From Eledone cirrhosa (taxonomy: Eukaryota): 64,000 bases of DNA. Made by a program: the position numbers and the translations under genes. The stretch covers positions 35,960,001 through 36,024,000 of the forward strand of contig OZ024740.1 in assembly GCA_964016885.1 (NCBI GenBank), read 5' to 3'. The first letter of the stretch is position 1; every line of letters begins with the position of its first letter. The notes below the pieces were generated by a model. The model was not told the DNA's origin, did no database searches, and saw only the letters and a list, made by a program, of their open reading frames with translations. Below are positions 1-64,000 of the stretch, one piece after another.

Positions 1-1159
1 GGGATCTCTTCAATGCTTTTTTGGTCCGCTTGGATCAGGAGCTACATCCCAGATCCGGACCAGTTCTCCTGCTTTTCTTTTGCTATTGCTATTATCTTGG
101 TGTTGGCTTCGATGCCGGCGAGGACGGCCGCTATTAGCCAGGGAATTTCGATGGCCGGTGGAACGTGGGTCACCCTGATCTTTACGATTCTCTGGCCACA
201 ATAGCTTGGGACGAGTGTGAAGTCGTCACTTCTTAATGGGGCCATGGAGTGTTCTCTAGCCTCCTCTGGTGTTTTAAAGAACGTCCACGGTTCCATACTT
301 CTGCCCACGTCTGATGTGGGGTTCTTTTTCCCACACATGTCCCAAAGCTTTTTGGATTTGGGACTCGGATGCCCGTTCCACTCGGCGCGATTTTATGTTA
401 ATTATCCGATAAGACACGGTGCATAGGCGACGTTGCTCCATTTTCTTAGGTGGGGTGGGGGTGGCTGACCCTCTACCCATCTTTCTTTACCATTCCTTTG
501 GCTTCTTCTAATTCCTCCTGAGTTATCTGGATCGCTTCGCACGTTTTTGCTACTCTGGGTGGTTTTTTTAATTTCATTGTTGCTATTGTTGTTATCGTTA
601 TTTTTGCTATTGTTAATTTTAGTTTCAGTTGTGCTGGTGGTGGCGTCAGTGGTGTTCGGTGTGGAAGAGTTCATTTTGGTTGAATTCACGAGTTAATTTT
701 TTTCTTCTTTTGTTTCTGTTGTCGCTGTGGTGGTGGTGGGGTGGTGGTTGTCGCGGTGGTGGTGGTTGCGGCTTTAACACCTGCAGTCATTGGTAATGGC
801 GGGAAATGAACGTCTGTCTGAGACAAATTAAAAATATTGCTACTGCTTACATTTCCAGTGTTGGCAAACGTAGCAATGTTTACAATGGTGGTGTCGGTGT
901 GAGGTGTTAGATTGTGAGGTAGGAGTGACTCTGAGTCAGCCATGATTTTTCAAAGAAAAATTTTTTATTTGATAATTATAAAAAGTTTAAATTTTGGGCT
1001 CATAGCCCCAATATTTTTGAGTGTCCTTTTCAGAAATCAATGTATGTGCACTTATATACAGTTAACAATAAACATTTTACATAAATGGCAATTTTAAACA
1101 ACTGAAAATAACAAACCTTTGCGGAGCTCACGATGATACGATTTATAACGTAGGTCGCC

Positions 1160-1160
<1 letters not shown>
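1..1160 (-). mobile_element. Tx1/L1-clade LINE, 5' UTR + ORF1 N-terminal half (continues left of the window)
   Basis: Frameshifted ORF1 from ATG 943 (N/T-rich low complexity, then RGQKYGTVDVLFKTPEEAREH) homologous to ORF1 of 43344-49190; 5' end abuts (AAT)n. Confidence 0.8.

Positions 1161-1231
<71 letters not shown>
1161..1231. repeat. (AAT)n microsatellite
   Basis: about 23 perfect units between the Tx1 5' end and a SINE tail. Confidence 0.95.
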
Positions 1232-1378
1232 TGTTTCTACTTTAGGCACAAGGCCAGCAATTATCCAGTACAGTACTGGTACTTTATTTTATCTACTCCG
1301 TAAGGATGAAAGGCAACGTTAACCTCGGCGGGATTTGAACTCAGACTTTAAAGGGAAGTAACTATGCTAGAAAGCTTT
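1229..1378 (-). mobile_element. tRNA-derived SINE family 1, 5'-truncated
   Basis: Reverse complement of the consensus ...GAGTTCAAATCCCGCCGAGGTTAACTTTGCCTTTCATCCTTACGGGGTCGATAAAATAAAGTACCAG...GCTGGCCTTGTGCC seen in more than 10 copies here. Confidence 0.8.
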
Positions 1379-1379
1379 A

Positions 1380-2083
1380 ATAATAAAGAGGAGACCTTTA
1401 AAAGGCTACAGAAGGAATGCTAATGGCTGCGCAAGAGCAGGCCCTCAAAACGAAGTGGCTGAAACACCATATTTACTAGGAGGAGGCTAGCCTACTGTGC
1501 AGGATCTGTGGAGAGAGAGAGGAGACTGTGGCTCACATTGTATCCGAGTGTAAACACGTAGCCCAGACTCACTATAAGGGCTGGAGACATCATGTGATGG
1601 GCAGGGTGATCCACTGGCACCTATGCAAAGTAAACAATTTACCACATTCTGAGAAGTGGTATGAGCATAAGCCAGAGTCGGTGATAGAAAACGATCAGGT
1701 GAAGGTGCTGTGGGATTTTAGGATACAGACGGACAAGAAACTGGAACACAATAGACCTGTCCTGGTGGTTTTGGACAAGGGAAAAAGATCGTGCCTGATT
1801 GTGGATGTAGCCTGCCCATTCGACACTGAGTGCAAGAGAAGGAGAGGGAGAAAATTAACCGATACCAGGACTTGAAGTGGAAGGTAAAAAGGATTTGGAA
1901 CTGCCATGAGGTCAAAGTGGTCCCGATTGGCGTAGGCGCACTAGGTACTATCTCAAAGAGTTTCCAAGGATGGTTAAAGAAAATTGGTCCCGCCTCGCTT
2001 TTTGGAACACTTCAAAAGGCATGCTTGTTGGGAGCAGAAAGAACCCTCCGATTAAGACATAACAAATCGTTTAATTTTTTTTT

Positions 2084-2126
<43 letters not shown>
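1380..2126 (+). mobile_element. R4/Dong-like RLE non-LTR retrotransposon, 3' fragment with (AAT)n tail
   Basis: CRICG..ETVAHIVSEC zinc knuckle, LWDFRIQTD..HNRP..DVACPFD restriction-like endonuclease, VVPIGVGALG; (AAT)n at 2086-2126. Confidence 0.85.
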
Positions 2127-2130
<4 letters not shown>

Positions 2131-2399
2131 GACGATTTGTTATGTCTTAATTACATTTATTGAGTAGTGACGGGCGTTTCGCTATTGATCAGCTCAAGAT
2201 TCGATCTGTATCGAACTAGCCCAAATCTGGAATCAAAAGTTCGTCGGACCTCTACTGTGGTATGTCATTTACTCTCTACTAAAATGATCCAAACAGCAGA
2301 TTCTGACAACCGAAACCCAGCTCCTGGCCTTTATGCAGCGGTGATGTCTGTAAAGGCCAAAGTAAAGATATAAAGCTGAATCACTGACGTCTTAAAACA

Positions 2400-3350
2400 A
2401 ATTGTTTCTTGTAGACAGAACTTGTCAGCCTTGTGTGGCAATCGGTCTAGAAGGGTCACTCGGATTTCAAAACCGGCGTTGATGTAAGTCCTTAGTCATA
2501 ATTATGACAATCTATCTGTGTGTGGGTACTCAGAAATCTCCCTGGATGGCGTCAGGGAACGCAGTATGTCCGCTGAGAATGAAGAATCCCGAGCTGTCGT
2601 AATGGCATTCTTCTAAGAGAGGAAAATTTTTCAAGTGAAACGTGCAGTTTATTTGATTACTGGTCATTTTGCTTAGGTTTTTCATTTCTAGATCTTATAT
2701 CATAACTGAGATAGATATTGGCCTTTCAACCACCAAAGCATGAATCGATGGCATAAATCCTGACTTCCATAAGAACCTTGGTTCAAACGCTCGAGATTGT
2801 CTAGCTTCTATCTTCATAGTCATCCACTCAATTGGAATTATCCTGAAAATGTGGAGAGAAGCCAAGGTATTCACCATCCTGAAACCAAGGAACCTGCAGA
2901 CAATCCTACAAGCTATCGGCCAATATCTCTCCTCTGTATCTCTTACAAGCTATTTGAACGGCCCCTTTTGGTTAGGCTTATTATCCTTTAGTAGAACCAG
3001 CCCTGCCTAAGGAGTAAGCTGGCTTCAGACCACAAAGAAGTTGCAGTTATCAAGTCTTCGCCCTAACTACCTTCATCGAGACTGGCTATCAACGAAGTCT
3101 CAAAATAGGGGCTGCTCTGGTCGACGATACCGTATGGAGACGCGGCCTCCTTCTGAAGGTATGTCGTACCATCAAATGCCAGGCAACTATGAACGTGCCT
3201 CTATACTCTGTAACAGAAGATGCAGAGTGTCACTAGGAGGTCAAACAAGTTCAACAAGAACCCTGAATGATGGCCTTCCCCAAGGTTCCGTCCTGGGACC
3301 AATGCTCTTTAACATATATGTGAGTGATACGCCAGGACAACTTCGAAGAA
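2400..3350 (+). mobile_element. Degenerate non-LTR LINE reverse-transcriptase fragment
   Basis: SYRPISLLCISYKLFER and GLPQGSVLGPMLFNIYVSD RT motifs, frameshifted. Confidence 0.75.
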
Positions 3351-3571
3351 ATATGTACAAATATCTCTTTTGTGATCTTCTCATCTATCATTCTATCGAC
3401 CCTGAAAGAATGAAAAACATAGTTGACCTCAGTGGAATTTGAAATTAGAGTCCAGTCGTTATAACGGTCCTAAAAATTCGTCGCAAATTAGGTTAAATTG
3501 ACTAATTTACTCTACAAAATTCTAGGCCCTATTTCTAAATCATTTAATTCTTTTTAATGTTGTAATTTCAG

Positions 3572-3672
3572 ATATCATCAGAAGCATTCCAATGTATCAA
3601 AACTGTATTGGTACTGTCTCTTGAGAATAAACTCTATGAACGCTATGTGACCGAACTTTCCTCCATCTCCGC
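3572..3672 (+). CDS. ABCB1: ABCB1/P-glycoprotein-like transporter, coding exon (ICL4 coupling-helix region); upstream exons lie outside the window
   Basis: tttcAG acceptor, GTAAG donor, 101 bp. Translates ISSEAFQCIKTVLVLSLENKLYERYVTELSSIS, aligning to P-gp IATEAIENFRTVVSLTQEQKF; phase 2 joins the next exon. Symbol is family-level; orthology not established. Confidence 0.85.
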
Positions 3673-3779
3673 GTAAGACAGATAAAGGCATATTTTTGTT
3701 TTGTACAAGTTTATTGTTCTAATCAGCAAACTGAATAGGATTCTATAGGAATTAAAGGGGTGGTTAGTTATTAATATTT

Positions 3780-4170
3780 CCTCTATGGAGCAGAAGCGTG
3801 GCCCCTCGCAAAGGCCCTGGCAAAGAGGATCGAAGGCTTCGATAGCACAGCTCTGTGGACCATTGAGAACATCAGATGGTACGATCACGTCATGCATCAA
3901 CCTCCCTCCTCATAGCCATCTGTCGCCTCCGCTGGTACGGACGTGGCCTTTGACTCTCCCAACATCCTCCTATCAGAGCTTTACTCTCGTTCGATCCAGC
4001 AGCGGCGGTTGGAAGAGATCCCGCACCAGATGGCTGGACGGGATTAAGGAAGATCTCCAGAGGCTCGACGTCTACATGGAGGATGCAGAGAGGCTAACAC
4101 AAGACAGCCATCGATGGAGGTCCTTGGCGGAGGTCCCGATGGCGCCTCTGGGAACACTGACTATGATGAC
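3780..4170 (+). mobile_element. RTE-clade LINE 3' fragment
   Basis: GWKRSRTRWLDGIKEDLQRL...AERLTQDSHRWRSL, a typical RTE C-terminus. Confidence 0.65.
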
Positions 4171-4342
4171 CCAAAACCCATCGATCAAGAACAATAGATG
4201 GATAGATAATAAACACTTGAGTTATTGTAGTTAATACCTGAGTATCAGGAGAGCAACGGTTGATCCGTGTGTCGATTAAAATATCTAATTTGTACAGAAT
4301 ATTTCAGCACAAATTCTTGAATGTCACTTGTCACATGACAAC

Positions 4343-4527
4343 TGTGATTGAGTTACAGAAGTGTGACGTGATGTTACAATCGTGTGATGTGATGTGGCAC
4401 CTATCATTGAGCCATAGTAATATGACGTGATGTCACAACCGTGTAATGTGATGCGACACCTGTGATTGAATCACTGTAGTGTGACGTTATGTCACAATCG
4501 TATGATGTGATCTGACACCTGTGATGA
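4343..4527. repeat. Degenerate ~59-bp tandem repeat, ~3 copies
   Basis: recurring TGACGTGATGTCACAATCGTGTGATGTGAT..GACACCTGTGATTGA. Confidence 0.7.
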
Positions 4528-4650
4528 TTCCTTTTAATAACAAAAAATACACAGAAATGTTTCTTTACTATAGCAGTAGGCCTTCGATATGATGACTTTA
4601 TATTCCAGTTTCAATTCCAAGTTGAATAGATTTGTTTCACCTTCAACTGT

Positions 4651-7600
4651 GGACAGGAAGTCAATATTTTAGTTTGTACCAGCTATTGTAAACAGGTGTC
4701 CAGTGGGATTAGTTTCGTCTGGGCAGGAAGTCAATATTTTAGTGGTATACCAGCTATTGTAAACATATGTCCAGTGGGATTAGTTTCGTCTGGGCAGGAA
4801 GTCAATATTTTAGTGGTGTACCAGCTATTGTAAACATATGTTCAGTGGGATTAGTTTGGCCTGGACAGGAAGTCAATAATTTGGTGGTGTACCACCTATT
4901 GTAAACAGACGTTCAGTCGGATTAGTTTGGCCTGGACAGGAAGTGAATATTTTAGTGGTGTACCAGCTATTGTAAACAGATGTCCAGTGGGATTAGTTTC
5001 GTCTGGGCAGGAAGTCAATATTTTAGTAGTGTACCAGCTATTGTAAACAGATGTCCAGTGGGATTCGTTTCGTCTGGACAGGAAGTCAATATTTTAGTGG
5101 TGTACCAGCTATTGTAATCAGACGTTCAGTGGGATTAGTTTGGTCTCGGCAGGAAGTCAATATGTTAGTAGAGTACCAGCTACTGTAAACCCACGTTCAG
5201 TGCGATTAGTTTGGTCTGGACAGGAAGTCAATATTTTGGTGGTGTACCAGCTATTGTAAACAGACGTTCAGTGGGATTAGTTTCGTCTGGGCAGGAAGTC
5301 AATATTTTAGTGGTGTACCAGCTATTGTAAACACACGTTAAGTGGGATTAGTTTGGTCTGGACAGGAAGTCAATATTTTGGTGGTGTATCAGCTATTGTA
5401 AACAGACGTTCAGTGGGATTAGTTTCGTCTGGACAGGAAGTGAATATTTTAGTGGTGTACCAGCTATTTTAAACAGATGTTCAGTGGGATTAGTTTGGTC
5501 TGGGCAGGAAGTCAATATTTTAGTCGTGTACCAGCTATTGTAAACAGACGTTCAGTGGGATTAGTTTGGTCTGGACAGGAAGTGAATATTTTAGTGGCGT
5601 ACCAGCTTTTGTAAACACACGTTAATTGGGATTAGTTTGGTCTGGACAGGAAGTCAATATTTTAGTGGTGTACCAGCTATTGTAAACAGATGTGATGTGA
5701 CATTAGTTTGGTCTGGACAGGAAGTCAATGAATTAGTGGTGTACCAGCTATTGTAAACAGACGTTCAGTGGGATTAGTTTGGTCTGGACAGGAAGTGAAT
5801 ATTTTAGTGGTGTACCAGCTATTGTAAACAGATGTCCAGTGGGATTAATTTCGTCTGGGCAGGAAGTCAATATTTTAGTGGTGTACCAGCTATTGTAAAC
5901 AGATGCCCAGTAAAATTAGTTTCGTCTGGGCTGGAAGTGAATATTTTAGTGGTGTACCAGCTATTGTAAACACACGTTAAGTGGGATTAGTTTGGTCTGG
6001 ACAGGAAGTCAATATTTTAGTGGTGTACCAGCTATTGTAAACAGACGTTCAGTGAGATTATTTTGGTCTGGACAGGGAGTAAATATTTTAGTGGCGTACC
6101 AGCTTTTGTAAACACACGTTAAGTGGGATTAGTTTAGTCTAAACAGGAAGTCAATATTTTAGTGGTGTACCAGCTATTGTAAACCGATGTCCAGTGGGAT
6201 TAGTTTCGTCTGGACAGGAAGTCAATATTTTAGTGGTGTACCAGCTATTGTAAACAGATGTCCAGTGGTATTAGTTTCGTCTGGACAGGAAGTGAATATA
6301 TTAGTGGTGTATCAGCTATTGTAAACGGATGACCAATGGGATTAGTTTCGTCTGGGCAGGAAGTCAATATTTTAGTGATGTACCAGATATTGTAAACCGA
6401 TGTCCAGTGGGATTAGTTTCGTCTGGACAGGAAGTCAATATTTTAGTGGTGTACCAGCTATTGTAAACAGATGTCCAGTGGTATTAGTTTCGTCTGGACA
6501 GGAAGTGAATATTTTAGTGGTGTATCAGCTATTGTAAACGGATGACCAATGGGATTAGTTTCGTCAGGGCAGGAAGTCAATATTTTAGTGGGGTACCTGC
6601 TATTGTAAACAGACGTTCCGTGGGATTAGTTTCGTCTGGGCAAGAAGTCAATATTTTAGTGGTGTACCAGCTATTGTAAACAGTTGTCCAGTGGGATTAG
6701 TTTGGTCTGGACAAGAAGTGAATATTTTAGTGGTGTACCAGCTATTGTAAACATACATTCAGTGGGTTAGTTTTGTCTGGAGAGGAAGTCAATATTTTAG
6801 TGGTGTACCAGCTATTGCAAACAGATGTCCAGTGGCATTAGTTTGGTCTGGGCAGGAAGTGAATATTTCAGTGGTGTACCAGCTATTGTAAACACACGTT
6901 AAGTGGAATTAGTTTGGTCTGGACAGGAAGTCAATATTTTAGTGGTGTACCAGCTATTGTAAACAGACGTTCAGTGGTATTAGTTTTGTCTGGACAGGAA
7001 GTGAATATTTTAGTGGTGTAGCAACTATTGTAAACAGATGTCCAGTGGGATTAGTTTCGTCTGGAAAGGAAATCAATATTTTAGTGGTGTACCAGCTATT
7101 TTAAACAGATGTGCAGTGGGATTAGTTTGGTCTGTCAGGAAGTCAATATTTTAGTCGTGTACCAGCTATTGTAAACAGACGTTCAGTGGGATTAGTTTGG
7201 TCTGGACAGGAAGTGAATATTTTAGTGGCGTACCAGCTTTTGTAAACATACGTTAATTGGGATTAGTTTGGTCTGGACAGGAAGTGAATATTTTAGTGGT
7301 GTACCAGCTATTGTAAACAGATGTCCAGTTAAATTAGTTTCGTCTGGGCTCGAAGTGAATATTTTAGTGGTGTACCAGCTATTGTAAACACACGTTAAGT
7401 GGTATTAGTTTGGTCTGGACAGGAAGTCAATATTTTAGTGGTGTACCAGCTATTGTAAACAGACGTTCAGTGAGATTATTTTGGTCTGGACAGGGAGTGA
7501 ATATTTTAGTGGCGTACCAGCTTTTGTAAACACACGTTAAGTGGGATTAGTTTAGTCTGGAGAGGAAGTCAATATTTTAGTGGTGTACCAGATATTGTAA

Positions 7601-10600
7601 ACCGATGTCCAGTGGGATTAGTTTCGTCTGGACAGGAAGTGAATATTTTAGTGGTGTATCAGCTATTGTAAACGGATGACCAATGGGATTAGTTTCGTCT
7701 GGGCATAGAAGTCAATATTTTAGTGGCGTACCAGCTATTGTAAACAGGTGTCCAGTGGTATTAGTTTGGTCTGGACAAGAAGTGAATATTTTAGTCGTGT
7801 ACCAGCTATTGTAAACATACGTTCAGTGGGTTAGTTTTGTCTGGAGAGGAAGTCAATATTTTAGTGGTGTACCAGCTATGGCAAACAGATGTCCAGTGGC
7901 ATTAGTTTGGTCTGGGCAGGAAGTGAATATTTCAGTGGTGTACCAGCTATTGTAAACACACGTTAAGTGGAATTAGTTTGGTCTGGACAGGAAGTCAATA
8001 TTTTAGTGGTGTACCAGCTATTGTAAACAGACGTTCAGTGGTATTAGTTTCGTCTGGACAGGAAGTGAATATTTTAGTGGTGTAGCAACTATTGTAAACA
8101 GATGTCCAGTGGGATTAGTTTCGTCTGGAAAGGAAATCAATATTTTAGTGGTGTACCAGCAATTGTAAACAGACGTTCAGTGGTATTAGTTTCGTCTGGA
8201 CAGGAAGTGAATATTTTAGTGGTGTAGCAACTATTGTAAACAGATGTCCAGTGGGATTAGTTTCGTCTGGAAAGGAAATCAATATTTTAGTGGTGTACCA
8301 GCTATTTTAAACAGATGTTCAGTGGGATTAGTTTGGTCTGGGCAGGAAGTCAATATTTTAGTCGTGTACCAGCTATTGTAAACACATGTCCAGTGGGATT
8401 AGTTTCGTCTGGACAGGAAGTCAATATTTTAGTGGTGTACCAGCTATTGTAAACACACGTTAAGTGGGATTAGTTTGGTCTGGACAGGAAGTCAATATTT
8501 TGGTGGTGTATCAGCTATTGTAAACAGACGTTCAGTGGGATTAGTCTCGTCTGGACAGGAAGTGAATATTTTAGTGGTGTACCAGCTATTTTAAACAGAT
8601 GTTCAGTGGGATTAGTTTGGTCTGGGCAGGAAGTCAATATTTTAGTCGTGTACCAGCTATTGTAAACAGACGTTCAGTGGGATTAGTTTGGTCTGGATAG
8701 GAAGTGAATATTTTAGTGGCGTACCAGCTCTTGTAAACACACGTTAATTGGGATTAGTTTGGTCTGGACAGGAAGTCAATATTTTAGTGGTGTACCAGCT
8801 ATTGCAAACAGATGTCGAATGGCATTAGTTTGGTCTGGGCAGGAAGTGAATATTTCAGTGGTGTACCAGCTATTGTAAACACACGTTAAGTGGAATTAGT
8901 TTGGTCTGGACAGGAAGTCAATATTTTAGTGGTGTACCAGCTATTGTAAACAGACGTTCAGTGGCATTAGTTTGGTCTGGGCAGGAAGTCAATATTTTAG
9001 TCGTGTACCAGCTATTGTAAACAGACGTTCAGTGTGATTAGTTTGGTCTGGACAGGAAGTGAATATTTTAGTGGCGTACCAGCTTTTGTAAACATACGTT
9101 AATTGGGATTAGTTTGGTCTGGACAGGAAGTCAATATTTTAGTGGTGTACCAGCTATTGTAAAAAGATGTTCAGTGGCATTAGTTTGGTCTGGACAGGAA
9201 GTCAATATATTAGTGGTGTACCAGCTATTGTAAACAGACGTTCATTGGGATTAGTTTGGTCTGGACAGGAAGTGAATATTTTAGTGGTGTACCAGCTATT
9301 TTAAATAGATGTCCAGTGGGATTAGTTTCGTCTGGACAGGAAGTCAATATTTTAGTGGTGTACCAGCTATTGTAATCAGACGTTCAGTGGGATTAGTTTG
9401 GTCTGGACAGGAAGTCAATATTTTATGGGTGTACCAGCTATTGTAAACAGATGCCCAGTAGAATTAGTTTCGTCTGGGCTGGAAGTCAATATTTTAGTGG
9501 TGTACCAGCTATTCTAAACACACGTTTAGTGGTATTAGTTTGGTCTGGACAGGAAGTCAATATTTTAGTGGTGTACCAGCTATCGTAAACAGACGTTCAG
9601 TGAGATTAGTTTGGTCTGGACAGGAAGTGAATATTTTAGTGGCGTACCAGCTTTTGTAAACACACGTTAAGTGGGATTAGTTTAGTCTGGACAGGAAGTC
9701 AATATTTTAGTGGTGTAGCAGCTATTGTAAACCGATGTCCAGTGGGATTAGTTTGGTCTGGATAGGAAGTCAATATTTTTAGTGGTGTACCAGCTATTGT
9801 AAACAGATGTCCAGTGGGATTAGTTTGGTCTGGACAGGAAGTCAATATTTTAGTGGTGTACCAGCTTTTGTAAACAGATGCCCAGTAGAATTAGTTTCGT
9901 CTGGGCTGGAAGTCAATATTTTAGTGGTGTACCAGCTATTGTAAACACACGTTCAGTTGGATTAGTTTGGTCTGGACAGGAAGTCAATATTTTAGTGGTG
10001 TACCAGCTACTGTAAACAGATGTCCAGTGGGATTAGTTTGGTCTGGGCAGGAAGTCAATATTTTAGTGGTGTACCAGCTATTGTAAACAGACGTTCAGTG
10101 GGATTAGTTTAGTTTGGACAGGAAGTGAATATTTTAGTGGTGTACCAGCTATTGTAAACTGACGTTCAGTGGTATTAGTTTGGTCCTGGCAGGAAGTGAA
10201 TATTTTAGTGGTGTACCAGCTATTGAAAACATATGTTCAGTGGGGTTAATTTTGTCTGGACAGGAAGTCAATATTTTAGTGGAGTACCAGCAACTGTAAA
10301 CACACGTTCAGTGGAATTAGTTTCGCCTGGGCAGGAAGTCAACATTTTAGTGGAGTACCAGGTATTGTAAACAGATGTCCAATGGGATTAGTTTCGTCTG
10401 GGCAGGAAGTCAATATTTTAGTAGTGTACCAGCTGTTGTAAACAGATATCCAGTGACATTAGTTTGGTCTGGACAGGAAGTCAATATTTTATGGAGTACC
10501 AGCAACTGTAAACACACGTTCAGTTGGATTAGTTTGGTCTGGAGAGGAAGTCAATATTTTAGTGGTGTACCAGCTACTGTAAACAGATGTCCAGTGGGAT

Positions 10601-11073
10601 TAGTTTCGTCTGGGCAGGAAGTCAATATTTTAGTGGTTTACCAGCTACTGTAAACAGAGGTCCAGTGGGATTAGTTTGGTCTGGACAAGAAGTCAATATT
10701 TTAGTGGTGTACCATCTACTGTAAACAGACCTCCAGTGGGATTAGTTTGGTCTGGGCAGGAAGTGAATATTTTAGTAGTGTACCAGCTATTGTAAACAGA
10801 TGTCCAGTGGGATTAGTTTGGTCTGAACAGGAAGTGAATATTTTAGTGGTGTACCAGCTATTGTAAACAGATATCCAGTGGGATTAGTTTGGTCTGGACA
10901 GGAAGTGAATATTTTAGTGGTGTACCAGCTATTGTAAACAGATGTCCAGTGGGATTAGTTTGGTCTGGACAGGAAGTGAATATTTTAGTGGTGTACCAGC
11001 TATTGTAAACAGATGTCCAGTGGGATTAGTTTGGTCTGGGCAGGAAGTCAATATTTTAGTGTTGTACCAGCTA
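4651..11073. repeat. Intronic satellite, 71-bp unit, ~90 copies
   Basis: consensus GGACAGGAAGTCAATATTTTAGTGGTGTACCAGCTATTGTAAACAGATGTCCAGTGGGATTAGTTTGGTCT; period 71 measured at 4721/4792/4863. Confidence 0.97.
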
Positions 11074-11164
11074 CCCCCAGAAAGCTAATCAAAATATTCC
11101 AATATATTTTCATACAGAAATGTCTAATATTATAAAGTTTACATGTTTTTTTTTGTATTATCAG

Positions 11165-11305
11165 TGTAGCTCAGACAACTGCACAGAAAACGGGAATTGC
11201 CTTTGCCTTCACTCAATCTATGGTATATTTGTATTATGCTACTATATTTTATGTTGGAGGTGTATTTATCACAAACTGTGACATGGTCTACGTTGATGTA
11301 GTAAA
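11165..11305 (+). CDS. ABCB1: ABCB1-like exon (TM11)
   Basis: polypyrimidine+tcAG acceptor, GTAAGT donor, 141 bp; (A)VAQTTAQKTGIAFAFTQSMVYLYYATIFYVGGVFITNCDMVYVDVV(K) matches P-gp GITFSFTQAMMYFSYA. Confidence 0.9.
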
Positions 11306-11365
11306 GTAAGTGGTTTTCATTTTATTATCTGTAATGAATTTGGGTGTAAATAGATTATATAGTGA

Positions 11366-11480
11366 AGGCGCGTGGCTGAGTGGTAATAGAATTGGATTCA
11401 CAATCGTGAGTTTATAAGTTCGATTCCTGGACTGGGTGATGCATTATGTCCTTGACCAAGACACGTTGCTCCTTCTACTT
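11366..11480 (+). mobile_element. tRNA-derived CORE-like SINE (family 2)
   Basis: A box TGGCTGAGTGG, B box GTTCGATTCC, CORE-like TGTCCTTGACCAAGACAC; related copy at 23044-23180. Confidence 0.65.
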
Positions 11481-11599
11481 GGAGTCGCAACCGATAGATA
11501 GTATTAGCAATTGGAATGACCAATGGAAACCTTGTTTCCTCGGTCCTATTTGACGAAAGTCGATCGACTATATATAGATTATATTTAGAATGAAGCAAT

Positions 11600-11812
11600 C
11601 AGGGCGGTGGATTGGCAGTATAGGTAGAGCATCAAACAACATAATTTGCGACATATACTTACGTCCCTTTACGTTCTGAGTTCAAACCACTCAGGTTATT
11701 TTTGCCTTTCATCCTTACGGGGGTCGATTAAATAAAGTACCAGTAACCCCCTGTAGTTGATTTAATCGACATCCACTTTCCTTTCAAATTGCTGGCCTTG
11801 TGTCAAAAACAA
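11600..11812 (+). mobile_element. SINE family 1, full length
   Basis: GGGCGGTGGATTGGCAGTAT..GAGTTCAAA..GCCTTTCATCCTTACGGGGGTCGAT; the central domain resembles Meta/Sauria-type SINE cores (from memory). Confidence 0.8.
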
Positions 11813-11884
11813 AACAGTTATGAATTAAGCTATAAGCTTTCTGTAGTGTGGAGTTATCAACCGCACCATTTTAAGACCACTATA

Positions 11885-12100
11885 GGGCGGTGGATTGGTA
11901 GTATCGGTAGAGGGTCGGACGCCATGCTTTGCAGCATAGAGTTACGGCCCTTTATGATCTGAGTTCAAATCCTACCGAGGTTAACCTTGCCTTTCATCCT
12001 TAGGGGGTCGATGAAATAAAGTACCAGTAACGCACTGAGGTCGGTTTAATCGACTTACCCCTTCTCCCAAATTGCTAGCCCTGTGCCTATATAAGAAACC
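11885..12100 (+). mobile_element. SINE family 1, full length, with TSD
   Basis: same consensus; flanked by direct repeat ACCATTTTAAGACCACTAT (~11865 and ~12098). Confidence 0.85.
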
Positions 12101-12568
12101 ATTTTAAGACCACTATGAAAATTACATAATTAAGGAAAGTTTACGTTAAATTCCAGTAGAAATTCGAATACTTAAAGATAAAAAATATGGACGGGAGGAA
12201 ATCTTCCAGAAAATTATCTATCTGCCTGCCTGCTTGTCCATCCATCCATCCATCTACAATTGACAATTCCAATTCAATTTACTAGACTATCACTTTTTCT
12301 CTCCTTTGCATTTCCTGACGTGTCTATAATTACCTAATTTATCAACGTCCAGTTAATCTACATGCACCAAATAAGGTTGAACAGTCTAGTTGCTAAGAAT
12401 AATCATCCGTCTCTACATAAATCATGCAAACATACACTTTCAATTTGTAAGATAACAGTATGTATATATGTATTCGTAACTCCTGATTGAGTTGTGAGGG
12501 CGCCGTAGGGACATTTAAACCGGTGGAGCCCATTCTTCTCCAAGTCTGAACACAGCCGATTTCTTCCA

Positions 12569-12600
12569 GAGAGAGAAAGAGAGAGAGAGAGAGAGAAAGA

Positions 12601-12675
<75 letters not shown>
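12569..12675. repeat. (GA)n microsatellite
   Basis: about 50 units. Confidence 0.95.
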
Positions 12676-12677
<2 letters not shown>

Positions 12678-12723
12678 TGTGTGTATGTGTATCTGCGTGT
12701 AAGAGAAACAAGAGATATAGAAG

Positions 12724-12865
12724 AAGAATCGACACCAGTACTTTTTTTTAGCCAACCTCGAAAGGATGAAAGGCAAATTATACTCAAACTCAGAGCACAA
12801 AGAGCCGAAACAAATACTGCAAAGTATTCTGTCCGCCATTGTAATGCCTCTGCCAATTCTCCACC
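12724..12865 (-). mobile_element. SINE family 1, diverged
   Basis: AAAGGATGAAAGGCAAA..AACTCAGA..CTGCCAATTCTCCACC. Confidence 0.65.
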
Positions 12866-13090
12866 TAATATAACAATAACCGGTAATATACCTTATATAG
12901 AAATTTTTTTACTTTCTCTTGGGGATTTCGCTAATGTTTGACCCTGATAAGCAAGAAATGAAATTTTGGTATGTGTTTTCTGATTGAAAATTGCTTCACT
13001 GATTAATACCTTATTGATCTCTCGCCTTAATTATCTATTCATTAAATAATTACCTAATAATTATATAATTACCTATTCATGAATTTTCAG

Positions 13091-13247
13091 AGTCATGTTA
13101 ATCATGGTTTTTGCAACAGTAGTATTAGGAATTAATACCTCAATGGGCCCGAATTTTGCAGAAGTCAAAATTTCCGTAGCTAGAATAATGAAATTGCTTG
13201 AGGAACTGCCTAGTATAGAAGACGAGTTAGGATGTGGAGAAAGACCA
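13091..13247 (+). CDS. ABCB1: ABCB1-like exon (TM12 and linker to NBD2)
   Basis: tttcAG / GTGAGT, 157 bp; VMLIMVFATVVLGINTSMGPNFAEVKISVARIMKLLEELPSIEDELGCGERP. Confidence 0.88.
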
Positions 13248-13566
13248 GTGAGTATTTTGTAAAAATTCCCTTTTTTCTTTGCTGCTAACCTTGAGTTTTT
13301 ATATTTTTACCTTTTCAGTTTGCTACTAACCTTGAATTTTAACATATACTTTTACCAACCTTTTTAATTGTTAGTTATTATGTGGATACAATTCATAGAG
13401 TAATTGGAAGAACTTAGCGCAAAGAAACTGTTAAAACAGCAAAATGCCAACAATGAGTAAAAGTTAAGGATAGAAATCAGCGGCTAGAAGTGTATTAGCC
13501 CGTAGAAATGATAGGAAGAAATGTTTGATTACTCTGCCCCCTCGACCCGCCCAGGAATAAGCGGGC

Positions 13567-13635
<69 letters not shown>

Positions 13636-13639
13636 TAAT

Positions 13640-16600
13640 GCTCTCTTTATTAACCACAAGGGTTTACCTAAAGTAGACATTAAGGACAGTACAGGACAAT
13701 ACAGGACGGTACAAATGGGCATTTCTGCGTGTAAAAAAAACAGAGGATGTAATAAAAAATAACAATGAAAAATTCCCCAATAGGGGGAGACTTCCGAAGG
13801 ACATTTGTGGAAAAAGCCCATTAAAAGGCCACAGTGACCCTGGCCACCAGGGCAAGTGCTCTCTCCCAGTTTTCCACCTTTAATTTACAGACACAGACAT
13901 TAAGGACAGTACAGGACAATACAGGACAGTACAAAAGGGCATTTCTGCATGTAAAAAAAACAAGAAGCAGAGGATGTTATAATAGAACAATGAAAAAATT
14001 TTCCCCAATAGGGGGGAGACTTCCGAGGGACATTCGTGGAGAAAGCCCATTAAAAAGCCACAGTGACCCTGACCACCAGGGCAAGTGCCCTCTCCCAGTT
14101 TTCCACCTTTAATTTACAGTCACATACTCAGAGACATTCTTGCCTCTCTCACCCATCTTTCAACAAAATGCTGGGAAGAGAGCATTTCCCTCTCTACCTT
14201 GATTTTCCTTTTCAAATGAAATTTGAAAAAGTTAATCAGGGCATCACCGAAGAGGTAAGTGCTCGTCTTCAGCCCTTTCAAACGTGTCCACCATACTATC
14301 TCTTTCGCCATGGCCACCAGACAGATAAAAACTGCCCGCCCTTCTCGGCTAAAGGAAGAGGGCGGGGCAATCCTCACGATGGACTCAGATGATAGCTGGA
14401 TCCGTCCTACACGCGACAGCAGGTGTTCGAGATAAACCCACAAGTCAGCAATGCTCGGACACTGGACGAGTGAGTGCAGGACGGTTTCGTCGCCCTGAGA
14501 GCATCTCGGACATGCCCGGCTGACGGCACCTCCATGCGTGTAGAGTTTATCCCGAACTGGCAAAGCTCCCCGGTAGCACTGCCAGGCCAGGGATTTCTGG
14601 AAGTTGTCCAAAGGTCCCGGCCCGAAAGTTCTTCCGAAGAGATTGGCTAGTTGATTTTCGTCGACGCCTAGAGTTTCCCCAAGTACGTCGTCGCTCTTCC
14701 CCTCCACTAATCCTCTATAGAACGCCAAGGTGGAGTTTCCACCGATCACATTGCCCGATTGGTCGAGGGCTGTGAGCGCCTGAAGTCTTCGCTTGACCCA
14801 GGACTGCATCTCCGTCAAGGAGACGAGCTGGGGAAAGACGCGTCTAGCAAACGGCGACCACACCTGATCACCGTCGAGGAAGAGGTGGAGATGTTGTATC
14901 CTGAGCGCGTGTCTGCGCATCATCAGCCACGGCATTCCCAGCCCTCTACGTAGCGGGTGTTGAGAGCAAATGGACTGCCTGACCATCGGAGCGCGTCCCT
15001 TCCAAAAAAGCGAAAGAGCAAACGCTCCAGCGCACTCAGGCGAGGCTTAGAACAAAGTCCGACGGTCAGGCGGTAGTAGATGACGGACGCGATGTACGTG
15101 TTAGCCACCTCCGCTCGAACTTTCAGAGATAGCTTCCTCTCCACCTATTTCTGTGGGAGAGAAGCCACCCTGCTCGGCACCTTGTCCCAGTTTTTGTCCG
15201 TCTGGAGGTCCGGACCGAACCAGACCCCTAGCAATTTAACCGGTCCGTCCGTCCAGCGCCCGACGACGCTGTGGACGGCATGGACCTGCCTCTCCAGGTG
15301 CCGAGCTGCAGGCCCACTGACTTTTCCTGGTTGATCATTGCTCCTGTTACCGCTTCGTATTCTCTTAGTGTAGTGCCGATCGCCTCGATGTGTTTGGCGT
15401 TCGACACCACTACGATGATATCGTCCCCAAATACTGACACGGATCTTCCGCATCCTAGTTCGCGCGGGATCCCCCTCAACGTCTCCAGTTTGTGCAGTAA
15501 TAGCTCGAGAGTCAATACGTACAAGAGGGACGAGAGGGGACATCCTTGGCGGACCGAGCGCATGATGTTGAACGGTTCCGAAAGGTGACCGTTCACTCTC
15601 ACCACAGAGCAGATGTCGCTGTGCATGGCAGCGATCCAGCCTCTGAAGACGGGCCCAAAGCCATCCGCTCTCAGGACTGCCGCTAGGTAACGATGATCAA
15701 CCCTATCGAAAGCTTTCGACTGATCTAAATTGATCAAGGACCCACCCGTGCCAGGTTCGCTGGCTACCCTCTCCACGATGTATCACATGAGGTGGAGGTT
15801 GTCGTGGATGGATCTGTCGGGAATGGCGCATGTCTGCGCCTCTCCCACCAACGACAAGCGCCAACCTCTTTGCTAACACCTTGACCAAAATCTTGAACTC
15901 TGTGTTTAGCAGAGTTATGGTCCTGAAATTATCTATGTTATCCCCCTTGTTCGGATCTTTTCTCATCAGCGCCACCCCTCCTCGGCTCACAGAGCTGAGA
16001 ATTCTCCCGTTCTGTTGCCAGTTGCAGTAGACGTCGGCCAAGAGGCTTCCGAACAAGTCTGGAATCTGTACGTAAAGTTCGTAGGGCAGACCATCCAAAC
16101 CAGGCGATTTACCCCTTGTGCAGCCAGTCATTGCTTCCCGTACTTCAGTGGTTGTTATCGGCTTTTTGCAACACTCCGCCTGAGTGGCCGAGAGCCACGG
16201 CAGTTCGTCGAGGTAGGCACTAAAGTCCATGCCTCGATCCGGCCCGCCGCTGCCCCCGAACAGCTGAACGAAGTGTCGCTGAAAAGCTTCACACATTTTC
16301 CCGGGATCGAGTAGCATGCGCCCGTCGGGTTCCAAAAAGACTGGATCGTGGCTTTGTTTCCACGACGCGCCTCCGCCACTCGGGCCCATTGAACAGTTTT
16401 CGTCCCCTCGTGTCTGACAGCACGCATACTAGCTCTGACAACGCAGCCTTCGTGCTTTGCATTGAAGAATTGGTCAAGAGCCAATTTCGCCGCAAGCACG
16501 TCTGTGGCGATGCCTTTGCTAAACGCCTCGTCTAATTTTCTAACTAGTTCTCCCTCTGCTCTATTTTTCTCTATTGCTAAAGCCTTACTAAACCTAATGG

Positions 16601-16797
16601 ACTCTATTCTAATCGCTCTTTTCAGAGCAAACCACCATTTGTTGTTGAGGAAGGCCCCCGTCAACGCCCGTTTAACTAGTTTGCTAATCCGGTTTCTGTA
16701 GGCCTTACGCACTGTTAATGACGCGTTTAGCTTTCAGTAGCCGGGTCCCTGTCTATGAAGCCTATCTAAGTCAACCTCACAGATCACGAATTTATGG
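13640..16797 (-). mobile_element. Tx1/L1-clade LINE, 5'-truncated, frameshifted ORF2 (RT + C-terminal zinc finger), duplicated 3' UTR
   Basis: PGYWKLN, KSPGLDGLPYELY, NLDQSKAFDRVDH, SVRQGCPLS, FGDD, CPRC..ETVLHSLVQC; AATAAA then (ATT)n tail at 13568-13639. Confidence 0.92.
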
Positions 16798-17250
16798 ACC
16801 TGATATAATAGACCTGATATAATACTGAAGGACTTTAAAAAGAGGGTATGCCTGCTAATTGATATGTCCGTTCCAATAGACAAGAATGTATCGATAAAAA
16901 CATTTGAAAAATTGAGCAAGTATAAGGACCTGGAGATAGAAATTGGAAAAATGTGGGAGTTGAGAACTAAAACAATACCAGTGGTTGTAGGCGCTCTAGG
17001 AATAATACCTAAGGGGACTAATGATTACTTATCGCAAATCCCAGGAAACCCGCGTATAGAAGAAATACAAAAGATATTACTAATGGCAACTGTCCATATA
17101 CTAATGAAGATCCTGTCAATATAAGTACATCACAGTTCTAAACACCTAAAGATGCATGTGGGTGTATGTATGTTCTTTTTTGAACATGGCGGACCTTGTT
17201 GTCTCTTGACGTCACTGGTTGTGACTTGATGATAACTCGTATGAACATAA
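16797..17250 (+). mobile_element. R4/Dong-like RLE 3' fragment
   Basis: NRPDIILKD..LIDMSVP..EKLSKYKDLEIEI..IPVVVGALG. Confidence 0.8.
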
Positions 17251-17269
17251 AGCAAGGTAAGTGAAATAA

Positions 17270-18635
17270 TCTATATAATAAAGTAAGAAGTGCGGGACTG
17301 CGTACGGTTTATTTCTTTTAAACCAGTTAGTAATATCAGTTGGAGTACTTTGAGTAAATAATGAATGAATATTACATAATTTATGTACATAATTTATGCA
17401 CTAAATGTTGATTAAATTTAATATAAATAATTTTATTGCTTATTTAAAATTGACTTCTTTTCAAAGTTTCAAATCTCTACACTTCCGGTATATCGTCGCC
17501 ACCACCACCACTTCATTTACCATATATATAGAAAGAGGGAGTGTGTGTTGAGAGAGATACTGATAGAGTGATTTTGATTTTCAACGCGCTGACGCGTATG
17601 TATGTGTATGTGGACATACATACATCTATATGTATGAGTATATAACTATTATGAGTATATAACTATAATCGCGCAAACACAAACTTACAAAAATACTCGC
17701 TCACGGACATACATTCACACAAATACACATACTTTCACACATATACATTTACACAAACACACTTTCACACATATACATTTACACAAACACACACATACAG
17801 TCATACAGTCATGATAGCGTTCGGTGAATTGGAAATGGGAGAATAAAATGAAGTACAACTTTTTATTTATTTATTAACAACACAGTTTAACTCCTTAAAA
17901 AAAAACTCATTTGTATAAACATTTAATATAATGCTTACAGAACGAAAACACTAACAAATATAATATATACAAAGGAAAGGGAAAGGAAAAAAGAAAGAGA
18001 AAAATACACAATCACGTAATACACACATCTTAGACCACAGAACAATATGCAGGAGAAAGAGTGGTAAAACGAGCCGCTACAAGAGCAAAAGATAGCAATG
18101 TAGCGAGGAACACTGGGAAACCTCTCTAATAATTTTTGAGGCAGCCAGCACGCTCACAGCGTTACCTGGGGTGATGGCGAGGCTGAGGTGCTGGAACAAC
18201 CAAGAGCCCTCACGAGCATCACCAGTTACCTCTATTTGGCGAGCCGCCAGTGAAGATAAGAACCTCGCTGTCAGTAGCCCGACTCCTCGAAACGTCTCAA
18301 ACGCCACAGGCTGGATAATGTAGTTAGCTGACAGAACACGGTATTTTAGGATTTTGTTTGGTTCAGCTGCGGATGCTGTAGCTCTCGCCCTTGCCTCTGC
18401 ATCCAGGATGTGGGAAGAGGCAAAAGAGTCACTAACTGTGACGTCCCAGGTAAGGCACCAGGCTCTTGACCAGGGGCACAGAGTAAGGCCGCCAAGTCTT
18501 TTCCCATCAATTCTGGACAACCCAGACGGTTCCAAAATTGAGGGGATGTTTGCTCGGACCAAAGCTCTTGAGTGGTAATAGGACAGTGTGTGTATGTGCG
18601 CGCGCATGAGTTTGTCAGCGTTCTTAAATTAGAGA

Positions 18636-18687
<52 letters not shown>

Positions 18688-18800
18688 ACTGTTTTTAAGT
18701 TAGACATATATATATGTGTATCCCTTTCCTTCCTTTTACACACAAACATTCATACAAATACACATACACATTGTGTGATGGCCGGGTGAACAGAAGTCCC
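17270..18800 (+). mobile_element. Possible non-autonomous Helitron remnant hosting a nested CRE fragment
   Basis: A|TCTATATAATAA 5'-like start; degenerate GGCCGGGTGAACAGAAGT 3'-like end; no clean CTAG. Confidence 0.3.
18077..18575 (-). mobile_element. CRE-like RLE non-LTR retrotransposon 3' fragment
   Basis: EPSGLSRIDGKR.GGLT..PW...LTWDVT..AE.NK..KY..QPVAFET...FQHLSLAI..GNA. Confidence 0.8.
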
Positions 18801-18829
18801 TCAAATTTATATACATGTAAATGGAGCTC

Positions 18830-18990
18830 TATTGAAGCAGTTAGAGAAGTTCAAGTATCTTGGAGCCGTGTTCACGAGTAATGGAATGCAGGAGGCTGAA
18901 TTAAGTGCAAGAATTGCAAAAGCTGATGCAGTAATGCGCCAGTCTCAGCATTCAGCAATCAGAAGAAAGGGGTAGGTGTAAAAGTCAAGC
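18830..18990 (+). mobile_element. RTE RT fragment
   Basis: EKFKYLGAVFTSNG..EAELSARIAKA. Confidence 0.6.
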
Positions 18991-19294
18991 TGCCGAAAAT
19001 GGGTGCGAATGCCTGTGCCTCGGAGATTCTGGTTTCGCTGATGGACACCACATCTATGTTTAGTGGCCTGAGATCGTTGAGCCGTTGAGCAGGTTGGAGG
19101 GTGCAATTTTGGTCGTCTGTATGTAGTTTGTTTTTGTGATGTTGGTGTGGTGTTGTTGGAGGTGATGATGGGGAAGATGATAATGGTGGCGGTGGTGGTG
19201 ATGGTGGTGGTGGTGGCGGTAGTGGTGTTGGTGATGGTGTTGGTGGTTGTGGGTGTGTGTGGCAGGGCTATGGGTGCCGTCTAGGCACAGAAAA

Positions 19295-19400
19295 CCTACA
19301 TAGCCCGAGGATCGAAGTATGGCACAGTGGATGTTCTCTTCGCTACACCCGAAGAAGCCAGAACACACTCCATTACGCCACTCCGTAGTGACTAAATAGT
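19295..19400 (+). mobile_element. Tx1 ORF1 fragment
   Basis: YIARGSKYGTVDVLFATPEEAR..SITPLRSD, homologous to ORF1 at ~220-330. Confidence 0.65.
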
Positions 19401-19403
19401 AAT

Positions 19404-19570
19404 TGTTTCTATTTTAGGCACAAGGCCAGCAATTACCCAGTACATTACTGGTACTTTATTTTATCAACCCCCGTAAAGATGAGAGGCAAAGTTAACCTCG
19501 GCGGGATTTGAACTCAGATCATAAAGGGACGTAACTCTATGCTTCAAAGCATGGAGTGTCCGACTCTCTA
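19404..19570 (-). mobile_element. SINE family 1 with 21-bp TSD
   Basis: CCGTAGTGAC(T/G)AAATAGTAAT at 19383-19403 and 19571-19591. Confidence 0.85.
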
Positions 19571-19712
19571 CCGTAGTGACGAAATAGTAATGATGCCTAC
19601 ATAGATGTTCGGTTTGGAGATCTGTAGAGAAATGTTTTCAAGGAAAACCTGAGCGAGGAGAGGATTCATAAAATTATATATTGAAACATTGCCACCTCAG
19701 CTTCTATCCTTT

Positions 19713-20080
19713 TACACACACAGGCACACATACATCACTCATGAACAGACACAGATACATACGGACATACATAGACACACATACACAGGCACACATATAC
19801 AGATACATACACACATACAGATATACACACACACATACATATACACATGCATACACAGACACACATACACACGCACATATACACAGGCGCACAGACATAC
19901 AGAAACAGACACACACCTACACACATATGTACACATGCACACACACACACATACACAGACACACTGGTACACGAAGACATACACAGACATGCATACATGC
20001 GCACATACAGAGACACATATATGCACACACATACACATATACACAGACACACACACATACACAGGCAAAAACACACACAT
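19713..20080. repeat. Degenerate (CA/TA)n low-complexity tract
   Basis: ACAC/ATAC mosaic. Confidence 0.9.
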
Positions 20081-20720
20081 TTCTTTTGCCCGATCAAATT
20101 AAACTTCGACATTTTTCAGTTAATCAAGTATTATTTCATTTCATTCGCACACAGATATACTTCACTACCTATGTACTTCTCTGTAATATATATTCTACTT
20201 TCTATTTATATGAAGTATTTCATTTTATCCTGAATCACTCTCTTCCTTATTAACACCTCCTTGTATCCACCAAACCCCTTTTCTTTAATCAAGTCTGGAC
20301 ACACATTCTTCTTACACTTCTTAAAATTTGAAACAAACAATCAGAGAACCTCTTTAAGAGACACATACGCACATACACAGACAGACTTATAAAGCTGTTG
20401 TAAAGTCAACTATTCTTCTAGTCGCCACTATCCATATATGAGAAGTAAACAGCAGAGAAGATTCTAAGTCCAATAAGACATCCTCTTCAATGCTGGTACC
20501 ACGATAAAACTACAAGGACAGATTTTTCTCTGGTTGTAGGTTCAATGTCTTAGCTGGTTTCGCACCAGCACCTGACTTACGAGTGCTTTTCGTAGTGATC
20601 ACTCTACAGGTGTGAGGATCATAAGATAGCCTGATGATCTGGTTCCTAATACAATCAAGCTGTATATGGATTCTGATAGTTTCTTATTACACATAGAAAA
20701 AGGTGTGAGTACCAAAGGTA

Positions 20721-20786
20721 CTGAAAGGTTTGAACATGGAGGTGAACAAATGTGAAACCATAGCTCTTGTAGGACAAAGTGGTTGT
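20721..20786 (+). pseudogene. 66-bp intronic duplicate of part of the Walker A exon
   Basis: 65/66 identical to 21721-21786; ends at GQSGC before GKST; no evident splice sites. Confidence 0.9.
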
Positions 20787-21444
20787 AGCCAGACAGAGGA
20801 TCGGTCTCAACTGGCAAATAATCTGATATTGTTTTCACTCTCACTGGTACCAACGCTAGCACAGCATTTTGAGAGTCTCAGTCAATGTAGTGGTTATAGG
20901 CAGGTAACTCGTGAATGTTTCTCACTCCTCTCCGTCCAACACTAAAATTAAATCAAATGAAAATCCATTAATGAAGCTGGAACCAATCATAATCACACTA
21001 AATTAGCCCGACAATTTTATGTAAATATTTACGGGACTTCAGTTCAACTTGTTGGGCCATCACTTTTTACTATCACAAAAGTCACACATATTGTTCCTCT
21101 CTTAAGCACAAATCTCTCAGCCATTTCTGTTTTCGTGATTCGGTCTATATTCCAACTCCACCCTGGGTAGGAATGTTTATGGGTAGCGTCTATTCTCCTT
21201 CTTACTCATCTCTTTTATCAGGTTATCACAGTAATAATGTTGTCCTGTGTTTTACTCCTTTACCACTTGAATTTAAATGATGTTATCCAAGTCGATAAAC
21301 TAAGTACGAAATGTAATTCAGTGTTGATGGGCAGACATGTGCTACAAAAAACTGATTTTAAGATTGTAGTGTGTCACTTGAAAGAGATTTAATGGCTGTT
21401 TCTAGCAGGAAGAGCAACACCGTAGAAACTTCCTCATTGTTGCA

Positions 21445-21616
21445 ATAATGGTCATATACTAATATATGGTATATGATCTTATTTTAATATAAAGTATATG
21501 ACCTTATACTAGTATATGGTATATGGTCTTATATTAATATGCATAAGTTATATAAACTTATACTAATATAAGATATATTATATTGATATAAGGTATATGG
21601 TCTTATACTAATATAT
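21445..21616. repeat. Degenerate tandem repeat upstream of the NBD2 exon acceptor
   Basis: recurring GGTATATGGTCTTATACTAATATA. Confidence 0.7.
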
Positions 21617-21648
21617 GATTCCATTGCTATTTTTTCTTTTTTCATTAG

Positions 21649-21846
21649 AGCACGTGTAACTCCAACGTTCAGTTTAAGGATGTTGAATTTTACTATCCAA
21701 GCCGTCCAAATATAACAATTCTGAAAGGTTTGAGCATGGAGGTGAACAAATGTGAAACCATAGCTCTTGTAGGACAAAGTGGTTGTGGAAAAAGTACCTG
21801 TATACAGTTAATTGAGAAGTTTTACCATGCTAATAAAGGAACAGTG
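21649..21846 (+). CDS. ABCB1: ABCB1-like exon (NBD2 A-loop, Walker A)
   Basis: ttAG / GTACGT, 198 bp; STCNSNVQFKDVEFYYPSRPNITILKGLSMEVNKCETIALVGQSGCGKSTCIQLIEKFYHANKGTV. Confidence 0.95.
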
Positions 21847-21956
21847 GTACGTATTCTAGTTTCTAATATATCTACGTCATCTGCCGTGTTTCTCGCGATA
21901 ATTTACTAGATAAATGGAAAAATATTAAGTATTGTCTGTGTAGAGAAAAACATTAA

Positions 21957-22183
21957 CCCTTTAGCATTTACATTCCTCTATATATATATATACTATTGTA
22001 TTTTTGTGGTAAAGGCTTTATCTTACATAATTATCTCACACAATATCGAATCTATGAGATTTTGATGTTATTTATTTTGAGAACAATACCTTAATGTCAG
22101 TATGAGCGGGCAGTTATGGCCAGTTTGAACAGAAAGAGGTGAGAAAATTCTGGCCGAATATGGCCGGTTTAAATGCTAAAGGG
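21957..22183. mobile_element. piggyBac-type MITE
   Basis: TTAA|CCCTTTAGCATTTA ... TAAATGCTAAAGGG|TTAA: 14-bp TIRs, CCC ends, TTAA TSD. Confidence 0.85.
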
Positions 22184-22504
22184 TTAAGAGTCTCTTCACG
22201 TTTACATTTTGTCATGCAAAGAATGAGCAATGTCTCAGCGAATTCATAAAATAGATACAAACATTAATAAATTCATTAATTTTAATAATTAATTATAAAA
22301 CAAATAAAGATGGAAGAAATTTTGTCCCAATAGTTTCATCAGTTGCCGAGTAATAGCATCCACTGAAGTTTAGGTGTTGATGCAAACAAATCTTAAAATT
22401 AAAAATTAACAAATTAAGAATGCGTTACACCTTAGATATGAGTTAAATGGAAATATTAACTAGGTTTATCCTAGTCCATGGCCAGTTGAAATTAAACAAA
22501 TATA

Positions 22505-22690
22505 TTACTGTTTCTACTTTTGGCACAAGGGCAGCAATAACCAGTACATTACTGGTACTTTATTTTATCGACCCCGTAAGGATGAAAGGCAAAGTTAACC
22601 TCGACGGGATTTGAACTCAGAACGCAAAGGGCCATAACTATGATGCAAAGCATGATGTCTAACGCTCTACTGATACTGCCAATCCACCGC
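22505..22690 (-). mobile_element. SINE family 1
   Basis: matches consensus. Confidence 0.8.
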
Positions 22691-23043
22691 CTGTCTCTAT
22701 TAAGATGACATTTGAACAATGTTAGAAGATAAAGAGAGACAACAATCATTTTTGGAGTTCCTTTCAAACGGATGAAGCCAAAGTGGTTAATGTTTAGCTT
22801 GTTCTGTAGTTTGATGCCTTTATGTAAATAGAAAGTAGGACAGATTCTATTTTATGCGGAGGACGGTTGAAGAGGGTTTAGTGTTGGTTTTCGGATAAGA
22901 AAGAAAAGAATACAGCTGTATTTGATGAGATGCAATGGAGATGGAAGGGAGCCAGCTAGCAGTAGCGATAAAAACAGCAGAAAGAAAATACACTTCATCA
23001 GTATATGATAGTGGTTGTAGGAGCTATTGTATAGTGTATGTGA

Positions 23044-23180
23044 AAGCGCATGGCTTAGTGGTTAGAGCATTGGGCTTGCAATCGAAAGGTTGTGAGTTCA
23101 ATTATCAGACCGGGTGATGTGTTGTTTCCTTGAGCAAGACACTTTATTTCACGTTGCTCCAGTTTACTCAGCTGTATAAT
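23044..23180 (+). mobile_element. CORE-like SINE family 2
   Basis: TGGCTTAGTGGTTAGAGC, GAGTTCAA, TCCTTGAGCAAGACACTT. Confidence 0.7.
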
Positions 23181-23229
23181 TGAGATGATAGGACTGGGGT
23201 CCCTATCATTAAATTACCCAAGACACCTC

Positions 23230-23710
23230 CAACGAGATATACCTTGGAGGAGGCTAGGTGTGAGCTGTCACACGCACACACACGTAGTGGGAGCTATTGA
23301 ATGTCTCTTTAAACTTCCTTGATATTTGCAGATCGTGGCATATGTGGCATTGATAAAGAGGAACTGGCTGGTATGCTCTTAAATCCAGTCACTGACAGGC
23401 AGATTCAGTCACAAACTGTACAAGTAGAAAAAGTTCCATTAATTTCATATTCCCTTACTGGCCGTTTTTTTTTCTTATATTCCTCTTAATATTTACTTGC
23501 ATTAGTCTGTTTTGCTCAAAGGCTTTCACATCATCATATATTTTTGATCGCCAAGTAGAGCGATCCACTGTGAGACTTTCCAGGTTTCTGGAGTCAATTT
23601 CTACATTCTTTAAGTTCTCCTTCAATGTATCCTTCAACCTTTTCCTTGACTTACTCTGTTTACTTTTCCCCTGAGCAAGTTCCCCATAAAACAGTTGCTT
23701 AGGGATACAC
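23230..23710 (-). mobile_element. RTE (BovB-like) 3' fragment
   Basis: PKQLFYGELAQG..KRLKDTLKENLK..DRSTWRSKI. Confidence 0.75.
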
Positions 23711-23883
23711 TAAAGTAAACTGTTTTAAATAAATTTCTACATCTAATTTAATATAAATGTTTTGTCATGTAAAGATTGGTTTTATTTTTTTAATTTCTTT
23801 TCAGAGATTTCTGGTAGTTTCATTCGAATATATTGAATATTCAGAATATTTTAACATAATAAATTATTTTTCTGTGATTTCAG

Positions 23884-24090
23884 TTTCTTGACGGCAAAGA
23901 TCTGAACGAATTAAACACTAAATGGCTCCGTCAACAGATTGCCGTTGTCTCACAGGAACCAGTTCTATTTTCCTCTTCAATCCAAGAAAATATTGCTTAT
24001 GGAGATTTGTCGAGGACAGTAACATTTGATGAAATTGTTAATGCTGCTCAGAAAGCAAATGCCCATTATTTCATAGACTCTCTACCCGAG
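23884..24090 (+). CDS. ABCB1: ABCB1-like exon (NBD2 Q-loop)
   Basis: tttcAG / GTGAGT, 207 bp; [69 protein letters not shown]. Confidence 0.95.
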
Positions 24091-24136
24091 GTGAGTTTAT
24101 TCTTCTCTTCACTGATTTACTGGCGGGTTTTATAAC

Positions 24137-24572
24137 AATAATTGTTTCTACTTTTGGCACAAGGCCAGCAATTACCCAGTGCATTACTGGTACTTTAGTT
24201 TATCGACCCCGTAAGGTTGAAAGGCAAAGTTAACCTCGGTGGGATTTGAACTCATAATGACAAGGGTCGAAACTCTATGCGTCAAAGCATGGCATCCGAC
24301 CCTCTACCGATACTGCCAATCCACCACCCTTATATAATAATAATAATAATTTTATAATAATAATAATGGTTTCTTATATAGGCACTAGGTCCTCAATTTT
24401 AGGGGAGGGGAAAGTCGATTAAATCGACCCCCGTGCGTGACTGGTACTTTATTTTATCGACCCCGTAAGGATGAAAGGCAAAGTTAACCTTGGCGGGATT
24501 TGGACTCAGATCATAAAGGGCCATAACTCCTATGCTGCAAAGCAAGGTGTCTGACGCTCTACCGATACTGCC
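24137..24572 (-). mobile_element. Two tandem SINE family 1 copies separated by (AAT)-rich tails
   Basis: consensus matches at 24137-24330 and 24365-24572. Confidence 0.8.
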
Positions 24573-24619
24573 ATAATAATAATAATAATAATAATAACAA
24601 TGATGATGATAATAATAAT

Positions 24620-28200
<3,581 letters not shown>

Positions 28201-28470
28201 TCCAAATGATAAATTATGAAAGTTTAGGCATAACGTACACACAAGAAATGATAAATACACATGGGCAAGGGGAATATCTATATTGTAAAACTGATCTTGG
28301 AACATTCCATAGATTTTTCAAGAATTTTAGATTATATTTTGAGAGATTAAGAAAGGTAGAATGCATTTAAATGTTGTATATGTGTTGGTAAAATGATTAA
28401 TATTAATAAAACGGGATTACATGCTACTGATATTTATTTACATTTACACATTAATAATTTTATTATTTAG

Positions 28471-28617
28471 GGTTATAAAACTAAAGCTGGAGGGAAAGGA
28501 TCACAGTTAAGCGGAGGACAGAAACAACGAATTGCTATTGCTCGAGCATTGATAAGAAATCCAAAAATATTGCTTTTGGACGAGGCGACGTCTGCTCTTG
28601 ATAGTGAAACGGAAAAG
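28471..28617 (+). CDS. ABCB1: ABCB1-like exon (signature LSGGQ, Walker B, D-loop)
   Basis: tttAG / GTATAT, 147 bp; [49 protein letters not shown]. Confidence 0.95.
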
Positions 28618-28879
28618 GTATATATTTTATCCTCTCTCTCTTTCTATCTTTCACTTTTAACTCAGAGATTTTCATTTGCACATATTTTGCCAAAAAGTTC
28701 TTAGTGCTCTTATTCATTCTAATGTTTTGTGTTACAACCGGAAAGAATGACCTTACGTATTAAGTTGTCTATACTTTCTACTCTCTTTACTTATCTTTAA
28801 CACTGTTCTCTATATGTAAATTATTAAGGACCAAACATGAGCTTATTCTAGATCCCTCATTTGGGAAGACATCTTCTGC

Positions 28880-29370
28880 GGCATGTTCTCCACCTCCACC
28901 TTAGTCGCTTCGGTCACAAACCCCGGCATCACAGCCCGCCTCGCAGAAGAACGTAAAATAAACAAATACCGGGGTTTTGTCCAGCCGCTTCCTCTTCGCG
29001 CCGGTCGCCGCCGAGATCTCAGGCGTACTTGGACTCCTTACTGCCGAGCTCCTCTGCAAGATCGGAACGTCGGCGGCCCGTCTGAGGAAGGAGCCCCGCG
29101 AGGTTGGGTGGCTGTTGCAGCGGGTGTCACTGACCATTGTCTGTGGGAATGCTTTTGCAGTCTTGTCCGCGGGACGCAGCTCTTCTTCCCCCATGCCTAA
29201 GGCCCAAAGCCCAATCACCCTCCCCATCCACCCCTCCCTCTCTCTTCTGCGACACCAGAGTTCTGGCCATCCCTCCCCTTCCCATTCTTTTTTCTTTCTT
29301 TTTATCTTTTGTTTTCTTTTCTTTTTTTATTATTGCTGTTATTATAGTTGTCATTACTATCATTATTATT
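28880..29370 (+). mobile_element. CRE-like 3' fragment with T-rich/(ATT) tail
   Basis: AEERKINKY..FAPVAAEISG..GWLLQRVSLTIVCGNA. Confidence 0.75.
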
Positions 29371-29518
29371 AATGGCGACTTGCGTCGGAAAACATCTTAT
29401 CGTGAGCTCCTAAAGGTTTGTAGTTTTAAGTTGTTTTGAATTGCCAGTTATGGAATATTTTTGTTGTTAACTGTTTATAAGTTCATATAGTTATGTAATA
29501 AACAACATAAGGCAATTA

Positions 29519-29578
29519 TTCCATTTACCAGTGGTTTCTTAAAAGCAAAAGATTTTGCTTTCAATCCTCAGAATGAAA
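29519..29578 (-). ncRNA. Type I hammerhead ribozyme motif (mirror copy)
   Basis: exact reverse complement of 29643-29702. Confidence 0.85.
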
Positions 29579-29642
29579 AAATCCTGGTCTGTTTATTGAA
29601 TTTGGATTTTAAAATCCAAATTCAATAAACAGACCAGAATTT

Positions 29643-29702
29643 TTTCATTCTGAGGATTGAAAGCAAAATCTTTTGCTTTTAAGAAACCACTGGTAAATGG
29701 AA
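29643..29702 (+). ncRNA. Type I hammerhead ribozyme motif
   Basis: stem I UUUCAUU/AAUGGAA; core CUGAGGA (29650-56); stem II UUGAAAGCAAA/UUUGCUUUUAA; GAAA (29683-86); stem III ACC-ACU-GGU; GUA triplet, predicted cut after 29695. Confidence 0.85.
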
Positions 29703-31671
29703 TAATTGCCTTATGTTGTTTATTACATAACTATTAAGCTCTGTTACCTACATAGAGCACTCTTTTTTCCTGGACTTTTCCGACGGAATTACTTCATTTA
29801 TAAGTTCATATATATAGTTTCTGAAAAGGACACTCAATAATATTGGGGCTTGAGCCCAAATCTGAACTTTATTTTGTCAAATAAACAATTTTTTTTTGTA
29901 AAAAAAAACCCAGCTGTCACGTGACAGCGGCTCTAACATAAACACCATTCCCACCATCACCATCGTGAACCTTGCTACAATTGCCAACACCGATAACGTT
30001 TTCGCTAACAGCAGCAGCAGCAGCAACAGCAGTCGCCAAAGTTTTCCACGTGCAGACGTAAGCATTCCACCTTTGCCAATGTCTACAGGTGTTAAAGCCA
30101 CCATCTCCACCGCCACAATGTCTCGTGATAACAAAATGGATTCTCCCACAATGTCGACAGTCACGTCGAATGCCAGTGACACCACCACAGCAACAACTGA
30201 AACAAAAAATAATAAAGGACTGGGCTTCTTCTTCGGGAACAGAAAATACTTAAGCTCTGATGAGTTGTCGTTCCTCAATAAAATAAAGTGTAATATACAT
30301 TATATACTTACTAATGTATCCAGAAATGTGCCGCTGTTATACTGACAAATATAATACTATACTCAAGAAATTACTACTCTCTGATTTACTAAAATTCCCA
30401 ATAATCACGCAGATATACTTTTTATCCTTTCTGTCTTTTTTTACTGCAACTACAAAAACACATAGCTGCTTTCAATTATCAGGTTGTATACTTACTTCAT
30501 CTAATCCTGTTTAATGTATCCACTAATATTTTACTCGTCAATGCAACGTTGTTCTTTTTCAAACCAGCAGTGGGTACTTTCATCAATCATCTCAAGAAAT
30601 ACTGCTTTCTGAATGTGCCCCTTTGCCCGCTTGTTTACTATATTCAAAACACGTCAAACTGAACGTCAATTGCATTGAAGTAAACTCTTTAAGAGTGCTG
30701 AAAATGTTGATAAGTATTCGTTGAAAATTAGGAAGAGATTCGAGAATAGAGCAATCTTTTGAAAAAATATAAAGGAAGTTTAGATTTGTGAGATGTCTAT
30801 GAGAGATTGAAATGTGGATAGCTACATCAGAAGTAGTGTACGGAAAAATATATTTGAGTAATTTTGAAATAGTATAAGCAAATTTAGACAAGAGGCAACA
30901 ATGATAGTTCAAATAAAAATAAGAAATAACGTCCTGAACACTTTCTAAAAAGATTGTGATCATCTGGCACACAATAAATGAATATATTTGAGAGTTGTAT
31001 GATATCACTAACTGACCGTGATCAAAGTATGAATAATCCATGTCTTTGACTAATATATGTAGAAAACATCGCCTGATGGAAATCAATGATTGGTTTTAGC
31101 AAACGGTTGTTCAATACTGATTGGAAAAGACGAAATGTCCCTCTACTTTAAAGAGTAGAACGTCTGAGGCACAATATATTTGACTGATTTTCAACCATCT
31201 TAATTTGATTTATATACTTTAGTAATATCATTTCTTTCTCTTTCTCTTTCCACACTTACATACTACAGTAGACTTTCTATACTACTCTACTCCATACCTT
31301 AATAAATATTACCATCTCTATATTATATTCCTGCACATATTACTCTACTTCTTCTATAGTCTACGAACACTAACACCTGTATGGTTTCGCTTTTCAAATT
31401 TACATCTTGGAGTTATTTCCCTTTGCTATAATACGTTTTTCGTAAACTAACGTTTTTAGAACACGTTGCTATTAACGGTATCTTATAAACTCGTATAAGC
31501 GTCTCAAGATTAGGTCACAATTTTGATCTCGCTTACATTCTAGATATATGGTCAATATTGGGCCTTGAAGCCTTAGGTAGCGCTTTTGTTCCGTGTATGA
31601 ACATAAATAAATAAATAATATATGGCCTCAGCCGGATGGCTGAAACAGGTAAAAGAGTAATATATATATAT

Positions 31672-31784
31672 AGTAAATGAGTGAAGGATAACGTGAATCG
31701 GCTGTACAATAGGGTTTATTGAAAGTATTACTTTGAATAAACCCTACTGTACTGCCGATCCACGTTATCCTTCACTCATTTGCT
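31672..31784. repeat. Imperfect palindrome (56-bp arms)
   Basis: AGTAAATGAGTGAAGGATAACGTG...CACGTTATCCTTCACTCATTTGCT, about 5 mismatches, next to (TA)n. Confidence 0.85.
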
Positions 31785-31908
31785 TACCTAGGAAGTGTCT
31801 TGAAACGGCCACCCGACTGGTGACCCAAACAACGCCGAACGTTAAAACGATCCTCGATACAGAGTACTCATAACCTCTACTTGGATTACCTTACACGATA
31901 TCTCGTTA

Positions 31909-31950
31909 ACACACGCGCACACACACACACACACACACACATACACACAC

Positions 31951-32042
<92 letters not shown>
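31909..32042. repeat. (CA)n(TA)n microsatellite
   Basis: direct reading. Confidence 0.95.
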
Positions 32043-32044
<2 letters not shown>

Positions 32045-32129
32045 TAGTTTTGTCAATCAATAATTTGTGAATTTATTATCTGATATTAGATAAAGTAATT
32101 TTCTTATTTATTTTTGTAATCCATTTCAG

Positions 32130-32324
32130 ATTGTTCAAGAAGCTCTTGATAAAGCCAGAGCAGGCCGTACCTGTTTAGTTGTTGCCCACAGACTTTCAAC
32201 AATTAAGAATGCTGACAAAATAGCTGTCATAGTTGATGGCAAGGTACATGAAATAGGAACACATACTGAATTAGAGGAGAACAGGGATGTTTACTTTGAT
32301 TTACTTAAAAATCAAACTCTTTAA
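32130..32324 (+). CDS. ABCB1: ABCB1-like terminal coding exon (H-loop, stop)
   Basis: tttcAG acceptor; [67 protein letters not shown] (stop 32322-32324). Confidence 0.95.
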
Positions 32325-32557
32325 ATTTTGTTTAGGAAACAATTGTATCTGGAAATGTTGGAAACATCACATTATAATCATTATATTTGGGGAGGAATTT
32401 ATATTTTCAATAAGATCTTTTATTCAAATTTTACATATGTATATACAAATATAGATACATTCATAAACGCACGTATAGACACACACACACACGCATGTGC
32501 GTACCACTCCGCACGCGCTCTCTCACAGATACGCACACGCACACACAGACACACAAG

Positions 32558-32606
<49 letters not shown>

Positions 32607-32609
<3 letters not shown>

Positions 32610-32862
32610 GAAAGTGAACAATACAAAATATAACTACTCCATTACCAAAAGTTTCTGGCTCACAGACGATAATAATATACGTCTGGATTGTTCGTAACAT
32701 CTATATCTGACGAAAGATCCAGACGTATATTATTATCGTCTGTGATCCAGAAACCTTTGGTAATGGAGTAATTATATTTTGTGTTGTTCACTTTCTAATT
32801 AAATAGCTCTGTTCTATACATAGAGTACTCTTTTTTCCTTTGCTTTTCCTTTGGAATTACCT
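32607..32862 (+). mobile_element. Second inverted-repeat/hammerhead element of the same family
   Basis: arms 32607-32688 / 32717-32798; CTGACGA 32707, CAGACG/CGTCTG stem II, GAAACC-TTT-GGTA; 3' tail AGCTCTGTT..ACATAGAG.ACTCTTTTTTCC..GGAATTAC shared with 29737-29792. Confidence 0.75.
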
Positions 32863-33162
32863 AACACACACACACATATATATATGTATATTCCGTTTAT
32901 GTTGGGTAGAACTGGTCATTCCGGTTAGTAAACCATGATGAAATTCTAAGAAAGGCACTGTACGTTATGCAATCATCCAGCAAAGATGCTGAATCTCGAG
33001 GTTGATGCAGGAATGGAGTAGAATATTTATTTAAAACAACAGAAGGCTAGACTGAAAATATCCTTTTAAAATTTCAATGTTGCACCCTATATAGAATACA
33101 CACCAAGATTACAATGATGTTGAAGTGTATACAACGTTTTAGGACACCCTATATATATGTAT

Positions 33163-33329
33163 ATATCAATAATATTAATAAATGAAAAATATCTTTATAA
33201 AACCATATTTATTTTATAAATAAGATTATAGATAATAAATGATGGAATGTTTTAAGATCTATTCATCTCTCAAGATAAAATAAATATGGTTTTATAAAGA
33301 TATTTTCCATTTATTAATATTATTGATAT
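33163..33329. repeat. AT-rich inverted repeat (55-bp arms, ~57-bp spacer)
   Basis: ATATCAATAATATTAATAAATG..CCATATTTATTTTAT and its reverse complement. Confidence 0.85.
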
Positions 33330-33413
33330 TATACTCCAGAAGAATCTTGTTGAGTGCTTCTAATCTGTTATAGATTAACTTTGTTGAATAATCAACAAAC
33401 CAGATAACTCATT

Positions 33414-33451
<38 letters not shown>

Positions 33452-33729
33452 CAAAGTGTTGTAGTTTGCTTGAAGAATTGTGGAATAAGAAATACAAATT
33501 TAAATAAATTTAAATATTTGGAAGCTTGATAATATGTGCGAGATTAAAAGTGCCAAGATGATAGGAGTTATTAAGAATAAGAACGGTAGAATTTTACCAT
33601 AGCAACTTTATTGAACTCAAATATTTTCGGATTTACCATCCATTATCCAGAGAGAGTGTATAGGTATTTAAAGTTTTAAAGAACAATCAGAGAAGAGTTG
33701 TTGTTGGTTAGCAGATTTAATTTAATATA

Positions 33730-33856
<127 letters not shown>

Positions 33857-33987
33857 TCTGGCAATATTATAACACTATGACCCTCCCCAAGTATATGTAT
33901 GTAAAAGGTAAACAGAAATAACAACACAATCGGTACAGTATATGGAAGGAATATATTAGGTTAACGCTTGAAATACCAGGAAGAAGG

Positions 33988-34022
33988 TTTTAAGGTTTCG
34001 GACGCTAGTCCTTCATCAGAAG
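33988..34022 (-). ncRNA. Minimal Penelope-type hammerhead remnant
   Basis: minus strand CUGAUGA-A-GGAC-UAGC-GUCC-GAAA-CCUUA; stems I and III weak. Confidence 0.55.
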
Positions 34023-34132
34023 AAAGAATGAGAAATAAGATAGATTGAAGGGACCGGCGGGGTGGAATTGGAAAATATGTCGTTAGATAAAAATAACAGG
34101 TCCATTCATGTTGACATCTCTTGGAAGGAGAG

Positions 34133-34298
34133 AAGAGTGCTCTATGTATTGTATAGAACTATTTAATTACATAATAAACAACACAATATAATTATTTCAT
34201 TACCGACGAACGAACTGGATGTTTCTTGCAAGGATCATCTAGTTTCTTGAAACCTTCTGTAATGAAATAATTATATTGTGTTGTTTATTATCTAATTA
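34133..34298. mobile_element. Third inverted-repeat/hammerhead family copy (degenerate)
   Basis: arms 34164-34203 / 34259-34298; CCGACGA..AACTGGATG/CATCTAGTT..GAAACCTTCTGTAATG; family tail in reverse at 34133-34160. Confidence 0.65.
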
Positions 34299-34647
34299 TA
34301 TATATATATATATAACGAAGGAAGTGTGGTAAGGAACCAGGTGGACCATAACGCACCAGAGTACTCAATACTTTGGGTAGTAGAGTGGGTAATAGGAAAT
34401 ATATATATATATATATATATATATTGGAAAATGTGTGAGATCCTTGGTACAGTTAGGTATATTTTAAAAAAAGGTAAAGAATGACTTCACTTGTAGTTCT
34501 AAACAATTTGATTTAATTTTATGATATTATGATTTGGTTGATGGAGTAAGTTCTTTGTTAACTTCGGTGGGAAGAATTTTAAAGATTCCTGGTTAACTTT
34601 CGTGGAGAACTTTCTCGCATTCGTCGGTGGTGGTGGGGATTGGCAAG

Positions 34648-34744
<97 letters not shown>

Positions 34745-35144
34745 CGGTGTGTGCTGTGTGTGTGTATGTGTGTGTGTGTGTAAATAGTAAATAGAAATAA
34801 CAAAGCAAACAACATAGTACAACGAGGAAATATATTAAGAGAAAATAGAGTTATCTGCTTTTTGTAGGCAGTTTTACGTTTTTGAAAAGTGGATTTGCGT
34901 AACAAACAGGAAAAAGCAACTTACCAGTTAGTCGTGCTAAACGCTCTCAATGGAGTTATGTAACAAATATCTTGATGATACAAGATGCATCACCGAGTGT
35001 GGTACTTAGGTTTCAAGGAGTGATCCATGGAATAATATAATATACACGGGATATCAGGAAAAACTACTAACATTTATTTATACAATATTGTATCAATAAA
35101 CGTTTCTTTGAACTTCAATAAATGTTGCCTAGTTCTTCTCGTTT

Positions 35145-35206
<62 letters not shown>

Positions 35207-35489
35207 CCCGCTTACACACACATATAGATATGTACATACACAAACGTCGCAAATACATGTATACATACATACATACATATATACATACATGCATGCATAC
35301 ATACACATACATATATACATACATATAAACATACATATATACATACAAACATGCATGCATGCATACACATACATATAAACATACATATATACATACGTAC
35401 ATGCATACCCGCATACATGATGGCTTCCCCCTCGTTATCGAGTATGGCCATTGCACGAAAGAAAAACTAAAAAACACACATATATCTTA

Positions 35490-36815
35490 ATAATTAACAG
35501 TGCTGCGATCGAATGTGGCTTTTTAGCCCAGCCAATGATCTAAAATGTCTTGCACAGAGTTGGCAACCAAGACATTCACTGGGAATAGCCAGCTGTGGTT
35601 GGACTTGATGTACTTTTGCATGTCTTTTGAGAGCTCCTGCTAATCTACACTCTTTTCCATTGCTTGACAGGTATGATGAGTAGCATCTCCGACAGCAGCC
35701 TCGTAGTCACCACTGGTCTCACTTTATGACTGCAAAGATGACTTTCGAGTGCAGCTTTGCTGAGGCAGAGTCTTGTATAGACGTTGCATGTCAGTGACAT
35801 AGGAGGACCTTTGCTGTCTGGAAATGCAACAGCAATGCCCTTCCTCACATCCCTCTTTACTTCCTCGTATGTGATTCGAGATGCCTCAAAAGCAACTTTT
35901 CCCTCATATACAGTCTTTCTCCATTTATTATGATCAACAGCTACGCTTTCCCATGTATCAGCAGAGATGTTAGCGTCTTTCAATGAGGTTTTCAACGAAT
36001 CCTTATATCACTTTTTTGGTTTATGTGGAGGTTGTTTTCCTTTAACTAACTCTCCATAAAAGAGTTGTTTGGGTATTCTAGAATCCTGGCAAGGTGACCA
36101 CTCCATCGGAGTCTTTGCTTAAGCACAAGAGCTTCTATACTGTCACATAGAGAGCTTTCCAAAATATCGACATCACTGATGTGGTCCCTCCAGTGAACGC
36201 CATGGATCGGTCTGAGACACATCTGATGGAAACGTTCCAACTGTTTAAGGTGGTATCAATATGTGACCCAGGTCTCGTAGGCATAAAGAAGAGAAGAGAG
36301 CACACATGCCTTGTACACCTTTACTTTTGTCTTCTTGCATATGTCACGCCGACCCCAGTGTCGCCTTTCTAGCTTTCCGAAAGCATCATTTGCTTTCCTA
36401 ATCTTGAGTGGAATTTCATTATCAAGGTTGCTGTATCGATTGACAGTGCTTCGCAGGTAGACAAACTGATCAACCACTCCATGTCGTTTACCATACACAT
36501 AGATATTTGGTTCACTGTACTACTTACCAGGAGCAAGTTGGTATATAACAACGGTTTTCTTGAGACTGACAGTCAATCCTAAGGCAGTGCAATCATCAGA
36601 AAATGCATTCAAAATATGATGCATATCAATCTCTGTGTTCGCTACAAGATCGTAGTCATCTGCATACAAGAGGTCTCTTATGATAGAGGTAAATACTTTT
36701 GTTTTTGCAGCAAAGCGCCTGATGTTAAATATGTTGCCAGAGGTTCGATAGTAGATATAAACATCATGCTTGCAATTCCTGAATGCAATATAGAAAACCA
36801 TCCCAAAATATATGG
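35490..36815 (-). mobile_element. RTE (BovB-like) LINE, 5'-truncated
   Basis: LLYADD, TKVKVYKACVLSSLLY..ETW, LERFHQMCLR, RLRWSGHL, C-terminal C2H2-like motif. Confidence 0.85.
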
Positions 36816-36819
36816 CAAA

Positions 36820-37008
36820 TAGGGTCGGTGTTGGAATATCACTGGGTCTGGCGCCATGCTTTGCAACAAAGAGTTACAGCCCTTTATAGTATGGGTTCAA
36901 ATCCCGCCGAGATTAACTTTGTCTTTCATCCTTACAGGGTCGATAAAATAAAATACCAGTAATGTACTGCGTAATTGCTGGCCTTGTGCCAAAAGTAGAA
37001 ACAATTAT
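36820..37008 (+). mobile_element. SINE family 1
   Basis: matches consensus. Confidence 0.8.
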
Positions 37009-37615
37009 TTTTCACTTAAAAAAAGGACCTGTTCCAATCTATATTTCAAAGAAGACCAGCCTCTTTCACCCTGCCAGCTACTGATATATCACACTCACTT
37101 CAAACAATATAGAGATGATTGTAAACAATAAATTATTTCATTCTCTTCTCTTCCTCCTCCAGTACTGTTGTTGAGAGCCCAATCATACTGACGACAAGTT
37201 TCCATATATCACACAGCAGTCATTACTTGCTATTGAGAGTTTCGGTGAAATCAAGGTTGTTCTTGATTTTAGTAAATCTATTAACCGTAGCCAGCTATGT
37301 AGCGTACATGTGATCATTATTGGCATTCATCTCCTGGATCGAAAAGAAAACTCTGCTGGATGCTCCTGTGCAATGAACGTTGATGGGATTCCCATGCATA
37401 TTCTACCATACCTGGTTTACGTACTCCAATATTCGCTTATTAAAGGTCTTGTCTGTGATATTTTTCAAAACATACCACCTTTCATCCTTCGTGTTCTCTT
37501 AACCTTCCGCTGGAATACGACCCCAATATTCAGCTTAGACACTTCACACCAGGCCTGCGACGTCACCAATAAAAGAGATTTTGACAACCATCAATAGATC
37601 AATGACAAAATTGCT

Positions 37616-37672
<57 letters not shown>

Positions 37673-37673
<1 letters not shown>

Positions 37674-39547
37674 TAGCTAAACTACCCGCCCTTTGGACGG
37701 TTCAAGTAGCTTTCGATGTAGCTCATTAAACTAAACAAAGTAAATTTGAATACATAGAAGAAAAACGTACTTTATGTAAACATGAAAACCTTAGGCACCC
37801 TTCCAGCGAAATAATTAATATGTGAGCTCGGTGTCATCCGTTATCCCATGTAACAACAGAAATCCAGTCTAGGTATAAATGTTTTTGACAACAGTAAAAG
37901 AGCATCATGAAATAGAGAAGTGAAGTGAATAATAGACACTCTGGGTAATTGCTGGCCTTGTGCCAATAGTAGAAACAATTATGTACATAGGTTGGAATAA
38001 CAATACAGATTGGACATAACAGGAGGGAACTGATGGATGAGCAAATCGTTATAAAAAGAGGTGGATGTTGGGTGGGAGCACTCATTGTCTTTTGGATTAT
38101 TGAAGAGCAGATTTATACACAACATTTTTGGTTTTCCCATCAGGAGCATAAATAAATATGTTGTCAGGATTACCAACTCGAGAACAGCCAACGTAAAACT
38201 GGCCATGTGAAAAGCAATGGGTTAGAAGATCCCGACCAACAACTTTAAGAGATTGGCCTTGAGATTTGTTTATGGTCATTGCAAACCTAAGCTTGAATGA
38301 GACTTGTAACCCTTTCATGGGAAATGGACAATCAGAAGGGGTAAAAGGAATTTTGGGAATAAAAACAGATTCATTTCGCTCGGGTCCTGTGATTATTTCT
38401 GCCTCAATTACAAGGTTCATCAGTTGCTTTACCGCCAGTCTTGTTCCATTACAAAGAAAGGGGGTAAATTACGTAGCAGGATAACAGGAGCTCCAACTTT
38501 TAGATACAACTCGTGAGGAGGTTGTCCTGGAGGATCCTGAGAGTTAAGAAACTCTGTTGGGAAGTTGGTCACTTGATCAAAGTCTGTAACAGTGTCAGCT
38601 GACTTGTAACAGCGTTGAATAGAGGGCAACTGACCAACTATTTCGTGATTGATCAGCTTAACAGCAGCATTTGTGGGTGCAAGAATAGCCCTCTCACAAA
38701 GCCAATCAGGATTCATGAATTCAGTTGAAATATTTGGATAAACTGAAGAACATAAGTCATCGGGCGTTGAAACTGAGCGGCCAATGCTAGAAGTGTCAAT
38801 GTATCCATTGTCGTCGGACTCAAGTTGACCATCACCGATTTGGAGGAGTTGAGTGGAAAATGGCGTAAACGGACGACCAGTTTGTAATAGCGATCGCATG
38901 TAAAGTAGACACGGTATAACACAATCGAATGTAAAAATAAAGATTAATTTTAAAATGTATTTGAAGTACATGTAGCGGTAGAACGTTGGAAATGTACAGG
39001 GTATGTAAGTTAATAACTAAATTATGTGTCAGAAACGTAGTCTAATCAATGCGAAAAAATAGAATAATTCTTTAGATAAATTTAAGCATAATATTGTGAA
39101 AGTTCTGACATCAGTTAATGTATTAACATCAACATTGAAACGATAAATTATACAATGTCAAATCTATAACTTAACTTAGTAATCTGTTAGAAATTGCTGG
39201 TTGTGAAATATATAAAATGATATTGTTATTCTCTTTGTTTCAAGTAGAAAGAGTAAATTAAAATCCGAATGAGCCGAATTACGAAAGATAACTCTTGATT
39301 ACAAAAGATAACTCTTGTCTTACTTAATCACGAAAATTCACACAAATAACCGAAATTTTTTAATGTCTCCAAAGGCCCCAATATTGATTTTTGAAAGTCT
39401 TTGTAGATCATGTACAGGTTTTGTGCAAAGAGAAGCTCTGTAAAAAATTTCAAAGAAATCGTATGAATCGTTTAGAATATGGGAGCCATTATTAAAAATT
39501 GTCGTCACACATACATACAGAAAACTTCAGATTTATATATATAGAGA
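37673..39547 (-). mobile_element. Non-autonomous Helitron retaining a PIF1 helicase C-terminal fragment
   Basis: 5' A|TCTCTATATATATAAA; 3' hairpin CCGTCC-AAA-GGGCGG then CTAG|T; ERAILAPTN, LKVGAPVILLRNL, FAMTINKSQGQSL, FSHGQFYVGCSRV at 38097-38900. Confidence 0.88.
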
Positions 39548-39619
39548 TATAGGAAAAGAGTCAGGACCTCGATGGCTAAGCTCCGGCCGTTTCGACAGCT
39601 AGCTCTGAACTGTCTTGAG

Positions 39620-39910
39620 TTCGGATCTAGCTGTCTAAACGACACCATGTGACTTCTGGCTTTTCCCAAATCTGAAAAGCACGCTGAAAGGGAAGCAATT
39701 TGAGTCATGAGAGAAGATTATGAGAAAAGCGACGGCGGAGCTCTATAGCATTCCAGAGAAGGCATTCCAGAGGTGTTACCAACCGTAGCAGAACCGCTGG
39801 GAAAACTGTATGAACTCCCAAGGGGAGTACTTTGAAGATGATTAAATAAAAGTTGAGAAATGTAGAAAATTGTTTTTTTTATGCCCAAAATTCGGAGACC
39901 TTTTGAACGC
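39620..39910 (+). mobile_element. mariner transposase 3' remnant
   Basis: PCDFWLFPNLKSTLKGKQF..RWENCMNSQGEYFE, then a TIR-like end. Confidence 0.8.
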
Positions 39911-40044
39911 TGTTTCTAAATGTACAAAATTTAAATATATATTCCAGTTTTCCAGACATACCTGACCAATAAGTAGCTTATTTTATATGTTCTTTTATGG
40001 TTACCTTTATATGTACAAGAAGTTTCAATCTATCTTACAGCAGA

Positions 40045-40210
40045 CAGTGAATGTAGTGAATTGGCAGAGCGGTTAGGATGTTGGATCGAATGCTTTGTGG
40101 TATTCGTTTCGGCGATCTGCTCTCTGAGTTCAAATCCTGCCAATAACTACTTTACCTTTCACCCCTTCGAGGTCAATAAAAAAGTACCAGTCTAGTACTG
40201 GGGTCGATTC
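40045..40210 (+). mobile_element. SINE family 1, diverged
   Basis: TTGGCAGAGCGGTTAG..GAGTTCAAATCC..AAAGTACCAG. Confidence 0.7.
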
Positions 40211-40824
40211 TTTCTCTTTGTCTGTCTCTCACTTCAATTCTCTCACTCTCTATCCTTCTCTGGAAGAAATCTACTGTATTCAAACCTGGAGAGGAAATGG
40301 GCTCCGCTAGGTTTTAATAAACTGCCCTGGAAATGCCGTATGCTAATAGGGCGCCCCCACAACTACCTCAGGAGTTCGGGACCATACATACAAACCAGGT
40401 TTTGGCCTGTGTTTGTGTTTCTACCTATAGTTAAAGTTTGTGTGCCGGCTAGGTTAGCTATAGCAATTTCTGTAGAATAGCTGATATATAGCCATCTTTT
40501 ACATTAGTATAACATTTCGTGTGAAATAAATACGGACATACCTAAAGTGGAGAGTCTACTTATTCTCAACTAACACATACATTTCACATTGACTGTCTTA
40601 TCAATGTAGGTCAAATCTAGGTCTAAATGTAAAAATATTCCCATGCTTATTAGCAATTCTGAAAAATTGATGTAAAATAATTATAAATCATAAATAAAGA
40701 CCAGAGAATGAATATTTTAAACTGAAAATATTGTTTTATTAAACAATTGTTTTATTAAAATCTAATGTTAAGTGGGATGGGTAAGTGAAGTGAATAAAAT
40801 GTCAAATATCTTTAGACCTGGAAT

Positions 40825-41358
40825 GGACTTCCGTCGGTTTCGACGACAAGTGTTATAGTTCTTTTATTAATGGAACAGATTGCTCAGGAAATTAAAGCAA
40901 AAGTGGCTGAGTATTCCAGAGCCACCTGTATCCTTAACATAATTCTCAGGGAGATACTGCGTGACAATATGTGTCAACATTAGTCTTTTGAATCACAGGG
41001 AAAGTTTATTCAACGGGCTTCGATCAACACTGGTCATTTGAATCACAGGAAGAGTTCATTCAATGGGTTTCGATCAACATTAGTCTTTTGAATGACAGGA
41101 ACAGTCCATTCAACGGGCTTCGATCAATATTGGTCCTTTGAATTACAGGAACAGTCCATTCAACGGGCTTCGATCATCAACACTGGTCCTTTGAATCACA
41201 GGAAGAGATCATTCAACGGGTTTCAAAATAGTTTCTGTTTAATAAACTTTATTCACGAAACTATAATAAATGACACCTGCCCAAGATGGTCTGTATGACA
41301 GAATCCGGAATCTAATGATTGCTAAGCGAACTTCTTAACAATTCTAACATGCCAGCGT
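40825..41358 (-). mobile_element. Probable SINE (family 3) with an internal ~49-bp tandem amplification
   Basis: about 5 units CAACATTAGTCTTTTGAATCACAGGAA..TTCAACGGGCTTCGAT at 40975-41222; family assignment from memory. Confidence 0.5.
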
Positions 41359-41639
41359 CCTGATTAGAATATATTGTGGACTGTCTGGTCATAATCGAGA
41401 TATTTCTGCTTTATGTATGGTTTTATCCCAACACAATAACTTCAAAATAAAATGTTTTATCTGTGTCATTGGTTAAATAATGTATCATTCAGAGTCAGTG
41501 ATAACTTTTTTAGGAAGTGAGCCATACTATGTATTTTTAACACGAACGATATAGCAGAAAGATTATAATTTTTAATTAATTATAGTATACAATACGATCT
41601 TCCCGTATTATGTAATATAAATCACGATCTTCTCGTTCG

Positions 41640-41960
41640 GCGGCGGTAAATCTTTTATCTGGGACACAACATGCAGAAACCTGATACATTTGGTGACTGA
41701 CTCAGACTTCGTTGCCCGACAAATCGAAGAGCGCAAGCTATCAAAATATTAGCTGATAGGTTTATCCCAGATAGGTTTGTCATCGAACCTGTAGCAATGG
41801 AGACTTCCGGTTTTCTTGGTCTCCGGACAACCTCTTTACTCTCACTACCATCGGGTGGAGTTGGCCACTAACAGGAGTGAGATCTACGTGTTGGAATGGC
41901 TATTCTAACGCGTCCTATTCGCCTTCCTCTGGGGAAACACTTTCTCCATTCTGTATGTCA
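41640..41960 (+). mobile_element. CRE-like 3' remnant, highly degenerate
   Basis: IWDTT, EERKLSKY, EPVAMETSG, GN motifs. Confidence 0.55.
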
Positions 41961-42379
41961 ACTGAGACCACGGGTCGGCGAATGTCTGGAGTCCTGCATA
42001 TCAAAGGATGCTCCTGTCCCACTGACACCGTCCGGCCCGTATCGTGTGAGTATTGATATTTGAGCACATTTTTGGGAGTCAAGGCGACTGTGAGGACACA
42101 TTAGTAAACAATTGATAAGAGTACAGTTTCACCTGCTTTGTTATATATTTTTATTTTCATATTATTGTTTTAGATATTTATTAGAACATTGTTACTAAGT
42201 AGATGGTATTTCTTATATGTTAATAAGGAGTGGTCATATAGAATGTCTCTCCTGAAATTAGATATCCCTTAAATACTAGAATTAAGAATTCCAGCTGGTT
42301 ATTCAACCATTGAATGTAAGCTAGTCTCTAAAGTTAAACATCTATTCATCGCCCGATTTAATATCACCACTTACATATG

Positions 42380-42920
42380 GTAGGTAGCCTTTGTAGAATT
42401 TGCTGTCCAGTTTAATATAATCACTTATCCTATGGTAGCCTTTATGGAATCTATTACCTGGTCATCCAGTTTAATATCACCGTTTAGACACTGGAAGCTT
42501 TTATGGAATCTGTTGTCCGGTTTAATGTCACCATTTAGACCATGGTAGCTTTTGTGGAATCTGTTTCCGGTTTGATGTCACCGTTTAGACACTGGAAGCT
42601 TTATGGAATCTGTTGTCCGGTTTAATGTCACCATTTAGACCATGGTAGCTTTTTTGAAATCTGTTGTCCGGTTTGATGTCACCATTTAGACCATGGTAGC
42701 TTTTGTGGAATCTGTTGTCCGGTTTGATGTCACCATTTAGACCATGGTAGCTTTTTTGAAATCTGTTGTCCGGTTTGATGTCACCATTTAGACCATGGTA
42801 GCTTTTGTGGAATCTGTTTCCGGTTTGATGTCACCATTTAGATCATGGTAGCTTTTGTGGAATCTGTTTCCGGTTTGATGTCACCATTTAGATCATAGTA
42901 GCTTTTGTGGAATCTGTTGT
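42380..42920. repeat. ~50-bp minisatellite, ~10 copies
   Basis: GTTTGATGTCACCATTTAGACCATGGTAGCTTTTGTGGAATCTGTTGTCCG. Confidence 0.92.
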
Positions 42921-43017
42921 TGCTGGCATTCAGAGCAGGTCTCCAATTCATTCATTTCTTTCTCGTAATCTGAAGATCTCACAAAAGTATCAAGAACACT
43001 ATCAATCCTTGTAGGAT

Positions 43018-43235
43018 AATTATTTTCTAATTTAGGCACACCCAGGAATATGGGGTCAAGGGAAAGTCGATTATATCGACCCCAGGACTTGACTGGCACT
43101 TTATTTTAAGGACCTAGGAAGGATGAAAAGCAAACTTTACCTCGACAGGATTTGAACTCAGAATACAAAAGACCGTAACTGATAAACGAAAAGCATTTTA
43201 TGCGCCTTTCTAACGCGTCAGCCAACTCGTCACCC
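43018..43235 (-). mobile_element. SINE family 1, diverged
   Basis: matches consensus. Confidence 0.7.
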
Positions 43236-43236
<1 letters not shown>

Positions 43237-43299
<63 letters not shown>

Positions 43300-43335
43300 T
43301 GTAGTAGTAGTAATAGTTGTAGTAGTAGTAGTAAT
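43237..43335. repeat. (TAG)n microsatellite at the Tx1 3' end
   Basis: direct reading. Confidence 0.95.
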
Positions 43336-43343
43336 TATAATGA

Positions 43344-46300
43344 TTTCATTTATTGGCCACAAGGGCCGACATATAGGGGACAATACAAAAGACTGGGACA
43401 GTGGGGTTTTACAAAAAAATCGAGTAAACAATATGAATAAACAAAGTAACAATAACAAAGTAACAATAAAGTAACAAGAACATTACAACAAGAAAACATT
43501 CCCCAATAGGTTCGCCCAGGTACCCCACCAGTCCTGAACGACCCGACGCTTCGAGAGAACCCTGGAAGGGCACCCCTCTCCTCTTCAAATTTACCTACCT
43601 ACAGCCGCATGACCAGAGTAGGTCCACTCACACGGGCCATTCTCGCCACATTCACCCACCTTTCAGCAAATGTACTGGGGGGAAGCACTTCTCTCTCCAC
43701 CCTCACCTTCCTTTCCAAATGAAACTTGAAAAAGTTGATGAGGGATTGGCCGAAGAGAAAAGTGTCTGTCTTCAGTCCTTTCAACCTCGTCCACCATACA
43801 ACCTCTTTCGCTACTGCCACCAGACAGAGGAAAATTGCCTGCCCTTCCTGGCCAAAAGAAGGCGGCGGGTCTATCTTCACTATGGACTCGGCCGATAGCC
43901 GGATCCGTTCTACACGCGACAACAGCTGTTCAACATAACTCCACAAGTCAGTAATGCACGGACACTGGACGAGTGCGTGCAGAACGGTTTCGTCACTCTG
44001 CGCGCATCTCGGGCAGGTCCGTCTGACAGCACTTCCGTGCCTGTAGAGTTTATCTCGAACCGGTAGTGCCCCCCGGTAGCACTGCCAAGCGAGGGTTTTT
44101 TGGAAATTATCCATCGTCCCCGGCTCGAAAGTCCTCCGGTACAGACTGGTTAGTTCGACTTCGTTGACTCCCAGAGCCTCTCCGAGTGCGTCGTCGCACT
44201 TGCCCACCACTAATCCTCTATAGAACTCGAGAGTGGAAGTTCCACTGACCGCATTGCCCGCCTGCTAGAGGAGAGTGAGTGCCTGGCAACATTCCAGATG
44301 CCAGTCACCCAGTCTCGGTCTCTTCTTGACCCAGGACTGCAACTCAGTCAAAGAAACGAGCTGCGGAAAGGCCCGTCTGACAAAGGGCGACCACACCTGT
44401 TCACCGTTTAGGCAGAATATCTGGAGATGCCGCAGCCTCAGCGCGTGCCTGCGCATCATTAGCCACGGCATGCCCAGCCATCCACGTAGAGGGTACTGGC
44501 AGCAGATGGACCGCCTCACCAGCGGAACCTAACCCCTCCACAAGAATTTGAAGAGGAGCCGCTCCAAGATGGCGAGGCGCGAACGGGGGCAAGGGACGAC
44601 AGGCAGACGGTAGTAGATGACGGACGCGATGTACCCGTTCGCCACCTCAGCCCGACCTTTCAGTGATAGCTTCATCCCAGCCCATTGCTGGGTGAGACTG
44701 ACTACCCTGCCCGTCACCTCGTCCCAATTCTTATCCACCTGGAGGTCTGGCCCGAACCAAACCCCTAGCAACTTTACCGGTCCGTCCGTCCAGCGCCTTA
44801 CGACGCTGTTGGACGGCATGGACTTGCCTCTCCAGGTGCCGAGTTGCAAGCCCACTGACTTTTCCGGGTTAAGTTTTGCTCCCGTCAACCTTTCATATTC
44901 CTCCAATAAGTTGACGACCACCTCGATTTCTGAGGTGTTCGACACCATCATGGTGATGTCGTCCGCATAAGCCGACACAGCCCTTCCGCGTCCCGGTTCG
45001 AGCGGGATGCCCTGTAACAGCTCCAACTTCCGCAGTGAAGGCTCGAGAGTCAATACGTACAGAAGGGAGGAGAGAGGGCACCCTTGACGGACCGATCGGG
45101 AGACCTGAAACGGTTCCGAGAGGTGGCCATTAATTTTGACCATCGAGCAGGTGCAGCTGTGCATTGCAGCGATCCAGCTTCTGAAGACGGGGCCGAAGCC
45201 AGCCGCCTTGAGGACAGCCTCCAGGTACCGATGGTCGACTCTATCGAATGCTTTCGATTGATCTAAATTGATCAGAGCCCCACCGAAGCCAGGTTTACAC
45301 CCTACCCTCTCTATGATGTATCGCATTAGGTGGAGGTTGTCGTGTATGGACCTGGTTGGGATTGCGCAAGTTTGCGCCTCCCCAACCAAATCCCCGACGA
45401 CAAGCGCCAACCTCTTCGCTAACACCCTGGCCAAAATCTTAAACTCTGTGTTGAGCAGAGTTATGGGCCTGAAATTGTCTAATGTGTCCCTCTTGTTCTC
45501 GTCTTTCCTTATCAGCGTCACTACGCCCCGGCTCACAGAACTGGGAATACTCCCGTTTTGCTGCCAGTTGCAGTAGAGCGCTTCGAGGAGATTGGAGAAC
45601 AAGTCTGGCATATTTACGTAAAGCTCGTAGGGCAGACCATCCAAACTGGGTGACTTGCGCCTCATACAGCCGACAAGGGCATCCTGAATCACGGCTGAAG
45701 TAATTGGCCTTTCGCAGCGCCCAGCGTCAGCCGTCGAGAGTTGCGGCAAGCCATCGAGGTAAGGACTGAAGTCGCCACCATCTCTGACCCGCCACTTCCC
45801 CCGAACAACCGAGCAAAATGTTGGCGAAAGGCCTCACACATCCTCTTGGAATCGTTCAGCTCGAGACCGTCTCGATCCGTCAAAGACCGAATCGTGGTTT
45901 TATTACCACGCTGCGCCTCTGCCGGGCGGACCCTTCGAACACCTTTGGTTCCCTTGTTTCTCAGAGCACGCGCCTTAGCTCTGACAATGCAACCTTCGTG
46001 TTTCGCATTGAAGAAATGGTCTAATGCCATTCTCGCCGCTAGCACATCAGTTGCAATGCCACTACCAATAGCCTCGTCTAACTTATCTACCAACTCTCCC
46101 TCCTTTCTATTTTTCTCTAATGCTACTTCTTTGCTAAACTCTATCGACATTACTCTAATCTCTCTTTTGAGAGCCCCCCACGATCTATTGTTGACGACTC
46201 CCCCTGTCAACTTTTTCTTAACTAAATTGTTGACCTGGTACCTGTAAGCCTTACGTGCCGGAAATGACATGTTTAGCTTCCAGTAACCAGGTCCTAACCT

Positions 46301-49190
46301 ACGCGTCTTATCTAGGTCGACCATACAGATCACAAACTTGTAATCTGAATAGGCGACCGTTTCAAAACGTGGACAGCTTACACTATTTCTGTCTATTTTC
46401 CTAATGAATATCTTGTCTATATACGATCTAGATGACCCTATGCGGTTAGCCCAGGTCCACACTGGCGCATTAGGGAAATCTAGTCGGTACCTGTCAGACA
46501 GTTGGAACTGGCTGATCAGGTTCTTGAGGCTTTTGCACCCCACGCTCCTATCGGATACTCCCACACAGCCCCAGCGTGCGTCTAAGATGCCGTTCCAGTC
46601 CCCCGCTAACAGTAAAGGGCGAGACGTACCCAGAAAGGCTTCCAGGCGTCTAAAGAAGTCCGGCTGTCCTGCCCCAGTAGGAGCATAGACGGCCACCAGT
46701 CTAAAGGCACCACCTTCGTTATTGTTCACGTCCAGGACCACCAACTTCCCGTCCGGATCCCGGAAGATCGACCTTACCTCGAGGTCCAGGCCTTTCCTAA
46801 ACAGCACTGCCACCCCGCCTCCCATTCCCGGCTGGCTAACAGATGCAAAGATCTGATAGTCGTCGAAAATGGGGACTAGTGCGCGCGTGTCGGAAATCCT
46901 GGTCTCGCTGACTGCAATTACATCCATTTCTATAGACCTGAGGTCGTTGAGCAGGTGACCCTGCTTCCAGGACGATCCCAGGTCTCGAACATTTAAACAT
47001 CCTACTCTTAATACGGCCACGTTGGCAGGTTAAACAGAGAGAGAGGTTTACTTACCTTCCGGGCTCTTGTGAAGGTCGGGTTGTTCGACCTCCATAGTTA
47101 GTGGGATTTCTTTTGGGACCTCTTTAAAAGTCTTGAAGTGGGTTTTACGTTCGGGGTTCCCACGTCCCGAGGAAAGCTGTCTCGTATTTCTTTGAATATG
47201 TCGAGCGACATTCGCACCAGAAATGTGCTCGATTTAAAAATTTCCCCCTCTTTTTGTATATTTTCACTTCGTGCTACGAGGGCCATCAGTTCCTTGTTGG
47301 CCCTCCTGACGAGCACGAAGTTTTATATGTTTTGTTGGTGTGATTTTATTTGTTTTCGTGGCTGTGGTGGTGATGGTTTTGGTGGTGTTGTTTCAGTTGT
47401 ATCTGTGTTTGTTGTGAGAGCGGTGTCTGTGGTTTCAGATGTTTGTGTGTATATTTGTTGTTGCGTCTGTTTCGGTTGTTTGTGCTTGGGGAATTCTGGT
47501 GATGGTGATGGTGGTGTTGATGTTGGTGTTATTGGAGAGATGTTTGCGTGGGTGGTGTCTGCGTTTTTTATTATGCTTGCTTTTGTGCTTTGTTGAGTTT
47601 TTTTTTCTTTTTGTGTTTCCTTTTTTGTATTTTGGGGGATTTTGAATTTCCCTCATTTTCACTACTGGTAGATGAGGGGTCTGTGTCTGTATGTGTGTCT
47701 GTATGTATGCTTATGGTTTTATTGGTGTGTGTATTATTATTTTTTTTTTGGGGGGGGGGGGATTTGACAGCTTTCCTCGTTTCCCCCCTGGGTTGTCAAT
47801 GTTGGTGGTGGTCTTTCTATTGGTGTTGTTGTTGGTGGTGGTTTTGCCGGTGCTGGTGTTGGTTGTGGTCCTCGCCCCGGCGTCGGCAGCAGTGGAGCCT
47901 TTCGACCCCTTGCCTCTTTCAGCAGTTGAGGGCAGAATGCTCGCAAATGGGTATTTTCCCCACAAACAAAACACTGCGGCCGTCCATTCTGAAGGCGCAC
48001 GTGGTCCGGGATTGTCTTCACATTTTCGGGCCTGATCTAGAGAAGGATCTCCAGGTCAACCCCGGATCAGTCCTCTCTGGTCGTTCTGGTCACTTCTATA
48101 GGGACGGTATCCGTCCCCTCCACAATCACACATCCCAGAAGCCATCTCATGTCAAGTCCTGGTGGGATTCTGGGAATGCGGAGACGGGCCGTTCTTTTTC
48201 CCATGTGGGAGGGGTACATTATGACCTTGCTGGTTTTGCAAGGAGTCATAGCGTGTTTCATAGCGAGGGCTTCTGACTTGAACAACACCGAAATGGTGCC
48301 GTACTGTCTGCCCCTCTCTATGTATTCGGTGTCTTCTCTGATGCACCTCAGCGCGACTTCGATATCTGCTTGTGGGATTAAAGCTGCCCTTTTGGTTTGT
48401 GCTGAGGTGCATCTATAATGCACCGTTCTGCGCCCACTGCTTCAATAGCTTCTACCGGGACAGTTAAGTTGGCCCAGGTTTGCTCTTGCTTGATGAGCTT
48501 CCATGCCTGGGCCAACTTTTCATCTTTGTTTGAGAGGTCCATGTTGAATCATGGCTTCTTTTTTGCTGCTGGCGCAGCGAAAGTGTTCTTCTTGTTTTCG
48601 TTGGGGGTGTTGTTATCGTTGTTCTTGTTGGTGTTGTTGTTAGCACTGTCGCTGTTATCATTGTTGTCTTTGTTGCCAACGTTGTTCTCGGTGCAGTTGG
48701 TATTGTTGCTGTTGGTGTTGTCGCTATTTGTTTTCATGTTGGTGGTGTTGATATTGTTGTTGTATTTGTTATTTTTTTTTTGTTATCTGTATTTTCGTTG
48801 TCGCTGTTACTGTCATTTTTTTCAAAATTAGAGTTCTCATTGGTATCATTGGTGTCTTTGTTTACATTGTTTGTGGTGGTGTTTGTGTTATCAATTTGTG
48901 TTAATTTCGCTGTAGCGATCCTCTCAACTTCCACGTCGTTGTCGCACGACAGCAAACATATCGCTGGGGGGCGTGGCTCAGCCATGTTTTTTTTCTCCGT
49001 AAATGTTTTAACATGTAAAAAAAATTCAAATATTTGGGCCAAAAGGCCCAAATATTATACTTTCCCCTTCACAGGGCAAAGTCTAAGGGCTTATATCCCT
49101 TACACAACGAGAAATATTTAACAACAAATAATTGTAACAGGCAAATAAAGCGACTTACTGGGAGCGAGCAAAATACGTCCGCTTAGACCA
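43344..49190 (-). mobile_element. Full-length Tx1/L1-clade LINE (~5.85 kb), mildly decayed
   Basis: 5' UTR; ORF1 ~48985-47050 with CCHC knuckle RPQCFVCGENTHLRAFC; ORF2 47020-43599 with APE (GCLNVR, SETR, VYAP, GDWN), RT (AYADD) and zinc finger; AATAAA and tail. Confidence 0.95.
43599..47020 (-). pseudogene. Tx1 ORF2 (APE-RT-ZnF), broken by a frameshift near 45740 and stops near 44530 and 44265
   Basis: ORF-track segments 45689-47020, 44529-45749, 44265-44519, 43599-44210. Confidence 0.9.
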
Positions 49191-49213
49191 ATAATAATAA
49201 TAATAATAATAAT

Positions 49214-52200
49214 GCTTTCTTTATTAACCACAATGGTTTACACAAAGTAGACATTAAGGACAAACGGGCATTTCTGCGTGTAAAAAACAACAAAAAAACA
49301 GAGGATGTAATAAAAGAACAATGAAAAATTACCCAATATAGGGGGGGGGGGGGACTTCCGAGGGCCATCGTGGAGAAAGCCCATTAAAAAAAGCCACGGC
49401 GACCCTGACAACCAGGGCAAATATCCTCTCCCAGTTTTCCACCTACAATTTACAGGCATATACTCAGAGTAGGTCCATTCACTCGGGCCATTCTTGCCTC
49501 TCTCACCCATCTTTCAATAAAATGCTGGGAAGAGAGCACCTCCCTCTCTACCATGATTTTCCTTTTCAAATGAAATTGGAAAAAGTTAATCAGGGCATCA
49601 CCGAAGAGGTAAGTGCTCGTCTTCAGTCCTTTCAGACGCGTCCACCATACTATCTCTTTCACCATGGCCACCAGACAGATAAAAGCTGCCTGCCCTTCCC
49701 GGCTAAAGGAAGAGGGCGGGGCAATCATCACGATGGACTCAGCTGATAGTCGGATCCGTTCTACACGCGACAGCAGGTGTTCGACATAAACCCACAAGTC
49801 AGCAATGCTCGGACACTGGACGAGTGCATGCAGGACGGTTTCGTCGCCCTGCGCGCATCTCGGACATTCCAGGCTGACGGCACCTCCATGCCTGTAGAGT
49901 TTATCCCGAACTGGCAAAGCTCCTCGGTAGCACTGCCAGGCCAGGGATTTCTGGAAGTTGTCCATAGGCCCCGACCCGAAAGTTCTTCCAAAGAAATTGG
50001 CTAGTTGATTTTCGTCGACGCCTAGAGTTTCCCCAAGTACGTCGTCGCTCTTCCCCTCCACTAATCCTCTATAGAACGCCAAGGTGGAGTTTCCACCGAT
50101 CACATTGCCCGATTGGTCGAGGGCTATGAGCGCCTGAAGACATTCCAGTCTCCAAGCGCTCCCTCTCGGTCTTCGCTTGACCAAGGACTGCAGCTCCGTC
50201 AAGGAGATGAGCTGGGGAAAGACGCGTCTAGCAAACGGCGACCACACCTGATCACCGTCGTGGGAGAGGTGGAGATGTCGTAGTCTGAGCGCGTGTCTGC
50301 GCATCATCAGCCACGGCATGCCCAGCCCTCCATGTAGCGGGTGTTGACAGAAGATGGACCGCCTGACCACCGGAGCGCGTCTCTTCCACAAAAAGCGAAA
50401 GAGCAAACGCTCCAGCGCAGTCAGGCGAGGCTTAGGACAAGGCACGACGGTCAGGCGGTAGTAGATGACGGACGCGATGTACGCGTTCGCCACCTCCCCT
50501 TGACTTTTCAGGGGTAGCTTCTTCTCTGCCCATTTCTGGGGGAGAGAAGCCACCCTGCTCGTCACCTCGTCTCAGATTTTGTCCGTCTGGAGGTCCGGAC
50601 CGAACCAGACCCCTAGCAATTTAACCAGTCTGTCCGTCCAGCGCCCGACGACGCTGTTGGACGGCATGGACCTGCCTCTCCAGGTGCCGAGCTGCAGTCC
50701 CACCGACTTTTCCTGGTTGATCATTGCTCCTGTCGCCGCTTCGTATTCTCTTAGTGTAATGCCGATCGCCTCGATGTGATTGGCGTTCGACACCACTACG
50801 GTCACATCGTCCGCATATGCTGACACGGATCTTCCGCATCCTAGTTCGCGCGGGATCACCCTCAACGTCTCCAGTTTGTGCAGTAGTGGCTCGAGAGTCA
50901 ATACGTACAAGAGGGACGAGAGGGGCATCCTTGGCGGACCGAGCGCATGATGTTGAACGGTTCCGAAAGGTGACCATTCACTCTCACCACAGAGCAGATG
51001 TCGCTGTGCATGGCAGTGACCCTGCCTCTGAAGACGGGCCCAAAGCCAGCTGCCCTCAGGACTGCCGCCAGATAACGATGGTCGACCCTATCAAGGACCC
51101 ACCCGTGCCAGGTTCCCTAATTACCCTCTCCACGATGTATCGCATGAGGAGGAGGTTGTCGTGGATGGATCTGTCGGCAATGGCGCATGTGTGCGCCTCT
51201 CCCACCAGACCACCAACGACAAGCGCCAACCTCTTTGTAGCACCTTGGACAAAATCTTGAACTCTGTGTTTAGCAGAGTTATGGGCCTGAAATTATCTGT
51301 TATCCCCCTTGTTCGGATGCTTTCTCAGCAGCACCACAGCTCCTCGGCTCACAGAGCTGGGAATTCTCCCGTACTGTTACCAGTCTGGCATGTGTACGTA
51401 AAGTTCGTAGGGCAGACCATCCAAACCAGGCGATTTACCCCTTGTGCAGCCAGTCATTGCCTCCCGTACTTCAGCGGCTTTTATCGGCTTTTCGCAACAC
51501 TCCGCCTCAGTGACCGAGAGCCGCAGCAGTCCGTTGAGGTAGGCACTAAAGTCCATCCCTCGATTCGGCTCGCCACTGCCCCCGAACAGCTGGGCGAAGT
51601 GTCGCTGAAAAGCTTAACATATTTGCCCGGGATCGAGTAGCATGCGCCCGTCGTGGTCCACCAAAGACCGGATCGTGGCTTTGTTGCCACGACGCGCCTC
51701 CGCCACTCGGGCCCATTGAACAGCTTTCATCCCCTCGTGTCTGAGAACACTCACCCTAGCTCTGACAACGCAGCCTTCGTGCTTTGCATTGAAGAATTGG
51801 TTGAGGGCCAATTTCGCCGCAAGCACGTCGGTCGCGCTGCCTTTACTAAGCGCCTCGTCTAATTTTCTAACTAGTTCTCCCTCTGCTCTATTTTTCTCTA
51901 TTGCTAACGCCTTACTAAACCTAATGGACTCTATTCTAATCGCTCTTTTCAGAGCAAATCACCATTTGTTGTTGACGATGGCCCCCGTCAGCGCCCGCTT
52001 AACTAGTTCGCTGATCCGGTCCCTGTAGGCCTTGCGTGCTGTTAACGACGCGTTTAACTTCCAGTAGTCGGGTCCTTGTCTATGAAGCCTATCTAAGTCA
52101 ACCTCACAGATCACGAATTTGTGGTCCGTGTACTCGACTATTTCGAATTGTGTACAGCCTATGCTAGACCTATCTATTTCCCTACAAAATACTCTATCTA

Positions 52201-52230
52201 GATACAATCTGGATGACCCGATTCGGTTAG
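49214..52230 (-). mobile_element. Tx1/L1-clade LINE, 5'-truncated, same subfamily as 13640-16797
   Basis: high identity to 13640-16797 by eye; AYADD; several small deletions. Confidence 0.92.
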
Positions 52231-52639
52231 GGTTACGGTTAGCGTTACGGTTAGTGTAAGCCTATCGTTCAAGCGTTGACTAAAAACTATCTCTTCGCCA
52301 TCTTTTTTCTCCCCTCACACACTCTGTCTGCCTGTCTGACTATCTTTCTCTCTCTCTCTCTCCCTCTCCCTCTCTCTCTCTCCCCCTCTCTCTTTCTCTC
52401 TCTATTTTTTTTAGGATCCCTGCGACTGAAGTCTATTTCTCGTCGTATTTGTGTGGAATGAATATGTAAACGATAGTGAAAGAACAGCTTACAAGATATT
52501 TTTCTCAACATGGTTAATGGAGTTTTCGAGTATGGTAAAAGGTTCCAAGAATTCACAGAGTAATTTAGTATAAAGTATTATATTAGGAAAAACAGGCAAG
52601 GAGTGAAGAAAAATCTAAAGAGAAATTAATTTGATCAAA

Positions 52640-52756
52640 TAATCTAACACGCGTTTCATTACCGATTATATAATCATCTACGAGGGCTGTATAGGAATAT
52701 TTTTTTCTATTCACTCATTCTCATTATGTCCACATTCGGAAAATCTTCAGAGATTA
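52640..52756 (-). ncRNA. Hammerhead-like motif with extended stem II (Penelope-type)
   Basis: minus strand UAAUCU-CUGAAGA-[..CCGA..~85 nt..UCGG..]-GAAAC-GCGU-GUU-AGAUUA; stem I 6 bp. Confidence 0.55.
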
Positions 52757-53419
52757 ATGAAATAATAAATAAATAATTTTTGAGGTATGTTTGTGTGGAA
52801 AGGGAAGGAGGAGGAAGTAAAGTAGATAGTAACCAATGGGCTTCAAGTATTCATAATATAGCTAGAATGCCATTGGCTGAGAGGAATTTATTCTATAGAT
52901 CAAAGAGGACTATTTTAGAAAATGGATTGGCTGTTGACATGAAAAGAAGCCAGACGTGAAAATCATTTGGTTTTAGCTGTTTGATTGTTTTATGGGTTAA
53001 GATGAGAAGTGACCATTAGAGATAAAAAGGAATTTTCGTGATCGTAAGATTGAAATACTATATTTGGCGCCAGTCTTCTTTGTCATAAAAGCAGTCATAG
53101 GAAAATGTATTTAGAGTTGTGAGATCAAATCATAGGTTAGCTTGGACTATATCTAGAGAACGTTTTTAGGTATTTATGTTTACAATTAAATATTGTAGCT
53201 GTGTGGAAATATCATCAATATAACATCAAATATAGCAAAATCCTGCTGTTCTTACATCGTAGGTTATGTAGTTGATGTTGTTATAAAGTACACTGAGTTT
53301 CAAAAATTCATTGAAAATCATAGGGGAGGGAAGATTCTCTGAGCGGAGTTTGAGCGGGACTTTGCTGTTGGACAGTTCCATTTTGCAGTGTTATGAATAA
53401 AGGAATAATAATGAGCATT

Positions 53420-54960
53420 GGGACGGGGTGGGGGACTCTCTAGTCTTGAATGACAACCATTCTAGGAGGCGGAAATTTCAAAATCAAACCAGGATTACTG
53501 GAGTCCTTTATCTTTGGGTGTCACGAACAAAATACCTGTTGACGGAAACCATACTCACCCCCCCCCCCTCAAATTTGAGAGAAAAAGGAAAAATACAGAT
53601 GAAGTAAAAAATAATGATGTGAGTGATATAGGAACCATCAATGGTGAAGGTGCCATGTCCAGCAAATGTCCCGCTGTGCAGCAGGGTGGGCATGTTCGCC
53701 AACCAACAGCTGCTAGCCAACAAGCAAGACTGAGCTGGAGCAAACAAGCGAATGTTATAGTCATGAAGTGCTACTATATGAGTAACCTTGTTAATGATAA
53801 TGGAAGAGCAATCAGAATATAAAAACAAATAATTCACAATGGAAGGAAAGGGTAATATTTGAAACAACTGAACAGCGAATATGCGACCAAATTAGAGAGA
53901 TTCGAAAGAAAGGGTGATGACAAGTAGAGTGAAAGGTCTGAAGAAGCTGAAAACGAAGAAGGAAATGTGTCAAATGAAGGGACTGTTTATTATGTGACAC
54001 ATGAGGAGGCAGTCCACAGTGCGATGAATGTACTTGAAGAAGAAAACCTTATACAGAAACAGAAGACATTGTATGGCAGGATAATAGCAAAACTAAGAGA
54101 AAAGGACAATGACTATATCTGTAGCCTACGGAAGGTCGATCAATGGAACTTAAACCAGGAGACAATGAAAGTTCTGAAGAACAAGTAATATTAATGCGGC
54201 CAACAATTTGTTCACGAATCAAAAACACACTGAGACATGGTGGAAAAGTCGAATACAGCAAAGCATTAGCATTAAACACTTGTGAAATATATTTCAGTAC
54301 TAGACATAAAAATCAAAGACAAACTTAGGAATGAGCAGAAGTTTGATAGACTGAAGAGAAAATATGAAATTGAAAGAAATGTTAAACACAAGATTGACAA
54401 CTCAGCTGAAACAGAAAAGTGTAGGATATGTGGAAAAAACTGTGTGGTATATCATCAACCAGTGAACAAAGCTGGCACAGAAAGAATACAAGCGATGCCA
54501 TAATAACGTAGCAAAAATTATTCATTGGCAGTTATGTGGAAAATACGGCTTTGAACTCAAACCAGATGTAGAAAATAAGCATGTCAAGATTTTATGGAAC
54601 TTTATGATCCAATGTTACCATGGAATTGAACATCGCAAACCTGATATTGTGGTGATCAACAAAGTTAACAAACAATGTTTCTGGATGTGGCTTGTCCCAC
54701 TGACAAGGTTTGTGACAACGAATTAAAGAAGATTGAGAGATATGAACCACTAGTATGAGAGAAAAAACATTTGTGAGCAATGAAAAAGGTTGAGGTGATC
54801 CCAGTTATAATCGGGACCCTTAGTACTCTATACAACAGAATTGAAAGCTATTTATAAAAAAAATGGAACCAAAATCAGGGTGAAGCCCTTGCAGAAAACA
54901 ACACTCCTTGGAACTGCTAGAATACGCAGAAAAATGCTTGAAAACTCAAGGTGTCACTTT
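53420..54960 (+). mobile_element. Degenerate, internally deleted R4/Dong-like element
   Basis: N-terminal WSKQANVIVMKCYY; CRICGK, IHWQLC, LWNFMIQ..HRKPDIVVI, LQKTTLLGTARI. Confidence 0.7.
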
Positions 54961-55054
54961 AGTCCATTAATTATGGACAGCTGGCACCAGTATTATTTCA
55001 GCAGCTACAAATGCCGTGCGATAAGCAGAAAACAACAACAACAGCAACAATACT

Positions 55055-55195
55055 GATTTAGGCACGAAGCCACCAATTTTTGGGGCAGGGGAAATTCGAT
55101 TAAATCGACCCCAGTGCGTAACTGGTACTTTATTTTATAGACCTTATAAAGATGAAAGGGAAAGCTAACCTCAGCGGGAATTGAACTCAAAATGT
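55055..55195 (-). mobile_element. SINE family 1
   Basis: matches consensus. Confidence 0.7.
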
Positions 55196-55479
55196 AATAT
55201 GTTTTATATATAACAATACCAACAATAAGAGCTCGCAGTCGTTTTTTAATTTAATCCTGTACATATAATGATCTGTGTTTAGCTCCTCTGTCAGTGTTTT
55301 AAATAAATTTGTTTCTTTCTTCCTTTCTCTTGGAACCTGTTGTCATATATGTCTGCTTTCGCCTTCTACCTCCTTTTCTCTTCCTGTGTGTAAATATTAA
55401 CAATTCTCATTACATAACCTTTTGTCACTGTTCTGAATAACCTTATCTCATTAACCTGTTTTCACTGAGTTACGCAACC

Positions 55480-56820
55480 CGCTCAACACTAATAATGCCC
55501 AGTGTTACATCACCCTTCGTCGCTCCGCAGTCCTTCATACTACAAGGTGCAAATCGCCGTCACTCATGTGACACACAATCGGCGGGAAGAACTATAACAA
55601 TTTGTTCTCTCATGCGTCATGCTTACGAGACATTTTGGAATTCCTGAGCCGGTAGTACTGCCTACATTACCACAATAGGGATTCAGCCACACTGGCCCCG
55701 TGTGAGATTTTTACAGCAACCTTTTGCTCTCATAGTCGTATAAAGAGTGCATCAAGATCCATAAAGCTGTCGACAGTTGACTAAGTCGATAACTTCGACA
55801 GTCCACGAAATTGAAACCGTCTTTTCTGCTTCGCTACACTCTATTCTCACCCCGACTTACCCCAACTCACTCCGAGGTACGCTACTTGCATTCAAGAGTT
55901 CCTGGAGCCGAAATGAATTGATCTGGTGAGTGTGACCGACAGACTGTCTTATAGATTCCCACTCTGCGCTCTTTCCTATCAAGAATTGTTTCGTTCTCTC
56001 TAAACTACTATTTTCACTGTGGTGTGCACTTTGTTAATCCCACGCAGGACACATCGGCAAACTAAATAACACAATTCGTCTATGTTCTGAACCCACCCAC
56101 GACGTTAGTTCCAACAACATAGGCTCGCTCAAATTCCCACATGGCATTGTCAGCCGCCAGCCCATTATTCTCTCATTATCTGTGACCATTCTCACGTCCA
56201 CAAAAAGCTTTTCCTTAACACAGACGTCACATAAAGTTGGCCGAGATGTCGAGCCGTTATTTTCTGTCTTTACTGTCGTTGCTATCTGGGTTAACCATGA
56301 CCTCTCTCATGACCAATGCGACTAGGCGATGTCAGAAGCTCAGCCAGAGCAAGGTTGACTTACCTCTATCAAGATCGCATCACCCACTTTCGGCTTGCCT
56401 CACATCCAATCAGCGGCTCGTGGCTCAATTCGGTACCTTCCTTCACCAACTGGTTCCTTTCTTGATGAAGAGTGTACTCGCATAGAATTTGCACTGAGCC
56501 TGTCGGCGTCGGTCGCGGTTACAGTAGACGCCCAGACGAGATCATTCTTTTTCTGCTTGAGCAGGGTAGGACAGACACAACGTGTTGTGACAATTTCTCC
56601 GGTGCCAAACTCATTGCATCCATCACAAACCAGGGCACTCGCAACGTTCCAAACAGTTATTTTCCTCTGCCAAATCAAGATGATGGCATCATGCCTGAGG
56701 AAGGAGCCCCATGAGGATATCGCTGGCTGTTTTCCGAGGCAACGCCTTCGCCATGTCGTTCGCGGACCGCAGCTAAGACATTGTCCTGCCAAACGTGTAG
56801 TGTTCGCCCTCTCTTCCAAT
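55480..56820 (+). mobile_element. Highly degenerate CRE-like element
   Basis: 3' CTGAGGAAGGAGCCCC shared with ~29082; remainder is GC-richer coding-like remnant. Confidence 0.45.
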
Positions 56821-56924
56821 TTCTTCCCTTTTTTACTCTTATATTTTAGTTATATTTTTATAGAGATAAAAAATAGTAGTTTTGAAATGAAAAGGTTTCA
56901 ACTAATCATCTAAACAGTGTATAT

Positions 56925-57125
56925 TCTAATTTAGGTACAAGGCAAGCAAATTTTGAGGGAAGAGCATAGTTTATGAAATCTACTCCAGTACAATATGTTA
57001 TCAACCCCGGAAGGAGGAAAGGCAAAGTTGACCTCAGTGGGATTTGAACACAGAGAGCAGAGTGCCAGAAGGAATACCATAAAACATTCTATCCAACGTT
57101 CTAACGACTCTGCCAATTCGCTGCC
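56925..57125 (-). mobile_element. SINE family 1, diverged
   Basis: matches consensus. Confidence 0.7.
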
Positions 57126-57220
57126 TAAGAGAAGGAATAGTGATATCAAAATTGCTGTGTTTTAGTAACCACGGAAGGATGAAAGACGAAGTAATGCGTC
57201 AAGTGATTTGAAAATAAAAG

Positions 57221-57261
57221 GGTAGTTTCTGTCTGTCTGTCTCTGATAAAGTACTGTGGTA

Positions 57262-57316
<55 letters not shown>

Positions 57317-57426
57317 GATAAAGTACTGTGGTAGTGTCTGTCTGTCTCTCTCTCTCTCTCTCTAGATGAAGTACTGTGGTAGTGTCTGTCTCTCTCTCTC
57401 TAGATAAAGTACTGTGGTAGTGTCTG

Positions 57427-57460
<34 letters not shown>

Positions 57461-57792
57461 GATAAAGTACTGTCGTGGTGTCTGTCTGTCTCTCTCTCTC
57501 TCTCTAGATAAAGTACTGTGGTAGTGTCTGTCTGTCTGTCTCTCTCTCTAGATAAAGTACTGTGGTAGTGTCTGTCTCTCTCTCTCTCTCTCTAGATAAA
57601 GTACTGTGGTAGTGTCTGTCTGTCTCCCTCTCTCTCTCTCTCTAGATAAAGTACTGTGGTAGTGTCTCTCTCTCTCTCTCTCTCTAGATAAAGTACTGTG
57701 GTAGTGTCTGTCTGTCTCTCTCTCTAGATAAAGTACTGTGGTAGTGTCTGTCTCTCTCTCTCTCTCTCTCTCTAGATAAAGTACTGTGGTAG

Positions 57793-57834
<42 letters not shown>

Positions 57835-57946
57835 GATAAAGTACTGTGGTAGTGTCTGTCTGTCTCTCTCTCTCTCTAGATAAAGTACCGTGGTAGTGTC
57901 TGTCTGTCTGTCTCTCCCTCTCTCTCTAGATAAAGTACTGTGGTAG

Positions 57947-57983
<37 letters not shown>

Positions 57984-58467
57984 AGATAAAGTACTGTGGT
58001 AGTGTCTGTCTGTCTCACTCTCTCTCTAGATAAAGTACTGTGGTAGTGTCTGTCTGTCTCTCTCTCTCTCTCTAGATAAAGTACTGTGGTAGTGTCTGTC
58101 TGTCTCTCTCTCTCTCTCTCTAGATAAAGTACTGTGGTAGTGTCTGACTGTCTCTCTCTCTCTCTAGATAAAGTACTGTGGTAGTGTCTGTCGGTCTCTC
58201 TCTCTCTCTCTCTAGATAAAGTACTGTGGTAGTGTCTGTCTGTCTCTCTCTCTCTCTAGATAAAGTACTGTGGTAGTGTCTGTCTGTCTCTCTCTCTCTC
58301 TCTCTAGATAAAGTACTGTGGTAGTGTCTGTCTGTCTCTCTCTCTCTCTCTCTAAAAAAAGTACTGTGGTAGTGTATGTCTGTCCTCTCTCTCTCTCTCT
58401 CTAGATAAAGTACTGTGGTAGTGTCTGTCTGTCTCTCTCTCTCTCTCTAGATAAAGTACTGTGGTAG

Positions 58468-58507
<40 letters not shown>

Positions 58508-58569
58508 GATAAAGTACTGTGGTAGTGTCTGTCTGCCTCTCTCTCTCTCTAGATAAAGTACTGTGGTAG

Positions 58570-58638
<69 letters not shown>

Positions 58639-58667
58639 AGATAAAGTACTGTGGTAGTGTCTGTCTG

Positions 58668-58708
<41 letters not shown>

Positions 58709-58811
58709 AGATAAAGTACTGCGGTAGTGTCTCTCTCTCTCTCTCTCTCTAGATAAAGTACTGTGGTAGTGTCTGTTTGTCTCTCTCTCTCCAGATAATG
58801 TACTGTGGTAG

Positions 58812-58846
<35 letters not shown>

Positions 58847-58867
58847 AGATAAAGTACTGTGGTAGTG

Positions 58868-58907
<40 letters not shown>

Positions 58908-59067
58908 GATAATGTACTGTGGTAGTGTCTGTCTGTCTGTCTCTTTCTCTCTAGATAAAGTATTATGGTAGTGTCTGTCTCTCTCTATCTCTATCCATCT
59001 AAAGTACTGTGGTAGTGTTTCTCTCTCTCACTCTCTCTCTCTCTCTAGATAAAGTACTGTGGTAGTG

Positions 59068-59100
<33 letters not shown>

Positions 59101-59123
59101 AGATAAAGTACTGTGGTAGTGTC

Positions 59124-59169
<46 letters not shown>

Positions 59170-59532
59170 GATAATGTACTGTGGTAGTGTCTGTCTGTCT
59201 GTCTCCCTCTAGATAAAGTACTGTGGTAGTGTCTCTCGGTCTGTCGCTTCCTCTCTCTCTAGATAAAGTACTGTGGTAGTGTCTGTCCGTCTGACTCTCT
59301 CTCTCTAGATAAAGTACTGTGGTAGTGTCTCTCTCTCTCTCTCTCTCTCTCTAGATAAAGTACTGTGGTAATGTCTGTCTGTCTCTCTCTCTCTCTAGAT
59401 AAAGTACTGTGGTAGTGTTTGTCTCTCTCTCTCTCTATCTCTCGCTAGATAATGTACTGTGTAGTGTCTGTCTGTCTGTCTCTCTCTCTCTCTCCCTCTC
59501 TCTTTAGATAAAGTACTGCGGTAGTGTCTCTC

Positions 59533-59586
<54 letters not shown>

Positions 59587-59758
59587 GATAAAGTACTGTG
59601 GTAGTGTCTGTCTGTCTGTCTCTCTCTCTCTAGATAAAGTACTGTGGTAGTGTCTGTCCGTCTGTCTCTCTCTCTCTCTCTCTCTAGATAAAGTACTGTG
59701 GTAGTGTCTGTCTGTCTGTCTCTCTCTCTCTCTTTCTAGATAAAGTACTGTGGTAGTG

Positions 59759-59793
<35 letters not shown>

Positions 59794-60292
59794 AGATAAA
59801 GTACTGTGGTAGTGTCTGTCTGTCTCTCTCTCTCTCTCTCTTAGATAAAGTACTCTGGTAGTGTCTGTCTCTCTCTCTAGATAAAGTACTGTGGTAATGT
59901 CTGGCTGTCTCTCTCTCTCTATAGATAAAGTACTGTGGTAGTGTTTGTCTCTCTCTCTCTCACTCTCACTCTCTAGATAAGTACTGTGTTAGTGTCTGTC
60001 TGTCTCTCTCTCTCTCTAGATAAAGTACTGTGGTAGTGTCTGTCTCTCTCTCTCTATCTATCTAAAGTACTGTGGTAGTGTCTCTCTCTTTCTCTCACTC
60101 TCTCTCTCTCTCTCCCTCTCTCTCTAGATAAAGTACTGTGGGTAGTGTCTGTCTCTGTCTCTCTCTTTCTCTCTCTAGATAACGTACTGTGGTAGTGTCT
60201 GTCTGTCTCTCTGTCTCTCTCTCTAGATAAAGTACTGTGGTAGTGTCTGTCTGTCTGTTTCTCTCTCTCCCTCTAATAAAGTACTGTGGTAG

Positions 60293-60360
<68 letters not shown>

Positions 60361-60694
60361 GATAAAGTACTGTGGTAGTGTCTGTCTGTCTCTCTCTCTC
60401 TCTCTCTAGATATAGTACTATGGTAGTGCCTGTCTGTCTGTGTCTCTCTCTCTCTCTCTCTCTAGATAAGTACTGTGGTAGTGTCTCTTTCGCTCTCGCT
60501 CTCTCTCTCTCTAGATAAAGTACTGTGGTAGTTTCTGCCTGTCTCTCTCTGTCTCACTCTCTCTCTCTCGCTCTCTCTCTATCGCTCTCTAGATAAAATA
60601 TTGTGTAGAGTCTGTCTCTCTCTCTCTCTCTAAATAAAGTACTGTGGTAGTGTCTGTCTGTCTCTCTCTCTCTCTAGATAAAGTACTGTGGTAG

Positions 60695-60731
<37 letters not shown>

Positions 60732-60959
60732 AATAAAGTACTGTGGTAGTGTCTCTCTCTCTCCCTCTCTCTCTCTCTCTCTATCTCTCTCTATATTAAG
60801 TATTGTGGTAGTGTCTGTCTGTCTCTCCCTCTCTCTAGATAAAGTACTGTGGTAGTGTCTGTCCGTCTGTCTCTCTGTCTCTCTAGATAAAGTACTGTAG
60901 TAGTGTCTGTCTGTCTGTCTCTCCCTCTCTCTCTAGATAAAGTACTGTGGTAGTGTCTG

Positions 60960-61019
<60 letters not shown>

Positions 61020-61037
61020 GATAAAGTACTGTGGTAG

Positions 61038-61074
<37 letters not shown>

Positions 61075-61196
61075 AGATAAAGTACTGTGGTAGTGCCTGT
61101 CTGTCTGTCTCTCTCTCTCTCTCTCTATCTAGATAAAGTAATGTGGTAGTGCCTGTCTGTCTCTCTCTCTCTTTCTCTAGATAAAGTACTGTGGTA

Positions 61197-61235
<39 letters not shown>

Positions 61236-61315
61236 GATAATATACTGTGTAAGTGTCTGTCTGTCTGTCTCTCTCTCTCTAGATAAAGTACTGTGGTAGT
61301 GTCTGTCTGTCTCTC

Positions 61316-61346
<31 letters not shown>

Positions 61347-61472
61347 AGATAAAGTACTGTGGTAGTATCTCTCTCTCTCTCTATCTCTCTCTAGATAATG
61401 TGCTGTGGTAGTGTCTGTCTGTCTCTCTCTCTCTCTCTAGATAAAGTACTGTGGTAGTGTCCTCTCTCTCTC

Positions 61473-61503
<31 letters not shown>

Positions 61504-61671
61504 ATCTCTCTCTAGATAAAGTACCGTGGTAGTGTCTGTCTGTCTCTCTCTCTCTCTAGATAAAGTACTGTGGTAGTGTCTGTCTGTCTGTCTCTCTCTC
61601 TCTCTAGATAAAGTACTGTGGTAGTGTCTTCCGTCTGTCTCTCTCTCTCACTAGATAAAGTACTGTGGTAG

Positions 61672-61734
<63 letters not shown>

Positions 61735-61815
61735 ATAAAGTACTGTAGTAGTGTCTGTCTGTCTGTCTCTCCCTCTCTCTCTAGATAAAGTACTGTTGTA
61801 GTGTCTGTATGTCTC

Positions 61816-61850
<35 letters not shown>

Positions 61851-62144
61851 AGATAACGTACTGTGGTAGTGCCTGTCTGTCTCTCTCTCTCTCTCACTCT
61901 CTAGATAAAGTCCTGTGGTCTGTCTGTCTGACTCTCTCTCTCTCTAGATAAAGTACTGTGGTAGTGTCTGTCTGTCTGTCTGTTTCTCTCTCTCGAGATA
62001 AAGTACTGTGTTAGTGTCTGTCTGTCTCTCTCTCCAGATAAAGTACTGTTGTAGTGTATGTCTGTCTCTCTCTCTCTCTCTCTCTAGATAAAGTACTGTG
62101 GTGGTGTCTCTCTCTCTCTCTCTCTAGATAAAGTACTGTGGTAG

Positions 62145-62177
<33 letters not shown>

Positions 62178-62239
62178 AGATAAAGTACTGTGGTAGTGTC
62201 TGTCTCTCTCTCTATCTATCTATCTAAAGTACTGTGGTA

Positions 62240-62278
<39 letters not shown>

Positions 62279-62580
62279 GATAAAGTACTGTGTTAGTGTC
62301 TGTCTGTCTCTCTCATTCTCTAGATAAAGTACTGTGGTAGTGTCTGTCTCTCTCTCTCTCTATCTATCTAAAGTACTGTGGTAGTGTCTCTCTCTTTCTC
62401 TCTCTCTCTCTCCCTCTCTCTCTAGATAAAGTACTGTGGTAGTGTCTGTCTCTGTCTCTCTCTCTCTCTAGATAAAGTACTGTGGTAGTGTCTGTCTCTG
62501 CCTCTCTCTCTCTGGATAAAGTACTGTGGTAGTGTCTGTCTGTCTCTCTGTCTCTCTCTCTAGATAAAGTACTGTGGTAG

Positions 62581-62620
<40 letters not shown>

Positions 62621-62831
62621 GATAAAGTACTGTGGTAGTGTCTGTCTGTCTCTCTCTCTCTCTCTAGATATAGTACTATGGTAGTGCCTGTCTGTCTGTC
62701 TGTCTCTCTCTCTCTAGATAAAGTACTGTGGTAGTGTCTCTCTCTCTCTCTCTAGATAATGTCCTGTGGTAGTGTCTGTCTCTCTCTCTCTCTCCCTTTC
62801 TAGATAAAGTACTGTGGTAGTGTCTCTCTCG

Positions 62832-62868
<37 letters not shown>

Positions 62869-63054
62869 GATAAAGTACTGTGGTAGTTTCTGCCTGTCTC
62901 TCTCTGTCTCACTCTCTCTCTCTCTCTCTCTCTCTCTATCACTCTCTAGATAAAGTATTGTGGTAGAGTATGTCTCTCACTCTCTCTCTAAATAAAGTAC
63001 TGTGGTAGTGTCTGTCTGTCTCTCTCTCTCTCTCTAGATAAAGTACTGTGGTAG

Positions 63055-63085
<31 letters not shown>

Positions 63086-63299
63086 AGATAAAGTACTGTG
63101 GTAGTGTCTCTCTGTCTCTCTCTTTAGATAAAGTACTGTGGTAGTGTCTCTCTCTCTCTCCCTCTCTCTCTCTCTCTCTATCTCTCTCTATATAAAGTAC
63201 CGTGGTAGTGTCTGTCTGTCTCTCTCTCTCTCTAGATAAAGTACTGTGGTAGTGTCTGTCTGTCTCTCTCTCTCTCTAGATAAAGTACTGTGGTAGTGG

Positions 63300-63336
<37 letters not shown>

Positions 63337-63541
63337 GATAAAGTACTGTGGTAGTGTCTGTCCGTCTGTCTCTGTCTCTCTCTAGATAAAGTACTGTAGT
63401 AGTGTCTGTCTGTCTGTCTCTCCCTCTCTCTCTAGATAAAGTACTGTGGTAGTGCCTGTCTGTCTCTCTCTCTCTCTCTCACTCTCTCTCTAGATATAGT
63501 ACTGTGGTAGTGTCTGTCTGTCTCTCTCTCTCTCTCTCTCC
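57221..63541. repeat. Composite satellite: constant core AGATAAAGTACTGTGGTAGTGT + (CTGT)0-4 + variable (CT)n, roughly 130 units
   Basis: direct reading; copy number estimated from 6.3 kb / ~47 bp. Confidence 0.97.
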
Positions 63542-63741
63542 NNNNNNNNNNNNNNNNNNNNNNNNNNNNNNNNNNNNNNNNNNNNNNNNNNNNNNNNNNN
63601 NNNNNNNNNNNNNNNNNNNNNNNNNNNNNNNNNNNNNNNNNNNNNNNNNNNNNNNNNNNNNNNNNNNNNNNNNNNNNNNNNNNNNNNNNNNNNNNNNNNN
63701 NNNNNNNNNNNNNNNNNNNNNNNNNNNNNNNNNNNNNNNNN
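63542..63741. other. Assembly gap (200 N)
   Basis: run of n. Confidence 1.
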
Positions 63742-64000
63742 GGGTATGATTTTACATTCATTTAAATTATTGACGTATTGTTTTATTGATATTTTTTATC
63801 TGTTTGGCCCGAATCTTCCTTTATCGATTTTAAATCGTATGGTTGATTGTAGACTTGTTCTATATGTGACGGTATTTTAACGATAGTTATAGCTCTGATT
63901 CATCTGAATTATTGAGCCCTCTGCCGCTCATATCGGATTTCGTTTTTCGTTAACTCGTGCGCCGATTTTTCGATACTCGATCTTTCTAATATATTTAGCT

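Follow-up and report, generated by a model that had tools for sequence, protein, structure and literature searches.

The closest described relatives of the insertion analysed here are probably the Penelope-like elements (PLEs). As laid out in the available parts of PMC8557442, the PLE signature consists of an inverted 5'-truncated copy, a tail of 30-40 bp at one end, a hammerhead ribozyme in the pseudo-LTR (pLTR) and a bias towards microsatellites. The accessible sections of PMC3846280 likewise describe PLE insertions as an inverted pLTR with a tail and a target-site duplication (TSD) of 8-10 bp, and report head-to-head palindromic junctions. The hammerheads of metazoan PLEs have a palindromic helix III, show little or no activity as monomers and conserve the pair G10.1-C11.1 (PMC4209133, in its available parts). 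In Anolis, a PLE protein that is predicted to form a dimer cuts and extends both strands of AT-rich targets and starts reverse transcription (RT) at two sites bounding the tail (PMC11167929). The hammerhead of that element cut only when protein was present, and its site coincided with the end of no RNA-seq read; inverted copies are not treated in the paper, whose lone use of the word 'inverted' concerns a blocking nucleotide (PMC11167929). The origin of the inverted repeats and tails of PLEs is stated to be unresolved in the portions consulted of PMC8557442, PMC3846280 and PMC11167929, with self-priming on an antisense template as a published alternative (PMC3846280, same portions).

Here we describe an insertion, E1, in an intron of an octopod ABCB1-like gene, within a window of 64 kb (the whole stretch of DNA that was analysed). 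Its architecture is known for PLEs, and the locus itself is ordinary. We propose, with a probability of roughly 0.72 for the explanation as a whole, that E1 is the 5'-truncated end of a PLE (a pLTR with hammerhead, plus tail) from a high-copy octopod family, that the mirror half is built anew at each insertion, and that its hammerhead, which would be of the dimer-dependent type, was carried along from the parent RNA as a passenger.

Results

A palindromic insertion with a tail on one side

E1 is made up of the following parts.

29474-29489, no strand: left TSD, 16 bp, the last 3 bp of which also pair with the element
29490-29610, minus strand: tail-less inverted arm, hammerhead-sense on the minus strand
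29607-29614, no strand: palindrome centre TTTTAAAA, self-complementary
29611-29734, plus strand: tail-bearing arm, hammerhead-sense on the plus strand, which is the ABCB1 strand
29735-29796, plus strand: one-sided tail, 62 bp, with the family 3' end near 29790-29797
29797-29812, no strand: right TSD, 16 bp

The two arms (29487-29610 and 29611-29734) are each 124 nt long and complementary at 123/124 positions, with a 0-nt loop and a single mismatch at 29583/29638. Their fold reaches -207.7 kcal/mol (z -29), a value that none of 100 shuffles equalled, and arm alignment and fold together confirm the 248-bp near-palindrome with one mismatch and no loop that had been called from the sequence. The two copies of the TSD are A+T-rich and identical at 16/16 positions, and the insertion proper (29490-29796) measures 307 bp. 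The outermost 3 bp of the left arm are part of the TSD, a microhomology at the arm end. Because the 62-bp tail extends one side, the inverted repeat is not the whole insertion. The first-pass annotation thus had the palindrome and the TSD right; it left the tail uninterpreted and overlooked two sister copies within 5 kb.

The host site

E1 lies within two larger features.

28618-32129, plus strand: last coding intron of the octopod ABCB1-like gene, flanked by exons 28471-28617 and 32130-32324
29324-30216, plus strand: host repeat, a decayed LINE 5' region split by E1, with a paralog bearing the empty site at 1209-610 (minus strand)

The ABCB1-like gene has a GT donor after 28617, an AG acceptor before 32130 and a stop codon at 32322-32324; since the stop follows that acceptor, E1 sits in the last coding intron. 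Octopus and Argonauta ABCB1-like proteins match the last exon at 78-80% identity, which makes the host an octopod, and splice sites, stop codon and exon identity all agree with the location first given.

A paralogous repeat (1209-946, minus strand) aligns across the E1 site at 80% and carries the target once only. The 16-bp repeat is therefore a real target duplication, and this empty site, with the 16/16 identity, secures the earlier claim of a ~307-bp insertion with a perfect TSD. The paralog runs into an ORF (45-392, minus strand) that has related ORF1-like frames elsewhere in the window, at 48285-48061 (E 3e-10) and 27953-27792 (E 1e-8), and Pfam PF03372 and PF00078 mark endonuclease and RT frames at 44532-47029; five of the seven frames compared with Pfam had no family, the ORF1-like frames among them. 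The host repeat is supported as a LINE 5' region, and it is this part of the original placement in a Tx1 5' UTR that the paralog, by leading into an ORF1-like frame, bears out.

Other repeats surround the site. Several decayed LINE copies that still show frames for an APE endonuclease and for RT occur on the minus strand at 14100-16700, 24900-27950, 43600-48400 and 49450-52300, some of them in ABCB1 introns. A further high-copy repeat (28870-29270; summed depth up to 3e4) sits to the left of the host LINE region and has a relative near 56695. A long satellite of (AG)n-rich units round a repeated motif occupies 57100-63800 and ends at a 200-N gap.

A type I hammerhead motif in each arm

29643-29702, plus strand: type I hammerhead motif, recognised by a strict descriptor and by fold
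29519-29578, minus strand: mirror copy of the motif, with the core starting at 29571 and H17 at 29526

On the plus strand, a 7-bp stem I (29643-29649 with 29696-29702) encloses the core CUGAGGA (29650-29656), a stem II of 11-12 bp (29657-29682), GAAA (29683-29686) and a helix III formed by the palindromic ACCACUGGU (29686-29694), followed by GUA with H17 at 29695 and a predicted cut after 29695. CUGANGA, GAAA, NUH, three helices and an open helix I are all present, as type I requires, and the hammerhead shape lies within 0.5 kcal/mol of the minimum-energy fold. The descriptor matched exactly twice in the 64 kb, once in each arm of E1, and never in 100 block shuffles; it passes over the sister copy E2 and a motif at 34019 (both described below) and is therefore strict. 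A type I hammerhead in each arm, as claimed, is borne out by a full core on both strands, the word 'intact' applying to the motif as a sequence.

The first-pass annotation had proposed a search with Rfam hammerhead models, and none matched: neither at gathering score across the 64 kb, nor by E-value on 2.5 kb or on 91 nt (with E up to 10 on the latter). Rfam miRNA matches, far under their gathering scores, were rejected as hairpin noise.

Helix III positions 15.2-16.2 and loop 3 are palindromic, as in the dimeric hammerheads of PLEs, whereas the G10.1-C11.1 pair of those ribozymes is U-A in E1. For the isolated arm (29640-29706), pair probabilities are about 0.6-0.8 in stem I and 0.7-1.0 in stem II, with helix III at 0.13 at 37 C and 0.05-0.09 at 10-25 C; a longer slice (29640-29712), folded unconstrained, does not take the hammerhead shape (z -1.1). 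A two-copy co-fold gives the dimer-hammerhead shape, with an energy gain of -8.0 kcal/mol that 129 of 300 shuffles equalled. As modelled, the E1 monomer is probably a weak or slow ribozyme.

Sister copies fold back at different points

32600-32862, plus strand: sister copy E2, with 101-nt arms about 90% complementary and the same tail, its left end against (TA)n
34112-34302, minus strand: sister copy E3, with the tail on the left and the tail-less end against (TA)n

A profile search of the window gave six matches, three tailed and three tail-less, so that all three copies consist of two arms and one tail. Their tail-less arms end at the same place (profile position 93-95 in 3/3), and their centres are unlike. 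The centre of E1 lies 39 nt upstream of the core; that of E2 lies about 4 nt upstream of its CUGACGA core, which cuts stem I short; and that of E3, CTTGCAAG (34226-34233), lies past the core, with no CUGANGA in either arm. Over arm and tail, E2 and E3 are about 75% identical to E1 (85/113 and 62/81), and within each copy the arms agree at 88/96 (E2) and 49/55 (E3). Judged from these letters, E2 and E3 are older than E1; no clear TSD was found for either. A 7-bp hairpin in the tail (29738-29758 in E1) is kept in 3/3 copies, with one-sided changes, at z of -3.0, -1.4 and -1.5, only that of E1 standing out alone. The tail also has a terminal TTCC-NNN-GGAA stem (29778-29788 in E1), which is present in E2 too.

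Two further structures were seen nearby. A fourth hairpin in the same intron (31675-31890, plus strand) has 53-nt arms and abuts (TA)n on its left. About 110 bp follow, the end of which resembles the E2 tail, with 4/2000 shuffles as good, compared with 1346/2000 for the E1 tail and 110/2000 for the E3 tail, and the structure is possibly a distant stub of the same kind, one without the CUGANGA core. A minimal-hammerhead-like motif (33850-34110, minus strand; core at 34019) has CUGAUGA, one bulged A, GAAAC and a 4-bp stem II with a G-C closing pair; it adjoins the E3 tail and ends at an (ATA)n tract, and a decayed relative lies at 34775-34837. This motif has no Rfam hammerhead match and likely represents another PLE family.

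A high-copy family with two fixed ends

Four of the 11 listed public runs, none of them recorded as RNA, were compared with the window at 88% likeness. Summed contig depth over the outer arms and tail was 4.1-4.6e5, against 13.5-15.7 for two unique-flank contigs; the ratio, near 3e4, is an order of magnitude only and no true copy number. The family is very high-copy, roughly of the order of 10^4. A run under another species label held 60- and 83-nt pieces identical to E1, the longer of which ends at 29797. In raw reads from a further sample, the match ends at 29790 in 370 of 477 molecules, whose flanks are mixed (agreement 0.33); 272 reads depart from the arm near 29485, and what follows is mostly (TA)n. 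These common stops indicate that the two ends are fixed family-wide.

The centre, in contrast to the ends, is free. Among the 15 joints listed of 91, at least 6 join left arm to right arm at other centres, on sides of 23-32 letters, which is short. One of them, 29580>29641, is exactly symmetric, and three others of the six, 29511>29717, 29515>29711 and 29518>29717, lie outside the ribozyme; one listed arm-to-arm joint was seen in 5 raw reads as well. With sister copies folding back at different points and joints showing further centres, the palindrome is not supported as the fixed mobile unit it had been taken for. Records continue beyond 29614 into differing letters (a loose end, X4, behind 29614 and a record, X1, at 29614); the source sequence is therefore longer, and E1 is 5'-truncated. 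Many raw reads end their match inside the arm and go on into mixed letters found nowhere in the window (185/300 at 29602 and 752/938 at 29514), so that not every family member is a simple palindrome, and subfamilies or non-palindromic copies exist. The inner stops at 29514 and 29602 (mirror 29707 and 29619) are possibly extra termini or subfamily boundaries. The arm-to-tail depth ratio ran from about 1.1 to 3.4 over four runs, too scattered to give a palindromic share, and metagenome pattern scans returned 0 matches, twice. Joints 29485-29490>29818 were considered as an empty allele of the E1 locus and rejected; their letters resemble the paralog at 1043-1036, and we read them as empty sites in paralogous LINE copies.

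Discussion

Probable assignment to Penelope-like elements

Several features of EN+ PLEs recur here. In 3/3 copies an inverted 5'-truncated copy is joined head to head and a tail stands at one end. The hammerhead in the terminal repeat is complete in E1, shortened in stem I in E2 and absent from E3; a TSD is present in E1, and the targets are AT-rich or microsatellite, E2 and E3 abutting (TA)n as the 272 raw reads mostly do. The tail of 62 bp and TSD of 16 bp exceed the published 30-40 bp and 8-10 bp, and no PLE ORF adjoins any of the three copies in the window; with these long parts and no ORF linked, E1 is assigned to the PLEs by signature only, and to no clade. Of the early description as a young non-autonomous ribozyme retroelement, what is supported is a young retroelement insertion of PLE type with type I hammerheads, the signature recurring in every copy. 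Our literature search found no paper on the E1 family; subscription papers, Repbase and Dfam lay outside its reach, and the family may therefore already be catalogued.

A palindromic MITE or fold-back DNA transposon with a chance hammerhead-like motif is very improbable. Such elements have terminal inverted repeats at both ends and a short fixed TSD, and E1 has neither. It is short, ORF-less, high-copy and palindromic, as a MITE would be, and palindromic Harbinger repeats exist in the frog (PMC5625713, in its accessible part); however, its inverted repeat is not terminal, given the one-sided tail in 3/3 copies, the TSD is 16 bp, the centre varies and the full hammerhead core is beyond chance.

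Formation of the head-to-head copies

Both strands of E1, when followed 5' to 3' from their respective target ends, run antisense to the hammerhead RNA. The tail end is where the bottom strand starts; the top strand starts at the inner end, where it overlaps the target by 3 bp, and these two positions are common to the three copies. We can outline a series of steps that would give this arrangement. The PLE endonuclease would nick both target strands 16 bp apart, and reverse transcription would be primed from both target 3' ends, at about 29796, where the tail ends, and at the inner start, about 29731-29734, the inner priming being aided in E1 by the 3-bp microhomology. Both cDNAs would head toward the 5' end of the RNA and stop early, after which they would be joined head to head, in E1 at the self-complementary centre. 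We weigh two-end priming against snap-back self-priming at about 55:45, the two not being separable with three copies, and slightly favour the former because a fixed inner end then needs no further step. No two-end priming model for head-to-head PLE copies was found in the literature searched. Since the stubs are short and very high-copy, with two fixed ends and a free centre, the choice between the two can be tested by counting.

It is improbable, though the least so of the rivals considered here, that a longer palindromic master derived from a PLE inserted whole and that the centres diversified later, via deletion of the unstable hairpin middle. Long palindromes tend to lose their centres, which fits, and arms are shorter in the older copies, E2 and E3, than in the young E1. 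However, E1, young and near-perfect, is already truncated relative to the records that run past 29614, its centre is loop-less and symmetric, and variable head-to-head junctions are described as products of PLE replication in the available part of PMC3846280.

Masking and editing

In the full E1 unit, whichever strand is read, stem II has a mean pair probability of 3e-15 and stem I one of 3e-55; the hairpin is predicted to zip while transcription passes its centre. Sequestration of the ribozyme by the duplex, as first claimed, is thus what the modelled pair probabilities predict, and the stub is predicted to be silent because transcription of either strand always reaches the anti-ribozyme arm first. 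The accompanying idea of masking as a function is not supported, since centres vary and some lose the ribozyme, and neither is the protection of the host transcript that it implied. Masking comes automatically with a head-to-head arrangement, whether or not a ribozyme is present, as seen in E2, in E3 and at the joints; as the monomer helix III is weak, there is perhaps little cleavage to mask. Fast intronic ribozymes reportedly harm splicing, slow ones being said to have no effect.

These points bear on a second rival, slightly less probable again, in which a dedicated palindromic non-autonomous unit moves whole, its self-masking selected for life in introns and its cleavage released by editing or unwinding. 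Both E1 hammerheads keep a full core, the masking is predicted to be complete and co-transcriptional, the copies lie in or just past a gene, and Fong 2009, as cited in PMC10919898 (available in part), finds that fast intronic ribozymes disturb splicing. That same work, however, finds that only fast ones do so, slow ones having no effect, and the unlike centres that often remove the ribozyme, the automatic masking and the weak helix III all argue against this reading; a fully duplexed RNA would, moreover, presumably be a poor template. On our preferred account of a 5'-truncated PLE end, the predicted self-silencing is probably a by-product and not a means of control. The E1 stub is itself probably a dead end and, beyond offering long dsRNA, would play no part in regulating ABCB1.

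In Octopus bimaculoides both the rate of hyper-editing and the proportion of loci that could form near-perfect duplexes are exceptional, and editing is heavy in lizard Penelope and in frog palindromic repeats (PMC5625713, in the sections available). By analogy, editing of the E1 duplex is plausible; a gate in which editing controls cleavage is improbable, because hyper-editing would likely also strike the A-rich core. E2 begins about 280 nt beyond the ABCB1 stop codon, ahead of the first AATAAA (33177), with an ATTAAA inside it at 32798. Being upstream of that AATAAA, its 100-bp hairpin may lie in the mature ABCB1 3' UTR, which would make it a better editing candidate than the intronic E1. With four hairpins in 5 kb of this window, self-folding PLE stubs are candidates for a source of dsRNA in octopods.

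In a bolder extension, which we consider rather doubtful, the PLE stubs of octopods, numbering on the order of tens of thousands, would be records of two-ended priming. A dimeric RT-endonuclease would copy template RNA from both nicks, beginning at two tail-bounding sites, possibly with two RNAs held by the palindromic helix III, the cDNAs would be fused head to head, and the ribozyme-silencing hairpins so formed would be a main source of the near-perfect dsRNA behind octopus hyper-editing. If true, two-ended priming would account for the long-unexplained inverted-repeat-plus-tail signature of PLEs.

A last reading would have a plain repeat copy at this locus turned into a palindrome by a fold-back artefact, arising in assembly or from chimeric reads; it could appeal to the fact that none of the listed public contigs or reads covers the E1 locus end to end and that such structures trouble assemblies (PMC8557442, in its available parts), but it is very unlikely given the exact 16-bp TSD with its correct return to the host repeat, the one site at which the arms differ, two aged sister palindromes with diverged arms (88/96 and 49/55) and arm-to-arm joints in raw reads of another sample.

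Comparison with known systems

Metazoan non-LTR retrozymes, as described in the available portions of PMC7229834 and bioRxiv 10.64898/2026.07.22.740005, resemble E1 in being short, ORF-less, low in G+C and PLE-related, with a type I hammerhead and a long TSD. They are head-to-tail tandems that can yield circles, whereas E1 is head-to-head and has no two ribozymes on the same strand, and a retrozyme identity was rejected on this ground. The palindromic Harbinger repeats of Xenopus, which are ADAR substrates, are also self-folding repeats of about 200-250 bp that need no partner copy, but they are DNA transposons with a palindromic consensus (PMC5625713, in part).

The dimer-type hammerheads of PLEs share with E1 a conserved core and a short palindromic helix III; E1 differs from those in the accessible part of PMC4209133 by U-A for G-C at 10.1-11.1, a stem II of 11-12 bp, a 7-bp stem I and the lack of an Rfam match. 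Poseidon PAc of Anolis (PMC11167929) resembles E1 in its AT-rich targets and in having, about 40-100 nt beyond the hammerhead, two fixed ends between which lies a tail with a stem-loop. The PAc ORF starts at stem II, whereas the E1 frame from stem II closes at 29735-29737, with no start evident.

Compared with the EN+ PLEs (Penelope/Poseidon, Neptune) covered by the available sections of PMC3846280 and PMC8557442, the E1 family is a stub only, of about 190-310 bp with no ORF seen, and its tail and TSD are longer. It shares with them the head-to-head inverted 5'-truncated copy, the one-ended tail, the TSD, the hammerhead in the repeat and the AT-rich or microsatellite targets.
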